DNA of 64,000 nucleotides. Source: Patescibacteria group bacterium UBA6017. Its GTDB lineage: Bacteria > Patescibacteriota > Saccharimonadia > UBA4664. Shown piece by piece: positions 1 through 64,000 of the stretch. The DNA lies in contig DIZX01000011.1 of the NCBI GenBank assembly GCA_002429485.1, positions 55,258 to 119,257 on the forward strand, written 5' to 3'. Within the stretch, counting starts at the first letter, position 1. Every line of letters begins with the position of its first letter. The notes under the pieces are model-generated. The model was given only the letters and a program-made list of their open reading frames with translations. It searched no databases and had not been told where the DNA came from. The position numbers were made by a program, and so were the translations under genes.

Positions 1-471
1 GGCCATCCATGTGCTTAATACCACCAAAAATACGAGTCAGCGCTGCTACTTCGTTGGTGAAGTCGAGCAGTTCCTTCTTGTTGTACTTGGAAGCGTAGTC
101 TCCGCTCTCCATGCCGGCTTCGAGTTTCTTCAGCCGTTGTACCTGCAGGCGAATTGTGCGGAAGTTGGTGAGCATACCGCCCAACCAACGCTCAGTAACG
201 TAAGGCAGCTCGGCTGCTTCAGCGATCTCCTTTACGACCGGGGCTGCCTGGCGCTTGGTTCCCACGAGGAGGACCTTGCCGCCGTTTGCAGCAGTTTCGC
301 GGGCAAAGTCGGTAGCTTCCTTGAGCATGACGCCGGTCTTGGTGAGGTCAAGAATGTGAACCCCGCCGCGTGCACCATATATGTACTCGCGCATCTTCGG
401 GTTCCAACGACGCGTCTGGTGGCCAAAGTGAGCACCAGCTTCCAATAGTTCTTTTAACGTAACATCTGCCA
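1..471 (-). CDS. rpsB: 30S ribosomal protein S2 (N-terminal part; 3' end lies outside the window)
   Basis: Minus-strand translation from the ATG at 471 gives MADVTLKELLEAGAHFGHQTRRWNPKMREYIYGARGGVHILDLTKT..., a typical S2 N-terminus. The frame stays open to position 1. The ORF track shows only its sense-strand shadow (11..448 +). Confidence 0.85.
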
Positions 472-627
472 TCTAGATTGTGTCCTTTCATCTACATACG
501 ACCACCCGAGCGGGAGGATTACGGCCGTACTGATTCATTAATTACTTATAGGCCAAGCGAGTGTACCAAATATTCACGCTCAAAACAAGTTCTCGATACA
601 GCCCCGCAACATGACATCAGAGATGTG

Positions 628-656
628 TTGACCAAAAATCAATTATCAGGTACAAT
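628..656 (+). promoter_or_regulatory. sigma70-like promoter for rpmE (TTGACC, 17 nt spacer, TACAAT)
   Basis: TTGACC at 628-633, a 17-nt spacer, then TACAAT at 651-656, about 10 nt before the ATG at 666. This implies a near-leaderless transcript. Confidence 0.4.
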
Positions 657-665
657 CTTCAAGTT

Positions 666-983
666 ATGAAAACTGGTATCCACCCCGAAATCTTCGAGAC
701 AACCGTTCACTGTAATGGTTGCAACACCACGTTCACGAGTCACTCGACTGTGAGCGCGATTGACGTTGAAATTTGCTCCAACTGCCACCCGTTCTACACG
801 GGCAAGCAGAAGCTCATCGACACCGCCGGCCGCGTTGACAAGTTCAAGGCCCGCCAAGCTGAGGCTGCCAAGCGCGCCGCCAGCAAGTCCGACACGGAAA
901 ACAAAAACGACCCTGAGGTCGCCAAAATCCAGGAAGAACTTCAGACTGAGACTGTCGACAGCCAGCCTTCTACCGAAGCATAA
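666..983 (+). CDS. rpmE: 50S ribosomal protein L31
   Basis: MKTGIHPEI...[13 protein letters not shown]...[22 protein letters not shown] matches the L31 Cys/His zinc-ribbon signature. Confidence 0.9.
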
Positions 984-994
984 AGCCTCTCGAA

Positions 995-1033
995 GAGCGC
1001 TCTGAACACTTCCTGTACAGTAGCGCTTTTTGT
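995..1033 (+). terminator. possible weak intrinsic terminator after rpmE
   Basis: Short palindromes (agcgct..agcgct, ctgtacag) followed by TTTTTGTTT at 1027-1035. The stem is short. Confidence 0.25.
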
Positions 1034-2118
1034 TTACCTTAATCCGGAAAGATTCTATGGACTCGACTGAACAAAAAATTCGCTCAGAGCACGAAGAAAA
1101 CGCCCAACGGATGACCAACCCGGATCTGTTTGGCACCTCCGAAATGGTGGCTCTAGCTAAGCGTCAAGCTGAGCTCGGCCCAGTCGTAGGCCTGTATGAC
1201 CAGCGCCAAAAACTATCCGATGACCTTACCGCCGGGCGCGAGCTGCTCGATGACCCGGAATATGCCGAACTGGCAGCCGAGGAAATCGCCGGTCTCGACA
1301 CCCAGCTGGAGCAGATCAACGATGCCCTGCGCCTCGCTCTCGTCCCCAAAGATCCGGCCGACGCCAAAAATGCCATCATCGAAATCCGCGCCGGTGCCGG
1401 CGGTGATGAAGCCAGCCTGTTTGCCGGTGAACTCTACCGTATGTATGCGCGATTCGTAGAAACCAAGCCCGGCTGGCGCATCGAGCTCATCAGTGATTCG
1501 CCCTCCGATGTGGGTGGCTACAAGGAAATTATTTTCCAGCTCAAAGGCCCTGATGCTTATGGCTGGCTCAAATATGAGTCCGGCGTCCACCGCGTCCAAC
1601 GCGTCCCCGAAACCGAGTCCAGCGGCCGCATCCACACCTCCACCGTCACCGTAGCCGTGCTCCCCGAAGCCGAGGAGACCGACATTGAAATCAAAGACAA
1701 TGATCTGCGCATCGACGTTTACCGCTCCGGCGGCAACGGCGGCCAGAGCGTGAACACCACCGACTCGGCTGTGCGCATCACTCACCTACCCTCGGGTTTG
1801 GTAGTGACGTGTCAGGACGAAAAATCTCAGCTCAAAAACAAAATAAAGGCCATGGGCGTTCTGCGCTCACGGTTATTGGCCCAAAAGCTCGAAACCGAAC
1901 AGCGCGAGAACCGCGAGGCTCGGCTGAGCCAAATCGGCACGGGTGACCGTTCCGAAAAGATCCGCACCTACAATTTCCCCCAAGATCGTGTCACTGATCA
2001 CCGCATCGGTCGAACCCAACACGGGTTACCAGGCTTCATGATCGGCGCCATCGGCGACATGATCGAGGCCCTACGTACAGAAGACCTAAGATTAAAATTG
2101 GAGCAAGCAGCAGTATGA
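1030..2118 (+). CDS. prfA: peptide chain release factor 1
   Basis: GGQ motif (SGGNGGQSVNTTDSAVRITHLPSGLVVTCQDEKSQ) and an RF1-type N-terminal domain. The true start may be the M at 1057. Confidence 0.9.
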   Translation: MFTLIRKDSMDSTEQKIRSEHEENAQRMTNPDLFGTSEMVALAKRQAELGPVVGLYDQRQKLSDDLTAGRELLDDPEYAELAAEEIAGLDTQLEQINDALRLALVPKDPADAKNAIIEIRAGAGGDEASLFAGELYRMYARFVETKPGWRIELISDSPSDVGGYKEIIFQLKGPDAYGWLKYESGVHRVQRVPETESSGRIHTSTVTVAVLPEAEETDIEIKDNDLRIDVYRSGGNGGQSVNTTDSAVRITHLPSGLVVTCQDEKSQLKNKIKAMGVLRSRLLAQKLETEQRENREARLSQIGTGDRSEKIRTYNFPQDRVTDHRIGRTQHGLPGFMIGAIGDMIEALRTEDLRLKLEQAAV

Positions 2119-2657
2119 ACAAGCACACTTACCTAATTACCGGCCCATCAGGATCAGGGAAAACGGCCTTAGCCGAATACCTAGACTCACAGAGCATTAT
2201 TTCCATCGACGCTGACAGCACGCAGGGGCTGTGTTACTTCGTAAACAAAAATAACAAACCCGTCCCTTTTCCGCCACACGCTGACGCCGGCTGGTGGGCA
2301 ACCCACAACTATATTTTCGAAATCGACCGTCTAGCGAAGCTCATTGCCACTCACGGATCAGGCGCGCCGGTATTTGTAAGCGGCAATACCGGCAACATCG
2401 CCAACGCCTGGAATATGTTTGAAGCCGTCTTCTATCTCGATGTGCCGACCGACCTCATGCTCAGCCGCACGAAGAATCTCACTAACGGTGAAAACTTCGG
2501 CCAGCGCATAGACGACAAAACTCTACTCGTATCCTGGGTTGAGCCGTTCAAGCAGAAAATGGTCGAACTAGGCGCTGTCGTGATCGACGGCACTAAGCCT
2601 GTCGACAAAGTTTCCGGCGAGATTTTGGCCCACGTCAAGAAAACTGCCGCCGCGTGA
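2115..2657 (+). CDS. small P-loop nucleotide kinase (CoaE / AAA_33-like) inserted between prfA and prmC
   Basis: Walker A motif LITGPSGSGKTALAEYL followed by a DAD motif (IISIDADS), as in dephospho-CoA kinase. It overlaps the prfA stop (ATGA) and the prmC start (GTGA), which suggests translational coupling. Confidence 0.45.
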   Translation: MNKHTYLITGPSGSGKTALAEYLDSQSIISIDADSTQGLCYFVNKNNKPVPFPPHADAGWWATHNYIFEIDRLAKLIATHGSGAPVFVSGNTGNIANAWNMFEAVFYLDVPTDLMLSRTKNLTNGENFGQRIDDKTLLVSWVEPFKQKMVELGAVVIDGTKPVDKVSGEILAHVKKTAAA

Positions 2658-3460
2658 GCACCGTTCGCGAAGCTCTAACTGCCGCTATCACATTCTTGGA
2701 AGCAGGCAAAATAGCCGGTGCCCGGCTCGATGCCGAGCTTCTATTGGCTCATGTGTTGCGCCGCGACCGCGCCTGGCTGCTCGCCCATGACGATGAAGAG
2801 CTCACGCCACACCAGGCTGCCGACTTTGAAGCCTTCATCTCCCGCCGCAGCGAACATGTTCCGGTAGTACACCTCACCGGCCACCGCGAATTTTACGGCC
2901 TGGAATTTGCCATCACGCCCGATGTCCTCACGCCGCGCGTGGAAACGGAGCAAATGGTCGAATGGGCCATTAAATACGCTCCAAGAAATTCTAATCTTAT
3001 CGATATTGGCACAGGTTCGGGCGCGATCGCCATCGCTATCGGAGCTGCCCGACCTGATCTGTCACTCACCGGCACCGAAATCACCGACGAGGCCCTGACC
3101 GTGGCCCACCGCAACGCCAAACAGTATGACACCAAAATTGAACTCATCAAGGCCGACCTCTGGGACGGCGTTTCCGGCACCTTCGCCACCATAGTGACCA
3201 ACCTCCCCTACCTCCGCGATGATGCTGACCTCATGCCCGAAGTGCGCAAAGAGCCCGCCGTCGCGCTATTTGGCGGTCCGGACGGCCTCGATCTGTACCG
3301 CCGCTTCGTCGCCGGTATTGCAGCGCACCTCACTGCGGGCGGCTACCTATTCACCGAATGCGACCCCTGGCAGCATGAAGCTCTCATGGCCGAAGCCGCC
3401 AAAGTCGGCCTCGCCCCTATCGAGCAGGGCTATTTTATCCTCGGCTTCCAGGGACAGTAA
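2654..3460 (+). CDS. prmC: release factor glutamine N5-methyltransferase PrmC/HemK
   Basis: SAM-binding motif DIGTGSGAIAIAIG plus a catalytic-type IVTNLPY motif (an NPPY variant). The position directly after prfA fits. Confidence 0.8.
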   Translation: MSTVREALTAAITFLEAGKIAGARLDAELLLAHVLRRDRAWLLAHDDEELTPHQAADFEAFISRRSEHVPVVHLTGHREFYGLEFAITPDVLTPRVETEQMVEWAIKYAPRNSNLIDIGTGSGAIAIAIGAARPDLSLTGTEITDEALTVAHRNAKQYDTKIELIKADLWDGVSGTFATIVTNLPYLRDDADLMPEVRKEPAVALFGGPDGLDLYRRFVAGIAAHLTAGGYLFTECDPWQHEALMAEAAKVGLAPIEQGYFILGFQGQ

Positions 3461-3465
3461 CCCGT

Positions 3466-4638
3466 CTAGCTCGCCGGTGCGGCTTCCAGTTTCGTACTCA
3501 GGGTCACCGTCTTACCGTCCCGCAACACCGTCACCGACACCGTATCGCCGACTTTGTGCTTACTGATCAATGATTGCAAACTGTGCGTGGCATCAATGGT
3601 GTCACCGCCCACTTTAGTAATAATATCGCCTTCTTTGATACCCGCCTTGTCGGCCGGCGAGCCCGCCACCACCGCCGGGGATTGGTCGGTGCCCGGTTGC
3701 ACCCAAGCACCGCTGCTAACCGCCAGGCTATTCTGTGTCGCCACTTGCTTATCAATCGCCAGGTAACGCACGCCCAAATACGGCCGTACAATGTGCCCCA
3801 CACTCTCAACGCTCGCTATCAACTGTTTCGCCTCATTTATCGGTATGGCAAAGCCAATGTTCTGAGCTTGGCCAGCCACCGCAGTATTAATTCCCACCAC
3901 TTGTCCGCCCAGATTCACCAATGGGCCGCCGGAATTTCCAGGGTTAATCGCCGCATCGGTTTGCAGTAAATTCTGCAGCACTTCGGAGCTGGTACCCGTA
4001 GCGCTGCTATCTCCGGCCACCACACCGCGGGATAATCCGGAAATAATCCCGTCCGTCACCGTATTTTGATACTGCCCCAGCGCATTCCCGATAGCTACCA
4101 CCCGCTGGCCCACCTGTACCGCCCCGGAATCACCCAGCTTCACTACCGGCAAACCCGTCGCCGTAATTCGCACAAACGCCACATCGTTTACGCTATCTTT
4201 TGAAACCACCTTCGCAGGATATGTCTTGCCGTCGGTCGTAATCACGGTGTAATTAGCCGTCGCATCATCCACCACATGGCGGTTGGTCAGAATCAACCCG
4301 TCACTTGTGACGATCATCCCGGTACCGGCGCCTTCAGCTTGCTGCACATTACCAAAAAAACCGCGCGTGACGGTTTTTGAAGTTATAGAAACCACTGCCG
4401 GACTAACCTGCTTAGCCACATCAATGACAGCCGAATTTTCTTGAACGATTAATTGCTTCTTATCGGTCGGGATTGCCCCTGGGAAAAACCGCACCATCGT
4501 CACGGTGCCAATCATTCCGCCCACTATTCCAAATATTAATCCGGCCGCCAACAGCTTTGCGTTGATATTGTCCATCCAACTCCGCCTCGAAGGAGGTACC
4601 GGAATGATTAACTGTTCTTCACCGTCTGTAGCCATGAT
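3466..4638 (-). CDS. HtrA/DegP-family serine protease with PDZ domain
   Basis: Trypsin-like catalytic motifs (LTNRHVV, GNSGGPLVN) and a C-terminal PDZ-like region. The likely start is the ATG at 4638, which has a GAGGG ribosome binding site; the ORF track extends to 4749. Confidence 0.8.
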   Translation of the reverse strand: MMATDGEEQLIIPVPPSRRSWMDNINAKLLAAGLIFGIVGGMIGTVTMVRFFPGAIPTDKKQLIVQENSAVIDVAKQVSPAVVSITSKTVTRGFFGNVQQAEGAGTGMIVTSDGLILTNRHVVDDATANYTVITTDGKTYPAKVVSKDSVNDVAFVRITATGLPVVKLGDSGAVQVGQRVVAIGNALGQYQNTVTDGIISGLSRGVVAGDSSATGTSSEVLQNLLQTDAAINPGNSGGPLVNLGGQVVGINTAVAGQAQNIGFAIPINEAKQLIASVESVGHIVRPYLGVRYLAIDKQVATQNSLAVSSGAWVQPGTDQSPAVVAGSPADKAGIKEGDIITKVGGDTIDATHSLQSLISKHKVGDTVSVTVLRDGKTVTLSTKLEAAPAS

Positions 4639-4730
4639 ATTCCCTCTGGATTTTGTGAATAATATTATATACCCACTTCCAGTATGCAATCTTCGGCTGA
4701 GAAAATCCTGAAAATTTAGCGAAAAAACGG

Positions 4731-5543
4731 CTAAACGTTGCCCCGCCAAGACGTTCCGACCACTACAATCATCACCAAAATCAACGCAATCACCATGTAC
4801 TCACCCAAGCGCCCGCGACTCAAGCTGCCATGCCGCGAGGACACCAAGATACTGCCGAAGATATAAGCCAGCGCCGTCAAAATTAATGCCGGTTGCGGAA
4901 CCAAAATAAAACCGCCCGTCATGGTGTAGGTAATCAGCCAAAGCATCAGCACCCAGGCCACCTCAGTTGCAACCACCCCCCACGTCGCCGCCATGACCCC
5001 CGCGGATTTATCCCCCCGCCGCGTCAAAACGCCGTAGACCGTAAAGTAAGCCCCCGTCCACACCAGAGCCAGTGTTATCCATGCCGGGATCGAGGTCCCG
5101 TCCGAATTGTGCCATACAGCCGCCACCAGGAATATCGCCTCAAACATCACCGCCTGAACAATCAATAACTGCGCCAAGTTGTTTGAAGCCCCATCCGGAT
5201 CACTTTCCCGCCAGACCAACCACCCTGCGTAAAGCAGCGCAACCACCACCTGAGTCGCATACCGAGGCACCATCGCGACCACCAGAGTCACACTCAAGCC
5301 CATGACCAGCCCAGGGAGACACCTCCAAAATTCCAACACCTTGGTCTCGCCAACTGCCAGGCTATTTGGCAGCAAGACTCGAAGTTCGATCGCCGCAATC
5401 AAGACAGCGGCCAGCACCCACAGTCCGCCCCTCCGGGCTAACGCGTATACTGCCAAGAATTCTATTGCCGCCAAGACCCACTGCGTCCAAGGACGGCCAG
5501 ACAGGTTACTGCGTCGAACTAGTTGCTTTATAGTTGCTACCAA
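4731..5543 (-). CDS. polytopic integral membrane protein, function unknown
   Basis: About eight hydrophobic segments and no recognisable catalytic motif. Confidence 0.45.
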   Translation of the reverse strand: MVATIKQLVRRSNLSGRPWTQWVLAAIEFLAVYALARRGGLWVLAAVLIAAIELRVLLPNSLAVGETKVLEFWRCLPGLVMGLSVTLVVAMVPRYATQVVVALLYAGWLVWRESDPDGASNNLAQLLIVQAVMFEAIFLVAAVWHNSDGTSIPAWITLALVWTGAYFTVYGVLTRRGDKSAGVMAATWGVVATEVAWVLMLWLITYTMTGGFILVPQPALILTALAYIFGSILVSSRHGSLSRGRLGEYMVIALILVMIVVVGTSWRGNV

Positions 5544-7062
5544 GGATTATCCTTATCTGAGGAGCCGGCACTGCTGCGCCGCTTGAATCCACCGTCGGCG
5601 TCGGAGCGATCATCCGCTGCGCCTTCACCTTAAACCGTTGCTCGAGGTAATTAAGTGTATATGGCTTCTTCCCGCCAGTATAGTCATATATCACCGTATT
5701 TGTATAGTGGTCGGGAGCATTTACCGGATCGCCAACGTTATAATGAGCCGCCTGCAGACTCTTCGTGATACTACTCGCGAGCCCCGGAATACCCGAACCG
5801 TTCTGAATTTCCAGCTTAGCATTCTCATCGATCAGATAATGATCCGCAAATATGTTCTTTACGAAATCCTGAATATCAGAGTAGTCAAAGTTCCCAATCT
5901 TCGGAACCTCTATGTATCCCGCGCTAGGGATGATGTTGACTCCACCGACCAACAATGCTTCCTTGGAGTCGGTGTCGATTACTTTCTGCACCATCTTAGC
6001 CGGATCAATATCTTTTACGATTGACGCCATTTTCTTCAACTCGTTGGCCTGAATATCGGTCTTCACGTGGCTCCCCACGGCGTCGATGAGCTCGGACAGC
6101 TTAACGGGATTTGTGAGCGTCGAAAGCTGCAGCGCCTTCTGCCTCAATGCGGCAATCACTAGCTGCTGACGGGCTGCCCGGTCGAAATCGCTCGTACTAT
6201 GACGCGACCTCGAGTAGCGCAGCGCCACCGTGCCGTTCATGTGCTGCAGCCCGGGCTTGATCGAAAATGGACAGAAACCGCCGCGCTCGTTGTCGCACGG
6301 GTACGATGCGTCATAAATTGCCGTCGGAACGTTGATATCAACCCCTCCTACCGCATCTATCGCCTGCTTGAACCCAGAGAAATCAATCAACACATAATAA
6401 TGAATCGGAACCCCGATAACATTTGCCACCGTTCGAGCCGCCAGCTCGGGGCCGCCGTAAGCGTTCGCGGCATTAATCTTGCCGTACTGCTCCCTCGTAC
6501 TAGTACCCGCTGGTATCTTCACGTATAAATCCCGGGGTATCGACAGCATCGCCGCATCTTTGGTTTTGGGGTCAAAACTGATCACCATCATCGTATCGGA
6601 CAAATTTGGGGCTTCGTGGCCCTGACCGCCAATCCCCAATACCAAGATATTTACGCGCCCGTCACCTTCGCCCTTAAGCTTTGTCACATCCAGTAGGCCG
6701 GCCAGTCCCGGTGCGCCGCCGTTCGACTTGGCAAAAATGCTGTGCGCTGCACTCAATGCCTTATAGCCAAACCAACCGACCGTTGTCACGATCAGTATCA
6801 GGACTCCAAGCGCCAGCCAGCGCATGACGCGCAAAATCCCACCGTGTACCCGCTTGGGTTTGCGATATACGAATACCGGCTCTTCGACTCCGGCTGCCTC
6901 AATTGGGTTCACAAAATCTACCTTTTCCACGGCAGGAGCAGACTCAAGGGGTGATAAATTTTTTGGGCGACGTACTGGTCCATCCAATGAACGCCGCCTG
7001 TCCGGATTTAACATTGTCATCGTCATCAAGTATAACCAGTATCCCCCAAACGGCACAACCAC
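5506..7062 (-). CDS. LytR-CpsA-Psr (LCP) family cell-envelope polymer transferase
   Basis: Cytoplasmic N-terminus, one transmembrane segment, then an LCP core (LSIPRDLYVKIPAG...GFKQAIDAVGGVDINVP) and a LytR_C-like tail. The start may be one of the internal Met residues around 7014-7026. Confidence 0.75.
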   Translation of the reverse strand: MVVPFGGYWLYLMTMTMLNPDRRRSLDGPVRRPKNLSPLESAPAVEKVDFVNPIEAAGVEEPVFVYRKPKRVHGGILRVMRWLALGVLILIVTTVGWFGYKALSAAHSIFAKSNGGAPGLAGLLDVTKLKGEGDGRVNILVLGIGGQGHEAPNLSDTMMVISFDPKTKDAAMLSIPRDLYVKIPAGTSTREQYGKINAANAYGGPELAARTVANVIGVPIHYYVLIDFSGFKQAIDAVGGVDINVPTAIYDASYPCDNERGGFCPFSIKPGLQHMNGTVALRYSRSRHSTSDFDRAARQQLVIAALRQKALQLSTLTNPVKLSELIDAVGSHVKTDIQANELKKMASIVKDIDPAKMVQKVIDTDSKEALLVGGVNIIPSAGYIEVPKIGNFDYSDIQDFVKNIFADHYLIDENAKLEIQNGSGIPGLASSITKSLQAAHYNVGDPVNAPDHYTNTVIYDYTGGKKPYTLNYLEQRFKVKAQRMIAPTPTVDSSGAAVPAPQIRIILGSNYKATSSTQ

Positions 7063-7129
7063 AAACAGTTCCCGTACACCATATCTAAGGCTTGTCGCAC
7101 CCGCCTTCGGGCAGGTATACTAAATACCA

Positions 7130-7939
7130 ATGGATGATCAAAACCCAACACCGACACCAACTCCGCCAACCGGCCCCAGACTCGACGGCCCCTCCTCGAG
7201 CTTGCCCGCCTCTCCGCTCGGGCAGCCATCGCCTCAGGCATACACCGAGCCAATACCCAGCTCATCTGAGCTACCCGCCCAAGCTCAGGCCCCTGTACCC
7301 GCCGACACCGACCCATCCGCCAATAATGAGCCCGGCGCTACAGGATCCGCCATATCCTCTATTGCCCGCGGCTTCTCCACCATCTTCGGGGCGATATTTT
7401 CTTGGATTATTTTTCCCATTGCAGTCGTATTGATATTGCACAATTTTGTATTTCAGGCCTATCACGTAATCGGCACCAGCATGGTCCCCTCTCTGCACGA
7501 CGCCGATTATCTGATCGTATCCAAACTTGGTTACACTCAGGGCCTCGTCGAACGCATGCTCGGCCAGGACAAAAAATACATACCGGCCCGTGGCCAGGTT
7601 ATCGTCTTTCGCTTTCCCAAGGACACATCTCGCGTCTTCGTGAAGCGCGTCGTGGGCCTGCCCGGTGACCGCGTAGTTGTAAAGAATGGCAGCGTTACCA
7701 TCTACAACAAAGCTCATTCCGACGGCTTCAACCCCGACACCTCTTACGAGGCAGCTGGTGCCACCACCCTCGTCGACACCGACGAAGTCGTACAGGAAGG
7801 CAACGTCTTCGTCATGGGAGACAACCGCACCCCCAACGGCTCCTACGATTCGCGCGAATGGGGCGAACTACCGTCGAGCTACATCATCGGCAATGCCGTA
7901 CTGCGCCTCCTCCCCCTCGACCAAGTCAAAGCTCTCTAG
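7130..7939 (+). CDS. lepB: signal peptidase I with a Pro/Ser-rich N-terminal extension
   Basis: SPase I boxes (GTSMVPSL, VKRVVGLPGD, GDNRTPNGSYDSREWG). The first roughly 70 aa are low-complexity and Pro-rich and precede the transmembrane segment. Confidence 0.8.
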   Translation: MDDQNPTPTPTPPTGPRLDGPSSSLPASPLGQPSPQAYTEPIPSSSELPAQAQAPVPADTDPSANNEPGATGSAISSIARGFSTIFGAIFSWIIFPIAVVLILHNFVFQAYHVIGTSMVPSLHDADYLIVSKLGYTQGLVERMLGQDKKYIPARGQVIVFRFPKDTSRVFVKRVVGLPGDRVVVKNGSVTIYNKAHSDGFNPDTSYEAAGATTLVDTDEVVQEGNVFVMGDNRTPNGSYDSREWGELPSSYIIGNAVLRLLPLDQVKAL

Positions 7940-8001
7940 AGCCCTCGCCAACGTAGCGCCCGGCTGATGTTGGATATTGCGCAAAACGCCTGACAACAAA
8001 A

Positions 8002-8036
8002 CGCTCCCACATAGCAAAGGGAGCGAGTTCGTTTTG
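8002..8036 (+). terminator. intrinsic terminator after lepB
   Basis: Stem cgctccc / gggagcg (8002-8008 with 8019-8025) and a 10-nt loop, followed by agttcgttttg. Confidence 0.45.
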
Positions 8037-8049
8037 AAAATATTCAACG

Positions 8050-8100
8050 CAGCCGAAGCTACCTAATCAGCCGAAGCTACCATATCGAAGCTACCTAAGC
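8050..8100. repeat. three tandem copies of a short motif (AGCCGAAGCTACC / CGAAGCTACCTAA)
   Basis: cagccgaagctacctaatcagccgaagctaccatatcgaagctacctaagc lies directly downstream of the parB stop. Confidence 0.4.
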
Positions 8101-8106
8101 CGGGAT

Positions 8107-9045
8107 CTACTGCCCCGTTTCAGCCTTGATCGCGCGATAAATACGCTCGAGCTCTTCTTCGGAGTAATACTCAATCACCAGTTTGCCGCCCTTGGCGGTG
8201 CGCACTTGCGTGACCTTAGCGCCCAGATAATCACCCAGATCCATCGTAAGCTGGTTGACGGCCGCGATCCGCGCCGCGGCTTTGGCCTTGCTGCCGGTCG
8301 CACCCTTATATCCGCGAGCATATTCCTCGGTCTGGCGGATCGTCCAGTGATTTTTGAGCACCATCGCCAGCAGTTCCAAGCGCTTAGCCAGCTCCATCTC
8401 CTTATCTTCTTCAACCACCGACAGCAACACTCGCGCATGACCCTCGTTGATCAAGCCCTCGATCAGCGCCCGCTTGGCCTCCGGAGGTAGATTGAGCAAC
8501 CTGGTAGTATTGGAGATAGTCGACACATCTTTGCCGATGCGCTTGCTCAGATCTTCGAGCCGTAGATTAAATTGATCAAGCAATTTACGATAAGCCGTCG
8601 CGACCTCCATCGGATTGAGCTCCGCGCGCTGCAGATTCTCGATTAATGCCAGCTCCAACTTCTGCTGTTCGTCAAAGCTGCGTATAATCACGGGCACCAC
8701 GTCGAGCCCAGCAATCTTGGCCGCGCGCAACCTACGTTCACCCGCGATCAGCTCGTAGCGCTCGCCAACGCGCGTGACCACCAAAGGCTGCAGTATCCCG
8801 TGTACGCGAATACTCGCCGCCAGAGCCTCCAGCGCCGGAACGTCAAAGTTCTGCCGCGGTTGGTGCGGATTCGGATCCACCAATGCCGGTGCCACCTCGC
8901 GTACCAGATCAGCCGAGCTGCGGTTGCCCGACGAGTCTACCGGCGCGGTGACGTCGAATTCGTCCTCGACCATCTGGGTCGGAATCAACGCGTCAAACCC
9001 TCGTCCTAATCCCCTTTTGCGCTCAAATTTCACTTCATCGGTCAT
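8107..9045 (-). CDS. parB: chromosome partitioning protein ParB/Spo0J
   Basis: GLGRGFDALIP box and a helix-turn-helix region. The start is taken at the ATG at 9045, which overlaps the parA stop by 4 nt. Confidence 0.9.
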   Translation of the reverse strand: MTDEVKFERKRGLGRGFDALIPTQMVEDEFDVTAPVDSSGNRSSADLVREVAPALVDPNPHQPRQNFDVPALEALAASIRVHGILQPLVVTRVGERYELIAGERRLRAAKIAGLDVVPVIIRSFDEQQKLELALIENLQRAELNPMEVATAYRKLLDQFNLRLEDLSKRIGKDVSTISNTTRLLNLPPEAKRALIEGLINEGHARVLLSVVEEDKEMELAKRLELLAMVLKNHWTIRQTEEYARGYKGATGSKAKAAARIAAVNQLTMDLGDYLGAKVTQVRTAKGGKLVIEYYSEEELERIYRAIKAETGQ

Positions 9046-9833
9046 TTCTTCTTCGCTCCTGCTCGTTTTTCTACTTCCTTGGCCAGCGCCTTGTAGCTGC
9101 GCGCACCCTTGCTCCATCCATCATAATGCATAATCGATTTACCAAAACTCGGTGCCTCGGCCAGCCGCACATTGCGCGGAATCACGGTCTCAAATACCTT
9201 ATCCGGGAAATGCCGCTTCACCTCTTCGTGCACCTGCATACTCAGCGTAGTGCGGCCGTTGTGCATAGTCACCAGCACCCCCATCAACCCCAGTTTCGGA
9301 TTTAAGGCTTTGCGGATTCGCTGTACCGTCTGCACCAGCTGCCCCAAGCCTTCCATAGCGTAAAATTCCGCCTGCACCGGGATAATCAGCTCGTGTGCCG
9401 CCACCAATCCATTCACCGTCAAAATCCCCAAACTGGGCGGACAATCTATCAGAACATAATCATAATCCAGATCGGCCAATGCATCGCGCAGCTTAAATTC
9501 CCGCTGCGGCACCGCCACTAGCTCCACCTCGGCCGCCGCCAACACCGCGCTCGCGGGCAGCACGTGCAAGCCGTCCACCGCCGTAGGCCTAGCCACCGCT
9601 TGCGCCGATACCCCGTCCATCAGCACGTCGTACAAATCACCCGACAACTTATCTGGCCGAATACCCAGCCCACTGGAAGTATTCCCTTGTGGGTCCAGAT
9701 CCACTATCAACACCTTCTTATTCCCCGAAGCCAGATACGCTCCGAGGTTTATGGTAGTGGTAGTCTTGCCAACTCCGCCTTTTTGGTTGGCGATTGCGAT
9801 TATTTTGGCCATTCGCGGCGCTCGCAGCCTCAC
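9042..9833 (-). CDS. parA: chromosome partitioning ATPase ParA/Soj
   Basis: Deviant Walker A motif KIIAIANQKGGVGKTTTTINLG. Confidence 0.9.
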   Translation of the reverse strand: MRLRAPRMAKIIAIANQKGGVGKTTTTINLGAYLASGNKKVLIVDLDPQGNTSSGLGIRPDKLSGDLYDVLMDGVSAQAVARPTAVDGLHVLPASAVLAAAEVELVAVPQREFKLRDALADLDYDYVLIDCPPSLGILTVNGLVAAHELIIPVQAEFYAMEGLGQLVQTVQRIRKALNPKLGLMGVLVTMHNGRTTLSMQVHEEVKRHFPDKVFETVIPRNVRLAEAPSFGKSIMHYDGWSKGARSYKALAKEVEKRAGAKKK

Positions 9834-9864
9834 ATATTACATCTATAAGTATACCAAATTCCGC

Positions 9865-10257
9865 TTACCCTTGGCTACGGGCATCCGGGTGAACGGTATT
9901 TTCGATATGGTGCTTCAGCTCTGCCCTCGTTCTATCTAATCGACGGCTAATCCGAGTGACCCTGTCAGCCTCCGCAAAATAATCCTCCTCCAGCATTGAT
10001 CGTACCCGCCTGATCTCGCCCCTAACCGAGGCAATACCTGTCTCAAGATCATCCTTTGTAGCCAGCCCGCTCACCGCTACTTGGAGCTCATCTCTCGTGG
10101 CTAGGCCGCTCACCGCTACTTGGAGCTCACCTTTTGTTGACAGGCCGCTCACGACCACCTCAAGCTGATCCTTCGTAGCCAGCCCGCCTACCGCCCCATG
10201 AATAGCATGAGTTACAGTCTCGCCAATCTGGCCTAAATCTTCCTGCGTCAGCGCCAT
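9865..10257 (-). CDS. small cytoplasmic protein containing four tandem 13-aa repeats
   Basis: Repeats LATKDQLEVVVSG / LSTKGELQVAVSG / LATRDELQVAVSG / LATKDDLETGIAS. No signal peptide. Confidence 0.45.
   Translation of the reverse strand: MALTQEDLGQIGETVTHAIHGAVGGLATKDQLEVVVSGLSTKGELQVAVSGLATRDELQVAVSGLATKDDLETGIASVRGEIRRVRSMLEEDYFAEADRVTRISRRLDRTRAELKHHIENTVHPDARSQG
10059..10200. repeat. 39-bp tandem DNA repeats (about 3.5 copies) that encode the 13-aa protein repeats
   Basis: The unit gtagccagcccgctcaccgctacttggagctca... recurs with a 39-bp period. Confidence 0.6.
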
Positions 10258-10344
10258 GATGCACCCCTATTTCTCACTAGTATACCCCGCTCTTATTCCA
10301 CCATCATACCATACAAAAGCCGAACATACAATGGTTCCGAGCAG

Positions 10345-10833
10345 TTACTTTACGACCTCAAGCCCGTTGAACAGCTTGCGCCACTGCTCATCCGAAAGGT
10401 CGCGATCCGGCTTCACAAACATCAAAGTACCCTTCGCATTCATCACCGCCGCCTGCTTTCCCTTCAGATCCTTCGGCCGCGTGAGGTGGACCGTACCGCT
10501 ATCACTGTCGAATTTACTGTACTCGTTCATGTTCGTCACTACCTTGTCGTACACCTGCGGGATATCAATAAAACTTTCCGGGGTTGGCTGCTCGCTCACT
10601 ACTGTCTTAACTCCATACGCCGCAACTGTGAAGCTAAGCAATTTCAGCTTCGAATCATAGATCATCGAGTCTCTCGACACCTCAACCTCGCGCACCTGAG
10701 GCACCATAATCGTCGACGTCACCGCGCGCTTGATCTCCACCGGCACCGGTGGCTTTGGCGCCACCAACATCACCCCGATCACCACCAACCCGATGGTCAC
10801 CAAACTACCTATAATCAACCACAACCGTTTCAT
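10345..10833 (-). CDS. small N-terminally membrane-anchored protein, partner of giant protein A
   Basis: Start at MKRLWLIIGSLVTIGLVVIGVML (transmembrane anchor). The C-terminus DEQWRKLFNGLE resembles the C-terminus YDKWAKLLSSME of the ORF at 31260..31805, which likewise follows a giant gene. Confidence 0.5.
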   Translation of the reverse strand: MKRLWLIIGSLVTIGLVVIGVMLVAPKPPVPVEIKRAVTSTIMVPQVREVEVSRDSMIYDSKLKLLSFTVAAYGVKTVVSEQPTPESFIDIPQVYDKVVTNMNEYSKFDSDSGTVHLTRPKDLKGKQAAVMNAKGTLMFVKPDRDLSDEQWRKLFNGLEVVK

Positions 10834-10934
10834 GTAAGTAGCATAACATGACCCGATATATCGACGAACTTCTAGCGCCGCCAACTAGCGAATATTTATT
10901 TTTATCAGTTAAGGTACTGCCAGGCGTGAGGCGG

Positions 10935-13900
10935 CTACCTGATATTAAGTACAGTTGCTACAGAGCCACGGCAATCATCCGTAGCGGCCGTACAGGTGCT
11001 TGAGAAAGCGGATAGTGCTATTCCCAGCGAACCATATCCATTGGCTGGTGCCGGAATTGCAGCCGCCGTGACCGAATATCCGGCGTTCGTCGTTGCACTA
11101 GACTCCAAATTTTGCTGTATGCTCCCGGCGTCAGCCTTGACGAATGCAGGGCCGGCAGTAGCTATGATGGCGTTGATAGTGTTTGCGGTCGTACCTCCGG
11201 CCGTCACAATGAAGACCCCGCGCATACTTGCCAATCCCAGAGTAAGCGCCGGTCGAGTTACCGCTCCAAGCGTGGCGGTTTGTTGTGCGATCATACCCAA
11301 CGCCGCCGCTGTCGTGATGTTATTCACTAGCTCTTTTGTTGTAGTCGTAAATGTTCTGGTGTCATATATAGCAGTGATCTTAGAGCCGTTCACCTTTAGA
11401 TCTGCCAAACAGAGAATGGGTGCAGTAGTCGAGAATGTAGGCAAGTTATTAGTCTCGGACGTCCCGTCTAGTAGCTGTGGTTGATTTGTACTAGCCGTAT
11501 TCAAACAAACATGCGTAAAGTGTCCGGCCGTTAATGTCACTGTCTGATCGGCAGCCTGAGCTGGCACCACCACACGACGACCATTTGAGTATGCAGTGCA
11601 TCCAGTCCAACGAATCTTGGTATTTACCGATCCCAAGTATATCCTGCAGGGACCAGAGGCGGATAGCGTCCCATTCACTCCGACCCAGTCCCCCGGAGTA
11701 GTGCCGCTATCCGGTACTACTCCGAACATTATCAGCCCAGTGTCCTTAGTGGTCACGACGTCACTCCACGAACCATCTTCACACACCCGGACCGAGGGAG
11801 TATTCGTATTTGTGTTGTAATACAGCGCCCCCTGATTAGTCGTCGCATTACACGTCCCGGTATCGGCAAATACGTTCGATGAATCTAATTGCAGATTATT
11901 TTGGGTCGCATCAGCAGCAGTGGCCGAGCCTATCTGAACATTACCGCCCAAGATCGTGTCACCACCTTGAACGTTCAGGCGAGAAGTTCCGGCATCAGCC
12001 ACCCCGATGCCCACATTATCGATGTACGACACTGTTGGCTTCACAAAGGATGTGGTGTCGGTCGTGTAGACTGCCGAAGTATTCATATTCTCAGAAATAG
12101 CCGTTATGCTTCCAGGGTAACCATTAATGGCCTTTACGTCGATAAAGACATCATTCCCGGTCGATACCCGGTGGACGATCTGGATCCGGTAGCGCGAGTT
12201 GGTAGCATCCCAAGTGACATCCGAGATTGCAAAATTGGCCGATGTTGCACCAGATGCATCGCTATAGCGGGAATCGTTATGCCATATCGTACCCCCGGCA
12301 TTCAAACCCAGATAGAAGGTTTTCTGAACCGCACCACCGGCATCCTGATTGATATAGTTACTCGTTAGAGTGACCTCAATCTCCCCGGCAAACTGCGGTG
12401 CAAAATATAGGTCGAACTTCTGATTTGCCACCCCATTTGTAAACGATTTGGTAAAGGTTCGTTCGGCACTGACGCCGCCAACTACGAGCGCATTACCAAT
12501 ACTGACATTGCTGGTCGTCGTATCAACGTTCAACGCCGTAGACGAACCCGCGCCATTCTTGACCGCAAAAGCGGTGGCGGAGTCGAGGCCAGCGTTTGGC
12601 TGGACCAAGGCCGTTCCGGCGACTACTAAGTTAAGGTTATAAGCAGTGCCCCAAGTATTGACTGCATCGCCCGAGGTAATCCCCATGCGCAGTACTTGAT
12701 CGGTTACGTTTGAGTTCGGACCAATTCCCCAGTTGGCGTTACTTGGCCATTGGCCGGTTATCGAGGCATTTCCGGTCGCAGTCGTCGTCCAGTCATCCAT
12801 ATACAAGAAAGCCGGTGTAGTACTACCACTGGAACTACCGATATGCACTGCATTACCTCCGGTGTCGACCGAAAGAACATTGGCGCCCGATGCATTTTGC
12901 ACCGCAAAGGCGGTGGTGGAGTTACTCGCGTTTCTCACCCTCACATAGCCAGCCGTGGCCGCACCGCCGGTTCCGACCGATCCGCCAGCCAAGGTGATGA
13001 TACCGCCGGCACCGCCTAGGGTGGAGCCGTTACCACCGTTTCCGGCCGTCAGGTTAATGTTGGACCCAGCACCGCCGGTGCCATTGATAGCCGCGCCACC
13101 GTTACCACCCTGCAGTAATAGTGTGCCGGCCGCACCGCCCGTTTCACCACCACTAGCACCAGTGGCTGCCCCGCCGTTACCGGTGGTAAATGAGATGGCC
13201 GAACCGGCCCCAGCCGTAGCACCAGCGGTGCTCGTGGTAGCACCACCATTTGGGCCAAGTACGGTCAGGGCGGCCGTAGCGGCCGTGCCAGCACCGGCCG
13301 AAACAGCTGGAATTCCACCAGTGACATATAGCAAGGAGGCTGGTGAAGACGTACCAATACCTACCAAGCCTGCACTGGTAACTTGGAGACCAATTCGGTG
13401 AATCCGGTAAGCAATACCGGGGTTAGATGATACTGTTTGCGAAGTCGCAGTTGTCATCGTTGTACTGGTCGGAACAGTCAGGATAGTAGCTGTCTGGCCA
13501 GTCGCGAATATGAACTGCTCTCCTATCATAGCCGAGGTCCATGATGTGCCCACACCTGTAATGTTGGTAGTCGACTGATAAGCCGTGCCGGTGCTGTAAT
13601 CCAGCGGGGAGACACTAAAGGTGTTAAGCGGGATGGTTGTGCCGATACCAACGTTCGTTGCCGTATCAACCGAACCGAGCACGATACTATTGCTGGCCTG
13701 CACCTGGGCATAGGCACCGAGGGCGGTGGCGTTTTGGAGGGCAGCACCGGTGGCGAACTGGCCGCCGGAGTCTTGGAAGCCAGCTCTCCTACCTAAGGCG
13801 GTGTTATAGCTGCCGGAGGTATTGTTGCGCAGCGTATCATCGCCTACAGCAGTATTATAAGATCCGGAGGTATTCAATATCATTGAAGCATCCCCAAAAG

Positions 13901-16900
13901 CATTATTTGAGGAACCGATATTATTGGCCTGGAGAGCAAAAGTACCAAAGGCATTATTGTAGCTAGCAGTGGTATTGGCGGTGAGGCTATAAGCGCCAAG
14001 AGCGTTGTTGTGTTGACCAGTGGTGTTGGATGTCAGTGCAGACATACCTGTAGCCGTATTGTCGAAGCCGGTCGTGTTATTCAGCAGCGCGCCCCGGCCA
14101 ATGGCGGTGTTCTCATAGCCAGTCTGGTTAAATTGGAGTGCTCGGGATCCGAGAGCGGTATTGTAATTGCCGGTAGTGTTGGACTGCATACTGTAGCTGC
14201 CGATGGCAGTGTTCTCGAAACCAGTCGTGTTAGCCTGGAGCGTGATGTAGCCCAGGGCGGTATTGCGGTAGCCGGTGGCGTTAGCTTGCCCCGAGTTGAT
14301 GCCTATGAAGTTGTTGCTTGGGTCACTGCTAGCCCGGACTTCGATGTTAGCTACTCCACTGGCGTTCTTAACGGTCAAAGCCGAGTTGGTAATACCGGTA
14401 ATCTGTTTGATGGTGACCCCCGAAATAGTCCCCAGCCAGCTGCCCGTCGGGGTGAAGGACAGTTTGTTGGTGTTAACAGTGTTGACGACGTAGCTGTAGG
14501 TGCCATTACAGTTGTCTCCGGTGATGGCTACACCACCCAAGGTCTGGCCACCAATGGCGGCAGTAACTGATTGAGATGAGTTGCCACAGGCCGTCGGCGT
14601 ACTACTGATATTGAAGCTAACTTGGTATGTAGCCCCACTGGTGATGGCGGCCGTGGTGTTGGTGATGGTGGTTGTACCACTAGTGTGGGTAGCTTGAGTA
14701 GAGGTGGTCACATCCCACCCAGTGGTAGTTCCCCATTGGGTGGCGAAGTTGTTAACCCCCATGAGATCCGCACCTAGGGTGGCTGTGTCGGTACCGGCGC
14801 GTACGGTGAGGGTTTGGTTGGTGGTGTCGACGTTTACTACCGGAACGGCGGTGGCATTTTGAATCTGGAAGGATGTGGCGGAGTTTGAAGCTGCCTTCTG
14901 AGTATAATCACCGTTGAGCGAGATACCGGAGCCCTGAACCTTGAACAGGTTGTCAACTCCGCCGTTGCTGCTCGAGATACCAAAATAAGTGTTAGCGCTG
15001 ATGTCCAAAGTCGACATCACTACTTCGTTCACCCCCAGAGAAGTGACGTTCGTGAATGCCACGAAGGTTGGCGTAAACCACGCCTGCTCCGTAGGCTCAA
15101 TTGTGACATATGTGTTCGAGGCACCAGCACTCGTAGAAGATGCCCGAACATCAATATAAGTTAGATCAAGTACTGTATCGTGTACTACTCTCATCCGGTC
15201 ATAGTCAGAAGTACCATTCTGGTTCAACAGAGATACAGTAGCCGTCGACCCCCAGTCAGCCTGAACTAAGAAGGATCTTGAGTTTGGGGTCATCGTACCG
15301 CCAATAGTCGTCAAAGTAACCTTAGCGGCAAATCGGCCATTGTTGGTCGCTCTTGAAGCAATCCGGTACCAATTGCCGCTAGTATTAGTCTGTGCCACAA
15401 CTCCCGTACTTATCCCCTGTGTCAACAGAATGTCGCTGCTAGTCTGAGCTAGCGTACGATATTTCAGTACGCCGCTATCGTTCGTAACGAACCCGGTATA
15501 AGTAGCGTCATCGGCTGTTTGGGGTACAATCACGCTTCCCGCTACAGTATCGACCGATAAAATGGAGGTACCGGCCGCATTTTGGACCCGGAAAGCAGTG
15601 GTTGAGTCATTTCCAGTAGTAGGCTTCACAAGGGCCGTTCCGGCCACCAGCAGGTTAATGTTGCGGGTGGTACTCCAGTCATTGAGGTTATTGGTCCCGG
15701 TCACGCCAAGCCGCACAGTAGAGTCACCAGCATTTGAGTTAGACCCTAGCCCCCAGGAGTTCATGCTGTTCCATTGTCCTACAATGCTGGCGTTACCGGC
15801 GGCATTGCTACTAGCATCGTTCAGGAGTAAGTAAGCCGGTGTAGCAGTACCAGTGCTATTAATTCCAATAACTACCTTATTATTGGAAGTATCAACTGCG
15901 AGAACATTAGCAGCCGAGGCATTTTGGACTTGGAATGCGGTGACGGAATTGGTATTACTCTTAGCAATAATCGAAGCGCTGGCGCTATTGGTGCTTAAGT
16001 TTAAGTTGCCAGTCCCGGCGTTTACGTTGACGGCCGTTGCACCAGTGGTATTACCAAGAGTAATCGTGCCGACATTAGCCGTTCCGATACTTATTGCCCC
16101 GTTCGCCGTCGCGCCGGTACCGGCATCAATCACTACGTTACCGCCGGTGCGGGTACCACTCGCCCCGGTAGCGTTGCCGCCCTGTAGTGTCAATACACCA
16201 CCGACGGCAGTGGTAGTACCGCTTTCGTTACCAGCCCTAAGGGTCAGGGCTGCTCCGGTAGCTGCCGCCGAAGTATTATTCCCCGGCTGAAACACCAAGG
16301 CCGTCGGAGCCGTCCCGGCCAAGGTGGTAATGTCGGCCGTTTGGGCTCCCGCCAAGGTTAAGGCTCCCAGGTTGTCTATTTTGAACTTCGACACTCCGTT
16401 GGCCTGGAGGTCTAGGAAAGCCCCCGAGGCAAACGAGCCCGAACCGTTGGCTACGTTCACTAGCAAAGCCGTGCCGGTGTAGGCTGAGGTGGACTGGCTC
16501 ACACTCAGTAAGGTAGCGCTGGTGGCCCCGGTATTTGAGGTGGTGATGTTGCCCGCATTCTGGGTTTGCTGAATATCTACCGCCTGAGCCGCCGTGCCAC
16601 TCGTCCCCTTCACGGTCAGACCCACTACGCTGTTGACTGTCGGCGTAATGGTGTTTTGGGCAGTCGAGGTGGGGGCTTGGAGAATACACGTGATACAGGT
16701 GTTGGCCGACCCGGCGTTCACCGCGTACACTGCACTGCCTATCCGGCGCATCGGCAGCATTTCCCCGTCCGGCGTACAGCTCGAGAAGGGCGTGCAACTG
16801 GAAGTCGTGTTGGCGCCGCCCGCGATGTTCGTAGACAGCCACAGCACCGGCTGGTTGAGGTCAATCCCCACTAAAGTCGTGATTGAGCCCAAATTCACGG

Positions 16901-17279
16901 AGAAGTAACCGTTCTTCACTGTCACTCCGTTACTGGCATTATTTAACCATTCTTCAGTCCACTGCAAAGTACCAGCCGTGCTCTGACAATCTGGCAGGGT
17001 TGCACAGGCACTATCGGTGGCCACCAACCCATCACCATTCTTGTAGATCTTGAACTGCATATTGTAATTTCCATCAGCAACAACGGCCCCAGCCGCGTTC
17101 AGCAGCCGACCCTGGTAGTTCACTTTATTGTTGATGCCAGCGCTCGGGGCCACGGCCTGCGCCGGACTAGCCGGCACTATCCCACTCAAGCCAAATAGCC
17201 CGACCAGTGTCAGGAGCGGTGCTATACGTGAGATAAATGTTTGGACTCTTCGCCTGAAAATTAGGCTCGAAATGATCAC
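10935..17279 (-). CDS. giant secreted surface protein A (2114 aa) with YadA-head-like 14-residue repeats
   Basis: Signal peptide. Its N-terminal domain is shared with giant B (QGRL.NA.G..V.DGNYN.QFKIY...GTLQWTEEWL...NLGSIT). It has a long run of 14-aa N-T-A-x-G repeats (NTAIGSYSMQSNTTGNYNTALGSRAL...) and repeated NVLAVDTSNNKVVIGI-type segments. Confidence 0.75.
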   Translation of the reverse strand: MIISSLIFRRRVQTFISRIAPLLTLVGLFGLSGIVPASPAQAVAPSAGINNKVNYQGRLLNAAGAVVADGNYNMQFKIYKNGDGLVATDSACATLPDCQSTAGTLQWTEEWLNNASNGVTVKNGYFSVNLGSITTLVGIDLNQPVLWLSTNIAGGANTTSSCTPFSSCTPDGEMLPMRRIGSAVYAVNAGSANTCITCILQAPTSTAQNTITPTVNSVVGLTVKGTSGTAAQAVDIQQTQNAGNITTSNTGATSATLLSVSQSTSAYTGTALLVNVANGSGSFASGAFLDLQANGVSKFKIDNLGALTLAGAQTADITTLAGTAPTALVFQPGNNTSAAATGAALTLRAGNESGTTTAVGGVLTLQGGNATGASGTRTGGNVVIDAGTGATANGAISIGTANVGTITLGNTTGATAVNVNAGTGNLNLSTNSASASIIAKSNTNSVTAFQVQNASAANVLAVDTSNNKVVIGINSTGTATPAYLLLNDASSNAAGNASIVGQWNSMNSWGLGSNSNAGDSTVRLGVTGTNNLNDWSTTRNINLLVAGTALVKPTTGNDSTTAFRVQNAAGTSILSVDTVAGSVIVPQTADDATYTGFVTNDSGVLKYRTLAQTSSDILLTQGISTGVVAQTNTSGNWYRIASRATNNGRFAAKVTLTTIGGTMTPNSRSFLVQADWGSTATVSLLNQNGTSDYDRMRVVHDTVLDLTYIDVRASSTSAGASNTYVTIEPTEQAWFTPTFVAFTNVTSLGVNEVVMSTLDISANTYFGISSSNGGVDNLFKVQGSGISLNGDYTQKAASNSATSFQIQNATAVPVVNVDTTNQTLTVRAGTDTATLGADLMGVNNFATQWGTTTGWDVTTSTQATHTSGTTTITNTTAAITSGATYQVSFNISSTPTACGNSSQSVTAAIGGQTLGGVAITGDNCNGTYSYVVNTVNTNKLSFTPTGSWLGTISGVTIKQITGITNSALTVKNASGVANIEVRASSDPSNNFIGINSGQANATGYRNTALGYITLQANTTGFENTAIGSYSMQSNTTGNYNTALGSRALQFNQTGYENTAIGRGALLNNTTGFDNTATGMSALTSNTTGQHNNALGAYSLTANTTASYNNAFGTFALQANNIGSSNNAFGDASMILNTSGSYNTAVGDDTLRNNTSGSYNTALGRRAGFQDSGGQFATGAALQNATALGAYAQVQASNSIVLGSVDTATNVGIGTTIPLNTFSVSPLDYSTGTAYQSTTNITGVGTSWTSAMIGEQFIFATGQTATILTVPTSTTMTTATSQTVSSNPGIAYRIHRIGLQVTSAGLVGIGTSSPASLLYVTGGIPAVSAGAGTAATAALTVLGPNGGATTSTAGATAGAGSAISFTTGNGGAATGASGGETGGAAGTLLLQGGNGGAAINGTGGAGSNINLTAGNGGNGSTLGGAGGIITLAGGSVGTGGAATAGYVRVRNASNSTTAFAVQNASGANVLSVDTGGNAVHIGSSSGSTTPAFLYMDDWTTTATGNASITGQWPSNANWGIGPNSNVTDQVLRMGITSGDAVNTWGTAYNLNLVVAGTALVQPNAGLDSATAFAVKNGAGSSTALNVDTTTSNVSIGNALVVGGVSAERTFTKSFTNGVANQKFDLYFAPQFAGEIEVTLTSNYINQDAGGAVQKTFYLGLNAGGTIWHNDSRYSDASGATSANFAISDVTWDATNSRYRIQIVHRVSTGNDVFIDVKAINGYPGSITAISENMNTSAVYTTDTTSFVKPTVSYIDNVGIGVADAGTSRLNVQGGDTILGGNVQIGSATAADATQNNLQLDSSNVFADTGTCNATTNQGALYYNTNTNTPSVRVCEDGSWSDVVTTKDTGLIMFGVVPDSGTTPGDWVGVNGTLSASGPCRIYLGSVNTKIRWTGCTAYSNGRRVVVPAQAADQTVTLTAGHFTHVCLNTASTNQPQLLDGTSETNNLPTFSTTAPILCLADLKVNGSKITAIYDTRTFTTTTKELVNNITTAAALGMIAQQTATLGAVTRPALTLGLASMRGVFIVTAGGTTANTINAIIATAGPAFVKADAGSIQQNLESSATTNAGYSVTAAAIPAPANGYGSLGIALSAFSSTCTAATDDCRGSVATVLNIR
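13780..14330. repeat. roughly 42-bp periodic coding repeats (the YadA-head-like / Hep_Hag-like 14-aa repeat array) inside giant gene A
   Basis: About 13 iterations of an N-[TY]-A-[LIA]-G ... [AS]-N-T-[TS]-G unit in the translation. Coordinates are approximate. Confidence 0.5.
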
Positions 17280-17372
17280 TTCTCACATATAGCTTATGCT
17301 ACATATAATATCAAAATGAATAAGTATACACAAGCATTAACACCTGTCAAAACTTGTTATTTTGAGCTGACA

Positions 17373-18329
17373 TCACACGCCCTGGACGTTCTGCTTTCTA
17401 AGCTTGCTAATCTCCCGCCGTTCGCCGAGCCAGAAGAAAATTACCATCACCAATGCCAACAGATACAGCGGCCAAGCTGTGAGTAAAATCCCCGGCAATG
17501 CCCCCAGTCCTTCACCCTTGGTTCCCCCCGATGAATTCACCGGGCCGTTCACTACCGTAATCATTTGCAGGAAAGCTCCGTTGCCCTGCGCATCCGTGAC
17601 CCGCAAAATCACCCGATACGTCCCCGGCCGATCATACACATGCTTACTTGCCACTTGACCGTCTGCACCCTGGCTCACCAGCGTGGTATTACCGTCGCCC
17701 CAATCCCAACTCACCGCGTACGGCGGAACACCGCCCACGATCGTCGCCGAACGACCCGCCTCCTGGCCTGGATTCACCCCGAGCACAGTAGTACTGACCT
17801 CCAGAAACAACTGACGTCCAGTGGAGCCGCCGGGTAAATTCAAGCTTGGTGCGTCATAAAACACGTTGACTGCCGCCGAATCGGGCCCAAACTGCCCCAA
17901 AGCATCCGACACCTTAGCAACCAGCACATTTGAACCATCAAATAAATCAATTAGTAACGAAAATGTACCATCGGTATCGCACGGCGTCACGCCGCCAAAT
18001 ACGCCATTCTTCGTAATATTCACAAACGTATTTGCCGGACATGTCCCGGAAACGGTAATCGGAATGGTGCCCGTACGAGTGCCGGTACGCGGGCTCACAA
18101 TCACCGCCGCCGTAGTCGGTGCCGGACCCCTCACTGTCCCGCTCAATCCCACCGAACCCGACTGCGGATTCACCGCCGGAGTTGCTGCCTGAGTGGCCAG
18201 GCTCGAACCGAGCAATAAAATGCCTACCAAAATCAAGGCAAAAAACAACCCGGGATACGAGGTATGGCGATGGTGCCGTACCTTCCCGGAATGTTCATGG
18301 GGCACGAGCTGTAGTAAACCGGCTTTCAT
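17373..18329 (-). CDS. PKD-domain membrane protein with two transmembrane helices
   Basis: N-terminal and C-terminal hydrophobic helices. PKD signature WDWGDGNTT...HVYDRPGTYRVILRVTDAQGN. The tail WLGERRE is shared with the ORF at 47016..47996. Confidence 0.65.
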   Translation of the reverse strand: MKAGLLQLVPHEHSGKVRHHRHTSYPGLFFALILVGILLLGSSLATQAATPAVNPQSGSVGLSGTVRGPAPTTAAVIVSPRTGTRTGTIPITVSGTCPANTFVNITKNGVFGGVTPCDTDGTFSLLIDLFDGSNVLVAKVSDALGQFGPDSAAVNVFYDAPSLNLPGGSTGRQLFLEVSTTVLGVNPGQEAGRSATIVGGVPPYAVSWDWGDGNTTLVSQGADGQVASKHVYDRPGTYRVILRVTDAQGNGAFLQMITVVNGPVNSSGGTKGEGLGALPGILLTAWPLYLLALVMVIFFWLGERREISKLRKQNVQGV

Positions 18330-18352
18330 GCCTTTAGTTTAGCACAAACGTA

Positions 18353-19345
18353 TTACCGGTGTCGGCGAGCTTGCGCAATGATGTGATCGTTGTAGCGGCG
18401 CAAGGCCATCTTGAGTACGAAGAAGAGGACAATCAGGCCAATCAGTCCGAGCAGAATCAGCTTCCACGGAATTACCCAGAACCCGATTTTGCCCGTAAGC
18501 GTCTTGCCGCTCGAGTAGTTCAATACCAACGCCGCCGTATAGTGACCAAATAATTGCTTATTGCTCAGACTACTCTCAAACCGGCGCACACTGTCCGGTA
18601 GCACATTGCCACCCTTCTCATTCACCGCTACAGATCCAATTTTCTTACCAAACGTATCTTTAACTTCAATTGCCCCCGTCACCTTCTCGTGAACGCTACC
18701 CTCGTTGCGAACGCGCACCAGGAAGTCGACCGGGCCGTGTTCAAAAAAGCTTTGCTTACTAAACACTACTGGTGATACCTGCATACCAGAAGTAAATTCT
18801 GCCAAACTCACCTTTTCGGTGATAATACCGCTGACTTTGAGCAAGATCAACGCCCCGACACTAGCTGACAGAGCCACGCCTGCGCCCGCTAGGTTCGGAG
18901 GCACGGCCGTAAACCGCACAACCCCAAAGTGACCGCCCGGCTCTGCGTTAGCCGGCACGACGATCTTTATAGTGGTGGTCTTGAGGTCCCCAGGGGCCAA
19001 TTGTAGGTCAGGTACGGTCTGGATCCAATATTTCAATGAAAAGTGCGTTGAACCAGTTTCGTCGAGGAGTAATTTCGGTTGGCCGCTCTCGTCTGATCCG
19101 GCACCAAAATCATCCGCCTTCCCTTTGGCTATCAACTCCCCTTGAGTCACGTTGCGCACACGGATACTGGCCGTCACAGTCTGGCCTGGGTTAGCTGACA
19201 ATTCCATCACCGGCGGAGAAATCTCCAGACCCTGACCAGGCGAACCAGCATCAGCCGCATTAGCTGTAGCAGCCCCAAACAAAGGACCGGCCGCCAATAG
19301 GCAGGTCATCAATCCGAAAACAGCATTCTTGTACCACTTACTCAT
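18353..19345 (-). CDS. membrane-tethered protein with two Ig-like domains (Ig-TM1); candidate chaperone-like or DUF916-like component
   Basis: Signal peptide, about 260 aa of predicted beta-rich ectodomain, then a C-terminal transmembrane segment and basic tail (WVIPWKLILLGLIGLIVLFFVLKMALRRYNDH...). The motif GGHFGVVRFTAVPP followed by the alternating-hydrophobic VALSASVGALILLKV recalls the F1/G1 region of PapD-type chaperones. The architecture also matches WxL-locus DUF916/DUF3324 proteins. Confidence 0.6.
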   Translation of the reverse strand: MSKWYKNAVFGLMTCLLAAGPLFGAATANAADAGSPGQGLEISPPVMELSANPGQTVTASIRVRNVTQGELIAKGKADDFGAGSDESGQPKLLLDETGSTHFSLKYWIQTVPDLQLAPGDLKTTTIKIVVPANAEPGGHFGVVRFTAVPPNLAGAGVALSASVGALILLKVSGIITEKVSLAEFTSGMQVSPVVFSKQSFFEHGPVDFLVRVRNEGSVHEKVTGAIEVKDTFGKKIGSVAVNEKGGNVLPDSVRRFESSLSNKQLFGHYTAALVLNYSSGKTLTGKIGFWVIPWKLILLGLIGLIVLFFVLKMALRRYNDHIIAQARRHR

Positions 19346-19384
19346 TGCAATTAGTGTATAGCATAAGTTTAATAATACGAAAAG

Positions 19385-20416
19385 TTAGAAGCTTGCTGTA
19401 CAGATATAAGTCATCGTCGAAGTATAAACGCCTGCCGCTTGCGCGCCGCCGATATTCACGATGTAGCTCGATGTAAAAGTATTCGCATTTGTCGGTAAGC
19501 CAGCCTGAGCCACACTATCGCCGCTGCCAAAACGATACGAATTCGCCGTACCATATGTCCCGCTGAACGTTCCACTCCCAACACCTGTCGGGTCGGCCCC
19601 CACCGCCGGAGATGCATTAGAACGTAAGTTTAATCCAAACTGACTCGTACCTATCGCGCTGACCGTTTGCGCAGCTAAAGCCGGTATTGTATTCACCCCA
19701 GACGCCAAAGTGCTGCCGTTTATCGTCACCGTATAGCCGTTCGCGGCATTAGTCTGAGCCTGCATAACGCTCGTGCCGCTTCTCGTCAGTACCGGCGAGA
19801 AATCTCCAAAATCAATAGTATTGCCAGCTACCGTAGTACAATCAGGACCGATTGAGGTTCCAACGCAGAATACTAATATCTCAGGGGTCACCCCGGTAAG
19901 CTGTACTGGCTGCGCCGTACTCATAGCTACCGTTCCGGTATCCGTCACACCCGTCGCTCCATCACCGCCCGTGTAAGTCGAGATGCGCACGAAGTATGAA
20001 GTATTTGTCGCTGATGGATTCGTAATCGTGCCTAACGTATAGCTCAGCGCTGTCCCAGAGTTTAGATTAACTGCACCTCGCGTAATGTACGGTGCCCCAT
20101 TAGCCCCATTCACTATCGCGAATCCCACTGCTCCGCTTTGAGCCGTAAGTGTGGCACTCGTCGTTACTACACCGGCCGGCATCGCGCAGACGCCCGTAGG
20201 CGCCGAACATAACTCAAATTTAATCGAGCCGATATTGGCAGTCGTAGCAGTGGTCGCATTCACGGTATAGTTAGTTGTCGCGCCCTGAGCGCTCGAACCC
20301 ACCTGCACATTGCGCGGGGAGAGCCCGGCAGCTGATGTACTCAAAGGGGCTAATATCAGCGCCAGGACGGCTATCCGCCGTAGGCTGTGCGAGGAAGTTT
20401 GGATTAAATGCTTCAT
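19385..20416 (-). CDS. secreted tandem-domain SCPU/Csu-pilin-like protein (P1)
   Basis: Signal peptide. Two modules, each with a Cys pair (IKFELCSAPTGVCAMP; LVFCVGTSIGPDCTTVAGNTIDFGDFSPV) and a terminal strand motif (YFVRISTY; AQAAGVYTSTMTYICTASF). These resemble the CsuA/B features TGCTVGG..NKFGTLNFG and AQGDYKDTLLVTVNF. Confidence 0.6.
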   Translation of the reverse strand: MKHLIQTSSHSLRRIAVLALILAPLSTSAAGLSPRNVQVGSSAQGATTNYTVNATTATTANIGSIKFELCSAPTGVCAMPAGVVTTSATLTAQSGAVGFAIVNGANGAPYITRGAVNLNSGTALSYTLGTITNPSATNTSYFVRISTYTGGDGATGVTDTGTVAMSTAQPVQLTGVTPEILVFCVGTSIGPDCTTVAGNTIDFGDFSPVLTRSGTSVMQAQTNAANGYTVTINGSTLASGVNTIPALAAQTVSAIGTSQFGLNLRSNASPAVGADPTGVGSGTFSGTYGTANSYRFGSGDSVAQAGLPTNANTFTSSYIVNIGGAQAAGVYTSTMTYICTASF

Positions 20417-20443
20417 GCTATGTTTGTTTCCGTTATGCTTGTT

Positions 20444-21532
20444 TTAGAATGTCGCGGTACAGATATAAGTTAATGTTGCCGTATACACCCCTGCGGCCTG
20501 ATCGCCGCCAACGTTTACAATGTAGGAATTTGTGAATAAGTTAGTATTCGTGACCCCGCTCACGCTCGCCACTGTATCCCCCGTAAAGTGTCTAAAGGCA
20601 TTAGCCGTATTGTAACCACCCACACCGACAGAAGTTCCGGGGCCCGATACATTGTTACCGACAGTTGGCGTGGCATTAGACTTCACGTTCGTCCCGAACT
20701 GGCTGGTTCCGGTAGTTGAAGTACAGCTCGGCGAACAGCCAGCCGAATTCAAAGACTGCGTCCCCATAGCCGTAATTGTATTCGCCCCACTCGATAGGGT
20801 TGTACCCGTGAGTGTAATCGCATATCCAAAGCCAGCATTCGTACTAGCACTCATCAGACTAGTCCCGGTATTGGTCGCGACCGGGGAAAACACCCCAAGA
20901 GATACTGCTGATCCAGTCATATTACTGCAATCCGTCCCGCTAGTACCCACACAAAAGACTAAACTCTCTGGCATTGTACCGCTCACTACGATCTGGTTTG
21001 CCGTCGACACAGCAACTGAACCAAAATCCACCTCAACTGTCCCTGATGAATCCGAATAAGTAGTGATACGCCCATAGAACTGCTTATTCGAGGCTGACGG
21101 ATTATGCACGTTCTGGAGCGTTAATGTCACCGTGGTACTAGTGTTTATGTTTTGGGGTGTGCCATTAGTTATCCTGAATGCATTAGTGGTTGGCGCTGGC
21201 GGTGTGCCGGTGCCGGCGGTAAAACCAGATATACCGCTCTGGGCAGAAATAGTAGCAGTATTTGAAGTAAAGCTGACTCCATTGGAATCGCCCGAGTTAA
21301 CGCAACCTATCGCTTCAAGCGGTGAGTCACACATCTCGAACTTAATTGCGCCTATATTCCCCGTCGTGCCGGGCTTAAAGCCAAACGAGTACGTTGTCAC
21401 TGCGCCCGCAGCTGAGCTACCGAGAGTAAGTACCCGGCTCGTTGGCGTCACAGCCTGAGCGGAAAAAGGTGAAGCCAAAGCAAGCAATAGTGCTATCGAA
21501 CTCGTCCGAGCCAGGAGCGTTTTAATTTTCAT
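20444..21532 (-). CDS. secreted tandem-domain SCPU/Csu-pilin-like protein (P2)
   Basis: Paralog of P1. KFEMCDSPLEAIGC and LVFCVGTSGTDCSNMTGSAVSLGVFSPV; the C-terminus is DQAAGVYTATLTYICTATF. Confidence 0.6.
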   Translation of the reverse strand: MKIKTLLARTSSIALLLALASPFSAQAVTPTSRVLTLGSSAAGAVTTYSFGFKPGTTGNIGAIKFEMCDSPLEAIGCVNSGDSNGVSFTSNTATISAQSGISGFTAGTGTPPAPTTNAFRITNGTPQNINTSTTVTLTLQNVHNPSASNKQFYGRITTYSDSSGTVEVDFGSVAVSTANQIVVSGTMPESLVFCVGTSGTDCSNMTGSAVSLGVFSPVATNTGTSLMSASTNAGFGYAITLTGTTLSSGANTITAMGTQSLNSAGCSPSCTSTTGTSQFGTNVKSNATPTVGNNVSGPGTSVGVGGYNTANAFRHFTGDTVASVSGVTNTNLFTNSYIVNVGGDQAAGVYTATLTYICTATF

Positions 21533-21608
21533 TTCTATTTGTACCCATATTCATAATGCTTATGTAAACATTACTACTCCGTGATCGATTGAGTCAAGGA
21601 CAGTTGAG

Positions 21609-22595
21609 CTAGCGAGCCCGAGACTTCGCAATAATGTATCGGTTGTATCTACGGACACCCAGAGTAACAAGGTACACCGTAACGATTATGCCAACCAAGA
21701 CAAGTAACAATAATTTCCATGGTATTACCCAGAACTCGATTGTGTTATCCACAATCTTGCCCGTGGCATAACTCAAAGCCAGGTGAGCCGAATATCTCCC
21801 AAACAACTGCTTCTGATTGAGCGTTTGCGTGAATCTGCGGATACTATCCGGCAAGACGCTCCCTCCTTGCTCGTCGACCTTAACGGTCGCAACTTTGTGC
21901 CCCATCCAGTCCGTAACATCGATGCTCCCACCTGGACGCTCGTGAACGCTCCCCTCGTTCTTCAGCCGGACCAAAAAGCCAACAGGTCCATATTCGAAAA
22001 ACGATCCTGTTACATCTTTTTTGGTTTTAGTATTCGTTTGATACGCGCTGAACTCAGCCAAGCTCATTTTATCGGTAATGGCCCCCGACACCTTCAGTAA
22101 TATCAATGACCCCACACTGGCCGAAAGCGCAACACCTGTACCGTCAACACCAGGCGCAACTCCAGTGAATCGAACAACCCCGAAATGACCACCGGGCTCA
22201 GCATTTTTAGGTATGGTGATGGTGACAGTCGTCGTCTTCAACTCTCTCGGAGCCAACTTCAGATCAGGAACCCCCGAAATCCAGTATTTCAACGAATACC
22301 GTGTTGCTCCGGTTTCATCGAGCAATATATGGGGGGCACCGTCTTCGCTGGTTCCCGCTCCAAAATCATCCGCCTTGCCCTTAGTTATCAGCGTGGCCGC
22401 AGTAACATTTCTAACCCGGATATTCGCAGTAATTGTCTGCCCGGGATCTGCGCTAAGCTCTATCACCGGCGGAGATATCTCGAGCCCCTGGCCGCCGGTA
22501 GCTTGAGCGTTTACGGGCAATGCTACTGCCAAAGGCGATAGACATAATGCAGCTCCCAGGACAAAAGCGCTCCAACCCAGTAATCTTTTATTCAT
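21609..22595 (-). CDS. membrane-tethered protein with two Ig-like domains (Ig-TM2), paralog of 18353..19345
   Basis: Signal peptide (start MNKRLLGW at 22595). Conserved GGHFGVVRFTGVAP...VALSASVGSLILLKVSG and a C-terminal transmembrane segment with basic tail. Confidence 0.6.
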   Translation of the reverse strand: MNKRLLGWSAFVLGAALCLSPLAVALPVNAQATGGQGLEISPPVIELSADPGQTITANIRVRNVTAATLITKGKADDFGAGTSEDGAPHILLDETGATRYSLKYWISGVPDLKLAPRELKTTTVTITIPKNAEPGGHFGVVRFTGVAPGVDGTGVALSASVGSLILLKVSGAITDKMSLAEFSAYQTNTKTKKDVTGSFFEYGPVGFLVRLKNEGSVHERPGGSIDVTDWMGHKVATVKVDEQGGSVLPDSIRRFTQTLNQKQLFGRYSAHLALSYATGKIVDNTIEFWVIPWKLLLLVLVGIIVTVYLVTLGVRRYNRYIIAKSRAR

Positions 22596-22793
22596 GCAAA
22601 TACCGTACAGCATAAGCCAGATCAATACAACCAAGCCCAAGCGTCTTTCTTCAAGTTAAATACCAATCCACGATTCCGGCGCAAATGTATATCTGCATCA
22701 CAATGTAGCGCCAGCTATCGTAGTTCCGTGTATGTTTGCATGCGTACGCCACAACGTAGGGCTTATCCATTGTTGGCCTTCAGTTAGAGATAA

Positions 22794-22824
22794 GCAAAAT
22801 AGCTCCTCGCCAGGAAGCTATTTG
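22794..22824 (-). terminator. possible attenuator or terminator hairpin between P3 and Ig-TM2
   Basis: Inverted repeat aaatagct(N11)agctattt, about 60 nt downstream of the P3 stop on the transcribed strand. Confidence 0.3.
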
Positions 22825-22884
22825 CCCAAACTCATGACTGCCGAACTGTATCTACCTAGTCCTCAGTTCCTAGTGATAAGTTGC

Positions 22885-24057
22885 CTAAAAGTTGCCTGTG
22901 CAGATAAATGTCTGCGTCGCAGTGTAGGCACCAGCCTTCGTAGTAGCAAGCACGTTGGCTACGTACGCCATCGTGTAGAGCGTGTCCGCGGTTGGCTGTG
23001 TTGCAGAAGCAATCTTCACTCCCCCTGCGGTACTGTAAGAGAACGTGTTGGCCGTAGCGTAGGTACCAAAGGCCGTGCCGGATGCGCTACCGGTTGCACC
23101 CACACCTACTGCAGGCGTCGTGTTGGTCATCAGGTTGAAGCCGAACTGCTCGGCCGTGGCACTGTTGTTCACCGCACCACCCACCGGGAAAGCCGTAATT
23201 GTATCAGCCGTTGTATCCGTAAATGATGAGCCGTTATAGGTAATATTATAACCGTTCAGACCATTTGTCGCCGCGGTCATCTTTGCGATACCGGTCGAAG
23301 CTGCACCATTGGCCATCGGGTTTGGTGACAGCGTCACTGTTGAACCGGTAAAGGTTCCACAAGTCTCGGGTGTACCCGAAGTTGCACCGGAAGTCCCGAC
23401 ACAGAAGACGAGGTTTTCTTGAACGTTCGCGGTTACCGATATCTGCTGAGTTGTGGCCATGGCGATACCACCGAAGTCACGCACGGTCGTAGGAGCTACA
23501 CCCGTACCTTCGTTGTAGGTCGTAATCTTCATGTAATATTGAACATTAGTCGTCGTCGGATTTTTGGCCGCGTTGATCGTACAAGTCCAAGTATTGCCCG
23601 CCGTTGCGGACGCAGATGTGCGAGTCATATACAGAGTATTTGCGGTCGAAGCTTGACCACTCACACCCAAGACAAAGCTTGCTGCGTTCGTACCAGTACA
23701 ACCGGTGGTGGTTGCTGGGCCCGATGTGAAGCTTTCACCAGTGGAGTTACCGGAGTTTACGCAAGACACTGCCGCAAGCGGAGAATCACAGATTTCAAAT
23801 TTAATCGTACCAACGTTCGCCGTCTGGCCAATATTGAATACTGAAGTTAACGTTACGCCCGTTGCCGCCGGCAGCGAGCTGCTCGGAGTTACACTACGAG
23901 TATCAAGCACACCGGCGGTAGAAGCCAACGCCGGGATCGGAGCCAGGCTCACGAGAATAAGCGAGACCGCACCGATCCAAGAAGCAGCTCGCTCGAGGAA
24001 ACTCAGCCTTGTCTTCGCATTTGAAGTTAATTTCATTATTTTTTTAGCACCTTTCAT
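22885..24057 (-). CDS. secreted tandem-domain SCPU/Csu-pilin-like protein (P3)
   Basis: IKFEICDSPLAAVSC, QYYMKITTYNEG, LVFCVGTSGATSGTPETC; the C-terminus is KAGAYTATQTFICTGNF. Confidence 0.55.
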   Translation of the reverse strand: MKGAKKIMKLTSNAKTRLSFLERAASWIGAVSLILVSLAPIPALASTAGVLDTRSVTPSSSLPAATGVTLTSVFNIGQTANVGTIKFEICDSPLAAVSCVNSGNSTGESFTSGPATTTGCTGTNAASFVLGVSGQASTANTLYMTRTSASATAGNTWTCTINAAKNPTTTNVQYYMKITTYNEGTGVAPTTVRDFGGIAMATTQQISVTANVQENLVFCVGTSGATSGTPETCGTFTGSTVTLSPNPMANGAASTGIAKMTAATNGLNGYNITYNGSSFTDTTADTITAFPVGGAVNNSATAEQFGFNLMTNTTPAVGVGATGSASGTAFGTYATANTFSYSTAGGVKIASATQPTADTLYTMAYVANVLATTKAGAYTATQTFICTGNF

Positions 24058-24118
24058 GGCAACATAATATTGTCAGAATCGTAGCATAAGCTTTATTTTG
24101 ATGTCAACACCCTCTAAT

Positions 24119-24928
24119 CTAGTATGTCCCCGTAGCCACCAGCGTCATACCGCCCCCGTAAGTGCCTCCGGGCGAGACACTACTCATATTTGCCATAAAA
24201 CTAATCGTGTAGTCTGTTTCCCCGGAACTACTAGGAGCTGAGGCAATAGTATCCCCCGAAAAATACCGGTACGCATCAGCCGTTCGATAAGGCAAAGGAA
24301 TAACCACTGAAGGGTTAGATAAGCTAAAGGCTGAACTGGGAATAGGCACAGGGTCGGCTCCAACCGCAGCCGGAGAAGCATTCAATCTTAGGTTGATCCC
24401 AAATTGTTCCACTCCGTTGTTCGATGCGCAGGTCGGCGAGCAGCCGGTACTGTTCGCACTTTGTGAACCCATCCCTGCTAAAGCATGCCCGCCGTTACTT
24501 GGCGGAGAGCCAACTATTTGCACCACATAACCAAAAGAAGTGTAATCCTTAACACTGAAGGTTGCCGTAGCTGTCTTGGCTGTCACTAATGAGAGTGCGC
24601 CAAACGCTACTAATGACGTATTCACTATCATCGTCAGGCTCGGTTGTGCCGTGGTATCGAACCCGGATTTAGTCTGGAAGCTTGTCGACGCGCCATTCCC
24701 CACCGCGTTCTCGCCGAGACTCGATCCCCCGTCGTCAGCACTTGGATTGAAAGTAAAGTTGCCTCCGGTGGAGGTTGAATTGAACTGCCCGTTGCCGCCC
24801 ACTTCTCCCTCGACTATTCGATAGCTCGTCGAAGTCGACGACGGATCTCCGATCGCGCCACTAGCCGTGCCGGAGATACCCAGTACCAGGGCCATCGAAA
24901 TTACAAGCTGTCTGTTCCACCTTCTCAT
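24119..24928 (-). CDS. secreted single-domain SCPU/Csu-pilin-like protein (P4)
   Basis: Signal peptide. STGCSPTCASNNGVEQFGINLRLNASPAAVGADP parallels P1 and P2. The C-terminus GGMTLVATGTY ends in an aromatic residue. Confidence 0.5.
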   Translation of the reverse strand: MRRWNRQLVISMALVLGISGTASGAIGDPSSTSTSYRIVEGEVGGNGQFNSTSTGGNFTFNPSADDGGSSLGENAVGNGASTSFQTKSGFDTTAQPSLTMIVNTSLVAFGALSLVTAKTATATFSVKDYTSFGYVVQIVGSPPSNGGHALAGMGSQSANSTGCSPTCASNNGVEQFGINLRLNASPAAVGADPVPIPSSAFSLSNPSVVIPLPYRTADAYRYFSGDTIASAPSSSGETDYTISFMANMSSVSPGGTYGGGMTLVATGTY

Positions 24929-24992
24929 TACTGTTTATCTTGCCGTATTTTGACAAAAATCGCAATCCGCTTGCGCTAGGATGGAATATATG

Positions 24993-25010
24993 TAGCACAA
25001 GCGTTATAAT
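24993..25010 (+). promoter_or_regulatory. island motif TAGCACAAGCG abutting a consensus -10 TATAAT
   Basis: tagcacaagcgTTATAAT with the -10 at 25005-25010. It lies upstream of the gene at 25040, in the region that diverges from P4. Confidence 0.4.
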
Positions 25011-25039
25011 GAGTGGGACTAATTAACAGTGAGCTAGCC

Positions 25040-25963
25040 ATGCCTCCGGGCACTCCCCCGCCAATTCTTCAACTCAATAAACCCAAGCCCAACCTCGGTG
25101 GGAGCTGGAAGCGCCTCAACGGCCGGGCCAGCCTGGTTGCCAGTATCACTTCCCTCTTTGTATTTTTGATGGTCGTCGGCGGCGTGGGCGGCTACTACTT
25201 TGCCCAAAGCCGCAAACCTGCGCCTACTGCCACCAAAACCACCATTTCGACCCTAACCCCCGAAGAACTCGCTAAACTCACCGAGGTCGGCTCCAATCTC
25301 GGTAACTCCGGCCAAACGCTAAATATCGGCGCTAACGCCTTATTCCGAGGCACCGCCAACGTCACCGGTGATCTCACGATCGGCGGCAAGCTCAACGCCA
25401 ACGGCCCTGTGACCCTCAGCCAGCTCAACATCACCGGCACCACCGCCGCCACCGGCCTCAACGTGGGCTCCAACCTCAACGTCACCGGCAACACCACTCT
25501 GCAGCAATCATTGAGCGTGGGCGGGCTCACCACACTGGGCGGCGGGCTCAACGTCGGCGGCGCGGCCAGCTTCAATTCGATCAACGCCACTACCTTGTCG
25601 GTCAGCAACATCAATATCTCCGGCCCCCTGCGCATCAGTCACCTCTCCACCCAAGGGCCCACGCCCACTTTCGTCACCAGCACCAACCTTGGCGGCGGCG
25701 GCACGGGCAGCATTAGCGGCAATGACACCGCCGGCACCGTCAACTTCAATACCGGAGGTGGCACGGCCGCGGGCGTGCTTGGCACCATCACGTTCCGGGC
25801 TGGCTACTCCGGTACCCCGCATGTATTGCTCTCGCCCATCTCCGGTGCCGCCGCCAGCACCCCCGTGTACGTCACCCGCACCACTGGCGGCTTCCAGGTG
25901 CGCACCGACTCCGCTCCCCCCGCCGGCGCCATCCTAAGCTTCGACTACTTCGTCACTCAGTAG
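25040..25963 (+). CDS. type-II membrane protein with beta-helical repeats and a conserved C-terminal domain
   Basis: Start taken at ATG 25040 (the ORF track uses GTG 25013). N-terminal transmembrane segment LVASITSLFVFLMVVGGVGGYYF. Repeats LNVTGNTTLQ / LNVGGAASF. The C-terminus ...FDYFVTQ is paralogous to the ORF at 48655..49779 (...FTYWVVQ). Confidence 0.55.
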   Translation: MPPGTPPPILQLNKPKPNLGGSWKRLNGRASLVASITSLFVFLMVVGGVGGYYFAQSRKPAPTATKTTISTLTPEELAKLTEVGSNLGNSGQTLNIGANALFRGTANVTGDLTIGGKLNANGPVTLSQLNITGTTAATGLNVGSNLNVTGNTTLQQSLSVGGLTTLGGGLNVGGAASFNSINATTLSVSNINISGPLRISHLSTQGPTPTFVTSTNLGGGGTGSISGNDTAGTVNFNTGGGTAAGVLGTITFRAGYSGTPHVLLSPISGAAASTPVYVTRTTGGFQVRTDSAPPAGAILSFDYFVTQ

Positions 25964-26510
25964 CCTGGCCTCCTGGCAACTCCGAGTTCTTGCGAGAATT
26001 GCAAAATATGGCGTAGTTATGTGGCCCGATATCAGTCAAGCGCATTACTGCGGACGGATCACAAAAACGATTCGGCTCGCCTAGATACGCCCGATAACTC
26101 GACCATTCATATTCATCGATCCCCCGAATCCCAACGGGATTCAAATGAATGTACCGGCTTAAGTTCATCAAATCAGCATTGTCACGCACATACCTATCTC
26201 TATATCTGCCCTGAAATATATGGCCGACCTGGCCATAATGCTTGTTGTAATACTTCACATATCCGAGCGCCAGCGACGTCATACATTTCTGTATCGATCC
26301 CCTGCCATCCTGTCTCAGCAGTAAATGGAAATGATTCGGCATCAGGCAGTATGCCGCCACAGTCACCGAATGCTCAGCAGCCGCATCCCGCAACATCCAC
26401 AGAAACTTCTCATAATCCCGTGCATCATGATAAACCGCTTCCCTATGGTTCCCACGATTATATATATGATAAAAATGAAAATCTTCGAAATTTCGGCGTG
26501 GCGTAGGCAT
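25953..26510 (-). mobile_element. IS200/IS605-like Y1 (HUH) transposase, or REP-associated tyrosine transposase-like gene
   Basis: HUH motif (YCLMPNHFHLLL) and Tyr motif (GHIFQGRYRDRYV...YIHLNPV). Start at M17, ATG 26510. The 3' end overlaps the 25040..25963 gene by 11 nt. Confidence 0.6.
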
Positions 26511-26599
26511 ACTCGTATCTCCAGCGCCTACAATACCGAACAAATACCATAAATACAACTTCTGTCAAAAACTCTGAGTTGCAGGGCGGCAGCTACCCC

Positions 26600-29500
26600 C
26601 TACTGCGCCGTATCCAGCAAACAGCCGTCCGTTACCACGCGGTTACAGCCCGTATTCGTAAACGACGCCCCGTGCCGCAACCGCCGCGTCGGGTTCGGAT
26701 GGTAGTAAATGTCGACGTCTTGAGCCACACTGACCGTATCCGGGAAGCCTCCGGTATTCGAATCGTCAATGATCAAGAAGAGATAGTAGTTGAACGCAAT
26801 ACCCACGTCCGTACCCGTGCCATCCAGTGCCTTCAAGAAGTAAAACTTGGTCGCGTAGGCCGGGCTAATGAATTGCGGCACACCCCAGGTAGTGGTTCCC
26901 ACAGCGGCCGTTCGCATGGTAATAACGTACTGACCGCTGCCATTCACCTGCACCAGCGACGGCGCAGTGTTGACCTCAGTGTTAAACATCTTGGAGTAGT
27001 GCCCGATGCGTGCTTGAGCCTTCTGCCCGGCATACTCCGCCCCATTGTTTGCTGTCGTACAAGCCGAACCGCTTAGCGTACAGCCTCCAACCTCATAAAA
27101 GAACCCGTCCGAGAAGACACCCCCGCCATGAGCGTGGTTTGAACCCGCAATCATGCCCGAGTTCGACGCCCGGTAGAGATTTCCAATCGTGCCGTTAGAA
27201 TTGATCGCGGCATAAAATACATCCAATCCCGAGCTCTCCGAACCAAAGAAGTACATGTACCCATTGGCCGCTGCGGCCTGCCTGAACCTCCCTTTCTGAT
27301 CTTGCTCATTGGTATATTTCCACGTACCGAGCGACCCATCGGTATTGATAGGCGCAAATTGCACATCACTCAAATTATTCGTGCCATCATACCCGCCTAT
27401 CACGTACAACTTTGAATTGTAGGCCAACACGCTCTGATCTTGCCTAGCGGTGGAAAAAGTACTGCCATCCGTAGTCCAACTCAGCAGCAATCCGTTTTCA
27501 CCAATCTCACTAAACATCACACTATTCTTCAGAGTCGCGCCGTTGATCCCCCCTGCCGCATATACCCGCCCGTTCATCAATGTCGCACCAAACCCATGTC
27601 GAGCCTCGGGCATCGACGTTTCGGTGCGCCAGGTACCGACATCGCCGGTAGCGCTCAGTGGCGCGGAAATGACGTCCGCGGTATCAGCAGCGGTAGACGA
27701 CGAACCCCCAATAAGGAATATCCTGCCTACGTAGGTTATCGCCGCCCCGGATATGCGCGCCTGACCCGACGACAACTGAGTGTCGCTACCGCTCGAAAAT
27801 GAACCAAGCGACCCGCTCGCGCTAATTGCCGCGTGCTCAACCTTCGTCGACCAGACCGTGCAAACGCCGGCGCTATAGGTAGTGCAGCCACCAACCACAT
27901 ACAGATTTCCGTTATATGCCACCGTCTGTGCATCGGCCCGGGCCGTTAGGGTACACGCGCCCGTACACCCTGAGGTGCTGGTCCAGGGGTTCGTATTGGC
28001 AGCCGTGGTTCCAAACAATCCGCTTCCGCCGTTCCGGACCACGAAGTACTCCGATGTCGCCAGGTAGCTACCCGTAGCACACGGCGGCACGCCGGTTCCG
28101 CTACACCCTCCGACCGTATATAGCCGGCCGTCATATGCAGCTACACCTGCTCCCCACCGCGCCGCGCTCAAGGTTTTTGAGCAAGTCGTCCAAACCCCCA
28201 CCGCTCCCGTCGATCCATCCAAAGCCGCACATGAAATCACGTTCGAAGGCGCATTGCCGGCGTTGTCCGTCATACCCCCGATGGAATAAATGACGTTGTT
28301 ATGAATCACTACCCCAATGAAAGTATGCGGCCCCGACGGCAAAGTGTTCGTCTCTGTCGTAACGCTCCCGACCGCTCCAGTCGTGCTGGTTAGCGGCGCG
28401 CGGTAGACATCAGTATAAGAGGTTGTCCCATTTCTTCCGCCAGCAATATACAGATATCCCGCATATGCCGCCGCTCCCAACCCCCGCTTGCCGGTGCTGC
28501 CAAAACTGTAAGTTCCACTGCCGCACCACAGCGTACTGCTAACGCCACAACTATTTGGATCAGCCAAACTTCCTCCCGAGATCTTGGTATACTGCACGTC
28601 GTTGTAATAGTTGGTGCCGTCATAGCCGCCCATCAGATAGATATAATTGCCCCACACGGCGCTAGCCAGATACGCCCGGCCGCTGATGAAGGCATGCGAG
28701 GCCGTATTGTCAGCCGACCAGCTCAGGTTACCATTGCTGGCCGTTTGGGTCGCCACCAACAAGGTATTGGCATAATTGTCCGCCGGGGCAGTCGTCTTCT
28801 GCAGCCCGCCAATGTAGTAAAGTTTGCCTCCATAACCCACCATCGTTCCGAATGTCCGCCCGGCGTTCATTCCCGTAGATGCCGGTAAAGTCCCCATGCC
28901 GGTAGTGGTCCAAGCACCCAGAGACCCGTCATCATTTATTTTGGCAGCGTCCACCGTAGCCACGTAGGTCCCACAGTTGGTACCATTGCAACCTCCGGCG
29001 GCGTATAGGTAACCGTTGTAGGCGGTGGTTGCAACTCCGGCCCTGGCCGCTGTCACGCTGCCGCCGTTGTTGGCCGTGGGGCTGGTAGTGTCGCCGGGAG
29101 TGGTATTGATAATTGCGTACTGCGAATCCCCGAGGGCAGTCGTACAGTTGTTGGCGTTGGTCGGCTCTGCGGTACACCCGGCTATCGAATATATAACACC
29201 GTTATATGACGCCACACCATTGAATAATCGCGCTGTCGTGAAGCTCGTCGACGTATCCCATGCACCAATCGTCCCATCGGCATTAATGACCGCGTAGTAG
29301 GTGCTGTTTAGTAAGCCCGAACAGGCAGGCGCCGTGGTACACCCACCCACGATATAGAGGTGGCCCTGTTCGGCTACTACTCCCCCATTGCGCCATCCGG
29401 CAGCCAACACCGCCGTAATAGCCGTTGTAGTGCCCCAAGTACCTAGCGTGTAATCCGGCGCGATAGACACATACTGCACATCGGTCAGCGCGCTCGTGCC

Positions 29501-31201
29501 GTTGTAACCGCCCACTATATATATGTATCCGTTGTACGCAGCCATCCCGAACCTGTTGCGCGCGGTCGTAAAACTCGAAGCGGTGCACCAGTTGGTGGCT
29601 GTCCCCGACAGGGTGCAGCTGGTAGTCGGACGCTGAAGCGTCCCATCCGAGTTTATTTGAGTGTACTCGCACGTAGCAATGAGGCTAGCATCCTTCTTGA
29701 CGGTCGCCCCTCCGCACATATATATGAAGCCGTTGTAGGTCACTCCCCCGCCAAACGTATGATTCGTTCCGGTGTAGTATGTTGAGCTATTCGTCCAGGC
29801 CGTGGTCACATCACCCGTTGCCGAAACGGGCGCAAACTCAACGTTTTTATACTGCGTGTTACCCGTTGAATCCTCACCGTTCATCACATAAAGATAGCCG
29901 TTGAAGCCCACCACAGTAGACCCGATGCGCCCCTGAGCAAATGTCGCTGTAGTCGGGGTCCACGTCCCAAGCGTCCCATTGGAGTTCAAAGCTGCGTAGC
30001 AAACAAACCGGCCGGCACCATTTCCTCCCCCCACCAGATACAGGAAGCCATTGTAGGCTGTGAGGCCGAAGTTGAAGTTAACACCGCCCGTCTCACCGCA
30101 ACCAGGAGCCGCCCCACCCGTGGTAGGCAAGTTCCCAGCCACAGCGGTGCCCCAGCTCCCCAGCAATCCAGCAGTAATTTTCGCCCGGTTCAGCTGGGCG
30201 TCTGTCCCGGCTGTAATCGTCACCGTAATGTTGTCCTCAACCTTGCCCAGCAAAAAATCCGATTGGGTTGTGATGATAAACGAGGGGTCAATGGAGAGCG
30301 GGTAAGAGGCTTTGGCTAGGCCTGTCGCCACCACACTCAAAGTATCGCCGCTCAACGCGAAATGCGCCTTCACTCCGTGCGCTTTTCCGTCCGCCTGCTT
30401 CACCACCGGTGCCGGAATCTCAAACATCAAAAAGTTCTTCTCGGCGTTCTTGCGGGCATTCTCTACCCGGGCCCGGTCAGCGTCGGTACTGAAGCTGATA
30501 TTGCCAAGCAACGCCGGATCCACAGAGTAGACCCCTACCGCCCCGTTGGCAGTCATCCGCGCTTCCAGGCCATCCTCCAGGTTCAGCGCGTAATCATACT
30601 GCACCCTGTCCGCCGGGGCATGGTCTAGCAGGATGTCTTCCTTGATACCGTTACCCTTGGGCGTCAATGCCAGCACGCCCGCGTCAGCCTTTAGCGGATA
30701 TACCACCCTACCTTTAACCTTCCGGCCCTCGTCCAAGCCAAATTTCGGACTCATGGTAGCCGATATTTTATGCGTGGTATCGGTAACCCGAATGCCAGAG
30801 CTCGCCTGGACCGGCATCTTAGCTGAATATAATTGCTTGCCTTCGCCCACCCCGACACGCGAGACCCGGTCATCACCCCCCAACGGCTGACCATCCCGGT
30901 TGAAGTACACCGCCTTGTCCTTCTGGTCGTAAGTCAGCATATCTCCGAGCCGCGAACTCACATGGCTCATCACTCCGGCCTGATCAGCATTCAACCGGTA
31001 ACGCGCCTCGCTTGCCAGGTGTTCCAGCGTCGGTACGACCACGCCAGCCAGTAGCACACCGATCGTCACCGCGTGCAGGGGCTTGCGCACATCCACCAGC
31101 CGCAGCTTCCGCTCAACCCAAAGCGGCCACCGGCGGATTTTTCGCCGAGTAGCCAAGAGTAAATGCGTAACCAAACCGGCCAGCTTGCGCCTAGGTATCA
31201 C
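26600..31201 (-). CDS. giant membrane-anchored Kelch-repeat / beta-propeller protein (1533 aa)
   Basis: N-terminal transmembrane segment. About 20 Kelch-like repeats (YNGFLYLVGG, YNGYIYIVGG, GHLYIVGG, YNGNLYVVGG, SKLYVIGGYDGTN, GRVYAAGGINGAT ...). Confidence 0.75.
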   Translation of the reverse strand: MIPRRKLAGLVTHLLLATRRKIRRWPLWVERKLRLVDVRKPLHAVTIGVLLAGVVVPTLEHLASEARYRLNADQAGVMSHVSSRLGDMLTYDQKDKAVYFNRDGQPLGGDDRVSRVGVGEGKQLYSAKMPVQASSGIRVTDTTHKISATMSPKFGLDEGRKVKGRVVYPLKADAGVLALTPKGNGIKEDILLDHAPADRVQYDYALNLEDGLEARMTANGAVGVYSVDPALLGNISFSTDADRARVENARKNAEKNFLMFEIPAPVVKQADGKAHGVKAHFALSGDTLSVVATGLAKASYPLSIDPSFIITTQSDFLLGKVEDNITVTITAGTDAQLNRAKITAGLLGSWGTAVAGNLPTTGGAAPGCGETGGVNFNFGLTAYNGFLYLVGGGNGAGRFVCYAALNSNGTLGTWTPTTATFAQGRIGSTVVGFNGYLYVMNGEDSTGNTQYKNVEFAPVSATGDVTTAWTNSSTYYTGTNHTFGGGVTYNGFIYMCGGATVKKDASLIATCEYTQINSDGTLQRPTTSCTLSGTATNWCTASSFTTARNRFGMAAYNGYIYIVGGYNGTSALTDVQYVSIAPDYTLGTWGTTTAITAVLAAGWRNGGVVAEQGHLYIVGGCTTAPACSGLLNSTYYAVINADGTIGAWDTSTSFTTARLFNGVASYNGVIYSIAGCTAEPTNANNCTTALGDSQYAIINTTPGDTTSPTANNGGSVTAARAGVATTAYNGYLYAAGGCNGTNCGTYVATVDAAKINDDGSLGAWTTTGMGTLPASTGMNAGRTFGTMVGYGGKLYYIGGLQKTTAPADNYANTLLVATQTASNGNLSWSADNTASHAFISGRAYLASAVWGNYIYLMGGYDGTNYYNDVQYTKISGGSLADPNSCGVSSTLWCGSGTYSFGSTGKRGLGAAAYAGYLYIAGGRNGTTSYTDVYRAPLTSTTGAVGSVTTETNTLPSGPHTFIGVVIHNNVIYSIGGMTDNAGNAPSNVISCAALDGSTGAVGVWTTCSKTLSAARWGAGVAAYDGRLYTVGGCSGTGVPPCATGSYLATSEYFVVRNGGSGLFGTTAANTNPWTSTSGCTGACTLTARADAQTVAYNGNLYVVGGCTTYSAGVCTVWSTKVEHAAISASGSLGSFSSGSDTQLSSGQARISGAAITYVGRIFLIGGSSSTAADTADVISAPLSATGDVGTWRTETSMPEARHGFGATLMNGRVYAAGGINGATLKNSVMFSEIGENGLLLSWTTDGSTFSTARQDQSVLAYNSKLYVIGGYDGTNNLSDVQFAPINTDGSLGTWKYTNEQDQKGRFRQAAAANGYMYFFGSESSGLDVFYAAINSNGTIGNLYRASNSGMIAGSNHAHGGGVFSDGFFYEVGGCTLSGSACTTANNGAEYAGQKAQARIGHYSKMFNTEVNTAPSLVQVNGSGQYVITMRTAAVGTTTWGVPQFISPAYATKFYFLKALDGTGTDVGIAFNYYLFLIIDDSNTGGFPDTVSVAQDVDIYYHPNPTRRLRHGASFTNTGCNRVVTDGCLLDTAQ

Positions 31202-31259
31202 TCACAACTCCTTTACCATAAGCTTAATGGTTTAGGCTCTCAGAATCAAACTGATTGCG

Positions 31260-31805
31260 CTACTTTGCGGCCACTTGCTCCATCGAGGACAATAGCTTGG
31301 CCCATTTGTCGTACGGCAAAATAGCGCCAGCCTGGCCGAACAGCAATATATCGCCGCTGGCATATATCACCGAGGTCGAGCCGTGCGCCGGTGCCCCATT
31401 CTGCAAGGCCGCCCGAAAGAAGGCTTTGCCCTCACCTACCGGCTCACTAAACGTCACGTTGGAAGCCACTATAAACTGGTTAAACTTGGCCGAGCTCGGC
31501 ACCGGCTTCAGCTCCTCCGGAGTCTTTTGCTGACTAATTGTAATGTTTGTGTTGCCATCTTTTAGTTTCACCTTGTAATTCACCACCCCTTTGGTTTGGT
31601 CAAACACGGGTGAGCTGGCATCAAACTCCCAGGCGGGATCCGACTTGGGTACCAAATAGATAAAACCGGCCTGGCTCGCCTCCTTCACCACCGTCAGTTT
31701 ATGGGTATTCTTAGCGCCCCCGGGCGTCACGATAGACAATGCTCGTTGGACCAACGTGGCGGCGCCCACCGCAAAAACTACCAGTACCAATGCGCTTGCC
31801 AACAC
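31260..31805 (-). CDS. small N-terminally membrane-anchored protein, partner of giant protein B
   Basis: N-terminal transmembrane segment MLASALVLVVFAVGAATLV. C-terminal YDKWAKLLSSME is homologous to the tail of the ORF at 10345..10833. Confidence 0.5.
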   Translation of the reverse strand: MLASALVLVVFAVGAATLVQRALSIVTPGGAKNTHKLTVVKEASQAGFIYLVPKSDPAWEFDASSPVFDQTKGVVNYKVKLKDGNTNITISQQKTPEELKPVPSSAKFNQFIVASNVTFSEPVGEGKAFFRAALQNGAPAHGSTSVIYASGDILLFGQAGAILPYDKWAKLLSSMEQVAAK

Positions 31806-31836
31806 GACCCATTTATTTGTATTAATCCTTAGCAGC

Positions 31837-34800
31837 TTACTTGCCCTTCATCGTGAATGTTATCTGGCTGGCGTAGGCGTAGGCATTGTTCTTGGAAGAC
31901 ATATCCACCCTGAAGGTCACAATGTCGTTGGGGGCAAAGGTACATGTGGTGGCTTCGTTTCCATTGTAGGCAACCGTCTGCCAGGTGTTGTTGGAGGTGG
32001 TGACCGTAGTTGTACCGGCAGGGTTGCCGCCGCACTCTGTGCCATCGTTCTGGAAGACAGCGTACGCAATGCTCGCGTCCGTCGTGGATGACACCCGGCC
32101 CACCATCTGGATGGTACTGTCACTCGCAAAGCCTCCGAACGTCGGCGGCAGCTGGTACTTCACAAAGATGCTGTAGGTTTGAGCCGTCACCTGGGAAGTA
32201 GTCCAGCGGTAGAAGTTGTATTCCTCAGTAGAGGCACAGATCGTGCCTTCTGTCGCTTGGATACTCATGCGACTCGAACCGGAGCAGATGTTGGCGGTCA
32301 CTGTACCAATGTGCGTGTCGGCGCCCAAGCCCGGGTTCAAAACGGCGCCGGCGTATTCTGGCTCCAAGATCAGGTTGCTATCTGGCGCCGCACCACATGA
32401 GCCCCAGCCGTCGATTTCATAGCATTGAATGCGGCCGAGCGTGGTGTCGTAGTACATCGAGCCGTACAGATCTTGGTTGACGGTGCCCGTAAAAGGCACG
32501 GCCGCAAAGGTGTCGAGCGTGAGTAGCGTTAGGCCCTGGCTCAGCGGCCCGCCCACCCGCAACGAGCCTGTGTTCTTGGTGCCGGTGGTGTTTTGCGCCA
32601 CCACCGCCAGGTTGTCGATGTAGATGTGGGCGATGGTCGATGCGTCAGTCTTACTAATTCGTAGGAAGTTGCCCGTGGTCTGACCCGACGCGCTAGTAGT
32701 GAAGTAACAGGTGTATTTGAAGAAGCCGGTGGAATTGACCGTGCCGTTGGTCGGCACGTTGCAGGTGGCGTCGAGGGTGGGAGTGGCATCTTTGTAGTAC
32801 TGCACCGCGATCGTCGGCGTCCCCGACGAAGACTTAATGTTGAAGCTCACGGCGTAGAGCCGGCTGCTAGTCAGGGCCGTAGCGCTAAGTGCGTTGTTGG
32901 CGCCCCCGGTACCCGTCCCGGTTATGGCTACATCAACCGAACCGATTCCCGAAGCTAGGTTAGCGGCAGTGACGTTCTGCGTTATGGAGGCGCTACCCGT
33001 ACCGGTGAAAGCCGTCCACCCCGTCACTCCGCCTACCTCCACGCCTCCGTTTGAAGCCAGGTTGAAACCGGTCGCAGTATTGGTGGTGTCGATGGAAATC
33101 ACCGGAGCGGCGGCGCTGTTACCCACTTGGAATACGTTAGCGTTGTCATCGCCCACACCCGCCTGGAACAGTATGTTCTTTGTGGTCGAGGTCGTAATGA
33201 TCGAGGCCGGCGCTGTCGAAGTGTTGTTATACACCTGCTGTAGTGAGCTGGCCGTGGTGGTGCCACTCCAGGCGGTGCCGTTCCAGACCAGCGTAGCGGT
33301 GTTGCCGGAGCTCATGTTCACGCCCGACATACCGGTGGCCGCCAGCGTAAATGCCACCGAGCTGGAACCCGCCGACACGTATACCACCCGACCGGCAATA
33401 GCATTAGTCGGCGAGGGCATGGTGATAGTAGCTCCGGTGAAAGCACCGGCCACGTTCATGACGACCGTGCCGTAGGTGTTGAGGTTGGTCAGCAATGCCG
33501 GATCAGTGCCCGAGTTAAATGCTTGATTATTGCCCGTCTGGGTAAACGTCTCGCTGACCGAGGTAAATACCGGGGAACCGATCTTCACCACACCAGGGAT
33601 ACCGTTGGTTCCGGTCTTAGCTCCGGCAGTCAAAGTGATGTTACCGCCGTCATTGTCATTACTCCCCGCCGCACTCCCCGCCTGCAGCGTGATATTGCCA
33701 CCGGGCCCGACGCCGTTGGCTGCCGACGAACCGCCGTTGGCCGCCGAGATCACCACGAAACCGCCTGCCCCGGTCGCCGAAGCCGCCCCGCCCGCCAGGG
33801 TCGTCATCCCGCCTGTACCCGTACCGGTAGAGGCGCCGCCCTGCACGGTCACGGCGCCGCCGGCTGTATTGCCCCCGCCGGCTGCCCCACCCTTGAGTGA
33901 TGCAGCGCCACCAACGCCGCTGGTCCCGCCGGCGCCGCCCACCAAAATCAGATTTCCGCCCGTCCCTGAGGTATTTCCAGCCGCCGATCGCACCGTGAGT
34001 GCGGCTCCGGCCGTGGCCACAGTTGTCTGATCGGCCACCGCTATTATCCGGTCGGCGCTCATGCCCAGCTGCAGATCTATTCCGCTCTGCAATGCTGGGT
34101 TCTGGGCCGTCCCACCCACGTTTACTCCCAGGCCGTAGCTGCTCACCGAAAATATTGAATTGCCCAAAGTATCACTCGTGTGCGCATCACGCACTCCAAA
34201 GATCTCTTGTCCTGCCGACATCCCTGAAGCGATCGCCGACTGCACCGTAAGTGCCTTATTTGCCGCGGTCTCGAGTATACTCGGCGCCGCCCCAGACGAA
34301 TTGTTGTAAGCGCCCTGCAAATTTGTCGAAACCGCCCCGCCGTTGGTCCAGTTTGTACCGTCGTACACAAACATCTGCGAATTACCAACCACCAAAGTTT
34401 GACCCAAAATGGTTATCGCGTTCGTAGAGGCAGATAGGTTATTGATGTAGATGATAGAGCCTGCGCCAGCCGTCGGTGATGCTATCGCAGATATTGTGGT
34501 GGCACCAGTATCGGTAATTGTAAATGCCGTACAGTCATTCACTGTCTTACCGGCGGTAGTCAAAGTGATTGTGCCCGACACCCCCGTGTATGCACAAACC
34601 ACGTTCTGTGTCGCGCCATTATTTTTAAACAGCGTAGCGCTCGCCACCGTTCCCACGGTTGTGCTGCCATTTATGGTCGTAGTGTTGGCAGTCTTTCCAA
34701 TCGACACCGCGTTGGCCGTGCTCGTGCCCAAGTTGAGCTGCGAAGCGCTAATGGTGTCGAACAAGGGGGCCGTAAAACTCGTGTTGGCCCGTCCAGTTAG

Positions 34801-37800
34801 GGTAATGCGGAAGCTTCCCGTCTGATCTGCCGAGCTCTGGTTTTGAATGCCGTTATTGTCAGCCCCCGCAAAAGTCCAAGTTCCTACGCCGTTAACATTG
34901 GCCCACACCAACGTGGCCGAACTCCCGGCCGAGACGGTGGAGCCCAATATGCTAAAGCTCGTGGTACCCGTGTTCGTTATATATACGATGCGCCCGTACG
35001 TTCCACTGGCGGACGGCGTTGGCGGAGTGAGCGTTTGGCTGCCGGTCAGCTGGTGAGCTGCGATATAGGTATAAATATCAACCGTAGCTGCAGCACCGCC
35101 TGCATCCCATCCGCCGCCCGACAAGTCGGCCATTGTGTAGACGCTGTTCACCGTTGAGCCGTTGTTCACGAGCGCCCCGCTGCCGGCGGCGTTGCCGATA
35201 AGGGCGGTGCCGTTGGTCTTCACGGTCGTGGTCGACTTGCCGAGCGTCACACTGGTGGCCGTGCCGGTGCCGATGCTGATGCCGACCGCCGAGTCGATAT
35301 TGCCGGCCATCGTCAGGTTGCCACTGGCGTCCACTGCAAACCTGCTGGTCGGCGCGGCACCGGCCTGCAGGTCGAGCAGGTTGCCCGACGGCGCGGCGTT
35401 GGTGTCGCTGGCAAATATTAAAGCGTTGCCGGCTGCCGGGTTCAGGGTGCTGGTCACTTTGAGCGCGTTACCGGTGCCGCCATTAGTCAGCGTCAGCACA
35501 TTGGCCGAAGAGCCGGAGTTGGTGTTGGTGAAGTCGTAGAAATCGCCCGCCACTCCCCCGCTCGAGGTCTCGGTGGCTGTCTGGTTCTTGGCCAAAAAGC
35601 CACCGGTGCTCGGCAACGCAGTACACGAACCGCCCACCACGAGGCCGCCGGACGCCTGGAACAAGCTCACGTACTGGCCCGCGCCACAGGCACCGAAGCT
35701 GCTGCCGCTCGTGCCGCCAACTGAGAATCCGGAGGTAGCATTGGCCACGCCCGCGGATGTCACCTTGAACTCCGAGTTGTTATTATTCTGCAGGTTGAGT
35801 AAATCGGCCGTGGTGGCGCCTGAAGTGTTGAGGCCGATATAAGTACCGTTGACGCTACCGCTCGAAATGGCGGCGCCGCCAATCTGGACTAGTGAGCTTG
35901 CATTGCTCACGGCCGGCGCCCCGCTGACTATCAGCTCAGCCGCGCCCGTGCCTGTGACCGAGAGTACGCTGGTGACCCCCAGCGTACCTGTGACACTCGA
36001 ATTGCCGGTGATACCTGCGCCGCCAGCGCTCACCGTGAGCGCACCGGCCTCGGTCACCGTTCCGGTGAAGTTCGCCGCGCTCGAAATCCGCTGGCCGTTG
36101 AGCGTGTCGGTGGTGCTCGTGCCGCCCGACTGAGTCGCGTTCCCGTTCATGTCCACTGCAAACCGGCTGGCCAGCGTGGCCGACTGCGTACTTTGCAGAT
36201 CGAGTAAGTTGCCCGTGGCGTTGTTTAGAGTGTTGCTCGCAAAGATCGTGGCGTTACCGGCGTTCAAGTTGGCCGCCGAGGTCACCGACAAGGCCGAGTT
36301 CAGCCCGGAGCCGTTACTAATCGTCAGTACGCTCGTACTACCCGAACCGCCGTTATTGAGCGTCAGCAGCGAGTGGCCGCTCGTGGTCACCGTGACGTTA
36401 TCGGTCTCCTCCACGCCTTTGCGGATGTAGCCGGTGCTCGAATCGCAAGAGCCGACCGCGTCAGTACAGATCAAGTAACTACCGGTTGTCACTGATCGGT
36501 CGAGATTATACGTCACCGCTCCGGTTGGGCTACCCGTAAAAGCCAAAGTAGTCGTAAAGCCGCCTCCGGTTGCGCTCAAAGAAGTTGAGGCATTACCTTG
36601 CAGTGTCAATTGCTGGCCAGTCGCCCCGATGGTGAGCGTGCCAGTGGGCGTAATCGTATTCGTCTGCAGCGTACCAACCACATTCAGCTGCCCGCTCACC
36701 GTCGCCTGTGAGTTGAGCGTATCCACCGCAAATTGGGTCACTCCGGCGGCATTTTGCACGCTCAACGCCGTCGTGGAGTTCTCGGTGTTTTGCAGCATGA
36801 TCGGCGAGCTCACTGCCGTATCAACCTGCAGCGTACCCGCGCCGTAAGCATTCGCAACGTTGCTCGTCTGCTCCAGCTGCACGCCGTCCAGGTAGAATGT
36901 GCGGGCTGCCCCGGCAGTCTGACGGATCACGATATAGGCGCTGGCGTTTCCGGCCGTGGCCGAGGAGGTGAACGTACACGTCACCCGCGTCCAGCCGCCA
37001 CTCACCACCGTCTGCGTATTGTAACTACTACAAGCCGTTTCTGTACCAGCCGTGCCGTCGCGCGAATAGGCCGCCGCAACGTCGGCAAATGCCGGGTCGC
37101 CGGTCTTAAGTTTGGCGTAGAAGCTCACCGTGTACGCCGTGCTCGCGCTCAGCGCCGCGCCCAAATTGTTCTGCGCGCCCCGGGTCGCCGTCGATGGCGC
37201 CACCACCACGCTCACCGACGCCGCCCCATTCCAAGCATTGCTGGTATTGCGCGCCACCGTCGTGTTGGTGCCATAGGCAGCCCACTCACTGCCAAATGCT
37301 ACTTCTGCGCCCGGGTTCAGGATTAGATTGGTGTCGTTCGTGCCCACCCCGAGCACCGCCGCACCCTGCCCGTTTTGAATCTGCAGAGCGGTCGCCGTAT
37401 TGCCCGCCGAGCTGGTACCGGTCCGAATAGCATCGCCGGTATTGCTCAATGTCTCGCTCAACGCTCCTGCCTTCGAAGTCACCGTGCTGCCCGAATTCGT
37501 CGATCCGGCCGTTATCGATTGGGCGTTCGTGGCATCAGTGCCAACCGCAATCGTGTGCGCCGCCGCGTTCGTACCAATGTTGATCGCGGTACCGCCCTGG
37601 TTGCCCAGGTTCAGATTGGCCGTAGCATATACCCCGAGATCACCCGCGCTCGTCCCCCACAATGAAGCCGCGGCCGCTGTTAGCGTCAGGGCCCCGGCCG
37701 AAGTCGTAAACGACGATGCCGCGTTTGCGCTCAGGCTCACTGCCCCGCCCGATTGCGTCACCGCACCACCCGCTACCGTCAACGACTTGCCGCTAAGTAT

Positions 37801-39726
37801 CGTTGTGCTTTGGTTCAAATTAATGCCAGCCGTGGCATTAGTAGTCCCAATCGCTAGCGTAGTAGTGCCGCTCGGCGTATCGAGCAGCGGCGTCAGCAGC
37901 GATGTATTGGCCCGGCCACTACCGCTGATCTGGAAATTGGCCGTTTGGTTAGCTCCGGTCTGATTCAAAATATAGCCAACCCCGGTAGTTCCGTCGCAGT
38001 TGCCCGAATCCAGACACAGGGTACCTCCGGCATTCGGGAAAATAATGCTGCGCGCCGCCGTCGGAGTGGCCACGGTAATGGTCGTCAGGTTCGTGTTCGT
38101 AGCGTCGTTAAATACCATGTTGCTCGAAGCCGCCAGCCCCTGGATCGACACCGACGTACCCGATGCCGTGGCCGCATTGCGCCCAATGTTCACACTTGGC
38201 GCGTTAGTGTTGCCCAGGTAAACATTACCTGCAAAGCCGCCGGCACTCTTAGCACCGGAATCGATCGTAACGTTACCGGTACTGGTACTTGTCCCGGTCC
38301 CGTCGCCCGACTTTATCGTCACAGTCCCGGTACTTAAGCCCGAGCCGCCCGAAGTATTGCCGGACCGCACCAGCAAAGCCGCCGACGCGCCGACACCATC
38401 AACCGTGCTCACCAGCGGCGCGATCAGTGACGTGGCGGCCGTCACCGTCCCCGTAAAACTGGCGGCACTGGTGATCGTTTGGCCATTTATCGTTCCGCTC
38501 GCCACGGCACCAGCCTGATTGACGCTGAACTTACTGCTCGCGTTCACTTGCAGATCGAGCAAATTGCCAGTGATACCGGTCGCTCCGTTCGCCAAAATCA
38601 GCGCCTGCCCAGCCGCCGGGTTGCCGCTGCCCACTACCGTCAAACCCGAGCCGGTGTTGTTGCCATTATCGAGCTTGAGTACCCCGCTGGCCACAGCCGA
38701 GCTGCTGTTCGTAAATCCATACAGGAAGTTCGTGGCCGTCACGGCGAAGCTCGAGGTATCAGTGGCGTTTTTGGCCAAGTACCCCGTTGCGCTCGCCACC
38801 TGATAAGTCGCCGAGCAGGTGCTGGCCGTGGTAGTACACAGCGTGCCGCCCGCATCCGGGAAAATTATTGAACGAGGGGCAGTCGGCGCAGCAAAACTCA
38901 CGGTGGTCGTATTGGCGCCGCTGGTAGCCGTAAACGTGCTGCTGGAGTTGCCCTGTACCAAAAATGGCGTTGTCGTGCGACCAATGTTCACGCTCGATGC
39001 TATCCCGGTCCCCACATTGAGCGCCACCGCCGTAGCCGTATCCACTAACGGCGCCTGCAAGCCTGTGGCGGCAGCCACCGTGGCGCCCGAAGTCACGTTG
39101 CCGTTAACGTTCAGGAACCCGCTCTGCGCCGAACCGGGCGAAAGCTGAGCAAAGTCCGTCGCGTGCAAGCCCTGCAGCGCGTCCGAGTTCAGCGCGTAGG
39201 GCGAAGCCGTAAACCTCACAAACGGCAGCATTTCGCCGTCACCCGAGCAGCTCGTAAACGGCGTGCAGGTAGCATTCGTGTTGCCCAAGTTGATGCTCAT
39301 CCAGATGGTGTTGTTGTTGAAAATCGCCGGCAGGCTGGTGATTGAACCCAAGTTGACCTGGAAAATGCCGTCCGTCACGGTCACTCCCTGCGAGCTGTTG
39401 CGCAGCCAATCCTCAGTCCACTGCAAGGTACCGCCGCAAGGCGACGACCCGCCGCCCACACACCCGGCACCAGCGGTGTAAAGCTTGAATTCCAGGTTGT
39501 AGGTCCCATTAGGGATGTTGGTGCCGTTCGCATTTGCCAGCTTGCCCTGGAAATTTATGGCCGAGTTTATGGTAGCTTGAGCCCCCGGCGCCGGCCACGC
39601 CACCGCCGCCATACTCACCAATACGCCAAAAACACCAATCGCCGCAAAGGCCTTGGTTACCATGTGCCGGCTGAAAACACCGGTTACCCTACCTATGCGC
39701 CTTTGGAGACGTCGGGGGATCTTCAC
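31837..39726 (-). CDS. giant secreted surface protein B (2629 aa) with carbohydrate-binding-like jelly-roll modules
   Basis: GTG start. Signal peptide. The N-terminal domain is homologous to giant A. Several CBM-like modules end in ...TFYLDGVQLEQ and ...HIYIDNLAVVAQ. Gly/Thr/Ala/Ser-rich fibrous regions. Confidence 0.75.
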   Translation of the reverse strand: MKIPRRLQRRIGRVTGVFSRHMVTKAFAAIGVFGVLVSMAAVAWPAPGAQATINSAINFQGKLANANGTNIPNGTYNLEFKLYTAGAGCVGGGSSPCGGTLQWTEDWLRNSSQGVTVTDGIFQVNLGSITSLPAIFNNNTIWMSINLGNTNATCTPFTSCSGDGEMLPFVRFTASPYALNSDALQGLHATDFAQLSPGSAQSGFLNVNGNVTSGATVAAATGLQAPLVDTATAVALNVGTGIASSVNIGRTTTPFLVQGNSSSTFTATSGANTTTVSFAAPTAPRSIIFPDAGGTLCTTTASTCSATYQVASATGYLAKNATDTSSFAVTATNFLYGFTNSSSAVASGVLKLDNGNNTGSGLTVVGSGNPAAGQALILANGATGITGNLLDLQVNASSKFSVNQAGAVASGTINGQTITSAASFTGTVTAATSLIAPLVSTVDGVGASAALLVRSGNTSGGSGLSTGTVTIKSGDGTGTSTSTGNVTIDSGAKSAGGFAGNVYLGNTNAPSVNIGRNAATASGTSVSIQGLAASSNMVFNDATNTNLTTITVATPTAARSIIFPNAGGTLCLDSGNCDGTTGVGYILNQTGANQTANFQISGSGRANTSLLTPLLDTPSGTTTLAIGTTNATAGINLNQSTTILSGKSLTVAGGAVTQSGGAVSLSANAASSFTTSAGALTLTAAAASLWGTSAGDLGVYATANLNLGNQGGTAINIGTNAAAHTIAVGTDATNAQSITAGSTNSGSTVTSKAGALSETLSNTGDAIRTGTSSAGNTATALQIQNGQGAAVLGVGTNDTNLILNPGAEVAFGSEWAAYGTNTTVARNTSNAWNGAASVSVVVAPSTATRGAQNNLGAALSASTAYTVSFYAKLKTGDPAFADVAAAYSRDGTAGTETACSSYNTQTVVSGGWTRVTCTFTSSATAGNASAYIVIRQTAGAARTFYLDGVQLEQTSNVANAYGAGTLQVDTAVSSPIMLQNTENSTTALSVQNAAGVTQFAVDTLNSQATVSGQLNVVGTLQTNTITPTGTLTIGATGQQLTLQGNASTSLSATGGGFTTTLAFTGSPTGAVTYNLDRSVTTGSYLICTDAVGSCDSSTGYIRKGVEETDNVTVTTSGHSLLTLNNGGSGSTSVLTISNGSGLNSALSVTSAANLNAGNATIFASNTLNNATGNLLDLQSTQSATLASRFAVDMNGNATQSGGTSTTDTLNGQRISSAANFTGTVTEAGALTVSAGGAGITGNSSVTGTLGVTSVLSVTGTGAAELIVSGAPAVSNASSLVQIGGAAISSGSVNGTYIGLNTSGATTADLLNLQNNNNSEFKVTSAGVANATSGFSVGGTSGSSFGACGAGQYVSLFQASGGLVVGGSCTALPSTGGFLAKNQTATETSSGGVAGDFYDFTNTNSGSSANVLTLTNGGTGNALKVTSTLNPAAGNALIFASDTNAAPSGNLLDLQAGAAPTSRFAVDASGNLTMAGNIDSAVGISIGTGTATSVTLGKSTTTVKTNGTALIGNAAGSGALVNNGSTVNSVYTMADLSGGGWDAGGAAATVDIYTYIAAHQLTGSQTLTPPTPSASGTYGRIVYITNTGTTSFSILGSTVSAGSSATLVWANVNGVGTWTFAGADNNGIQNQSSADQTGSFRITLTGRANTSFTAPLFDTISASQLNLGTSTANAVSIGKTANTTTINGSTTVGTVASATLFKNNGATQNVVCAYTGVSGTITLTTAGKTVNDCTAFTITDTGATTISAIASPTAGAGSIIYINNLSASTNAITILGQTLVVGNSQMFVYDGTNWTNGGAVSTNLQGAYNNSSGAAPSILETAANKALTVQSAIASGMSAGQEIFGVRDAHTSDTLGNSIFSVSSYGLGVNVGGTAQNPALQSGIDLQLGMSADRIIAVADQTTVATAGAALTVRSAAGNTSGTGGNLILVGGAGGTSGVGGAASLKGGAAGGGNTAGGAVTVQGGASTGTGTGGMTTLAGGAASATGAGGFVVISAANGGSSAANGVGPGGNITLQAGSAAGSNDNDGGNITLTAGAKTGTNGIPGVVKIGSPVFTSVSETFTQTGNNQAFNSGTDPALLTNLNTYGTVVMNVAGAFTGATITMPSPTNAIAGRVVYVSAGSSSVAFTLAATGMSGVNMSSGNTATLVWNGTAWSGTTTASSLQQVYNNTSTAPASIITTSTTKNILFQAGVGDDNANVFQVGNSAAAPVISIDTTNTATGFNLASNGGVEVGGVTGWTAFTGTGSASITQNVTAANLASGIGSVDVAITGTGTGGANNALSATALTSSRLYAVSFNIKSSSGTPTIAVQYYKDATPTLDATCNVPTNGTVNSTGFFKYTCYFTTSASGQTTGNFLRISKTDASTIAHIYIDNLAVVAQNTTGTKNTGSLRVGGPLSQGLTLLTLDTFAAVPFTGTVNQDLYGSMYYDTTLGRIQCYEIDGWGSCGAAPDSNLILEPEYAGAVLNPGLGADTHIGTVTANICSGSSRMSIQATEGTICASTEEYNFYRWTTSQVTAQTYSIFVKYQLPPTFGGFASDSTIQMVGRVSSTTDASIAYAVFQNDGTECGGNPAGTTTVTTSNNTWQTVAYNGNEATTCTFAPNDIVTFRVDMSSKNNAYAYASQITFTMKGK

Positions 39727-39790
39727 ACAACCACACAGTTACACCCTAAGCATAGCCGTTTTCAGATATAAACACAAGAGTTTTGAGGCT

Positions 39791-40663
39791 ATGTACTATA
39801 CTAACGTTATGCTTAATCTATATCTGAAGAATCACCTTAAATTCCTGTCCGTACTTGCCCTAACTCTTTGCATAAACACCGCATCATTTGCCGCCGAACC
39901 TACGCCGTTGCCGTCCCCCTCCGCCGCTCCCGGGGCAACCGAAGCCGTCACCGACTTCACCTCTACCGCTGAGCTTACTCATCAAGGTACGCTCGATGTC
40001 CACGAGCACATTACCTACGACTTCGGACCTGCCGATCCCCACACCATCAACCACCGAATTCTGATCGGCTACTCCGACGACCAGGGCAACCTCCTGCAAA
40101 GCAAATTCGTACTGCTCTCGAGCACCCAAAATGACCAACCTCTAGCCCTTCACCCCGACATCAATGGCACCGTCGCCAACATCAACCTTCCACCGGGCAG
40201 CAGCTCCGGTCCCCGCCGTTACTCACTGCACTATACCCTCTCGCCAGCGGTACTGGCCGGGCCGGATGCAGATGTGTTTAAATACAGCGTTACCGGCCTC
40301 GGCTGGACCGTCCCCATCAACCAGGTATCCATCGTGCTCACCACTCCCGGACTGACCCCGCAGACCCTCACCTGCTACACTGGTGCCGGTGGTAGCACTA
40401 CCAGCAGCTGCCGAGTTAGCGAACATGGCAGCACCTCCTCAATCGTCACCGACGCCGTTCTGACGCCAGGCGAAAGCCTTAGCCTCTACACCGGCTTCCC
40501 CATGCATTCGTTCACCGACTATTACAACTCCTGGAACGTCCAGTCACTTTGGCCGTTTCTAGTCGCAGCCATCGCTATCATCGCAATGTTGATAGCCATC
40601 CCCCTGCTACTGCGCCGCCGCAAACACCAGACCGACATACCTGATTCAGAGCCGGAAAAATAA
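39791..40663 (+). CDS. secreted protein with C-terminal transmembrane anchor and basic tail (DUF2207-like architecture)
   Basis: Signal peptide MYYTNVMLNLYLKNHLKFLSVLALTLCINTASFA. C-terminus LWPFLVAAIAIIAMLIAIPLLLRRRKHQ. Confidence 0.45.
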   Translation: MYYTNVMLNLYLKNHLKFLSVLALTLCINTASFAAEPTPLPSPSAAPGATEAVTDFTSTAELTHQGTLDVHEHITYDFGPADPHTINHRILIGYSDDQGNLLQSKFVLLSSTQNDQPLALHPDINGTVANINLPPGSSSGPRRYSLHYTLSPAVLAGPDADVFKYSVTGLGWTVPINQVSIVLTTPGLTPQTLTCYTGAGGSTTSSCRVSEHGSTSSIVTDAVLTPGESLSLYTGFPMHSFTDYYNSWNVQSLWPFLVAAIAIIAMLIAIPLLLRRRKHQTDIPDSEPEK

Positions 40664-40673
40664 CCGTCTGCGT

Positions 40674-41630
40674 TTAGCGGCGTCGCCGCTTTAGCCAGCC
40701 CCTCGGACGACCCCACAACCACCAGGCCAAACCGGCCGCTGCCAGCAACCCCGCGCCTATCACCAGCCAGATTATAATCGCTCCGGTATACACAAAGTCC
40801 TGTTCAAAACTACGCATCTGCGAAGTGCCGTCGTACCGGTAACTCGTCACTATCCGGTACCGGCCCGGCCACCAAGCCCGTGCCACGGGGATGAATTCCG
40901 TAGTGTAGTTTCGGTAGGTTTCCGGCAATATTACTTTGCTATCTTCATTGATTGCGCCACGCACAACCTCCTTGCCGAATGGGTCTTTCACGCTCACAAT
41001 ACCGCGTGGCACCACGTGCACGTTACCGGTATTACGATATCGCTGGGTTGCTTCATTTGGCAGCCGCCACCAACTCGCGTTAGATTTTTGGCTCTGCAAA
41101 GCTAGTTCCTGCTTTAACCCGCCTTCTTTGGTGACCAGTAGTAAGCTCGACAATACTTGTTTTACCCCCACGCTATCGCTGCGGCCGCCGCCAGCCGTAA
41201 GTGCGGTAGCGAGCAATGCGCCATAATGCCCGCCTGGCGCGAGGGAATCTTTGTTGATAATCGTTACCGGTATCGTTACTGACTTACCTGCCGGTACACT
41301 CAACGCGGTCTCAGGCAAAACCATCCAATTAGCTAATCCGTATTTATGATCTAGCTCGGCTGTCGCTGTCCCCAGAAAAGCCACCCCGCCATCTTCATCC
41401 AGGCTCCCAAAATCCAACATGCTCAATGCAAACGCCTGGTCTTGCGCGTTATGATTCGTTAACTGAACGTCATATGTCACCCGGGACTGATCCTTGGCGA
41501 TATCGATCTGCCCATATGCCGGCGACACCGCAAAGCCGCTGTTTGCTAGTGCGTATGCTCCGGCTCCGGACCACAATCCGCTCCCGAGCACGCAGACGGC
41601 CGCCGCAAGGCGCCCCCCATTACGCCACAC
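40674..41630 (-). CDS. membrane-tethered protein with two Ig-like domains (Ig-TM4)
   Basis: Signal peptide. GGHYGALLATAL...VGVKQVLSSLLLVTKEG. C-terminal transmembrane segment plus RPRGWLKRRRR. Confidence 0.55.
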   Translation of the reverse strand: MWRNGGRLAAAVCVLGSGLWSGAGAYALANSGFAVSPAYGQIDIAKDQSRVTYDVQLTNHNAQDQAFALSMLDFGSLDEDGGVAFLGTATAELDHKYGLANWMVLPETALSVPAGKSVTIPVTIINKDSLAPGGHYGALLATALTAGGGRSDSVGVKQVLSSLLLVTKEGGLKQELALQSQKSNASWWRLPNEATQRYRNTGNVHVVPRGIVSVKDPFGKEVVRGAINEDSKVILPETYRNYTTEFIPVARAWWPGRYRIVTSYRYDGTSQMRSFEQDFVYTGAIIIWLVIGAGLLAAAGLAWWLWGRPRGWLKRRRR

Positions 41631-42698
41631 TTAGCGTCTCCGCAGCCGCTTCAAGCGATGCGTTACGCGCCGCAAGGTTCCGCGAACCATCAGGTACACT
41701 CCCAATCCCACCAGCACGACCACTACGAGCACCGCCAGCAAGAAGCGCCAGGGTATCACCCAGAACGTCAGCGTCGCCTCAATCGGGACGTCATTGTGCC
41801 CGTTGTCGTACACCGCAAAGAGCTCAGCCGTGTATTTGCCCATCCGGATCTTACTAAACGGATTGTTACCGCCGGCATTCCAGCTCAACGCCTGAACCTG
41901 GTGGCCTTTATTGTCGATTTTTACGCTCCCGTTCACGAGCACATCCTGAAACGCCGGGTAGCCGTCGGTCCACTTCGCTGGGAAAATACGTACTGATTGC
42001 GGCAGAATATTTCCCCCGCCGGCATTGATCGGCAGCACCCCTATTTGTTTCCCGTTCTGTTTTATAAATACATCACCGTGTGGCACTGCGTGGACATTAC
42101 CGGTGTTATCCAGGCTCACATTGAAGGAACTTGGCAAAAACTCATAGATCCGATGAATAGATGCAAACGATTTCAAGACGAGAGTTCGGTTAGCATTCGG
42201 ATTGCGCGCTTCCAGCAACACCAGTACGGCTGTCGCGCCGGCGATCGAGTTGGTCCGGTTGTCGCGGTGAACATCGTCGCCCACTCTGGAAAACACCGCC
42301 GCATAGTAGTATCCGAACGCTGCGGTTTTCGGCAAGCTGATCGTCATATGCACCGTCTGCCAAACATTGGCGGGGGCGTCAAACTCTGTCTTATCAAACT
42401 TCACCCACTTCACGAACTCGTCGCCCGGCTCGGGATCCATCAGTTTCGGCTTGCCCTGATCCCCAAACGCCCCAAATTTCTGCAGCTTCACTTGCAGCTT
42501 CGCGTCGCCCGGCCCTGCCTGCTTCACCCGAATATCTGTCGTCACAGTTGTTCCTGGATCTGCTACCAAACTAATCGGCAGCGGCGACGTCTCCAGGACC
42601 AGCGGATGCAAATCATCCGCGGCTATTGCCGTTGCCGGCCCCAGCAAACTGCTAAAAGCCAAACATAAACTTATAACCCCTAATACAACACGCTTCAT
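41631..42698 (-). CDS. membrane-tethered protein with two Ig-like domains (Ig-TM3)
   Basis: Signal peptide. FGYYYAAVFSRV...IAGATAVLVLLEAR. C-terminal transmembrane segment plus RRVTHRLKRLRRR. It is contiguous with 40674..41630. Confidence 0.55.
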   Translation of the reverse strand: MKRVVLGVISLCLAFSSLLGPATAIAADDLHPLVLETSPLPISLVADPGTTVTTDIRVKQAGPGDAKLQVKLQKFGAFGDQGKPKLMDPEPGDEFVKWVKFDKTEFDAPANVWQTVHMTISLPKTAAFGYYYAAVFSRVGDDVHRDNRTNSIAGATAVLVLLEARNPNANRTLVLKSFASIHRIYEFLPSSFNVSLDNTGNVHAVPHGDVFIKQNGKQIGVLPINAGGGNILPQSVRIFPAKWTDGYPAFQDVLVNGSVKIDNKGHQVQALSWNAGGNNPFSKIRMGKYTAELFAVYDNGHNDVPIEATLTFWVIPWRFLLAVLVVVVLVGLGVYLMVRGTLRRVTHRLKRLRRR

Positions 42699-42707
42699 TG
42701 AATTTGC

Positions 42708-43808
42708 CTAAAAATTACCCGCACCGACAACCGTTATGGAATCGGTATAATCTGTACCTGCCGGCGTCACCCCTGAGATGGCTGCGCGCTCGGTCATCGT
42801 TATCACATCCCCGTTGGCCGTTCCGGTTGGCGGCGTACCGCTTGTGCCGGTGCAGGACCCAATTGGCTGATACGTGCTCGCTAGCGTTCCGCCCGACCTC
42901 GTCGGCTGCGCCTGTGTAGTGCCGTCATAATCAGCATTAATACCCACTATACAACCATCTGTAGCGTCGGTGGTCAAAAGTACGTCCATCACGAATCCCT
43001 CGACACCGGGAACCAGCTGTGTACTCAGGCTGTCACCTACGGTACCTGTGGTCGGTAGCGTATAAGATGCGGCCGCCGAATGCAGACCCTGATACAGGTC
43101 CTTGGCCCAGGCGATCCACCCCCCTTTGGCGTTCGTGATAAAGGTCGAGGTCACGCCGGAGGTAGACACCACCGACAGCGGATCGAGGTTCGTTGTAAAA
43201 CTATCGGTATAACCGCTCAGCGTCATAATGAATGACGGCGGAACCACCGCGGTGATCACAATGGTATCGTCGGTGTTATTGGCCAGCGCAATCGGAGTCT
43301 GATCAATCGTGGCATTACCCGAATCTTGCGTCGTTATCGATGCCTGCTGGCTGTTAGCCGCCGCCACCGCGGTAGTTGCCGTACTCACCGCCGCAAAATT
43401 GAAGCAGTAGAGCGTCGATGAGCTCGCTAGGTCGGTCGAGGGGAAAATCGCTGTATGCGCCCCGTTATTCACTGCAGTAGCAGTTGCAATGCCAGGCCAA
43501 GCTGTGGCGCCAGTTGGTAAGTTTGTAGTAGTTACAGTCCAGTTGGCGGCAGTTGTGTTGAGAGTATATGTCGTCGGGAACGTGATCATAATATGAGCTT
43601 CGGTCGAAGCCAGGTTTACGACCGACGGTTTCGCACACACCATACCGCCGGTAGCCGTATTCACCTTCATCCTATCGAGACGTAGAAACGCTTCCTGAAA
43701 CTGAGCTGCAGCATCAGCACTACTAGGCAGAAAAGGTGCCGCGGCACTGAGGATCAGTACAACGATAACTACAACACGATACGGTAAGCGCTGGCTCCAG
43801 CTATGCAT
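42708..43808 (-). CDS. secreted SCPU/Csu-pilin-like protein (P5)
   Basis: Signal peptide. Cys-containing N-terminal region (GGMVCAKPSV). The C-terminus PAGTDYTDSITVVGAGNF is identical over the last 16 aa to P6. Confidence 0.55.
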   Translation of the reverse strand: MHSWSQRLPYRVVVIVVLILSAAAPFLPSSADAAAQFQEAFLRLDRMKVNTATGGMVCAKPSVVNLASTEAHIMITFPTTYTLNTTAANWTVTTTNLPTGATAWPGIATATAVNNGAHTAIFPSTDLASSSTLYCFNFAAVSTATTAVAAANSQQASITTQDSGNATIDQTPIALANNTDDTIVITAVVPPSFIMTLSGYTDSFTTNLDPLSVVSTSGVTSTFITNAKGGWIAWAKDLYQGLHSAAASYTLPTTGTVGDSLSTQLVPGVEGFVMDVLLTTDATDGCIVGINADYDGTTQAQPTRSGGTLASTYQPIGSCTGTSGTPPTGTANGDVITMTERAAISGVTPAGTDYTDSITVVGAGNF

Positions 43809-43916
43809 CTAAACTCCATCACACTAACTAACTGGTATCAGTGTATCGGAAGCATAAGAAGCATGCAAGGAGATTTATTGTCGCTGTCTTCAGCTTATTC
43901 GATCGTCGGCTCGCTC

Positions 43917-45077
43917 CTAGAAGTTACCTGCCCCGACAACCGTTATCGAGTCGGTGTAGTCGGTACCGGCAGGCGTACCACCACGGATCACGGCCCGCTC
44001 TACGAGATTCAAGATGTCGCCGTCGGACGTGGCCGGAGTTGCACCGGTGCAGTTGGCGATTGGCTGGTAGGCCGTGTTGTCGAGCACACCGCCTCCGAAG
44101 CCGGTCAGACTGCCATAGGCAGCGTCGAGGCCCACTGTGCACCCGGCGGCAGCGTCGGTATTGATCGTTACATCCATCACGTAGCCTTCACGACCCACAC
44201 CGCCGCCACTCGGAATGAGGTCAAAGAACGGGTTGCCCACAACTTTTGTCTGCGTCGGATATGGGTTCATGAGACCGGAGGCAATTGTGTAACTGCTCGT
44301 TACAGAATGCAGCCCAGCATACAGATCCTTGGCCCAGGCGATCCAACCTCCTGGTGCGTTGGTCGAGATGGTAGCGGTGCGGCCGGCAGTCGACACTATC
44401 GCTGTCGGGTCAAGGTTGGTAGCAAATGCATCTGCGTAGCCATCAAGTGCCAAGGTAAAGTTCGGAGGTACCACCGCGCTCACCACAATCGTATCGTCAG
44501 TAGTTACAGTGTAGGCCCAGTTGGTTTGGTTCGAGATCGTAGGCCCAGCCGAATCCTGAGCGTACAATGTACCGCCCGTGATGCCCGTTGAGCTCACAGC
44601 CGACCCATTTGTCAGCACCGCCGCTCCGGCCAGAGTCAGCCCGGCAACTTTGAAGCAGACCTGGCCGCCGGCTACCGTGAGGTCGCCCGATGCGAAAGTT
44701 ACGGTGTGACCGCTCACGCTAGTAGCATGTGTGGTGCCCGAAGTCATACCCGGCCAAAACGTCGACCCTGCAGGCAAGTTGTCATTCCAGGCGGTCCAGT
44801 TTGCCGCCGTCGAGTTAAGCGCGAAGTCGGTCGCGCCGGAGTCGGTCGGTATTACGATCACAACCTGATTTTCTGTTACGCCGGTGGTAGCCGCAGTCGG
44901 TGTAGCGCATACAGTCAAAGCCGTACCGGTCAATGCCTTAAACCTATCCGGACGCACAAACGCCTGTGCGAACACTGGCGGAGCAGCGCTAGCCGTACCT
45001 ACTAAGATTGGTACCGCTAATTCTGCTACTAATGCTGCTACGGCAGCTACTATTAACTTGATTTTTGGTTTGTTCAT
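43917..45077 (-). CDS. secreted SCPU/Csu-pilin-like protein (P6)
   Basis: Paralog of P5 (ALTVCATP...; C-terminus PAGTDYTDSITVVGAGNF). Confidence 0.55.
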   Translation of the reverse strand: MNKPKIKLIVAAVAALVAELAVPILVGTASAAPPVFAQAFVRPDRFKALTGTALTVCATPTAATTGVTENQVVIVIPTDSGATDFALNSTAANWTAWNDNLPAGSTFWPGMTSGTTHATSVSGHTVTFASGDLTVAGGQVCFKVAGLTLAGAAVLTNGSAVSSTGITGGTLYAQDSAGPTISNQTNWAYTVTTDDTIVVSAVVPPNFTLALDGYADAFATNLDPTAIVSTAGRTATISTNAPGGWIAWAKDLYAGLHSVTSSYTIASGLMNPYPTQTKVVGNPFFDLIPSGGGVGREGYVMDVTINTDAAAGCTVGLDAAYGSLTGFGGGVLDNTAYQPIANCTGATPATSDGDILNLVERAVIRGGTPAGTDYTDSITVVGAGNF

Positions 45078-45084
45078 TTGGTTT

Positions 45085-45145
45085 GACTTTTTCTTGCGTT
45101 TTTAATGCGTTTTTTCTTGGACTTTTATTTGGGTTTTTTCGTTGT
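45085..45145. promoter_or_regulatory. helically phased T-tracts (predicted curved DNA) upstream of P6
   Basis: Five T4-6 tracts centred at about 45091, 45101, 45113, 45126 and 45137, spaced 10-13 bp apart and including gcgttttt repeats. They lie immediately 5' of the P6 start on its coding strand as A-tracts. Confidence 0.35.
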
Positions 45146-45232
45146 TGAAAATACTTACGCTAACTTTACCCCGAGCCCTCGGGTCGTGTCAACTATATTT
45201 ACAACACTTTTATCCACAAGCACTTTAGCCAA

Positions 45233-46300
45233 CTAGAAACTCGCACTAGCAATCGCAGTCATCACCTCTGCGTAGTCCGCCGATGCTGGTGTCAGGGGCT
45301 TGGTTTTGGCCGACATAATGAATGATCCGCGACCGCCCACGATCGGCGCACCGGTCGAATTAAAAATCTGCCGAATCAAGGAATCTTCCACCCCTACGTT
45401 CGTACCGCTCACGTTGTATGGTGAATCGAGAGCCAATGGTCCGCCCGAAGTTTGGGCAATGCTAGCCCCCTGCAACCCAAAACCTTCCGCCAGACTGGCC
45501 AGGTCGCCGGTTTGGGCGGCGATTGTATAGGTGGCATCTGCACTCCTCAGTCCCGCGTTCTGACCGCTCACATATACCATGCCGCCAGATTCGGCATTGG
45601 TATCCAAACTTATCCACACCCGCATCGACGAATTCGTTACCGTGCTCACCGGGATCGTGCCAAAGTCCACCACATACGGCGGGCTGGTGCTGATATTTGT
45701 GGCTGCCACATCAATATCAAACGACAATTGGGGATCAACCGTGCTAGCGCTCGCGACCGGCCCATAACCGCTCTCGGTGAACTTACCGCGATAGGCCTTG
45801 GCTTTCACGGAATACACCGTGCTCTTCGTGAGTCCGCGCACAATCACGCCCGAGCTCCCGCCCCACGCCGCATATGTCTGATAATCACTGAAACTCAAGC
45901 TCGAGCCGACCGTGAGATCACTGTGCACGTATTGAGTGGTCGTAAAGCCGTCGGTCGAAATTGCCACCGCAAACAACGCGTCACTGGGGTTGTTCTCCGG
46001 GCCGACCGTCACCCGCAGCTTGTTGTACCAACTGCCGGTGTCGTTGGCAATGGTGATCGTCGGCACGTTCGCCTGCTTAACATAATTTTCACCCGCGCCC
46101 ACTTTGTAATTACTCGACGCCGCCGAACCCGACACCTCACCGGTCAAACCGTTTACGTGGTAGTTCGTCGAGCCGCTATCTGCCGTACCGCCATTACCAA
46201 AACCATATGAATTGAGCTGAAAATTCGTACTAGCGGGTAAGCCGGCCACGAGCCATCCTGTCAGTGTCCAGGCAATCCAAACACTGCTCATGACGTCCAC
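45233..46300 (-). CDS. secreted FN3-like plus SCPU-like protein (P7)
   Basis: N-terminal hydrophobic signal. FN3-like segment (PTITIANDTGSWYNKLRVTV...SVKAKAYRGKFTESGYGP). The C-terminus ADYAEVMTAIASASF follows the family motif. Confidence 0.45.
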   Translation of the reverse strand: MDVMSSVWIAWTLTGWLVAGLPASTNFQLNSYGFGNGGTADSGSTNYHVNGLTGEVSGSAASSNYKVGAGENYVKQANVPTITIANDTGSWYNKLRVTVGPENNPSDALFAVAISTDGFTTTQYVHSDLTVGSSLSFSDYQTYAAWGGSSGVIVRGLTKSTVYSVKAKAYRGKFTESGYGPVASASTVDPQLSFDIDVAATNISTSPPYVVDFGTIPVSTVTNSSMRVWISLDTNAESGGMVYVSGQNAGLRSADATYTIAAQTGDLASLAEGFGLQGASIAQTSGGPLALDSPYNVSGTNVGVEDSLIRQIFNSTGAPIVGGRGSFIMSAKTKPLTPASADYAEVMTAIASASF

Positions 46301-47019
46301 CTCACCGAGCCGGAAATAACTTTCATGAAGGCTGCCACATCATCCGTAACATCCGTACTTGTGACTGAAATCATCAGTAATTTACCATCGCGAAGCCAAA
46401 ACAAAGTTTGCTCGGTCTTATCATTTTTGGCCATCACGTACACCGATCCCGCCGCATTTTTGTACACAGCTTCCTTATACGTTTCCGGATGGAGCTGACG
46501 TATACGATAGCTGGCATCGTCGCTGAGGGTAGCGATCTGCTCCCGCCTCACGTCCACCGCTATCAAGCGCCGATAGTTACTCTTCGACCCAATGTTAAAC
46601 TGCTCAATCGAGCCGCTATCCGTTTTCATCCCCGCCACTTGATCAAAAATACGCGGGTAGTTAAATGCGAATGTCTGCCCCACGAGCTGCGAGATTGACT
46701 GGTCGGGCGTTGGCGCAGCAGCGTTCACGCTGATTCTCGGCTTCGGGAGACTCGCTTCGGCCGGACCGTTCACCAGCTTCATCATCACTATGATCGCTCC
46801 GCCGACCATTACGCCCATCACTAGCATGGCTGAGCTCCAGGCAACCCTGTGTGCCCAGCCGCGTTTTTTTGGCTCCGCCGCGTTGTCCGGTGCCGCCTCC
46901 TGGCCGTCAGACTCAGGATCCTCGCCCATAACCTCAGCCACTACCTCGCTGGTCGACTCCCCGCGTAATGTCGCTAAATGCCGTACAACCTGATGCAGTT
47001 CCTCATCGCTTAAGCTCAT
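46288..47019 (-). CDS. single-pass membrane protein, possibly a regulator or assembly factor
   Basis: Acidic cytoplasmic N-terminus, one transmembrane segment (AMLVMGVMVGGAIIVMMKLV), then a roughly 150-aa ectodomain. It overlaps the stop of 47016..47996 by 4 nt. Confidence 0.45.
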   Translation of the reverse strand: MSLSDEELHQVVRHLATLRGESTSEVVAEVMGEDPESDGQEAAPDNAAEPKKRGWAHRVAWSSAMLVMGVMVGGAIIVMMKLVNGPAEASLPKPRISVNAAAPTPDQSISQLVGQTFAFNYPRIFDQVAGMKTDSGSIEQFNIGSKSNYRRLIAVDVRREQIATLSDDASYRIRQLHPETYKEAVYKNAAGSVYVMAKNDKTEQTLFWLRDGKLLMISVTSTDVTDDVAAFMKVISGSVRWTS

Positions 47020-47996
47020 GCCAGTGCCTCGAGACGGCGTTCCATGATTTGCTTCTCCCGCCGCTCACCGAGCCAAAACGAGATAATCATGAGCAGCAGC
47101 ACGATCCAAAGCGGCCAGATCATCAGCAGGTTAGTAATACCGGTGGGGTTGGAATTTCCGTTACCCGCCGCAGCGGTCGAACCAGTCGCCGGGTTCACGA
47201 TAGTCGTCAGCTGCAAGTAAGCCGTATGCCCCGCCGCGTCTGCCGCCCGGATGATCAACGGGTATGACCCTAAATATCCTCCAACCTTCTGATATGTGTG
47301 CCTCGCTGTAAACGGGCCCGGCGCCAGCCGTGTCACCACATCGGTGGTACCGTCGCCCCAATCAATACTCACCGCATATGGCGCTTGCCCGCCAATAATA
47401 ACAATCGGCCACACGATCTCTTGCCCCGGCGACACCCCGCGGTAAAAATTTTCAGACTGTACAATGAGCTCAGTTGAATACCCCGGGCCACCTGGCGGCA
47501 TATTCAGCGTAACGGTAACCGTCGGCGACGTCGGTCCTGCCTGATCAAGCGTGTTAAACGGCAATGCCGTCAGATCATTGCGGCCGATTACGAGGTCTAT
47601 CGGGATGCTAAAGTGCCCGTTCTGACAGATTATACTGCCCACCAGAATACCGTTCGTAAATATCTTCACCAATGAAGCGCTCGGACAGGTCCCCGTAACC
47701 GTAACCGGGTTAATCGTGAAGGTTTGGCCGCTCGTCGGCGAGGTAATTACCGCCGCGCTCGCTGGCCTGGGACCCGGCACGACGGCCGATACCGCATATG
47801 CATTTGGGACACAATTGTTGCCGGCCTCCCCGCACAACGCCCCCATTGGAGGTGCCGCCAGGGCCGCCCACGTAAAGCTTGCGAGCAGCACACCCAGCCC
47901 CAATGTCAGAAACAACAGGAGCGAATATGAAGTCTGACGGTGGTGAACCAACCGCCCGGTAAGCGAATTGTGACTAGTCCTCGGAAACACAAGCAT
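47016..47996 (-). CDS. PKD-domain membrane protein with two transmembrane helices, paralog of 17373..18329
   Basis: IDWGDGTTDVV...HTYQKVGGY PKD signature. Same WLGERRE tail after the C-terminal transmembrane segment. Confidence 0.6.
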   Translation of the reverse strand: MLVFPRTSHNSLTGRLVHHRQTSYSLLLFLTLGLGVLLASFTWAALAAPPMGALCGEAGNNCVPNAYAVSAVVPGPRPASAAVITSPTSGQTFTINPVTVTGTCPSASLVKIFTNGILVGSIICQNGHFSIPIDLVIGRNDLTALPFNTLDQAGPTSPTVTVTLNMPPGGPGYSTELIVQSENFYRGVSPGQEIVWPIVIIGGQAPYAVSIDWGDGTTDVVTRLAPGPFTARHTYQKVGGYLGSYPLIIRAADAAGHTAYLQLTTIVNPATGSTAAAGNGNSNPTGITNLLMIWPLWIVLLLMIISFWLGERREKQIMERRLEALA

Positions 47997-48029
47997 TATC
48001 TGGATATTAGCATATCCAGGCTCACGAAA

Positions 48030-48584
48030 CTACCGGTTTATAGGCCGTATCACGCCTACGCCTTGGATCGCCGCCTCAGCCTGAGCTACCAGACCCGAGG
48101 CAACCTCCCCGCCCGTGCAGGTACCGAGCGGCATCTGGTAAACAAAGTCGCTACCGCCGACATTAGCCAAGAATACCTTCGTCTGACCGCCCGAAGGGTA
48201 ATGGGCAAAGCTCCCCGCCGACAGCCGTAGGATCGACCCCAGCGCATTAGCCTGCGCGCTGCACTTGGCATCGAGACCGGACAATGCCGCACTCGATAAT
48301 CCAACGCTATCAGATCCCTTACCCGCATAGTTTACCAGCGGCATGTCCTCGCCTAATGGCAAAACTAATTGAACATTCCAACTCCCGATAGTCAGTACCT
48401 GCGAACCATTCCCGTCCGCTACCGCCTCTACGGCCGGTATGCGCACATCATCGGCCGACACCTGATGGAACCTTTCAAACGCAGCAGCTGCCACCGTGAA
48501 CGCAAGCGCCACGCCTATAGCCACAAACAATACCGGAACCAATGACCGAACGGCTACTAATTTTCGAGACACAACTCGTAACAC
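48030..48584 (-). CDS. N-terminally anchored exported protein
   Basis: Likely GTG start at 48584 with a GAGG ribosome binding site. Transmembrane segment LVPVLFVAIGVALAFTVAAAAF. The ORF-track extension to 48671 would overlap the divergent gene. Confidence 0.4.
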   Translation of the reverse strand: MLRVVSRKLVAVRSLVPVLFVAIGVALAFTVAAAAFERFHQVSADDVRIPAVEAVADGNGSQVLTIGSWNVQLVLPLGEDMPLVNYAGKGSDSVGLSSAALSGLDAKCSAQANALGSILRLSAGSFAHYPSGGQTKVFLANVGGSDFVYQMPLGTCTGGEVASGLVAQAEAAIQGVGVIRPINR

Positions 48585-48654
48585 CTCAACCTCACTATGG
48601 TTGATTAGAGCATACCAGTTTGTAAGCCAGAAGCACAAGCAGTATTCTAGGTGT

Positions 48655-49779
48655 ATGGCCGACGAACCCAAACCTCAAACCGCTGACCAACCGACGCCCA
48701 ACCCGGCGCCGGAATCTTCGGCTGTCTCGCCGGGCGTTACCGATGCCGTAGAGACCAAACCCGAAGGCAGCTCAGCGGCTGCAGCCGATGATGCCCCCAA
48801 ACCTCAGGTAGTCCCCGCCGATCCGCTGGCTGACGGCACCGTTCCCACAGTCCTTGCTACCGGCACCAGCCACAAGTCGGTCTCCAAAGGTAAAGCCTCG
48901 ATCGCGAATATCTACCGCAAAGCCGATATTCTCACCACTATCCTCACCTTCGTGGGTGCCCTCGTTGCAGCCGGCATAATTTTTGGTATCTACGCCTACA
49001 TTACCCGCTCCAAAAACACCGCTACGCCCGCCCCCAAAGTCACCAGCCTCGACAAGAACGAGCTCGCCAAACTCAGCACCTTTTTCGACGGCAACTCCGC
49101 CGGCAGCTCCAGCCAGGTCCTCACCATTAGCTCTTCATCGTTCTTCAAGAACCGCGTCGCCATATCTTCCGACCTCAAGGTCATCGGCGGAGTGCAAGTC
49201 TCCGGCACTACCGCCCTCGGTGACCTCACCGTCGACAAAACCACCACCCTTGGCGTCACCAATATTCGCGGCCAGCTGGTGGTAGCCGGACCGGTCAACT
49301 TCCAGAGCCCGGCTCAGTTCGGCGCCGGCGGCACCGTAAACGGCAACCTAGCCGTCACCGGTAACGGCAGCTTTGGCGGTTCAATTTCCGCCGGCACCCT
49401 CAATGTCTCTACCCTCTCCGTCAACACTATCAACCTAAGTGGCCACCTTTCAATTACGGGCTCCAGCCCGTCGGTCGCGGGCACCGGCCTCGGTACTAGC
49501 GCTACCGTCGATGGCAACGACTCCTCCGGCACCGTCAGCGTCACCGTTGGCGCCTGTACTAACGGACAATGTATTGCTACGGGCGGCCAGCTCGTCATCA
49601 TTACCTTCCACAGCGCATATCCGCGCTTGCCGCATATCATCATTTCCCCCATTGGTGCCGGCGCCGCCCGCCTCCAGGCCTACGTCCAGCCTGGCGCTAG
49701 CTCGTTCACGATTGGCGCCGCTTCCATCAATAACCCCAGCCCAAACACATTCTCGTTCACTTACTGGGTCGTGCAGTAA
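48655..49779 (+). CDS. type-II membrane protein with beta-helical repeats, paralog of 25040..25963
   Basis: Start at ATG 48655, preceded by AGCACAAGCAGTATTCT. Pro-rich cytoplasmic N-terminus, a transmembrane segment, then repeat and C-terminal domains homologous to 25040..25963. Confidence 0.55.
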   Translation: MADEPKPQTADQPTPNPAPESSAVSPGVTDAVETKPEGSSAAAADDAPKPQVVPADPLADGTVPTVLATGTSHKSVSKGKASIANIYRKADILTTILTFVGALVAAGIIFGIYAYITRSKNTATPAPKVTSLDKNELAKLSTFFDGNSAGSSSQVLTISSSSFFKNRVAISSDLKVIGGVQVSGTTALGDLTVDKTTTLGVTNIRGQLVVAGPVNFQSPAQFGAGGTVNGNLAVTGNGSFGGSISAGTLNVSTLSVNTINLSGHLSITGSSPSVAGTGLGTSATVDGNDSSGTVSVTVGACTNGQCIATGGQLVIITFHSAYPRLPHIIISPIGAGAARLQAYVQPGASSFTIGAASINNPSPNTFSFTYWVVQ

Positions 49780-49794
49780 CTACCTTCTCGATCC

Positions 49795-49828
49795 AATAAA
49801 AAATGGCCCCGTAGGGCCATTTTCGTTT
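49795..49828. terminator. bidirectional intrinsic terminator at the island / rplU boundary
   Basis: aataaaaaa + atggccc-cgta-gggccat + tttcgttt, between the convergent 48655..49779 (+) and rplU (-). Confidence 0.6.
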
Positions 49829-49841
49829 CCGAGTCTCGGAC

Positions 49842-50141
49842 TTAACCGATTTTAGTGATTTTCACCAAAGAATAGTGCTGGCGGTGACCCGTCAAACGCT
49901 TAATGCGCTTCTTAGCCTTGAACTTCAAGATCTTGAGCTTCTCGCCCTTCACTTCTTCCAAGACTTCGCCGTGAACTTTCACGCCATCAACGATCGGCGC
50001 TCCCACGGTGATCTTGTCGCCGTCAATCAACAGTAGAGCATCGAGCTCAATTTTCTTGGCATCGCCCAGCAGCTCGAGCTCGAGCGTCTGGTCTTTCTCT
50101 ACGATATATTGCTTCCCTCCGGAAGTAATGACTGCTTGCAT
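49842..50141 (-). CDS. rplU: 50S ribosomal protein L21
   Basis: MQAVITSGGKQYIVEKDQTLELE...KIELDALLLIDGDKITVGAPIV...FKAKKRIKRLTGHRQHYSLVKI. Confidence 0.9.
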   Translation of the reverse strand: MQAVITSGGKQYIVEKDQTLELELLGDAKKIELDALLLIDGDKITVGAPIVDGVKVHGEVLEEVKGEKLKILKFKAKKRIKRLTGHRQHYSLVKITKIG

Positions 50142-50258
50142 TGTTACAAAGCCCCTTTCGTGCCTGGTTGTAGCAGGCGTGCTTGTGTTATATGTTCTAG
50201 CGTAACTCGAGCGATAATACCAGATTTCACCCTTGATGTACAGGGGTCCACAGCCTCG

Positions 50259-50900
50259 TTACTGCACAATCTCCATCACTTTGCGAAAATCATCCACCAC
50301 ATACGTCGGTTCATGCTTCTTGAGCGATTCTAGATTATAAAATTTCGCATGTTCAGGCGGATAAAACAGAACGGAATCTATACCTGCGTTTACCGCCGCG
50401 CCGAGATCGCTTTGCGAATCGCCAATCATTATGGCTTCGTCCTTATTACCGCCCAATTCCGCCAGCGCTTTATATAACGATTCAGGATGAGGTTTATGTT
50501 CAGCTACATCGTCGTGCGTAATCACCACATCAAATAACCGATGCATATCATACCTATCGAGCAAATGTTCAATATAAGTATGCTTCGACGTCGTAATGAG
50601 CGCCGTCTGTTTATTTTTATCCTTTAGATACCCGAGCACTTCAAGTGCATCTGGATAAAGCTCAACATCGTGCAGCTTTTTCCTCACCAGTTGATCAGCC
50701 CGCTCGTATATAACAGCCGGATCTTCAATCCCCAGCCCTACGAGATAATCCGTTAACGTACCAAACGAATGAGCAATTTCCTCATCGCTCGGGTAAAAGC
50801 CCTCTTCATTCAAAATAAATCTGTAGACCTCAATCCATAAATCGAGAGTCTTAGCCAAATTTCCATCCCAGTCGAGCAAGATGTACTGATAGTTCTTCAT
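50259..50900 (-). CDS. HAD-superfamily hydrolase (phosphatase)
   Basis: The N-terminal ILLDWDGNLAK gives the HAD motif I DxD (DWD). Motif I, GDS and a K-x-D layout are present. Confidence 0.65.
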   Translation of the reverse strand: MKNYQYILLDWDGNLAKTLDLWIEVYRFILNEEGFYPSDEEIAHSFGTLTDYLVGLGIEDPAVIYERADQLVRKKLHDVELYPDALEVLGYLKDKNKQTALITTSKHTYIEHLLDRYDMHRLFDVVITHDDVAEHKPHPESLYKALAELGGNKDEAIMIGDSQSDLGAAVNAGIDSVLFYPPEHAKFYNLESLKKHEPTYVVDDFRKVMEIVQ

Positions 50901-50906
50901 ATATGC

Positions 50907-52022
50907 CTAACCCTCAAACTGCAATTTCTTCCGCCGCGTTGCCACGCTCTCCAGCAACCCCAGCCCACCCATCGCTACAATCAGCGCCGTACCGCCGTAG
51001 CTCACCAGCGGCAGCGGAATACCGGTGACGGGCGCTATGCCCATATTCATCCCGGCATTGATGAAGACGTGGAACAAAAACATCGCCGACACCCCCACCG
51101 CCACAAACATCCCGAACCTGTCCTGTGCAACGTAGGCTATCCGCACGCCGCGATACAGCAAAATCGCGAATAGCACCAACAGCAGCATGCCTCCAATAAA
51201 GCCCATTTTTTCGTTCAGCACCGAGAAAATAAAGTCCGTATGCTGAGCCAGCGACGGCAAAAAGTTGAGCTGACTCTGTGAGCCGGCCGCCAGTCCCCTG
51301 CCAAATACCTGCCCGGAGCCAATCGTGATCGTGGATTGGATCACATTATGGCCCGCCCCCAACGGATCTACCTGAGGGTTCAAAAATACCGTTAGCCGGT
51401 CCCGTTGATAGGATTTCAGGTGCTGCAGCACAAACGGCATCAATGCCAGCCCCACCCCCGACAGCGCCAACAGATACAGCTTACGCACCGGCGCCACCAT
51501 TGCCATCGCCAGCCAAATCGCCACCAACACCAATGCGGTCCCCAAATCTGGCTGTCTCATAACCAGTGCCACCGGGATTACCAGATACAGTAGCGACAAA
51601 CCCAAATATTTAGCGCGATGAACCTTGTCGTAATTACTTGAAAAAAATTTCGCCAAACCGATAATCAGTACCAGCTTCGCAAATTCCGACGGTTGAAACT
51701 GGAAAAACCCCAAGTCAATCCACCGCTGAGCGCCCAGCACCGCCCTTGAAGTCAACAGCACAATAATCAGAAACAACAGCGTAAGGCCGTAAAGCCAGGG
51801 TGTCAGCTTAAACCAGGTACGGTAATCAACCCGGGCCATAAACACAAAAGCACCCAGCCCGACCGCCACAAACACCAACTGATGCCACAAATCGGTCAGA
51901 CTGCCCAGGCGGGTAGCCTTAAATGAGGTCGAATATATCACCAGCAGCCCCATGGCCACCAGCAGCATCATCACCCCGAACAATATCCAGTCAAAATTTT
52001 TCCAAAACCGCGTTTTTAACAC
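50907..52022 (-). CDS. SEDS-family peptidoglycan glycosyltransferase (FtsW/RodA-like)
   Basis: About ten transmembrane segments; the SEDS-conserved region includes ...GTALVLVAIW...GGTALIV. Confidence 0.75.
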   Translation of the reverse strand: MLKTRFWKNFDWILFGVMMLLVAMGLLVIYSTSFKATRLGSLTDLWHQLVFVAVGLGAFVFMARVDYRTWFKLTPWLYGLTLLFLIIVLLTSRAVLGAQRWIDLGFFQFQPSEFAKLVLIIGLAKFFSSNYDKVHRAKYLGLSLLYLVIPVALVMRQPDLGTALVLVAIWLAMAMVAPVRKLYLLALSGVGLALMPFVLQHLKSYQRDRLTVFLNPQVDPLGAGHNVIQSTITIGSGQVFGRGLAAGSQSQLNFLPSLAQHTDFIFSVLNEKMGFIGGMLLLVLFAILLYRGVRIAYVAQDRFGMFVAVGVSAMFLFHVFINAGMNMGIAPVTGIPLPLVSYGGTALIVAMGGLGLLESVATRRKKLQFEG

Positions 52023-52105
52023 TAAGCCGGGTAACCACCATTACTGAAACCAGTCTAGCTTAATACGCCTCTATTTTAAAATCACCGCAGAGGGGCGTTA
52101 GCGTA

Positions 52106-52134
52106 TTGATATATGCTTGTTATAGTGGTATAAT
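52106..52134 (+). promoter_or_regulatory. consensus sigma70 promoter (TTGATA, 17 nt spacer, TATAAT)
   Basis: TTGATA at 52106-52111, a 17-nt spacer, then TATAAT at 52129-52134. It drives the small ORF below. Confidence 0.55.
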
Positions 52135-52189
52135 AAACAACAACGGCCGAACCCGACCGCTACCGTTTCACCCGATCATGGGAGAAAAA

Positions 52190-52351
52190 ATGTTCAGCCT
52201 CATCAAGGATCTCGCCACCGCCCGCACCGTGCTGCGCGATGAGCGCAACAGGCACCTCGCCCGGGTCGAGAAGGCCAAGAAGGTCCCGACCGAGATCACC
52301 TTCCCGGGCGGCCTCCCGTTCTTGAACGACGAGGTCAACCCTCCAAACTGA
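52190..52351 (+). CDS. small basic protein (53 aa) with strong expression signals
   Basis: GGAG ribosome binding site 6 nt before ATG 52190. Sequence MFSLIKDLATARTVLRDERNRHLARVEKAKKVPTEITFPGGLPFLNDEVNPPN. No family recognised. Confidence 0.4.
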   Translation: MFSLIKDLATARTVLRDERNRHLARVEKAKKVPTEITFPGGLPFLNDEVNPPN

Positions 52352-52359
52352 TCGGCCTT

Positions 52360-52397
52360 GCGGCCCCTCGTCCTCCATCCAGGAGACGAGGGGCCGC
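52360..52397 (+). terminator. strong GC-rich hairpin terminator
   Basis: 13-bp perfect stem gcggcccctcgtc / gacgaggggccgc around a 12-nt loop, followed by a T-rich tract tctccatttct. Confidence 0.55.
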
Positions 52398-52415
52398 TCT
52401 CCATTTCTGCCCTAT

Positions 52416-55292
52416 TTATGCCTTCGAGATACCGATATACAGCTCATCCCCGGATACCTTCACGGGCACTTGATCTCCCGCGCCAGCCGTCTTAACCTCA
52501 ACAGCCAACGTCTCGGCTTTGATCACCTCCGCATGCGCCTCAACCGCCCCGGCTAATTCGGCGGACTCGGTCATGAGAGTCAAAACTATCCGATCATCCA
52601 CCTCTAATCCTGCCGCTTTACGCGCAGTCTGGACGTGTCGTACAACATCGCGCATCAAACCTTCGGCTTTTAGCTCAGGGGTGATGTTTACATCGAGCTT
52701 TAACCCTTCTCCGCGCACGATTTCGCGTACATTCACTTCCTGCGCAATAATTTCGTTGATCTCCGGTCGGAAATCAACCGGCACTTCCAGCGTCTGCAAC
52801 GGCTGCCGAACCTTAACGCCCGCATCTGCCCTCAGAGATAAGCTATCGGTCACAATTACCCGCGCCGCCTGCATCTCGCCAATCAATAGACTCATATCAT
52901 TAGTAACCGTTGCCTCCGGCCAGTCGCTCAAGTGCACGCTGGATGGCTCGTCCATCCCCTCGGTCAGCTCGCGCCACAACTTATCAGCTACAAACGGACT
53001 CCACGGCGCCAGCAGTTGGGCGATTCTCACAAGCACATAGTGCAAGGTTACATAAGCGCTCGCCTTATCGCCATCGTCTTCGCTCTTCCAAAACCGCCTT
53101 CTGGAACGTCGCACATACCAGTTGGATAAATCGTCAATCAACGCGCGCAGCGGTCGCAGCGCCTGTGCCAACTCATACTTGTCCGCCGCTTCACTGACTT
53201 CCACGATAGTTTGATCCAGCCGCGCCAGCATCCATTGGTCGAGCGCACTAGTGACCTCGGGCCGGGCCAGCTTCTTGGGCGGCTCCCAGCCGTCGATCTC
53301 GGCGTACATGCTCAGGAACGAATAGGTGTTCCACAGCGTCCCGAAGACATTGCGCTGGATATCCCGCATGGCGTCTCTATTAAACCGCATATAATCGGCA
53401 CCTACCGCCTGATCGTTGCCCAGGAGGTAAAACCGCAGCGTATCAGCGCCTTCGGTGCCAAACACTTCTTCCACCGGCGGGTAATTCTTGAGCCGCTTGC
53501 TCAACTTTTGCCCGTCAGCCGCCATTACCATGCCGTTCACCAGCACATTCTTATACGCCGGCCGGCCAAATACAATCGTCGACAGCACGTGCTGCACGTA
53601 GAACCACAGTCTTGTCTGGTCCAGGCCCTCACCAATATAGTCAGCCGGGAACGACTGCTCAAAAACCTCTTTGTTCTCAAACGGATAGTGATGCTGTGCC
53701 GCCGGCATCGAACCGCTCTCAAACCAGCAGTCGAAGACCTCGTCGATTCGGCGATAAGTCTTGCCGTCTTTCTCGATCACAATTTTATCAATCCCCGGCC
53801 GGTGCAAATCTTCCGGCGCCTTCTCCAATCCCGCCAGTTTCACCAGCTCATCCAGGCTCGAGATCACCAAATAATCGGTCTCATCGACTTCATTAACCCA
53901 AATCGGCATTGGCGCGCCCCAGTATCTGTTACGGCTGATCGCCCAGTCGCGCGCGCCTGCCAACCATTTGCCGAAGCGGCCGCTCTTGATGTGGCCCGGC
54001 TGCCAATTGATCTGCTCGGCCGTGGCCAGCATTTCTTCGCGAATCTCCGACACCTTCACGAACCAGGTGGAAATTGCGTAATACAGTAGCGGACTGTCGC
54101 ACCGATAGCAAAACGGATAGGTGTGCGTAAACGTCTCAGCCGCGTACACTTTGCCCGCTTCTACCAGGTGCTGGGTGATAATCTTATCCGCCCCCTTAAA
54201 GAACTTCCCGCGCGCCCCTTCAATCGGCACATTATCGGTCAGACGCCCGTCAGGCTTCACCGTCATCAGCACCGGTATGTCGTGCTCAACTGATAGATTG
54301 AGGTCGTCTTCACCAAACGCCGGCGCCACATGCAGCACCCCGGTACCGTCATCTATCGATACCGCCTCTGTGGCCCACACCTGGAACAAATTATCGCCCT
54401 CAGCACCACTTGCCAGCTCAATAATGGGCTCATAGTGCTTCCCCACCAATTCCTCGGCTGCCACTTCCTCTACCACCTCATATTCGGCCTTCAGAGCCTC
54501 CAGACGCGCCTTCGCCAGCACCAGCGTTTCCGCCTTGCCATCATCATCCTTTACCTTCACATAGACATACTTCGCTCCCGGCTTCACCGCCAGCGCGGCA
54601 TTACCCGGCAAGCTCCATGGCGTCGTCGTCCACCCCAGTAAACTCGCATCTTCATCAACCAACTTAAACTTCACAAACAGGCTCGGATCCGGCACATCGT
54701 CCTTGTAGCCTTCATTTACCTCAAAATTGCTCAATGGCGTCTCGCAGCGTGGGCAGTACGGCATACTCTTAAATCCGCGCTGCAGCAGACCCTTCTCGTT
54801 CACCTGCCCCAGCATCCACCACACGCTCTCGGTGTAGTCACGGTCAATCGTGGCGTAGGCATTATGCGTATCTGTCCATCGTCCAGCCCGGCGGAAAAAA
54901 TCTTCCCACTCGCCCTTATACTTGAACACACTTGCCCGACAGGCATCATTGAATTTTTCCAACCCAAGCTCCAGAATCTGCTTTTTCCCGCTCACTCCAA
55001 ATTCTTTCTCGATCGCAAATTCCACCGGCAACCCGTGGCAATCCCAGCCGTTGCGCCGCTGGACGTATTCACCCTTCATCGTGTGATACCGACCCAGCGA
55101 GTCCTTAATGCTCGTCACCAAGGTATGCCCGAAATGCGGCAAGCCATTGGCAAACGGTGGACCGTCATAAAAACTAAATCGCTTAGCATCTTTACGATTC
55201 TCTAGGCTCTTTTCGAACGTCTTCTCGGCTGTCCAGACCTTGAGCATCTCAGCTTCAATAGCAGGAAAATCAGCAACTTGAGCTTTTTTCAC
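52416..55292 (-). CDS. ileS: isoleucyl-tRNA synthetase, eukaryote-like type 2
   Basis: FYDGPPFANGLPHFGH (HIGH region, type-2 form) and KLSKRLKNYP (KMSKS). GTG start with a GGAG ribosome binding site. Confidence 0.9.
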   Translation of the reverse strand: MKKAQVADFPAIEAEMLKVWTAEKTFEKSLENRKDAKRFSFYDGPPFANGLPHFGHTLVTSIKDSLGRYHTMKGEYVQRRNGWDCHGLPVEFAIEKEFGVSGKKQILELGLEKFNDACRASVFKYKGEWEDFFRRAGRWTDTHNAYATIDRDYTESVWWMLGQVNEKGLLQRGFKSMPYCPRCETPLSNFEVNEGYKDDVPDPSLFVKFKLVDEDASLLGWTTTPWSLPGNAALAVKPGAKYVYVKVKDDDGKAETLVLAKARLEALKAEYEVVEEVAAEELVGKHYEPIIELASGAEGDNLFQVWATEAVSIDDGTGVLHVAPAFGEDDLNLSVEHDIPVLMTVKPDGRLTDNVPIEGARGKFFKGADKIITQHLVEAGKVYAAETFTHTYPFCYRCDSPLLYYAISTWFVKVSEIREEMLATAEQINWQPGHIKSGRFGKWLAGARDWAISRNRYWGAPMPIWVNEVDETDYLVISSLDELVKLAGLEKAPEDLHRPGIDKIVIEKDGKTYRRIDEVFDCWFESGSMPAAQHHYPFENKEVFEQSFPADYIGEGLDQTRLWFYVQHVLSTIVFGRPAYKNVLVNGMVMAADGQKLSKRLKNYPPVEEVFGTEGADTLRFYLLGNDQAVGADYMRFNRDAMRDIQRNVFGTLWNTYSFLSMYAEIDGWEPPKKLARPEVTSALDQWMLARLDQTIVEVSEAADKYELAQALRPLRALIDDLSNWYVRRSRRRFWKSEDDGDKASAYVTLHYVLVRIAQLLAPWSPFVADKLWRELTEGMDEPSSVHLSDWPEATVTNDMSLLIGEMQAARVIVTDSLSLRADAGVKVRQPLQTLEVPVDFRPEINEIIAQEVNVREIVRGEGLKLDVNITPELKAEGLMRDVVRHVQTARKAAGLEVDDRIVLTLMTESAELAGAVEAHAEVIKAETLAVEVKTAGAGDQVPVKVSGDELYIGISKA

Positions 55293-55520
55293 GGTTGTCT
55301 CCTAAAAATAAAAACCATCCGGACTTATGCAGGGACTCGCAAAGTCGCGAGCGGTACCACCCTGCTTTCCAGATGGACTCTTCATTATCAACTATTGTCG
55401 TGAGTTGCCAACGTCTCGGTCTAATAAGCTCAATATGAGCCTTTCTTCGAGCAGCTTCGCGGTTGATAGCCGCTTATCCATTTACAGGAATGCCTACCAA
55501 TTTGTGAACCTACTATACCA
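55293..55520 (-). promoter_or_regulatory. T-box riboswitch leader of ileS
   Basis: On the coding strand, AGCAGGGTGGTACCGCTCGC (plus-strand coordinates 55347-55366) matches the T-box consensus AGGGTGGNACCGCG. It is followed by the terminator helix CCATCTGGAAAGCAGGG...CCCTGCATAAGTCCGGATGG and TTTTTATTTTT before the ribosome binding site. The 5' extent is approximate. Confidence 0.6.
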
Positions 55521-55555
55521 TAAGTTACGGCCAATACGCTTACTTCTCAATTTGC

Positions 55556-55813
55556 TCAACGAACCAGATTATCGGCCATCAACTGCAGCCCCTGCAGCAA
55601 TAGCAGCGCCACCAGCGGCGCAAAGTCGACGCCAGCCGTCGGTGGGATGATTTTACGCGCCGGCCCCAGCAGAGGCTCAGTGAGGCTCGTAAGTGCCTCG
55701 AGCAGCCTATTTCCCGGGCTCATCAGATAGCTCAGGATAACCCGGAGCAGCAACACTCCCGAAAATACCGGTACAAACAGATCTACGAACGTAACAATAA
55801 CGAGCGCAATCAT
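55556..55813 (-). CDS. YggT/YlmG-family small membrane protein
   Basis: 85 aa with two transmembrane segments. The position between ftsZ and ileS matches the Firmicutes ylmG locus. Confidence 0.65.
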   Translation of the reverse strand: MIALVIVTFVDLFVPVFSGVLLLRVILSYLMSPGNRLLEALTSLTEPLLGPARKIIPPTAGVDFAPLVALLLLQGLQLMADNLVR

Positions 55814-56073
55814 TGACGCGCCAAATAAGCTACTTCCGAGGTTGCCGGCATGCCGTCTTCACCCTCCCACACCTTCACCGGGGCGCCGTCACTCTTAAGG
55901 AGCAGCACCGCCGGCCGACCCATAATTGCGTATGTTTCAGCTACCTGAATGCCGTGAGGGCTGTCGGCGTCCAGAAGCTCAACCTCAATCTGATCACGTT
56001 TGAGGCTTTCCTCAAACCGCTCCGCTATGCGCTCCCCTGGAGTCGCCCTGTTGTACAGCACATAAATAATCAT
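55810..56073 (-). CDS. small conserved hypothetical protein (87 aa) in the ftsZ-yggT interval
   Basis: It overlaps the yggT start by 4 nt. No signal peptide. It sits where sepF/ylm genes lie in Firmicutes, but no SepF motif is recognised. Confidence 0.35.
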   Translation of the reverse strand: MIIYVLYNRATPGERIAERFEESLKRDQIEVELLDADSPHGIQVAETYAIMGRPAVLLLKSDGAPVKVWEGEDGMPATSEVAYLARQ

Positions 56074-56121
56074 AAGTGCCTCAAGTATAGCATTAGCGTT
56101 ATATCAGCAAAGTAGTTTTTG

Positions 56122-57528
56122 CTACTCGACTTTGCGGCGAATGAACGCCGGTACATCCAAATCATCATCGCCAAGCGGCAGGCCCATTTCCTGATCCGAC
56201 GGACGTTGACCGTGCGTCACCCCCACCGGCTCATCAATGAGTTTATCTTCATACTCTGCTTCCACCGGAGCAACGGGCTCCTTCTCGACTGCGTGTCCAT
56301 AACGGTGTCTTGGAGCCTCTTCCTCAGCGGGCTCAATCGAAGCCAGGGACGGGAACCTCCGCGGCGGCGCGGCTTCTACCGCAGGCACCTCGATTGGTAC
56401 CACCTCGGGGTCAGGCTCAACCTGCGGGCGCTCATTGATAAATGGCTGTCGCGGAGTCGGTAGCACTTCGGGCGTGTACACCTCTTCTGGCTCCGGCTCA
56501 GGTTCAACTTCGGCCTTTGGAGCCTTCATGTGCACGTCGTGGCTGCGCGCAGCTGGTTCGAGAACAACACGCTTGGAGTTATCGAAGCCGGTTGCTACCA
56601 CCGTGATCTGTAGGTCATCATCCATCTGATCGTCGAGCACGGCACCAAAGATAATATTTGCGTCCGGATCAACCGCATCCGTCACTGTCTTAGCGGCTTC
56701 ATCGATTTCGTGCATCGTCATGGTACGGCCGCCGGTAATGTTAAACAGCACCCCGCGGGCGCCTTCAATGCTCGTTTCTAGCAGCGGCGAATCAATCGCC
56801 TGGCGTGCAGCCTCCACGGCTCGATTGTCGCCCGATGCCCGGCCGATGCCCATCAGGGCCGATCCGGCATTCGACATAATGGCTTTCACGTCAGCGAAGT
56901 CGAGGTTGATCAGCCCGTGAACCGTAATCAAGCTGGAGATTCCCTGCACACCCTGCTGCAAGACTTCATCGACAATTCCGAAAGCATCCACGAGCGACGT
57001 TTTGCGATCAATCATCTGCAGTAGGCGGTCATTCGGAATCGTGATCAAAGTATCAACGCTGTCTTTGAGCTCCACGATACCTGCATCCGCGCTGCGGCGG
57101 CGGCGCTCGCCCTCAAAAGTAAACGGTTTAGTAACAATTGCTACCACCAACGCGCCGGCTTCGCGAGCCGCAGCTGCGATCAGGGGTGCAGCACCAGTCC
57201 CGGTACCTCCGCCCTCTCCCAGGGTGATAAAGATCATATCAGCGCCTTTTACGGCCTCATAAATTTCCTTTTCGCTCTCCTCGGCAGCCCTTCGGCCGAC
57301 ATCAGGATCGGCGCCTGCACCCAGTCCGCGAGTAGTCTCACGGCCGATGTGAATTTTGCTGGGCGCCTTAGCGTGAACCAGAGCCTGAGCATCAGTATTG
57401 ATTACTACGAACTCCACTCCGGCAAGCTTAGACTGAATCATGCGGTTAACCGCTGAGTTGCCGCCGCCTCCTACACCAATAACTTTGATTCGAGCTGAAG
57501 TATCGACTTCGGGCATTATTTCTGCCAT
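56122..57528 (-). CDS. ftsZ: cell division GTPase FtsZ
   Basis: [17 protein letters not shown] and the [10 protein letters not shown] tubulin signature. Start at ATG 57528 with an AGGAG ribosome binding site. The ORF track extends to 57615. Confidence 0.9.
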
Positions 57529-57586
57529 TAAAAGACTCCTTACCACCAGGGGCTCGCCGTTAATAAATGCGAACGAGTACACATGG

Positions 57587-57615
57587 ACTATAACGTTCCG
57601 CAACAATGTATGCAA
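57587..57615 (-). promoter_or_regulatory. ftsZ promoter (TTGCAT, 17 nt spacer, TATAGT) in the long ftsA-ftsZ spacer
   Basis: On the minus strand, TTGCAT (plus-strand coordinates 57610-57615), a 17-nt spacer, then TATAGT (plus-strand coordinates 57587-57592). Confidence 0.45.
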
Positions 57616-57786
57616 CTTTTTTATTCGGGCAAATTTTGCATTATTTATTGAATATATTTTGTACTCAATAACAGATATAATCCCTCCGCAAAGCCCAAAT
57701 ACCCCAACAAAAAACGAGCCGTTTCCGACTCGTCAGATATTATTTAAGCGTAAAAGTTTTCCACAGTTCCAAGATAAGCGACAGGA

Positions 57787-59022
57787 CTACGGCAGTAAGT
57801 TTCGCAGCGTCTTCTTGATCCGGTCAACCGTTTGACCGATCGACGCGCCTGAGTCCGGAGCCATCTGGGCGTGGGCCATATTCTCGAGCATCAAGCCGAC
57901 CGGAGCGGCAAACGCCGGGTCATTGATTCGATCGACAATCCCCGTAAAGCCCTCGGGCTTACCTACCGTCACCGGCAGCTGCAGCGCCTCCTTAGCCATG
58001 TCCTCAATTCCCTGCATCTTCGCTCCACCGCCCGTCAGCACCACGCCGCCCGGAAGCATCACATCCTTACCTATCTTGCGCAACTCTGCCCGCACCAAGC
58101 TAAAGATCTCATCCAGGCGCGCGCCTGCGATGTTTTGCAGCTCGCGGCGGGTGATCACGTTCTCATCACTATCCAGCTCTTCCATTCGAATCTTTTCGGT
58201 CAGATTGGACTTGCTCGTGTGAGCTCGGACATATTTGAGCTTAATCTTCTCGGCCGTATCTACACTGGTCTTGAGCCCGATAGCCAAATCGTTGGTTATG
58301 TGGCCGGCACCCACCGGAATTACGCTCGAATACAAGATATCGCCTTCTTCATAAACGGCGATGCCCGTCGTACCTGCCCCAATGTCTACCAAAGCTACCC
58401 CCAGCTCCTTCTGACGCTTAGTCAGAACAGCCCGAGCCGCGGCCAAAGGAACCAGAATCTGGCCCGATATCGCAATACCGGCCTGATGAATGCTGCGGTC
58501 CAGATTCTTGATCGCCGGCACCGATCCGCTGATGATATGCGACTCTACTTCTAGCCGCACACCATGCATACCCACCGGATCCTTGATATTAGTCTGACCG
58601 TCAACCGAATACGACCTCGGGAAAACCTGAATGATCTCGCGATTCGGGGGCAGCTGAATCGCTGTAGCCGCCTCTTCTACCCGCACCAGATCTTCCACCA
58701 TAATTTCCTGATCGGCCCGACCCACCGCAATCACGCCCTTTGAGTTCTGACTGGTCACATGAGCTCCGTCGATCGAAATCGTGGCCTGATCAATCGCAAT
58801 GCCCGAGATACGCTCCGCCTCATCAACTGCCGCGGTGATCGCCGATACTGTCTCCTCGACATCCACCACTACGCCCTTACGCATGCCGCTGGTGGGAGCC
58901 ACGCCCACACCAATCACGCTCGGAAGCGCAGAGCCCTCTTCGTGCAGCCCCACGACACAGCACACCTTGGTGCTTCCGATATCCAAACCAACATATATTT
59001 GTTCAGCAGACTTTCCGGCCAC
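57787..59022 (-). CDS. ftsA: cell division protein FtsA
   Basis: Actin-like ATPase motifs (YVGLDIGSTKVCCVV ... DIGAGTTGIAVY). GTG start. Confidence 0.9.
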   Translation of the reverse strand: MAGKSAEQIYVGLDIGSTKVCCVVGLHEEGSALPSVIGVGVAPTSGMRKGVVVDVEETVSAITAAVDEAERISGIAIDQATISIDGAHVTSQNSKGVIAVGRADQEIMVEDLVRVEEAATAIQLPPNREIIQVFPRSYSVDGQTNIKDPVGMHGVRLEVESHIISGSVPAIKNLDRSIHQAGIAISGQILVPLAAARAVLTKRQKELGVALVDIGAGTTGIAVYEEGDILYSSVIPVGAGHITNDLAIGLKTSVDTAEKIKLKYVRAHTSKSNLTEKIRMEELDSDENVITRRELQNIAGARLDEIFSLVRAELRKIGKDVMLPGGVVLTGGGAKMQGIEDMAKEALQLPVTVGKPEGFTGIVDRINDPAFAAPVGLMLENMAHAQMAPDSGASIGQTVDRIKKTLRNLLP

Positions 59023-59157
59023 GCGTTTTCAGTGCTCCATATGCAAATATTATAGTTCTTATGGACCCGTGTGTACAATATTGAATAAATTATTCTTACA
59101 CCCCGATAGCTGATCGGCTAGCTCAATAGATGAACACAATATGTATCCAACACGTCC

Positions 59158-59925
59158 CTATCGAGTGATAATTTCGAATCCGTCTTCGGTCACCAATACC
59201 GTGTGTTCAAATTGCGCACTCAAGCTGCCGTCGGTCGTCTTGATGGTCCAGCCATCGTCCTCTACAAAAATATCGTATCCGCCCAGCGTAGCCATCGGCT
59301 CGATTGCAATCGACATACCCGCCTTCAATCTGGCCCCTGTCCCAGCGCGGCCGTAGTTGAGAATCAGCGGATCTTCATGCACGTGATGCCCCACTCCATG
59401 CCCGCTCAGTTCCTCGACAACTCCAAGCTTATCTTTGCGCAGTCGCACCTCGACAGCGTGCGAAATATCTCCCACTCTAGCGCCGGGCTTCACCTGAGCG
59501 ATTCCCAAATCGAGAGCCTGAGAGGTAGCGCTCAGTAATCGCTGCACGGCCGGCGTGGTCTTGCCTCCGGCCACCACCGTCACCGCCCCATCGGTAATCA
59601 TCCCTTCGTATGTCACTCCAAAGTCCAATCCTACCAAATCACCCGCCTTGATCACTCGAGATCCGGGTATGCCATGAACGATTTCATCGTTCACCGAAAT
59701 ACAGATGGTCGAAGGAAACGGTGTACTGTGCCGATCCGGCCGGTAATGCAAAAACGCCGGCTCGCCGCCCAGAGCCGCCAGCTCACGTGCCGCCATATCG
59801 CCCAAATAGCCAGTAGTTTGACCGGGCTCAAGCTCCGCCGAAAGGCGGCGCAGAACTTCCGCCAGTATACCGCCGCTCGTACGTAACCTTCGGATCTCTA
59901 CCGGAGTTTTTGGTTGATTCATCAT
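59158..59925 (-). CDS. map: methionine aminopeptidase type I
   Basis: Metal-ligand context (GDLVGLDFGVTYEGMITDGAVTV ... HGVGHHVHE ... IAIEPM). Confidence 0.85.
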   Translation of the reverse strand: MMNQPKTPVEIRRLRTSGGILAEVLRRLSAELEPGQTTGYLGDMAARELAALGGEPAFLHYRPDRHSTPFPSTICISVNDEIVHGIPGSRVIKAGDLVGLDFGVTYEGMITDGAVTVVAGGKTTPAVQRLLSATSQALDLGIAQVKPGARVGDISHAVEVRLRKDKLGVVEELSGHGVGHHVHEDPLILNYGRAGTGARLKAGMSIAIEPMATLGGYDIFVEDDGWTIKTTDGSLSAQFEHTVLVTEDGFEIITR

Positions 59926-60452
59926 GATACTGCCGCCTTTACCAGTGCCTGGACTTCTTCAATCGTCCCTCGGCCGTCTATTCGTTTAACGAGTCCCAGT
60001 TGTTCGTAATGCTCAACCACCGGCCGAGTTTTTTGCTGATACATATCCCACTTTTCCCGTACAGCCTCGGGAGAATCATCAGCTCGATCTCTTAATCCCA
60101 GCCGCTTTTGAATCGTTTCAAAATCAAGCTCGATCAAAATGACCGCTTTTAGATGCCGTTTATGTCCTGGCAATTCTTCGTCCAACCAGCGAACGTTGCT
60201 CATTGTTCTGGGGAAGCCATCGAGAATGATCGGCTGCCCCGGCGGTATCGCGTCCACGGCTTTGCCGACAATCGCTTCAACCTCTTCCGCCGGCGCCAAG
60301 CGGCCGTCAGCTAGCAGCGCTGCAGCATGCGGGTTCTGCCGCAGTAAATTTCCACTCGATAAATGCACGCCGCCCATCTCGCTCGCAAGCAGATCACCCT
60401 GAACCGATTTACCAGCTCCGGTCGGTCCCATCAGTACAATTAGTTCGGCCAT
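59922..60452 (-). CDS. adk: adenylate kinase (short form)
   Basis: P-loop LMGPTGAGKSVQGDLLA; 176 aa. It lies upstream of map, as in secY-adk-map operons. Confidence 0.8.
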   Translation of the reverse strand: MAELIVLMGPTGAGKSVQGDLLASEMGGVHLSSGNLLRQNPHAAALLADGRLAPAEEVEAIVGKAVDAIPPGQPIILDGFPRTMSNVRWLDEELPGHKRHLKAVILIELDFETIQKRLGLRDRADDSPEAVREKWDMYQQKTRPVVEHYEQLGLVKRIDGRGTIEEVQALVKAAVS

Positions 60453-60871
60453 ATCAGCCTCAAAATGTGCGGTCCGAAAATCACGGTACCGATAGCTGCC
60501 GCAGCGACCGCAGCCACTAGCACTGCCCCGGCGGCCATATCCTTAATCAGCTTAATTCGCGGATTCTCCTGAATATCAATCAGATCCAACGTCCGTTCAA
60601 TAATGGTATTAAAGATTTCGGTCAAAAATACGATAACCACGGCAAAGAACACGGCCGCCAACTCCACGTCCGATACCCTCAGCAGCAAACCGAGCGCAAA
60701 CGCCATGACCGCAAACAACAAGTGCACCCGTGCATTATGCTCGTGCTCAAAAACGTGCAGCACTCCATGCATCGCGTGCCGCAGACCATTAAGAAAGCCC
60801 CCCTGAGAACCGGGATGCACTCGCGCAGAGTGATCATCCACGGCCGCCTGGACCTCTGGCTGGTGGCTCAT
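60440..60871 (-). CDS. dgkA: DgkA-family lipid kinase (diacylglycerol or undecaprenol kinase)
   Basis: 143 aa with three transmembrane segments and a conserved ...EIFNTIIE...D... core. Confidence 0.65.
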   Translation of the reverse strand: MSHQPEVQAAVDDHSARVHPGSQGGFLNGLRHAMHGVLHVFEHEHNARVHLLFAVMAFALGLLLRVSDVELAAVFFAVVIVFLTEIFNTIIERTLDLIDIQENPRIKLIKDMAAGAVLVAAVAAAAIGTVIFGPHILRLIWPN

Positions 60872-61314
60872 AAACCCAACCTGGAGCGAACCGCTTGCGA
60901 CACCGCGCCGCCGTCGGCCGTGGCTCCTACCCGCTTCATCACCGCCCCGATCACCTGACCCATTTGCTTCATGTCTGTGGCGCCCAACTGCGTCACCACC
61001 TCATCCACAGCCTTCGCGAGCTCATCCACGCTCAAAGCCACCGGCAAATACGCCGCGATCACCTTCAGCTCAGACTCCTCTACGGCCAATAGATCGTCAC
61101 GTCCGGCCGTGCGGTAAGCATCGATCGAATCCCGGCGCTGCTTAGCTTCGCGCTGCAGCACTTTGAGCGCCTCCTCGTCGCTCAACGGATGGCCGACTTT
61201 GATCTCTTCGTATTTCATTGAGCTGCGCAGCAGCCGCAGCACACCGGTACGTTCAGTGTCTCCCGCCAGCATGCTGGCTTTCATGTCTTGAGCTAGTTGT
61301 TCAATAATACTCAC
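60868..61314 (-). CDS. GatB/YqeY-domain protein
   Basis: 148 aa helical protein adjacent to rpsU, as in rpsU-yqeY of Firmicutes. Confidence 0.65.
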   Translation of the reverse strand: MSIIEQLAQDMKASMLAGDTERTGVLRLLRSSMKYEEIKVGHPLSDEEALKVLQREAKQRRDSIDAYRTAGRDDLLAVEESELKVIAAYLPVALSVDELAKAVDEVVTQLGATDMKQMGQVIGAVMKRVGATADGGAVSQAVRSRLGL

Positions 61315-61392
61315 GTCTATATCCTGAATTCTTGTGTTTATTGTATCAAAGAAAAGCCCCCGTCTCAGGGGGTTCTCATTTGATCGTAAGTT

Positions 61393-61602
61393 CTAGTGAC
61401 CTAAATAAGCCTTAGCCTTGGCAGCCTTGCGGGCCGTTTTTCGGATGGCGATCTCGCGCTTGGCGCGCTTGGTCAAATCCTTCTCGAAATATTTACCGCG
61501 GCGGGCAATTCCGAGTACACCAGATTGCTGCACTTTCTTGTTGAAGCGCCGGATCATGTTCTCTAACGACTCTTTGTCGTCTTTGCGTGTTACTTGAAGC
61601 AT
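61393..61602 (-). CDS. rpsU: 30S ribosomal protein S21
   Basis: MLQVTRKDDKESLENMIRRFNKKVQQSGVL...KYFEKDLTKRAKREIAIRKTARK. Confidence 0.9.
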   Translation of the reverse strand: MLQVTRKDDKESLENMIRRFNKKVQQSGVLGIARRGKYFEKDLTKRAKREIAIRKTARKAAKAKAYLGH

Positions 61603-61738
61603 TTTGTTATCACCTCCTCTCGGCTGGCGTTGGAATTCAAATTAATTCGACCTGAGTATCCTACCAGATATTGGTCCATGCAGCAAGAATCCCACTCAAC
61701 GAGATACCGACCCGCGACCATCCCCGGAGGCTGGGCCG

Positions 61739-62050
61739 CTAGCTAGGCTTATACCTTGAATCGCTCATGATATGAAAATGGAGGTGATCAATTTCCTTAC
61801 CCTGAATAAGAACCTTATTGGCTTCCTCTAGTCCGTATTGCTTGATCACTTCCCGGACTGCCATTATCATCCGGCCCGCGAGATGCTCATCGTCCAGTGC
61901 ATCGATATTCTTCACGTGCTGCTTCGGCACCACCAACACATGTACCGGTGCCAAAGGTTTAATGGTCTCGAACGCCGCCGCCACGTCATTCTCCCATACC
62001 AGTTTTCCAGTTTCGCCGCTAACGATTGAGCAAAATATACAATTTTCCAT
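61739..62050 (-). CDS. HIT-family nucleotide hydrolase
   Basis: CIFCSI.. and the histidine triad HLHFHI. Start taken at MENCIFC (ATG 62050). Confidence 0.75.
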   Translation of the reverse strand: MENCIFCSIVSGETGKLVWENDVAAAFETIKPLAPVHVLVVPKQHVKNIDALDDEHLAGRMIMAVREVIKQYGLEEANKVLIQGKEIDHLHFHIMSDSRYKPS

Positions 62051-62174
62051 GAGCCCATTATAGCAACTACGCTCTGCCGCACTCAAGCCTGCCTCGCTTG
62101 TCCGCTTGGTCGATTTTGCCTTTCTCAAGCCGCTTATGATTGACTAGACCCCATATTTAGCCCAAAATACCGAA

Positions 62175-62831
62175 TTGCTTAAAGTTGTGGCCCAATTCAT
62201 GCCTTTCAATCTGAAAACCACAATTCTCGCCAGCACCGCGCTGGCCGGATTGCTCAATCTGGTTCAGTTTACCTCCAGCTATAATCAGCACGCCCAAGCC
62301 TCCTTTGCGCCCAACTGGGCCGAGGCAACGGCCGGACGGCCAACCCCGCGGCCGATCGCGCCTCGTGCCGCAACAGCCGCTACAGTGGCCGCCGTGCCGC
62401 TAACGGCACCGGACACCGTTGCGGCTCCGGTGGCCGCAGCCCAAGCCAAACTCAGTGCCGCCGGCCTCAAGCCGGCCTTTGCCGCCAACTACCTGGCCGT
62501 ACAAGCCCAAACCGGAACCCCCTGGCAGCTACTGGCGGCTGTGCACCGCATCGAGACAGGCCAAAGCGGCGACACCACCCGAAGCTCCTACGCCGGCGCT
62601 ACCGGCCCGATGCAGTTTATGCCCGCCACCTTTAACCACTACGCCCTCGACGGCGACGGCAACGGCACCAAAGACATCCATGACCTGGACGACGCCCTCC
62701 TCACCGCCGGACGCTACCTTGCCGCCGGTGGTGCAGCCCGCGGCAACTACCAAACCGCCCTATTCAACTACAATCATTCCAACACCTACGTCGCCAACGT
62801 CCTCGCCATCGCCCACCGCCTCGGCCTGTAG
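62175..62831 (+). CDS. lytic murein transglycosylase (MltB/SLT-like)
   Basis: GATGPMQFMPATFNHYALDGDGNG matches the MltB-type catalytic region. Signal-like N-terminus and an Ala/Pro-rich linker. Confidence 0.6.
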   Translation: MLKVVAQFMPFNLKTTILASTALAGLLNLVQFTSSYNQHAQASFAPNWAEATAGRPTPRPIAPRAATAATVAAVPLTAPDTVAAPVAAAQAKLSAAGLKPAFAANYLAVQAQTGTPWQLLAAVHRIETGQSGDTTRSSYAGATGPMQFMPATFNHYALDGDGNGTKDIHDLDDALLTAGRYLAAGGAARGNYQTALFNYNHSNTYVANVLAIAHRLGL

Positions 62832-62966
62832 TAACAAAGGTGGAGCGAAGTAAATAAATGCTAGTCGCAGCGAGCGCCAGACAACACAGCGCAAACAATA
62901 GGCATACGGGTTGAGTTCGTGAGCAAGGCTAGCGTTATTCGCGCAGCACAAAATCTAGCTATCTAG

Positions 62967-63731
62967 CTATTTGGATTCGTTCGCCAAGAATTCCTTCACA
63001 CTCGTGACCGTATCCATAAACTGCGCCGGAAAGATGATCGTCGAGTTGTTCTCTGTGGCAATCTCACTCATCACCTGCAAATTTCGCAGTTGCAACGCAA
63101 TCGGATGAGCCGCAATGATGTCGGCCGCCTGCCCCAGCTTCTCCGCGCTTTCGTATTCACCCGAAGCCGCAATGATTTTCGCCCGCTTCTCGCGTTCGGC
63201 CTCAGCCTGCTTAGCCATAGCCCGCTGCATGGTGTCGGGCAGCTGGATATCCTTAAGCTCAACCCGTGTCAGCTCCACCCCCCACTGCTCCACCGTGTTC
63301 TCGAGCATCGTCATCACCTTCTTGTTGATCTGGTCGGTGGAAGACAGCACTTCATCGAGCGGATACTGACCCACAATGTTTCGCACTGTGGTTTGAGAAA
63401 TCTGATTAATCGCCATCATCACGTTATCGATCGCCACCAGCGACCTGGTCGGCTCAACTACGTGGTAGTAAGCCACCGCCGCCACGTCAATCGACACGTT
63501 ATCTTTTGTGATCACCTTCTGCGACGGAATCGGCATCGTTACGATGCGCATATTTACCTTGCGCATAACGTCCACTATCGGAATAATCACCCTTAAACCC
63601 GGCTCCTTTGGCGCTGGCGTCACCCGGCCAAACCGAAACACCACGCCGCGCTCATACTGCTGTACCACGCGCAAACCAAACACAACTACGATCACCGCTA
63701 TAGTAATCAGAAAGTACATCAAATCCATCAC
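62967..63731 (-). CDS. SPFH/band-7 (stomatin/prohibitin-like) membrane protein
   Basis: N-terminal transmembrane segment, then [16 protein letters not shown] and a band-7 core. Confidence 0.8.
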
Positions 63732-63773
63732 TATCTCCAGTCGCTTATCTAGAAAATATTATGCGCTTTTTGG

Positions 63774-64000
63774 CTAAACAATGCCAAATCGTGACCGCAG
63801 TTCGGCCACAATGCCGTTCAACGGCAGGATCTCCTGAGCTCCCGAGGCCATATCGCGCAGTATCACCGTCTCTTCGCGCACCTCTTTTTGGCCGATAATA
63901 ATTGCCAGCGGCACCCCGAGCTTATCTGCCCGAGCCAACTGCGATCCGATGCCGTCGCGGTCGACTGCGCCCAGCGCCCCCACGCTGCCGTCGAGCAGCT
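63774..64000 (-). CDS. hisS: histidyl-tRNA synthetase, C-terminal anticodon-binding domain (5' part outside the window)
   Basis: SQLARADKLGVPLAIIIGQKEVREETVILRDMASGAQEILPL resembles the HisS anticodon-binding domain ([37 protein letters not shown]). The minus-strand reading frame stays open to the window end. Confidence 0.65.
   Translation of the reverse strand, partial: LLDGSVGALGAVDRDGIGSQLARADKLGVPLAIIIGQKEVREETVILRDMASGAQEILPLNGIVAELRSRFGIV

Follow-up and report, generated by a model that had tools for sequence, protein, structure and literature searches.

So far, chaperone-usher assembly has been seen as an invention of Gram-negative bacteria, dependent on a periplasm and on an usher in the outer membrane. 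In the PapD family of chaperones, an invariant Arg8 of the A1 strand and an invariant Lys112 of the G1 strand bind the carboxylate of the subunit. TasA fibres, archaeal bundling pili and cannulae are extracellular donor-strand filaments of cells without an outer membrane, and their polymerisation is not known to involve a dedicated chaperone of the PapD type.

Two described systems come closer to the locus reported here. WxLIP proteins, known from the WxL loci of Enterococcus, Listeria and Lactiplantibacillus, consist of a DUF916 domain (PF06030), a DUF3324 domain (PF11797) and a transmembrane (TM) helix, and the role ascribed to them is to stabilise and anchor WxL proteins. The WxLIP paper predicts that a hairpin of the WxLIP N-domain turns into a strand and fills the gap in the WxL sandwich, and a crystal structure of a WxLIP bound to a long WxL protein is available (9i25). 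The second system is the Pam pilus operon of Candidatus Mycosynbacter amalyticus (bioRxiv 10.64898/2026.03.03.709456). Its subunits PamA and PamB, solved by cryo-EM, have an N-domain, linker, C-domain architecture, and the filaments are proposed to act in host contact by episymbionts. From AlphaFold and Foldseek only, the same preprint proposes that PamC (WP_260763277.1) and PamD (WP_260763284.1) are membrane-anchored PapD/FimC-like chaperones, and it presents AlphaFold complexes of both with G1-type groove complementation.

The window analysed here (the whole stretch of 64,000 nucleotides) comes from an uncultured Saccharimonadia (CPR) bacterium, and encodes four proteins with Ig-like domains and a C-terminal TM helix (Ig-TM proteins) in operons with strand-exchange pilins; all features described below lie on the reverse strand. 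Module A carries A2 (18353..19345, 330 amino acids), with a signal peptide, two Ig-like domains, a C-terminal TM helix and a basic tail, and A1 (21609..22595, 328 amino acids from the ATG, the mechanical open reading frame extending to a TTG at 22640), which is 61% identical to A2. Module B carries B1 (41631..42698, 355 amino acids), which has an additional insertion in domain 2, and B2 (40674..41630, 318 amino acids). Homology among the four extends over their full length, and each begins with a signal-like helix and has a hydrophobic helix and a basic tail at its C-terminus. A profile built from them retrieved 11,416 cluster representatives (E≤1e-3), and distant relatives also adjoin pilins, with C-terminal ends ..GNF or ..ASF. 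Weak Pfam matches to fn3_5, NPCBM_assoc and FixG_C were seen as well.

The four proteins share a segment that in A2 reads GGHFGVVRFTAVPPNLAGAGVALSASVGALILLKVSG (residues 137-173; 18827..18937) and that, by translation, DSSP and column conservation, comprises the penultimate strand of domain 1, a conserved loop and the last strand. Its counterpart in A1 is GGHFGVVRFTGVAPGVDGTGVALSASVGSLILLKVSG, and those in module B are VGVKQVLSSLLLVTKEG and IAGATAVLVLLEAR. The strings that the earlier note had listed for this segment are present, except that A1 has 'AP' where A2 has 'PP'. The presence of the segment in all four reflects the shared ancestry of paralogues.

Next to the Ig-TM genes lie seven pilin-like genes. 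The protein encoded at 19385..20416 (343 amino acids, ending in ICTASF), for which 900 homologues were found, was modelled by AlphaFold2 with a pLDDT of 88.9 as a nine-strand N-domain, an unstructured linker (AQPVQLTGVTPE) and a C-domain. Module A further encodes pilin-like proteins of 362 (20444..21532, ending in ICTATF) and 390 amino acids (22885..24057, ending in ICTGNF), and a short one of 269 amino acids (24119..24928, ending in ATGTY), which aligns to the C-domain only, lacks the N-domain and is a candidate PamT-like tip. Module B encodes three, of 366 (42708..43808, ending in VGAGNF, linker TIVITAVVPP), 386 (43917..45077, ending in VGAGNF, linker TIVVSAVVPP) and 355 amino acids (45233..46300, ending in IASASF). 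All seven end in an aromatic residue (six Phe, one Tyr), as the earlier note had pointed out for the partners of the Ig-TM proteins. They resemble chaperone-usher subunits in this respect and in an apparently incomplete Ig-like C-domain; however, the donor strand of chaperone-usher subunits is an N-terminal extension, whereas the predicted donor here is the inter-domain linker. When 9-residue donor cores were scanned against each Ig-TM protein of their own locus for mimicry of the pilin linker, or of the N-terminal strand of the PKD-TM protein described below, by the conserved F-G loop (GVALSASVG), the best matches were scattered over β-strands, which are alike anyway (24 of 250 at reference position 156, 22 at 142, 18 at 127, 17 at 123 and 16 at 168).

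A further gene in each module encodes a TM-anchored Ig protein that we call PKD-TM. In module A this is a tandem Ig protein of the PKD/Glucodextran_B type by Pfam (17373..18329), with a C-terminal TM helix and a conserved N-terminal segment GSVGLSGTVRGP, and is a candidate PamR-like anchor or terminator. Its module B counterpart (47016..47996; Pfam and motif match) is of the Glucodextran_B type, also has a C-terminal TM helix, and carries an N-terminal AYAVSAVVPGP, which matches the linkers of the module B pilins (TIVVSAVVP). In a donor-core scan of the PKD-TM proteins, 29% of pairs had their best match in the N-terminal segment and 21% in an internal Ig strand. The scan is no more than suggestive of an N-terminal donor strand, the module B match alone being clear. 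Downstream of module A lies an open reading frame for a giant secreted protein of 2114 amino acids (10935..17279); it has no Pfam match, and is possibly the equivalent of the 'tail fibre-like' neighbour of the Pam preprint (bioRxiv 10.64898/2026.03.03.709456).

This gene neighbourhood is conserved. Among 80 Saccharimonadia loci kept for the comparison, a sample that does not include the M. amalyticus locus, 78 have a pilin gene within 10 kb of the Ig-TM gene, 74 a PKD-TM gene and 72 a gene for a tip-like protein. The PKD-TM gene directly follows the Ig-TM gene, an adjacency kept in 74 of the 80, and homologues of the giant protein are present in 44. The recurrent order is tip, one to five pilins, Ig-TM, PKD-TM and giant protein, and the tip-like homologue stands first in the commonest arrangements.

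The locus matches the Pam system. Both hosts are Saccharimonadia, both systems have two chaperone-like copies per operon, and in both the genes alongside encode two-domain donor-strand pilins, a tip protein of a single domain, a tandem-Ig protein with a TM anchor and a giant protein. PamC and PamD share with the Ig-TM proteins a Sec signal, two β-sandwich domains predicted to be FimC/PapD-like and a C-terminal TM helix. Likened in this way by description and predicted fold, the four Ig-TM proteins are most likely the counterparts of PamC and PamD, and A2 is a putative membrane-anchored chaperone of this type. The idea of such a chaperone, also put forward in the earlier note, was reached independently in the preprint, there too as a proposal (bioRxiv 10.64898/2026.03.03.709456). 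The two systems differ in gene order, which is tip-pilin-C-pilin-pilin-C-R here and, as read from the order of accessions, T-A-E-D-R-B-C in M. amalyticus; in pilin size, PamA being 55 kDa and every pilin of the window smaller; and in that the genome studied here, unlike the M. amalyticus operon, has two divergent modules, A and B.

The AlphaFold2 model of A2 (pLDDT 86.3) consists of two β-sandwich domains and a TM helix at residues 294-329. The Ig-like domains are in a bent arrangement and, in fold comparison, can be superposed on solved chaperones. In the model, domain 1 closes with the strands GGHFGVVRFTAV and SVGALILLKV; DSSP assigns strands at 137-148 and 162-171, and the conserved loop between them has a pLDDT of about 67. 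By predicted topology these strands are the counterpart of F1 and G1 of PapD, and, as in chaperone-usher chaperones, the loop that joins them lies at the F1-G1 donor position. The loop and the last strand of domain 1 occupy the position that both PapD and WxLIP use for strand insertion. A Foldseek search with the model returned WxLIP of Enterococcus faecium, of the DUF916 family, at the top (9i1y and 9i25, E 2-3e-10), followed by CfaA (E 3.9e-9, TM 0.55) and then by DraB, FimC, CsuC, Caf1M, YadV and SafB, the alignments to these chaperone-usher chaperones covering both domains and ranking close behind WxLIP. The structural part of the earlier note is supported: it had proposed an ectodomain of two Ig-like domains, a conserved segment at the place of F1/G1, a C-terminal TM anchor and partners like chaperone-usher subunits, and the models, their topology and synteny bear this out. 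The fold search suggested there gave a divided answer, since the best hit is WxLIP and not PapD, with chaperone-usher chaperones close behind over both domains.

Sequence comparison also points to WxLIP. Although the Ig-TM proteins of the window score only 13.0-17.3 bits against PF06030 (cut-off 27.3 bits; A1 scores a weak 17.3, and one protein has no match), 26 of 64 diverse relatives match this family (E≤0.01; best E 2.4e-8), and P0313, a full-length relative (E 2.8e-61), scores 32.4 bits, above the curated cut-off. WxLIP is the closest relative of the Ig-TM proteins both by sequence and by solved structure, and the N-domain of the Ig-TM proteins probably belongs by descent to the DUF916/WxLIP lineage. 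This connection is absent from the Pam preprint (bioRxiv 10.64898/2026.03.03.709456) and is added here. The two groups have the same domain order, with a TM helix at the C-terminus after two Ig-like domains, but they also differ: identity between Ig-TM and WxLIP (9i1y) is about 12-14%, the WxLIP motif NQIDKxxxYFDLK is not evident in Ig-TM proteins, in which domain 1 starts with GLEISPPVxEL instead, and DUF3324, which forms domain 2 of WxLIP, was not detected in any Pfam scan of Ig-TM proteins or their relatives.

Taking these results together, we propose, at a probability of about 0.65, that the Ig-TM proteins are type I membrane proteins whose PapD-like/WxLIP-like ectodomain, as modelled, would make them membrane-tethered donor-strand-complementing chaperones for the adjacent pilins. 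Pilins, tip protein and Ig-TM proteins, all of which carry signal peptides as judged from sequence, would be exported by Sec. The Ig-like C-domain of an exported pilin would be incomplete, and its groove would be filled by the loop and last domain 1 strand of an Ig-TM protein (residues ~152-171), by analogy with G1 of PapD and with the completion of the WxL sandwich by the WxLIP hairpin. The chaperone would then be displaced by the linker strand of the incoming pilin, as also modelled in the preprint (bioRxiv 10.64898/2026.03.03.709456), so that the fibre would grow from its base with the proximal subunit held by the TM helix of the chaperone. Chaperone-usher chaperones are soluble and periplasmic and work with an usher and an outer membrane, whereas the Ig-TM proteins are membrane-anchored and their system has neither (no usher-like gene was found among the open reading frames of the window scanned with Pfam, a part of the total); the TM tether would stand in for periplasmic retention and for the usher. 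Finally, the N-terminal strand of PKD-TM, which is pilin-linker-like, might end and anchor the fibre.

The closeness to WxLIP also admits a different function, in which the Ig-TM proteins would be stable scaffolds that keep the pilus base or a surface protein on the cell for good through an inserted strand, possibly also binding peptidoglycan, without catalysing or priming polymerisation. WxLIP/DUF916 is the closest solved structure and the sole Pfam signal, and the anchoring role ascribed to WxLIP, together with its crystal complex, would suit such a scaffold. However, WxLIP partners are WxL-domain proteins, whereas the neighbours of the Ig-TM genes are polymerising donor-strand pilins of clear architecture, among which no match to the WxL Pfam domain was found; PF11797 is undetected, and the anchor role can already be assigned to another protein of the locus, PKD-TM, with its TM helix and donor-like N-terminal strand. 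We therefore consider the scaffold unlikely, though it deserves some weight. A further reading, which the weak matches to fn3_5, NPCBM_assoc and FixG_C might suggest, takes the Ig-TM proteins for generic surface proteins of the Ig fold, for instance adhesins or proteins for host contact, that resemble chaperones only through the common β-sandwich. Yet the strict synteny with pilin genes, seen in 78 of 80 loci and in distant relatives, the span of the chaperone and WxLIP matches over two domains rather than one, and the conserved loop and strand at the PapD/WxLIP strand-insertion position make this very unlikely.

Membership of the PapD family by true descent, with an F1 I-P-P, a G1 Lys and an Arg/Lys cleft for the C-terminal carboxylate of the pilin, would agree with the many chaperone-usher chaperones matched in structure over both domains and with the invariant C-terminal Phe of the pilins. 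Within close orthologues some residues fit too: position 170, close to where the last strand of domain 1 ends, is Lys or Arg in 43 of 46, and P149 and P150 are kept in 42-43 of 46. Family-wide, however, 'PP' is not conserved, and position 170 is basic in only 20 of 64 and is Thr or Glu in module B, so the invariant Lys claimed in the earlier note does not survive. Nor could we find an equivalent of Arg8, since column conservation revealed no conserved basic residue in the A strand (positions 38-52); the only basic residue kept family-wide is R254 in domain 2 (63 of 64). The PapD-like F1/G1 signature lacks statistical support, hhalign giving the Ig-TM family an insignificant probability of 0.4% against FimC alone and of 0.7% (E 0.076) against six E. 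coli K-12 chaperones. PapD_N (PF00345) and PapD_C (PF02753) matched none of the four Ig-TM proteins of the window (E≤1) and none of the 64 relatives (E≤0.01), the relatives matching PF06030 instead, and every chaperone-usher chaperone ranks below WxLIP in the fold search. A PDB sequence search with the Ig-TM and pilin profiles, in a copy without the PamA and PamB entries, returned nothing meaningful. Judged by sequence, the Ig-TM proteins are not members of the PapD family, and descent from it is very improbable. What stands of the earlier reading is the fold, topology, anchoring and pilin partners; the PapD sequence kinship, with its Lys, PP and Arg8 equivalent, falls.

The proposed tethered chaperones might belong to something larger. 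Tentatively, and with more doubt than confidence, we suggest that CPR Ig-TM proteins of the PamC/PamD type and Firmicute WxLIP form one large, ancient monoderm superfamily of membrane-anchored, strand-donating chaperones. The PapD-like chaperones of the diderm periplasm would then be a soluble, usher-coupled branch of the same lineage. If so, donor-strand assembly with the help of a chaperone would be a mechanism of cell envelopes in general, older than the monoderm/diderm divide or extending across it, and a single machine would serve WxL proteins and Pam pilins as two classes of client. Unlike TasA-type filaments, the operons of the window keep a dedicated two-domain, membrane-anchored partner, and they add a second, two-module example of a membrane-tethered chaperone-like system. 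Through the link to WxLIP/DUF916, experiments on strand donation can be modelled on a crystallised complex, 9i25, and the Ig-TM proteins beside CPR pilins show how fibres may be built without an outer membrane and without extracellular ATP.

The window comes from the chromosome of an uncultured Candidatus Saccharimonadia bacterium (CPR/Patescibacteria). Exact copies of its proteins are found again on contigs from metagenomes, the few named homologues and most of the named related loci carry the labels Saccharimonadia, Saccharimonadales or Saccharibacteria, and housekeeping genes (RF-2, HtrA, LytR, ParB, IleRS, FtsZ, FtsA) lie on either side of the region. Open reading frames and Pfam matches delineate two modules of co-directional genes, both on the minus strand. 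Module A (24928 down to 10935) encodes, in order, a short pilin-like protein (269 aa), a pilin-like protein of 390 aa, the Ig-TM protein A1 (two Ig-like domains and a C-terminal transmembrane helix; 21609-22595), two more pilin-like proteins (362 and 343 aa), Ig-TM A2 (330 aa; 18353-19345), a PKD/Glucodextran_B protein of 318 aa with a C-terminal transmembrane (TM) helix, and a secreted giant protein of 2114 aa (10935-17279). Module B (47996 down to 40674) encodes a Glucodextran_B protein (326 aa) with a TM helix, a membrane protein of 243 aa (46288-47019), pilin-like proteins of 355, 386 and 366 aa, and two Ig-TM proteins of 355 (B1; 41631-42698) and 318 aa.

Several further genes accompany the modules. 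The 243-aa protein, an extra gene of module B, combines an acidic N-terminus with a single TM segment and an extracellular domain; Pfam gave no match for it, and neither module A nor any of 80 related loci has a counterpart. Just upstream of each module, on the opposite strand, lies one of two paralogues of 316 and 427 aa (25013-25963 and 48496-49779, both plus strand), with an N-terminal TM segment, LNVxGNxxL-type repeats and a conserved C-terminal FxYxVxQ; the Pfam scan gave no match for them, and homologues occur in 12 of the 80 loci. Between the modules is a Kelch protein of 1533 aa, rich in repeats (Kelch_1 E 4e-36; 26600-31201, minus), which has a homologue in only 6 of the 80 loci; an IS200-like Y1 transposase (PF01797, E 9e-12; 25953-26558, minus) separates it from module A. 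A DUF2207 membrane protein (E 2e-18; 39653-40663, plus) is convergent with module B and adjoins its last Ig-TM gene. The 2114-aa protein, which has no Pfam match, resembles a second secreted giant (2629 aa; 31837-39726, minus) in its N-terminal region (INxxxNxQGxLxNxxG...YNxxFKxY...LQWTExW), and these giants may correspond to the 'tail fibre-like' neighbour described for Pam pili (10.64898/2026.03.03.709456).

The motifs that the earlier note had quoted from the Ig-TM proteins were found in the translations where it had placed them. The four proteins can be aligned from end to end (A1 and A2 at 61% identity, module B proteins and A2 at 25-33%). Among 1.84 billion cluster representatives, their profile retrieved 11,416 at E<=1e-3, of which 1,846 reach E<=1e-30. 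Most of 149 retrieved representatives have a hydrophobic stretch within the final 70 residues, and a GGHYG-type motif, in most cases close to residue 130, occurs in about 100; judged by sequence conservation, this is a protein family rather than a chance motif. After the TM helix follows a tail motif, [KR]-Y-[NK]-x-x-[IVL]-[IVL] (RRYNDHIIAQARR; 18359-18466, minus, and the corresponding tails encoded by the other Ig-TM genes), kept in 43 of 46 close orthologues and 38 of the 149 distant representatives; its retention on the cytoplasmic side hints at an intracellular partner or a sorting signal. Domain 2 of B1 is enlarged by an insertion of about 37 residues (residues about 245-285; GYPAFQDVLVNGSVKIDNKGHQVQALSWNAGGNNPFS) that the other three lack. 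The insertion is reminiscent of the additional beta-hairpin by which PamD differs from PamC, although that hairpin is placed at the hinge.

By descent, the Ig-TM N-domain probably belongs with DUF916. To PF06030, the window proteins gave only sub-threshold Pfam matches (WxLIP_PGBD, formerly DUF916; 13-17 bits against a cut-off of 27.3), covering almost the entire profile and ending at the GGHFGVVRF strand. Among 64 diverse relatives, 26 matched PF06030 at E<=0.01 (best E 2.4e-8) and none matched PapD_N or PapD_C, and one full-length relative (P0313) scored 32.4 bits, above the curated cut-off. Profile-profile comparison of the family with FimC (probability 0.4%) and with six aligned E. coli K-12 chaperones (0.7%) was insignificant. 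The 'invariant Lys' of the proposed PapD-like signature is K or R at position 170 in 43 of 46 close orthologues but in only 20 of 64 wider relatives, and is T or E in module B. Likewise, the prolines taken for its I-P-P element, P149 (42/46 and 24/64, respectively) and P150 (43/46 and 15/64), are kept in a minority of the wider family and not in module B. Column conservation revealed no basic A-strand residue equivalent to Arg8 in close orthologues, the wider family or module B; R254 in domain 2 is basic in 46/46 and 63/64 and kept in module B. By this pattern, the signature is an analogy of position within a common fold, and not evidence for PapD-family membership.

The fold itself is where the PapD comparison held. 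An AlphaFold2 model of the 330-aa A2, built from a 46-sequence alignment (mean pLDDT 86.3), contains a signal helix (2-18), domain 1 (strands from 40 to 171), domain 2 (179 to 291) and a TM helix (294-329) followed by a basic tail, which places the ectodomain outside. The last two strands of domain 1, GGHFGVVRFTAV (137-148) and SVGALILLKV (162-171), and the highly conserved loop between them (GTGVALSAS; lower confidence, pLDDT about 67) match topologically the F1, F1-G1 loop and G1 of PapD-type chaperones. Foldseek ranked WxLIP, the WxL-interacting protein of Gram-positive bacteria, at the top (9i1y and 9i25; E 2-3e-10, TM 0.56-0.59), and in the model it is the nearest solved relative. The matches were not confined to WxLIP or unrelated Ig domains; CfaA came next (E 3.9e-9, TM 0.55), followed by DraB, FimC, CsuC, Caf1M, YadV and SafB (E 1e-8 to 3e-7). 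Fold comparison gave figures of 11.3 for YadV (153 residues aligned) and FimC, 11.2 for CfaA and SafB, 10.7 for CupB2, 10.5 for CsuC and 10.3 for EcpB. The PapD-like interpretation stands as an analogy of fold and, putatively, of function and fails as sequence membership, and that the Ig-TM proteins are true PapD-family members with an Arg/Lys cleft is very improbable.

All seven pilin-like neighbours end in Phe or Tyr, as had been claimed. In the predicted model of the 343-aa one (pLDDT 88.9), a signal peptide precedes a nine-strand N-terminal sandwich (35-166), which an unstructured linker (167-180; AQPVQLTGVTPE) connects to a C-terminal domain with an invariant final Phe. Cryo-EM structures of PamA and PamB from Ca. 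Mycosynbacter amalyticus have this architecture; in them the inter-domain linker is the donor strand completing the neighbouring subunit's truncated Ig-like C-domain (10.64898/2026.03.03.709456). The 269-aa protein aligns to the pilin C-domain alone and has no N-domain, which agrees with the description of the tip pilin PamT, and the PKD-TM proteins resemble PamR in their tandem Ig-like domains, C-terminal TM helix and extra N-terminal segment. This segment (GSVGLSGTVRGP) is conserved in the related loci inspected, and its module B version, AYAVSAVVPGP, is closely similar to the linkers TIVVSAVVPP and TIVITAVVPP of the pilins in that module. A within-locus scan of the Ig-TM proteins for mimicry of such motifs spread its best matches across several beta-strands.

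In 80 Saccharimonadia loci, fetched via the Ig-TM protein with 10 kb flanks, pilins were present in 78, PKD-TM in 74, a tip-like protein in 72 and a giant protein in 44, in the order tip, one to five pilins, Ig-TM, PKD-TM, giant; 18 loci have two Ig-TM genes. More distant Ig-TM relatives (one with 24.7 bits to PF06030) also lie beside pilins ending in GNF or ASF. A more distant genome (L087; GCA_040384345.1, JAWVGX010000651.1) combines the two module types in a single locus: a module B-like pilin with the ending GAGNF and two Ig-TM genes come first, followed by module A-like pilins with one Ig-TM and one PKD-TM gene. This locus adjoins ParA/ParB, signal peptidase and LytR, a neighbourhood of the same kind as in the window.

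The Ig-TM/pilin system thus has secretion signals, TM anchors and a tight, conserved operon structure; its models have a two-domain fold related to WxLIP and chaperone-usher chaperones, and Pam-type pilin architecture. We propose, with a probability of roughly two in three for the mechanism as a whole, that the Ig-TM proteins are membrane-tethered, transient strand-donating chaperones for the neighbouring pilins. The ectodomain would transiently lend the pilin C-domain its F-G loop and last strand (the putative donated segment) to complete it and would then be displaced by the linker of the next pilin, so that the fibre would grow at its base. The proximal subunit would stay tethered through the chaperone's TM helix, which would replace the usher and periplasmic confinement; the N-terminal strand of PKD-TM would cap and anchor the fibre, and the two paralogues of each module probably serve different clients. 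The main rival, that Ig-TM is a permanent WxLIP-like scaffold, is unlikely. In the literature, WxLIP is described with the same three-part architecture, and a disordered hairpin of its DUF916 domain is predicted to become a strand that runs in parallel with one of the WxL strands, filling a gap in the WxL sandwich; 9i25, released in January 2026, is a WxLIP-WxL crystal complex.

The transient-chaperone reading coincides with a proposal already made in a bioRxiv preprint on Pam pili and the pam operon (10.64898/2026.03.03.709456, version of June 2026). The preprint names two operon proteins PamC and PamD for AlphaFold models like FimC and PapD, notes their C-terminal TM helix, and proposes that membrane-anchored chaperones perform donor-strand exchange without a trans-envelope machine and that PamR is fibre terminator and anchor; its evidence for chaperone function is computational only. 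Starting from raw sequence, the earlier note had arrived at essentially this model on its own. Neither WxL nor DUF916 is mentioned in the preprint, and our literature search found no paper tying WxLIP to donor-strand chaperones or PapD. The kind of system is already described in that preprint, and the window is a further, two-module example of it; what the window adds is the link, in sequence and structure, of the Ig-TM proteins to WxLIP/DUF916.

Follow-up and report, generated by a model that had tools for sequence, protein, structure and literature searches.

The region analysed here, part of a 64,000-nt stretch of DNA (the window) from a Saccharimonadia MAG, represents, with high confidence, the central part of a Pam pilus operon in this CPR/Patescibacteria genome. 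This identification follows from the scores of the pilins against the Pam pilin model NF058581, the presence of PamT- and PamR-like genes, the chaperones, and a gene layout that recurs in related genomes. The finding is real, but the family has already been described: it is the Pam pilus, a filament on the surface of ultra-small CPR bacteria, homologues of which have been solved by cryo-EM, with a parts list and a mechanism identical to those proposed below (Troman et al., bioRxiv 10.64898/2026.03.03.709456).

All genes of the module lie on the minus strand, in the order PamT, P3, Chap2, P2, P1, Chap1, PamR, and every product has a signal peptide. P4 (24119-24928, 269 aa) is a PamT-like single-domain tip subunit. 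There are three shaft pilins, each with two domains and of PamB/PamE size: P3 (22885-24057, 390 aa), which comes first after PamT, P2 (20444-21532, 362 aa) and P1 (19385-20416, 343 aa). Chap2 (21609-22640, a 343-aa ORF that is 334 aa in the public gene call) and Chap1 (18353-19345, 330 aa) are membrane-anchored PapD-like chaperones resembling PamC/PamD. The last product (17373-18329, 318 aa) is a PamR-like membrane-anchored terminator/anchor protein with Ig/PKD domains (Pfam PKD_4, E 3e-9). P1-P4 are exactly where an earlier note on this DNA had placed them, and the ORF lengths, motifs and hairpin it reported are all present. Chap2 is a fifth gene within the same coordinates, left out of that note. 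The window also carries a second, highly divergent module.

All four pilins exceed the curated cutoff (55 bits) of NCBIfam NF058581 (CPR_Pam_pilin_C, "Pam pilus system pilin subunit"), with 165.7 bits for P1, 133.1 for P2, 84.7 for P3 (residues 248-390) and 130.4 for P4. The best match of P4 is NCBIfam NF058579 (PamT), over its full length, at 213 bits, which is below the equivalog cutoff of 240. Similarly, the 318-aa protein best matches NF058578 (PamR), again over its full length, at 298.8 bits, just under the equivalog cutoff of 300. As assessed by BLASTP, P1, P2 and P3 are full-length paralogues with 34-46% identity, far above chance: 46% between P1 and P2 (E 6e-83), 34% between P1 and P3 (E 8e-43), and 34-38% between P3 and the other two. 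P4 aligns with these three across the C-terminal ~165 residues only, at 32-34% identity (E 1e-17 to 6e-25 against P1 and P2, and 6e-8 against P3). The earlier note was correct in describing four paralogous proteins, three with two domains and one with a single domain, and its view of them as secreted subunits of a pilus assembled with chaperones and donor strands was right in kind. It had considered tandem two-domain fusions rare, whereas two domains are the norm, this form being standard in at least ~1100 homologues and in every shaft pilin of 79 GTDB species loci. P2 has 1110 homologues at E<=1e-5, P1 has 900 and P4 has 480; a protein identical to P2 is found in the Saccharimonadia MAG GCA_002413465.1.

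The order PamT, two to four two-domain pilins, chaperone and PamR is conserved across the 79 loci, all of Saccharimonadia type, and the module begins with PamT in nearly every locus that includes this part of the operon. The position of the chaperone right after the last pilin is conserved in related loci, with spacers of mostly 0-6 nt. A second chaperone after the first pilin is seen, among the 79 loci, in the source organism only; Chap2, 61-63% identical to Chap1, is a recent duplicate of the chaperone gene inserted at this point. Chap1, Chap2 and the PamR-like protein each have a C-terminal TM helix, which in Chap2, whose N terminus is signal-like, is followed by a basic tail. Directly downstream of the PamR-like gene, a 2114-aa ORF (10935-17279) encodes a giant secreted protein that matched no Pfam family, next to a promoter-like site (17323-17350) fitting 11 of 12 consensus positions. 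A conserved tail-fibre-like gene neighbours pam operons (Troman et al.), and the 2114-aa protein is possibly this neighbour, its membership in the system being uncertain.

Compared by published description with the Pam pilus of Candidatus Mycosynbacter amalyticus (PamA, PamB, PamE, PamT, PamC/D and PamR; bioRxiv 10.64898/2026.03.03.709456), the module has the same HMM family of C-terminal domains, the same succession of nine-strand N-domain, linker and truncated Ig C-domain, a tip protein with one domain, and chaperones and a PamR of PKD/FnIII type that are anchored by TM helices. Neither system has an usher; both depend on Sec and are found in Saccharimonadia. They differ in that there are three mid-size pilins here (343-390 aa) and no 55-kDa PamA-type pilin, an absence that we count against the Pam reading, in the Chap2 duplicate between P3 and P2, in the PamT and PamR scores, which narrowly miss the equivalog cutoffs and likewise weigh against that reading, and in the second module of the window.

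Pam chaperones consistently resemble the WxL-interacting protein (WxLIP) of Firmicutes WxL clusters, which consists of DUF916, DUF3324 and a TM helix and is predicted to insert a strand into its partner (Hassan et al. 2023, PMC10599100). Chap1 and Chap2 show sub-threshold matches to Pfam WxLIP_PGBD (DUF916; E 0.005 for Chap2), as do, through their N-domains and in constant register, 44 of 63 Pam-type chaperones (best E 6e-6). Size and the plan of signal peptide, two Ig domains and TM helix are shared as well, and in both kinds of cluster one protein of this type goes with a small partner of a single domain and with larger ones bearing an N-terminal domain (in WxL clusters, a small and a large WxL protein). 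Such a membrane-anchored two-Ig protein might be a permanent holder rather than a transient chaperone, and its strand insertion into the C-domains would display monomeric adhesins, one small and several large, at the cell surface without any pilus. We consider this very unlikely, since every WxLIP match is under the gathering score, the WxL domain model has no match at E<=10 among 142 pilin and PamT sequences, the pilins here exceed the Pam pilin cutoff, and PamA/PamB filaments were isolated and solved from M. amalyticus, in which PamA and PamB rank 2nd and 9th in protein abundance (Troman et al.). WxL proteins, in contrast, are thought to be bound to peptidoglycan rather than polymerised, and WxL clusters have no PamR equivalent.

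The two-domain anatomy is best seen in P1. Its N-terminal domain (residues 32-168; 19913-20323) is modelled by AF2 as a complete nine-strand β-sandwich (35-39, 47-55, 60-70, 89-94, 100-102, 110-118, 123-132, 140-148 and 157-166; pLDDT 90-98), with no donor strand in the model; the N-terminal domains of PamA and PamB also have nine strands (Troman et al.). It is followed by an inter-domain linker (residues 169-180, QPVQLTGVTPEI; 19877-19912), in which hydrophobic residues alternate and G175 is conserved at 90% or more, and by the C-terminal domain (residues 181-343; 19388-19876), which opens with LVFCVG and has conserved C184 and C193 and a lone conserved C339 on its last strand. The C-domain is poorly predicted in the full-length model (pLDDT 33-64), and the Foldseek neighbours of this model, in which the N-domain is the sole confidently modelled part, are generic Ig-like folds (BslA, CLIPPER, YcnI). 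Modelled with the linker (pLDDT 95.7), the C-domain has a chaperone-usher-pilin-like Ig fold.

The motifs that the earlier note had read as two copies of one Cys-pair unit all occur in P1: IKFELC..GVC (C70/C77) and YFVRISTY (residues 141-148) in the N-domain, and LVFCVGTS..DC (C184/C193), then DFGDFSPV and the C-terminal GVYTSTMTYICTASF, in the C-domain. They do not, however, form a repeat. BLASTP comparison within each of P1-P3 gave no match at E<=10, an hhalign comparison of the N- and C-domain profiles gave a probability of 0.2%, and the two motif pairs occupy non-equivalent places in the predicted strand order. P4, supposed to hold one copy, has only C163/C167, with neither the LVFC..DC pair nor the C-terminal Cys; in this protein, a signal peptide and an N-terminal region rich in Gly, Ser and Asn precede the Pam C-terminal domain. 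As to the proposed SCPU/Csu-like nature of the pilins, the P1 C-domain fragment gave a single sub-threshold match to SCPU (E 0.025, profile positions 5-136 of 138), scoring 15.4 bits where the cutoff is 22.4. By Pfam, however, the pilins do not belong to SCPU: the C-domain fragments of P2, P3 and P4 had no match, and none of 42 full-length family members matched at E<=10. The least probable reading of all is that P1-P3 arose by internal duplication of an SCPU/Csu-type domain, with YFVRISTY as a terminal strand complementing domain 2 of the same protein and altering or abolishing polymerisation: besides the lack of self-similarity and of SCPU matches, the Cys strand comes third among the nine of the N-domain but first in the C-domain, YFVRISTY is internal strand 8 with another N-domain strand after it, and cryo-EM of the homologues places the linker in the adjacent subunit. 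Moreover, the candidate donor segment lies directly before strand A, an arrangement that in chaperone-usher pilins prevents self-complementation.

How the Pam pilus would assemble here can be proposed by analogy with the cryo-EM structures of the M. amalyticus homologues, from which strand exchange in trans, subunit order and anchoring are taken. Sec would export all products, and the chaperones would hold the incomplete Ig-like C-terminal domain of every pilin at the membrane. Pilins would then polymerise by donor-strand exchange in trans, with the linker between the N- and C-domains filling the C-domain groove of the neighbouring subunit, while the complete N-terminal sandwich would provide lateral contacts and hold the fibre extended. 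No usher would take part. In the solved Pam pili, the inter-domain linker strand completes the truncated Ig-like C-domain of the neighbour (bioRxiv 10.64898/2026.03.03.709456), and in P1 the donated strand is most likely formed by residues 169-180 (about 167-180, the exact register being approximate). PamT homologues are without a P1-type linker segment, yet retain the next strand (P-x-L-x-hydrophobic, equivalent to LVFCVG), which is consistent with a tip subunit able to receive a strand but not to provide one.

Among other known systems, archaic chaperone-usher pili (CsuA/B of Acinetobacter baumannii and CupE of Pseudomonas aeruginosa; SCPU, PF05229) resemble these pilins in sequence logic: the first strand contains Cys, an FG motif is present, the C-terminal strand has the pattern G-x-Y-T-x-T-x-T with F at its end, and the donor strand directly precedes the domain. 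The pilins here differ in falling short of the Pfam SCPU threshold and in carrying a further, complete domain on the N-terminal side of the donor strand, and the system in having a membrane-anchored chaperone, no outer-membrane usher and a monoderm CPR host. In Pap and Fim pili, too, the pilin has a truncated Ig fold that a strand of its neighbour completes, the chaperone has two Ig domains, and there is a tip as well as a terminator subunit; FimA and PapA are the top Foldseek matches, although sequence similarity to the pilins here is not detectable. Unlike the present system, they have single-domain pilins, coiled rods and soluble periplasmic chaperones, and need an usher. TasA fibres and the environmental TLP-1a/b fibrils (PDB 9IKJ/9IKK; CryoSeek, PMC11494351) were also considered; TLP-1 differs in its single-domain protomer, a strand coming from protomer n+4, and an 8-nm tubule, with 15% sequence identity.

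Finally, the 61-nt spacer between P4 and P3 contains a sigma-70-like promoter consensus (24078-24107, minus strand; TTGACA, 18 nt, TG, TACGAT) ~21 nt upstream of the P3 ATG, with 10 of 12 consensus matches plus the extended TG, and from this consensus match only we infer its function. An RNA hairpin (22787-22833, main stem 22791-22828, minus strand) lies ~52 nt past the P3 stop codon and is followed by UUAUCUCU. Its folding energy is -20.5 kcal/mol (z -3.2 against shuffles, 2 of 200 of which were as good). The hairpin was not called by a terminator scan and had no match in Rfam; it is a candidate attenuator, terminator or mRNA-stabilising element. Judging from consensus and folding only, transcription of P3 may start at its own promoter and be restricted by the hairpin downstream; P3 would then outnumber the other subunits. 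In ~16 of ~70 related loci, too, the first shaft pilin is followed by a strong hairpin (<= -15 kcal/mol). The hairpin described in the earlier note is real, and raised expression of P3 is plausible, but the same does not extend to P4: the promoter lies between the two genes, and in M. amalyticus the abundance of PamT is low (Troman et al., bioRxiv 10.64898/2026.03.03.709456).

Module A, the minus-strand operon encoding the pilins P1-P4, adds a new locus to the Pam pilus family, which has been described before. By ORF scan, the interval 19385-24928 contains five minus-strand ORFs, one more than the four listed in the earlier note. These are the tip pilin-like P4 (24119-24928, 269 aa), P3 (22885-24057, 390 aa), the chaperone-like Chap2 (21609-22640, 343 aa), which was absent from that list, P2 (20444-21532, 362 aa), and P1 (19385-20416, 343 aa). 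A second chaperone-like ORF on the same strand, Chap1 (18353-19345, 330 aa), lies directly downstream of the pilin genes, followed by a PamR-like ORF (17373-18329, minus, 318 aa). As assessed by BLASTP, P1, P2, and P3 are full-length paralogues (46% identity, E 6e-83 for P1-P2; 34%, E 8e-43 for P1-P3); P4 can be aligned with them over their C-terminal ~165 residues only. The P2 and P1 genes (19388-21532, minus) share a reading frame and are separated by a stop codon and eight codons (27-nt spacer), which is a sign of tandem gene duplication. Hydropathy analysis predicts a signal-like N terminus in every module A product, and a C-terminal transmembrane (TM) helix in Chap1, Chap2, and the PamR-like ORF.

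No Pfam family was found by a Pfam scan of P1-P4, nor by one of 42 family members. The NCBIfam model NF058581 (CPR_Pam_pilin_C, "Pam pilus system pilin subunit") matches all four proteins above its curated cutoff of 55 bits (P1 165.7, P2 133.1, P3 84.7, and P4 130.4 bits), with the match confined to the C-terminal ~150 residues. P4 has its best NCBIfam hit to the PamT model, full-length at 213 bits, and the 318-aa ORF to the PamR model, also full-length, at 298.8 bits; both scores fall short of the equivalog cutoffs (240 and 300, respectively). Pam pili were described by Troman et al. 2026 (10.64898/2026.03.03.709456), who determined cryo-EM structures of two Candidatus Mycosynbacter amalyticus filaments (structures 25PZ/25QA are named in that preprint). 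According to that work, the linker of each subunit enters the C-domain of its neighbour; the tip subunit, PamT, has one domain, and PamR is a terminator anchored in the membrane. The chaperones PamC and PamD are PapD-like, each ending in a TM helix. The parts list of module A agrees with this: together with its pilins, it contains a single-domain PamT-like protein, TM-anchored two-Ig chaperones, and a TM-anchored PamR-like protein, with Sec-type signals. From the cryo-EM structures of these homologues we infer that the module A pilins would likewise polymerise by donation of the linker into the C-domain of a neighbour. Sequence searches of a PDB set without 25PZ/25QA, using P1, P3, a pilin profile, and a chaperone profile, returned no Pam, Csu, or PapD entry; the only matches were KacA and spurious repeat proteins ('Pizza').

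The gene order PamT, two to four two-domain pilins, one chaperone, and PamR is kept across related loci from 79 GTDB species, with a spacer of 0-6 nt between the last pilin and the chaperone in most of them. The record titles of these 79 loci read Saccharimonadia, Saccharibacteria, Patescibacteria, or else unclassified MAGs. The module A proteins are identical to hypothetical proteins in the Saccharimonadia MAG GCA_002413465.1, and these identical proteins and the 79 loci fit the host range of Pam pili, i.e. CPR/Patescibacteria (Saccharimonadia, Microgenomatia). What sets UBA6017 apart among the 79 loci is the extra chaperone Chap2, which is 61-63% identical to Chap1 and sited between P3 and P2. 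Pam pili are a newly recognised, usher-less kind of donor-strand assembly and apparent host-contact fibres of parasitic CPR bacteria. The operon described here is an uncharacterised variant: it has three mid-size pilins and a chaperone in duplicate, and it shares the window with another, divergent module. Such variation shows how the Pam system diversifies. Since the public label of the module A genes is still "hypothetical protein", their recognition also matters for annotation.

All the motifs quoted in the earlier note, which had read P1-P3 as two copies of one unit, were found in the sequences. That P1-P3 are two-domain pilins, probably of the donor-strand type, is borne out by AlphaFold2 (AF2) models of both domains of P1, by the full-length alignment of P2 and P3 with P1, and by the Pam HMM match. 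In the full-length P1 model, residues 32-168 form an N-domain of nine strands (pLDDT 90-98) and the C-domain is poorly predicted. A good model of the latter came from the isolated linker and C-domain (residues 169-343) with a deeper alignment of 142 sequences (pLDDT 95.7, pTM 0.87). The two domains do not appear to be copies of each other. A tandem-duplicated, self-complemented pilin was rejected because no homology was found between the halves: no intra-protein self-match was found by BLASTP in P1-P3 at E<=10, and hhalign of the N-domain and C-domain profiles (42 sequences) gave a probability of 0.2%. The motifs themselves differ in strand order, IKFELC being on the third of nine strands in the N-domain and LVFCVG (181-186) on the first strand of the C-domain, which suggests that the two motif pairs are topologically non-equivalent. 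Nor does YFVRISTY (141-148) behave as a strand donated in cis: in the model it forms strand 8 of the N-domain, with strand 9 (157-166) coming after it, and is thus internal to a complete domain rather than terminal. Tandem pilins had also been considered rare, but the two-domain form is the rule here, with 1110 homologues of P2 and 900 of P1 at E<=1e-5, all unannotated and of ~340-390 aa.

A better candidate for the donated strand of P1 precedes its C-domain. PamT homologues retain a P-x-L-T-hydrophobic strand, which aligns with PE-x-LVFCVG in the pilins, and do not have the preceding pilin segment A-Q-Q-I-T-V-S-G-T (QPVQLTGV in P1). As PamT is reported to have no linker (Pam preprint, 10.64898/2026.03.03.709456), the donated strand is most likely formed by residues ~167-180. 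In this segment of P1, hydrophobic residues alternate and Gly175 is at least 90% conserved. If these residues are donated, LVFCVG would belong to the C-domain itself, as its first strand. The same arrangement of a donor segment followed by the domain's own first strand is seen in Csu pilins, as in the CsuA/B sequence.

The suggestion that these proteins are SCPU/Csu-like holds for the fold of the C-domain and fails for family membership. Foldseek neighbours of the C-domain model are chaperone-usher pilins, headed by FimA and PapA, and they also include TLP-1b, an environmental donor-strand-exchange fibril; the fold is similar to that of the CsuA/B or CupE pilin. The full-length P1 model, confident for its N-domain only, has generic Ig-like neighbours such as BslA, CLIPPER, and YcnI. 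Pfam SCPU (PF05229, gathering score 22.4 bits) was absent from full-length P1-P4 and from 42 family members at E<=10, and from the isolated C-domains of P2, P3, P4, and the pilins of module B. The isolated C-domain of P1 matched it at positions 5-136 of 138 with E 0.025 and 15.4 bits, below the gathering score. Module A differs from Csu-type systems in other respects as well. SCPU/Csu subunits are single domains of ~150-180 aa, whereas P1-P3 have two domains; Csu-type systems have an outer-membrane usher, whereas no usher family was found among the operon or flanking ORFs; and Csu-type chaperones are soluble and periplasmic, whereas those of module A have a C-terminal TM helix. The Csu analogy is therefore a resemblance of the C-domain. 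What stands of the earlier reading is the observation itself and three parts of its interpretation: donor-strand pilins, a two-domain build, and a C-domain whose fold is Csu-like. The duplication, the cis donation, and the rarity do not stand.

Conserved cysteines were mapped in P1 (C184, C193, and C339 at window positions ~19400-19867, minus) and at the equivalent positions of P2 and P3. C70 and C77 in the N-domain, and C184, C193, and C339, are invariant in alignment A1 (42 members). In the deeper alignment A2, 77/78 two-domain pilins have Cys at 184, 193, and 339 together, the remaining one having Ser at 339. Two sequences in A2 have C184 and C193 without C339, ~19/62 PamT homologues have C339 alone, and the number of cysteines in two-domain pilins is mostly 5 or 7, i.e. 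odd. These odd counts and the co-occurrence of C184 and C193 suggest a C184-C193 pair plus a lone conserved thiol, probably on the last, C-terminal strand. The Pam preprint (10.64898/2026.03.03.709456) mentions intramolecular pairs only. The near-invariant and apparently unpaired Cys of the shaft pilins could serve in an inter-subunit or other covalent link.

A hairpin downstream of P3 had been judged consistent with high expression of both P4 and P3. The hairpin is real, with locally significant stability at 22787-22833 (minus; dG -20.5, z -3.2); the entire 244-nt spacer shows no significance (z -1.6), no Rfam family matches in 17000-25500, and the P3 hairpin was not called in a terminator scan. 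Strong hairpins come after the first shaft pilin in ~16 of ~70 related loci, and are thus recurrent, not universal. High expression is plausible for P3 only. A consensus scan finds a promoter-like TTGACA-18-TACGAT with an extended TG in the spacer between P4 and P3, and PamT ranks 768th in the M. amalyticus proteome, where PamA is 2nd and PamB 9th (Troman et al., 10.64898/2026.03.03.709456). P3 rather than P4 is likely to be the highly expressed unit.

The chaperones show a consistent but sub-threshold likeness to WxL-interacting proteins (WxLIP) of Firmicutes. WxLIP_PGBD (DUF916, PF06030) is matched by 44 of 63 Pam-type chaperones (alignment A3, from ORFs of loci L004-L067, with 18353-19345 and 21609-22640 as the window members), the best E being 6e-6 and every score lying under the gathering score of 27.3 bits. 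The register is constant, chaperone residues ~46-148 aligning with profile positions 20-120 of 121. WxLIP and Pam chaperones are equal in size, share a two-Ig plus TM architecture, and occur in clusters of parallel logic. DUF3324 was not detected in Pam-type chaperones, the WxL domain model matched none of the 142 sequences of pilins and PamT homologues at E<=10, and WxL is not mentioned in the Pam preprint (10.64898/2026.03.03.709456). Against plasmids, tblastn with Chap1 picked up weakly related two-Ig hypothetical proteins in Deinococcus (E 1e-4, with 25% identity and 75% of the query covered), e.g. at 7899-8717 of NZ_CP140100.1 from Deinococcus sp. AB2017081, and a very weak match to a Rossellomorea DUF916 protein; no recognisable pilins or pilus context were found in the Deinococcus neighbourhood. 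On the strength of the in-register but sub-threshold profile match and the parallel cluster logic, we entertain, as a rather doubtful proposal, that the CPR Pam machinery and Firmicutes WxL clusters might be one homologous usher-less, membrane-anchored chaperone/donor-strand system of monoderms. WxL proteins would then be handled or polymerised by WxLIP strand complementation, and Pam chaperones would be of the same ancestry. If confirmed, this kinship would link a pilus specific to CPR with a surface-protein system that is widespread in Gram-positives.

The window contains another Pam-like module, module B, at 40674-47996 (minus), which is highly divergent. Its first gene encodes a PamR paralogue (47016-47996, minus; NF058578, 289 bits), followed by a 243-aa ORF, a 355-aa protein with a PamT-like N terminus (E 4e-7), two pilin-like proteins (386 aa and 366 aa) that both end in TDYTDSITVVGAGNF, and two TM-anchored chaperones, the 355-aa one being 29% identical to Chap1 (E 3e-23). 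The module B pilins have no match to the Pam pilin HMM, and hhalign of a module B pilin with the module A profile gave an insignificant probability of 0.7%.

The 1030-9833 flank is ordinary chromosome, with genes for RF-1, PrmC, an HtrA-like protease, an LCP-family enzyme, signal peptidase I, ParB, and ParA. No ATP synthase gene was among the ORFs that were scanned in this flank, although such genes are reported near pam operons (Troman et al., 10.64898/2026.03.03.709456). Each module is followed on the minus strand by a giant secreted Thr/Ser/Gly/Asn-rich protein, of 2114 aa after the PamR-like gene of module A (10935-17279) and of 2629 aa downstream of module B (31837-39726). Their N termini are alike (NYQGRLLNAAG... 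and NFQGKLANANG...), and the 2114-aa protein contains no Pfam family. They may correspond to the 'tail fibre-like' gene that neighbours pam operons (Troman et al., 10.64898/2026.03.03.709456). Between the modules lie an IS200/Y1-transposase-like gene (25953-26558, minus; Pfam Y1_Tnp, E 9e-12) and a gene for a 1533-aa Kelch/beta-propeller-like protein (26600-31201, minus). Upstream of each module is a divergent plus-strand ORF (25013-25963, 316 aa; 48496-49779, 427 aa). Both products have an N-terminal TM segment, 'GxLxVxG' beta-helix-like repeats, and similar C-terminal ends, suggesting that the modules may belong to a larger duplicated block.

What the first reader, a model, noticed from the sequence alone, without database searches (positions are those of the whole stretch)
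52106..52397. Compact expression cassette for a 53-aa protein: perfect -35 / -10, GGAG ribosome binding site, 13-bp GC hairpin terminator
The promoter is TTGATA-17-TATAAT. A GGAG ribosome binding site lies 6 nt before ATG 52190. A 13-bp perfect stem (52360-52397) is followed by a T-rich tract.

Together these frame a short ORF (MFSLIKDLATARTVLRDERNRHLARVEKAKKVPTEITFPGGLPFLNDEVNPPN). Such strong signals around a tiny gene convergent with ileS suggest an abundantly made small protein. It could be a regulator, a ribosome-associated factor or an antitoxin-like protein. Alternatively the transcript itself may act as an RNA.
Basis: seen in the sequence. Interest (0 to 1): 0.5.

Follow-up and report, generated by a model that had tools for sequence, protein, structure and literature searches.

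The report
Orphan small gene between ileS and rodA
A real, strongly signalled gene for a 53-residue protein sits between two housekeeping genes of an uncultured Saccharimonadia bacterium, but only its promoter, leader and terminator are conserved in relatives, so it is a lineage-restricted orphan of unknown function.

Summary
Window 52106-52397 contains a near-consensus extended -10 promoter, GGGAG five bases before ATG 52190, a 53-codon ORF and a 13-16 bp GC hairpin 18 nt from the stop of convergent ileS. Only the "T-rich tract" is weak.

The genome is a Saccharimonadia (TM7/CPR) bacterium. Most Saccharibacteria have ileS and rodA adjacent (-7 to +34 nt). In the window's sub-clade an antisense unit occupies that junction.

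Nine such units were recovered. All have a strong promoter, a Shine-Dalgarno site, a GC-rich ORF of 48-156 codons and a hairpin. Their ORFs are not recognisably related.

The only homologue of the 53-aa protein is a 48-aa ORF in the sister species. It is 28% identical, against 91-92% for the neighbouring genes.

GC by codon position (0.59/0.41/0.91) is a strong coding signature in both species. dN/dS is about 1 or higher. The 5' leader core is the best conserved part.

No protein family, RNA family, phage or defence match was found.

Best reading: a translated, fast-evolving orphan small protein expressed from a conserved framework. Its function is unknown. An RNA- or cis-level role for the unit is a serious rival. 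Interest is modest.

The parts
52052..52080 (-). Putative rodA promoter (TTTAAA-17-TAGACT, 8/12), divergent from the small-gene promoter
   Evidence: Read from the sequence; it falls below the scan threshold. The block 52040-52069 is 97% identical to L005. This is inferred, not shown. It would be needed because the hairpin cuts rodA off from ileS transcription.
52106..52134 (+). Sigma70-type promoter TTGATA-17-TATAAT with a TG extended -10
   Evidence: The hexamers and spacing are kept in L005 while the spacer sequence varies. Promoters matching 9-11 of 12 positions sit in the same place in eight related cassettes.
52140..52189 (+). 5' leader of about 48 nt (the transcription start is inferred). 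It holds the conserved core AACGGCCGAACCCGACCG and an imperfect 6-4-6 palindrome/hairpin at 52144-52159. A weak hairpin at 52166-52187 pairs UUUC-CCC with the SD GGG-GAAA.
   Evidence: The leader is 87% identical to L005 and 52130-52159 is 97% identical, against 55% at 4-fold sites. The core is identical in L178, where rodA 4-fold identity is only 0.27. It is unique in the window. Folds are (z -0.35, so not significant alone).
52180..52184 (+). Shine-Dalgarno GGGAG, 5 nt before the ATG
   Evidence: All nine cassettes have an SD 5-8 nt from an ATG or GTG.
52190..52351 (+). 53-codon ORF (MFSLIKDLATARTVLRDERNRHLARVEKAKKVPTEITFPGGLPFLNDEVNPPN)
   Evidence: GC1/2/3 is 0.59/0.41/0.91, against a host GC3 of 0.60 +/- 0.07. 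The L005 orthologue has 48 aa and is 28% identical. AlphaFold single-sequence prediction gives a helix at residues 3-30 and a disordered tail. The peptide is hydrophilic and basic.
52351..52357 (+). Conserved ATCGGCC box, complementary to the leader GGCCGA (52145-52150); predicted 5'-3' closing helix
   Evidence: It is an invariant island in the otherwise diverged 3' region. The helix appears in the centroid or MFE folds of both species and in the consensus fold. There is no covariation, so this is suggestive only.
52360..52397 (.). GC-rich hairpin (13 perfect bp, 16 in all), 18 nt from the ileS stop; probable bidirectional terminator for the small gene and ileS
   Evidence: Against L005 there are 5 compensatory changes, 2 one-sided changes and no broken pairs. 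Every related cassette has a hairpin of -28 to -54 kcal/mol in this position. It is stable on both strands. The U-tract is weak.

Best explanation
This is an autonomous, monocistronic gene for a lineage-restricted (orphan), fast-evolving small protein. It lies antisense in the junction between ileS and rodA of a Saccharimonadia bacterium.

Mechanism, step by step:
1. An extended -10 sigma70 promoter starts transcription near 52140-52142 (inferred from the sequence).
2. The leader of about 48 nt carries a conserved palindrome/hairpin and an SD (shown to be conserved; its function is inferred).
3. Ribosomes translate 53 codons into a basic, hydrophilic peptide. The peptide has an N-terminal amphipathic helix and a proline-rich disordered tail (translation is inferred from the SD, the start codon and the codon-phase composition; the structure is predicted).
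4. The GC hairpin ends this transcript and also the convergent ileS transcript (inferred).

The unit interrupts an ancestrally tight ileS-rodA operon. As a result rodA now needs its own promoter in 52023-52105 (comparative inference).

The unit belongs to a series of homologous antisense expression frameworks at this junction. Their coding content has turned over. The peptide sequence is barely constrained. If it has a function, the most likely one is a dispensable or adaptive one, such as binding a larger partner through the helix, rather than a core one.
For: Anatomy and statistics.

Coding signature:
- GC1/2/3 is 0.59/0.41/0.91 in the frame set by the SD and ATG.
- No shuffle of 50,000 reaches that phase contrast.
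- It is the only small gap ORF in the window with this signature.
- The L005 orthologue has 0.53/0.29/0.82 in the corresponding frame.
- That contrast is not reached by simulated neutral decay from a window-like sequence (P <= 0.0002).

Orthologue: L005 keeps the promoter, leader, SD, ATG and hairpin. The residues that align are in frame along the whole ORF, and the internal indel in the DNA alignment is 6 nt.

All nine related cassettes keep a strong promoter, an SD 5-8 nt from a start codon and an ORF of 48-156 codons. This argues that translation itself is selected.

Gene callers in four sources called this ORF, and it is 100% identical in contigs from four samples.

Ancestral state: the ileS-rodA gap is -7 to +34 nt in distant Saccharibacteria.
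Against: - dN/dS is about 1.5 (dN 0.71, dS 0.46).
- The 28% amino-acid identity is what neutral drift gives at the observed nucleotide identity. No purifying selection on the peptide is therefore detectable.
- The ORF (49-57% nt identity) is no better conserved than 4-fold sites (55%). The leader is at 87-97%.
- The leader persists in L178 with a completely different ORF.
- L168 and L097 have a promoter plus terminator with no credible ORF.
- Close relatives L165-167, L169, L172 and L174/175 lack the cassette altogether, so it is dispensable.
- An open frame of this length is not informative in GC-rich DNA: it stays open by chance in 13-47% of simulations.
- If the common ancestor had an even stronger phase contrast, part of the periodicity could be inherited rather than maintained.
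- There is no expression or peptide evidence.
Confidence: 0.5

Rival explanations
1. The selected product is the transcription unit or its RNA, not the peptide. One option is a riboregulator or dual-function RNA whose conserved 5' leader is the active part. Another is a cis-acting module: a strong divergent promoter plus a bidirectional terminator that insulates ileS from rodA and conditions the rodA promoter. In either case the GC-rich body is a spacer, and its translation only stabilises the RNA.
For: - The leader core is identical in the window, L005 and L178, although synonymous sites are saturated (4-fold identity 0.55 and 0.27).
- The ORF evolves at or above the neutral rate.
- ORFs in the nine cassettes are unrelated.
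- ORF-less units exist in L168 and L097.
- A conserved ATCGGCC box pairs with the leader in both species.
- The hairpin shows compensatory changes.
Against: - An SD and start codon are kept in all nine ORF-bearing cassettes.
- The codon-phase GC signature is present in the window and L005.
- There is no Rfam match even at E <= 10 apart from chance hits on the hairpin.
- Without the terminator the window transcript is no more structured than shuffles (z -0.40).
- The leader hairpins are not significant (z -0.35).
- There is no second copy of the leader motif in the 64 kb and no identified target.
- Close relatives do without the unit.
Confidence: 0.25
2. It is a decaying relic. A gene acquired from a GC-rich donor, or a formerly longer gene in this slot, has been reduced to a short ORF. 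The ORF is still driven by a leftover promoter and has no present function.
For: - ORF GC (0.64) and GC3 (0.91) are far above the host (0.55; GC3 0.60 +/- 0.07).
- Slot ORFs range from 156 codons down to 48, and to none in close relatives.
- dN/dS is about 1 or higher.
- The peptides are Arg/Pro-rich, basic and disordered, as expected from unselected GC-rich DNA.
Against: - No donor homologue was found among 5.8 billion or 1.84 billion proteins, or in phage or viral collections.
- The promoter, SD and leader are under clear purifying selection across saturated divergence, which a relic would not keep.
- The phase composition has not ameliorated to the host.
- An HMM built from the larger slot proteins (L046, L085, L087) does not recognise the window ORF.
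Confidence: 0.15
3. It is a leader-peptide attenuator. Translation of the small ORF would control termination at the hairpin, and so control antisense read-through into the 3' end of ileS. This would give feedback on isoleucyl-tRNA synthetase.
For: - The geometry fits in the window: the stop codon is 8 nt before the hairpin, and ileS lies antisense just beyond it.
- A 12-nt segment of the ORF (52323-52334) is 83% complementary to the 5' arm of the hairpin, which is antiterminator-like.
- L005 has two Ile-Ile pairs.
Against: - The distance from stop to hairpin is not conserved; it ranges from about 8 to about 51 nt, counted from the tail sequences printed.
- The alternative pairing is weak against a -36 kcal/mol hairpin and is not found in L005.
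- Ile is not enriched: 2 of 53 residues here and 2-7% in most cassettes, read from the sequences.
- No gene lies downstream on the same strand.
Confidence: 0.05

Closest known systems
Species- or lineage-specific orphan genes of prokaryotes (SSOGs; Vakirlis & Kupczok 2024, PMC11293555, read)
   Same: It has no detectable homologue outside a very narrow clade. It is short, predicted to be largely disordered and patchily distributed. It sits in an otherwise syntenic region where close relatives have an empty site.
   Different: That survey reports that orphan GC content closely matches that of conserved genes, and that orphans show signs of purifying selection. Here GC3 is 0.91 against 0.60 for the host, and no purifying selection on the peptide is detectable. 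In addition, the expression framework is older and better conserved than the ORF it carries.
Dual-function small RNAs such as SgrS/SgrT (Wadler & Vanderpool 2009, PMC2760806; reviews PMC12310071 and PMC12612679, listed)
   Same: It is a transcript of about 260 nt with its own promoter and terminator. It carries a small ORF plus a separately conserved non-coding segment. A 5' structure may limit translation.
   Different: No base-pairing target, Hfq dependence or regulatory input is known here. The conserved segment is the 5' leader of the ORF rather than a 3' seed region. No Rfam family matches.
Leader-peptide transcription attenuators (trp and ilv leaders; own knowledge)
   Same: A small ORF with a strong SD is followed closely by a stable GC hairpin.
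   Different: No regulated gene lies downstream on the same strand. There is no run of regulatory codons and no conserved alternative antiterminator.
Bidirectional intrinsic terminators between convergent genes, and 5' stem-loop mRNA stabilisers (own knowledge)
   Same: One GC-rich hairpin lies between two convergent stop codons and is stable on both strands. A small hairpin lies near the 5' end of the transcript.
   Different: The U-tracts are weak on both strands, and neither activity has been measured.

Membership tests
Sigma70-type promoter with extended -10 | -35 and -10 hexamers close to consensus, a 16-18 nt spacer, and TG upstream of the -10 | tested here: met
   11 of 12 positions, 17-nt spacer, TG present. 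It is unique at one mismatch or fewer in 64 kb. It is conserved in L005 and in eight related cassettes.
Sigma70-type promoter with extended -10 | Mapped transcription start | not testable with these tools
   No transcript data are available.
Intrinsic (Rho-independent) terminator | Stable GC-rich stem-loop at the 3' end of the unit | tested here: met
   dG -36.4 kcal/mol, z -5.8. Compensatory changes are seen against L005. A hairpin is present in all nine cassettes.
Intrinsic (Rho-independent) terminator | U-rich tract directly after the stem | tested here: not met
   The tail is CUCUCCAUUUCU. The scan's rule (at least 5 T in 8 bases) did not call it.
Any described RNA family (Rfam 15) | Covariance-model score at or above the gathering threshold | tested here: not met
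   There are no hits in the whole window. At E <= 10 there are only chance hits on the hairpin. No tRNA or tmRNA was found.
Any described protein family or solved structure | Significant profile or sequence match | tested here: not met
   Pfam, NCBIfam, PHROGs, PADLOC and PDB gave nothing. The 5.8-billion and 1.84-billion protein searches returned only the protein itself plus three repeat-protein artefacts. Phage and viral collections gave nothing.
Toxin-antitoxin small proteins (type I toxin or type II antitoxin) | A hydrophobic membrane helix (type I), or an adjacent partner gene with a recognisable antitoxin fold (type II) | tested here: not met
   GRAVY is -0.49 and the maximum 15-residue hydropathy is 0.95. 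The neighbours are ileS and rodA only. There is no HMM match.
Leader-peptide attenuator | A regulated gene downstream on the same strand, a conserved alternative antiterminator, and regulatory codon runs | tested here: not met
   No gene lies downstream on the + strand. The I2 pairing is weak and is not found in L005. Ile is 2 of 53 residues. The stop-to-hairpin distance is variable.
Dual-function sRNA | A non-coding segment conserved independently of the ORF | tested here: met
   The leader is 87-97% identical while the ORF is 49-57% identical. The core is identical in L178, which has an unrelated ORF.
Dual-function sRNA | Demonstrated base-pairing target and a translated peptide | not testable with these tools
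   This needs expression and target data. No second copy or obvious complement was found in the window.
Lineage-restricted orphan small-protein gene | No homologue outside a narrow clade, with a syntenic empty site in close relatives | tested here: met
   The only homologue is the L005 ORF. The junction is empty in L165-167, L169, L172 and L174/175.
Lineage-restricted orphan small-protein gene | Coding signature in the proposed frame | tested here: met
   GC1/2/3 is 0.59/0.41/0.91, and 0.53/0.29/0.82 in L005. Shuffles and neutral simulations do not reach this contrast.
Lineage-restricted orphan small-protein gene | Purifying selection on the protein | tested here: not met
   dN 0.71 and dS 0.46. 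The amino-acid identity equals the neutral expectation.
Diversity-generating retroelement target | A template repeat copy of the variable region nearby | tested here: not met
   There is no second copy of any part of the cassette in the 64 kb.

The most novel reading that the evidence does not exclude
The ileS-rodA junction of this Saccharimonadia sub-clade carries a conserved antisense 'expression socket'. The socket consists of a near-consensus promoter, a conserved leader palindrome, an SD and a bidirectional hairpin. Its GC-rich coding body is free to turn over. This could be a natural nursery in which new small proteins are continuously made and tested in a genome-reduced episymbiont. Alternatively, it could be a unit in which translation of an arbitrary GC-rich spacer is itself the function. 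The window's 53-aa ORF would be one current occupant.
Probability: 0.2. Interest if true: 0.6.

Novelty: new member of a known kind. Interest (0 to 1): 0.35.

Why it matters
The finding matters in three ways.

1. Annotation. This small ORF is called by some pipelines and missed by others, and its L005 orthologue is absent from the protein collection. The analysis shows on what grounds it can be kept as a gene.

2. Evolution. A housekeeping operon junction in a reduced CPR genome has become a site where a conserved promoter-leader-terminator framework carries unrelated, GC-rich small ORFs in different lineages. This is a tractable case for asking how orphan genes arise and decay.

3. Regulation. 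The leader core AACGGCCnnACnCGACCG is conserved across saturated divergence and matches no known element.

If the peptide proves functional, it would add to the very few small proteins known from Saccharibacteria. If it does not, the unit is an example of selection on a transcription unit rather than on its product.

Tried and rejected
1. Exact-pattern scan of the metagenome collection with the leader core returned 0 hits.

2. A profile built from the window and L005 peptides, searched against 5.8 billion proteins, returned only the query itself.

3. Exhaustive phmmer gave three extra hits (P0003-P0005). All are long repeat proteins that score through summed weak repeats, so they were rejected as artefacts.

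4. Is the window ORF a truncated member of a larger slot-protein family?
- Pairwise local scores against L087 gave p = 0.006-0.01.
- L087 does link to L046 and L085.
- However, an HMM of that family does not find the window, L005, L052 or L170 ORFs among 2930 ORFs.
- The idea was rejected.

5. A structured non-coding RNA body was rejected. The window z-score without the terminator is -0.40, and there is no Rfam match.

6. A DGR or template repeat was rejected, because there is no second copy in the window.

7. Phage or viral origin was rejected, with no match for three slot proteins.

8. An upstream in-frame extension (81-aa ORF from TTG 52106; 57-aa JGI call from ATG 52178) was rejected.
- The extension lies in or over the promoter.
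- The spacer residues are not conserved.
- In L005 the extension is in a different frame.

9. The antisense ORFs at 52160-52378 and 52168-52404 are shadows of the high-GC3 frame and are not conserved in L005.

10. Strand bias of the hairpin is seen in L005 only (-33.4 against -28.5 kcal/mol) and not across the cassettes.

11. The isoleucine-sensing attenuator is dealt with under the rival explanations.

Full report
**1. What is in the sequence**

Window 52023-52415 is the 393-nt gap between two minus-strand genes. One is rodA (50907-52022, GTG start, FtsW/RodA/SpoVE family). The other is ileS (52416-55292).

On the plus strand the gap holds the following, all read:
- TTGATA (52106-52111), a 17-nt spacer with TG at 52126-52127, and TATAAT (52129-52134). 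This is 11 of 12 positions and the best promoter-like site in the region.
- GGGAG (52180-52184).
- ATG at 52190.
- A 53-codon ORF ending with TGA at 52349-52351.
- Perfect 13-nt inverted arms at 52360-52372 and 52385-52397.

The arms fold into a 16-bp hairpin of -36.4 kcal/mol (z -5.8), which ends 18 nt from the ileS stop.

The promoter is the only match with at most one mismatch to TTGACA-N17-TATAAT in 64 kb. Shuffles give a mean of 0.13 such sites.

The tract after the hairpin (CTCTCCATTTCT) is not a U-run, and the terminator scan did not call the site.

**2. Organism and ancestral state of the locus**

IleS finds only Saccharimonadia/Saccharibacteria (TM7, CPR) metagenome-assembled genomes. 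The best is L005 at 92% identity, followed by several at 76%.

58 loci have ileS followed by rodA on the same strand. In the distant ones the two genes abut or overlap (-7 to +34 nt). In the window's sub-clade the junction is opened to between 12 and 3346 nt.

The junction is thus ancestrally operon-like and has become variable in this lineage.

**3. Homologues of the ORF**

The 53-aa protein has no relative in any of these searches:
- 5.8 billion clustered proteins. Only the protein itself was found, called in NCBI, ENA, Logan and JGI data.
- An exhaustive HMMER scan of 1.84 billion representatives. It returned the protein itself plus three repeat-protein artefacts.
- Pfam, NCBIfam, PHROGs, PADLOC and PDB.
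- Phage and viral collections.

Contigs of the same species from four samples are 99.9-100% identical to the window, and the 394-nt gap region is 100% identical in all four.

The sister species L005 has the same cassette:
- the same promoter hexamers and spacing;
- a nearly identical leader;
- GGGGAG followed by ATG;
- a 48-codon ORF (MKIIKELFEVAKTLRKQIDKPIGFVWHEQHPKSPAKIINPERHPHWDF);
- a different 16-bp GC hairpin.

The two peptides align in frame along their whole length, but only 13 of 46 aligned positions are identical (local-score p = 0.014-0.02 against shuffles).

**4. Rates of change between the window and L005**

| Region | Measure |
|---|---|
| ileS | dN 0.046, dS 1.21 |
| rodA | dN 0.055, dS 1.12 |
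| ileS, rodA 4-fold sites | 55% identical |
| Small ORF | 49-57% nt identity, dN 0.71, dS 0.46 |
| Promoter | 79% identical |
| Leader | 87% identical |
| 52130-52159 | 97% identical |
| rodA-proximal part of the gap | 87% identical |
| Other intergenic regions of the same genome pair | 47-90% identical |

Simulated neutral drift gives 20-31% amino-acid identity at the observed nucleotide identity. That range includes the observed value.

The peptide sequence therefore shows no purifying selection, while the expression signals do.

**5. Is the ORF coding?**

An open frame of this length is uninformative in 64%-GC DNA. It stays open by chance in 13-47% of simulations.

The composition by codon position is informative:
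- The window ORF has GC1/2/3 = 0.59/0.41/0.91.
- Host genes have 0.60/0.39/0.66 (ileS), with a GC3 mean of 0.60, sd 0.07 and maximum 0.78 over 51 long ORFs.
- No shuffle of 50,000 gives such a phase contrast.
- It is the only small gap ORF in the window with this signature.
- The L005 ORF has 0.53/0.29/0.82 in the homologous frame.

Starting from a window-like sequence, neutral decay at d = 0.6-1.2 leaves a GC3-GC2 contrast of 0.10-0.23 (sd 0.09). The L005 contrast is 0.51 to 0.53, depending on whether the start codon is counted. The simulations were tested against 0.53, and P <= 0.0002.

If the ancestor had an even stronger contrast, part of the signal would be inherited. I therefore treat this as strong but not absolute evidence that the frame is maintained.

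The two long antisense ORFs (52160-52378 and 52168-52404) are the expected shadows of a high-GC3 frame. They have no counterpart in L005.

**6. A family of cassettes with unrelated contents**

RodA relatives were found. Looking them up gave more junctions.

Cassettes with antisense ORFs of 63-156 codons occur in L052, L087, L170/171, L176, L177, L178 and L179.

All nine cassettes, counting the window and L005, share these features:
- a promoter matching 9-11 of 12 positions;
- a leader of 33-88 nt;
- an SD 5-8 nt from an ATG or GTG;
- a GC-rich ORF (GC 0.55-0.69), with GC3 above that of the host's ileS;
- a hairpin of -28 to -54 kcal/mol just before the ileS stop.

The promoter regions align. 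The leader core AACGGCCnnACnCGACCG is identical in the window, L005 and L178. Yet rodA 4-fold sites are only 27% identical between the window and L178.

The ORFs are not recognisably related. Four of 36 pairs have p <= 0.02 and none is convincing. No family hits were found.

Other states of the junction:
- L168 and L097 have a promoter plus terminator with no credible ORF.
- L008, L009 and L089 carry uppS in the slot.
- L165-167, L169, L172 and L174/175 lack the unit. L165 and L169 are, after L005, closer to the window by IleS than the cassette-bearing L170.

The framework is therefore older and better conserved than what it carries, and it is dispensable.

**7. RNA-level features**

The hairpin differs from that of L005 by five compensatory and two one-sided changes, with no broken pair.

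Across the cassettes it is about equally stable on both strands. This fits a shared bidirectional terminator.

The leader contains two elements:
- an imperfect 6-4-6 palindrome (CGGCCG-AACC-CGACCG, 52144-52159);
- a weak hairpin pairing UUUC-CCC with the SD.

Neither is significant against shuffles.

A conserved ATCGGCC box directly after the stop codon (52351-52357) is complementary to the leader GGCCGA. It closes the transcript in the predicted folds of both species. There is no covariation to prove this.

Without the terminator the window transcript is not more structured than shuffles (z -0.40). L005 is at -2.56.

No Rfam family matches.

**8. The peptide**

Single-sequence AlphaFold2 predicts one helix (residues 3-30, pLDDT 73-87) and a disordered, proline-rich tail.

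The peptide is hydrophilic (GRAVY -0.49) and basic (9 K+R against 7 D+E). It has no cysteine and no membrane segment.

The residues shared with L005 fall into two groups:
- I5, K6, L8, L15 and R16 in the first half of the helix, and V26 and E27 near its end;
- a K-x-P-x-x-I-x-x-P stretch.

**9. Interpretation**

The best-supported reading is a real, translated, lineage-restricted small-protein gene expressed from a conserved framework (confidence about 0.5). The peptide is fast-evolving and probably non-essential.

What is shown:
- the anatomy;
- its conservation;
- the coding-phase signature;
- the absence of homologues;
- the ancestral tight junction.

What is inferred:
- transcription and translation themselves;
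- termination in both directions;
- a separate rodA promoter at about 52052-52080.

The main rival (about 0.25) is that the unit or its RNA is what selection sees. The leader outlives the ORFs, and ORF-less units exist.

A decaying relic (about 0.15) explains the foreign GC3 and dN/dS of about 1. It does not explain the conserved promoter, SD and leader.

An attenuator controlling antisense read-through into ileS (about 0.05) fails on conservation of geometry and on codon content.

**10. Comparison with what is known, and novelty**

The closest described kind is the prokaryotic orphan gene (PMC11293555). This case differs in three ways:
- its GC3 is far above the host's;
- it lacks detectable purifying selection;
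- it sits in a framework older than itself.

It resembles dual-function sRNAs (PMC2760806) in having an independently conserved non-coding segment. No target or family membership can be shown.

I rate it a new member of a known kind, with modest interest (0.35).

The more novel reading is a conserved expression socket with turnover of its coding content. It is not excluded (probability about 0.2).

Noticed in passing
window 55293-55555: The 263-nt region upstream of ileS is 85% identical to L005, with blocks at 100%, while 4-fold sites are 55% identical. No Rfam family matches, T-box included. It may be an unrecognised ileS leader.
   Followed up: partly
window 50142-50258: The region upstream of rplU (ribosomal protein L21) is 90% identical to L005 and has no Rfam hit. 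It may be a ribosomal-protein leader.
   Followed up: no
L168:1-275 and L097:4191-4372: At the same ileS-rodA junction these relatives carry an antisense promoter plus intrinsic terminator enclosing only about 60-120 nt, with no credible ORF. In L168 the promoter and the start of the transcript are homologous to the window's.
   Followed up: partly
L046:6156-7314, L085:1870-3904, L087:4245-4775: Antisense slot ORFs of 111-177 aa in these loci form a small family that has no Pfam match for the L087 member. L046 has two paralogues at 38% identity, and the links to L085 and L087 have E = 0.002-0.004 in a small database. This family is unrelated to the window ORF by HMM.
   Followed up: partly
L008, L009, L089 (ileS-rodA gap): In these relatives uppS (undecaprenyl-diphosphate synthase-like, 228-232 aa) occupies the same antisense slot.
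   Followed up: no
L005:5223-5730 and L005:10426-11082: The sister species has about 500 nt extra, with a 96-aa ORF, between yggT and the ileS leader. It also has about 650 nt extra between rodA and the HAD hydrolase gene; at that position the relative L165 has a called NUDIX gene. Both insertions are absent from the window, so small gene-sized indels are frequent in this clade.
   Followed up: no
window 52135-52174: The two substitutions between the window and L005 in the leader core are both C-to-T. Both fall in unpaired positions of the predicted hairpin. Both would also be synonymous in the frame of the upstream extension. With only two changes this is not significant.
   Followed up: partly
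window 10935-17279, 26600-31201, 31837-39726: Three giant minus-strand ORFs (2114, 1533 and 2629 aa) have GC2 above GC1. This composition is unusual compared with the other genes of the window.
   Followed up: no
L170:5166-5780 and L176:4245-5039: Transposase genes (Y1_Tnp; DDE_Tnp_IS1595) lie next to rplU, a few kb from the junction, in two cassette-bearing relatives.
   Followed up: no
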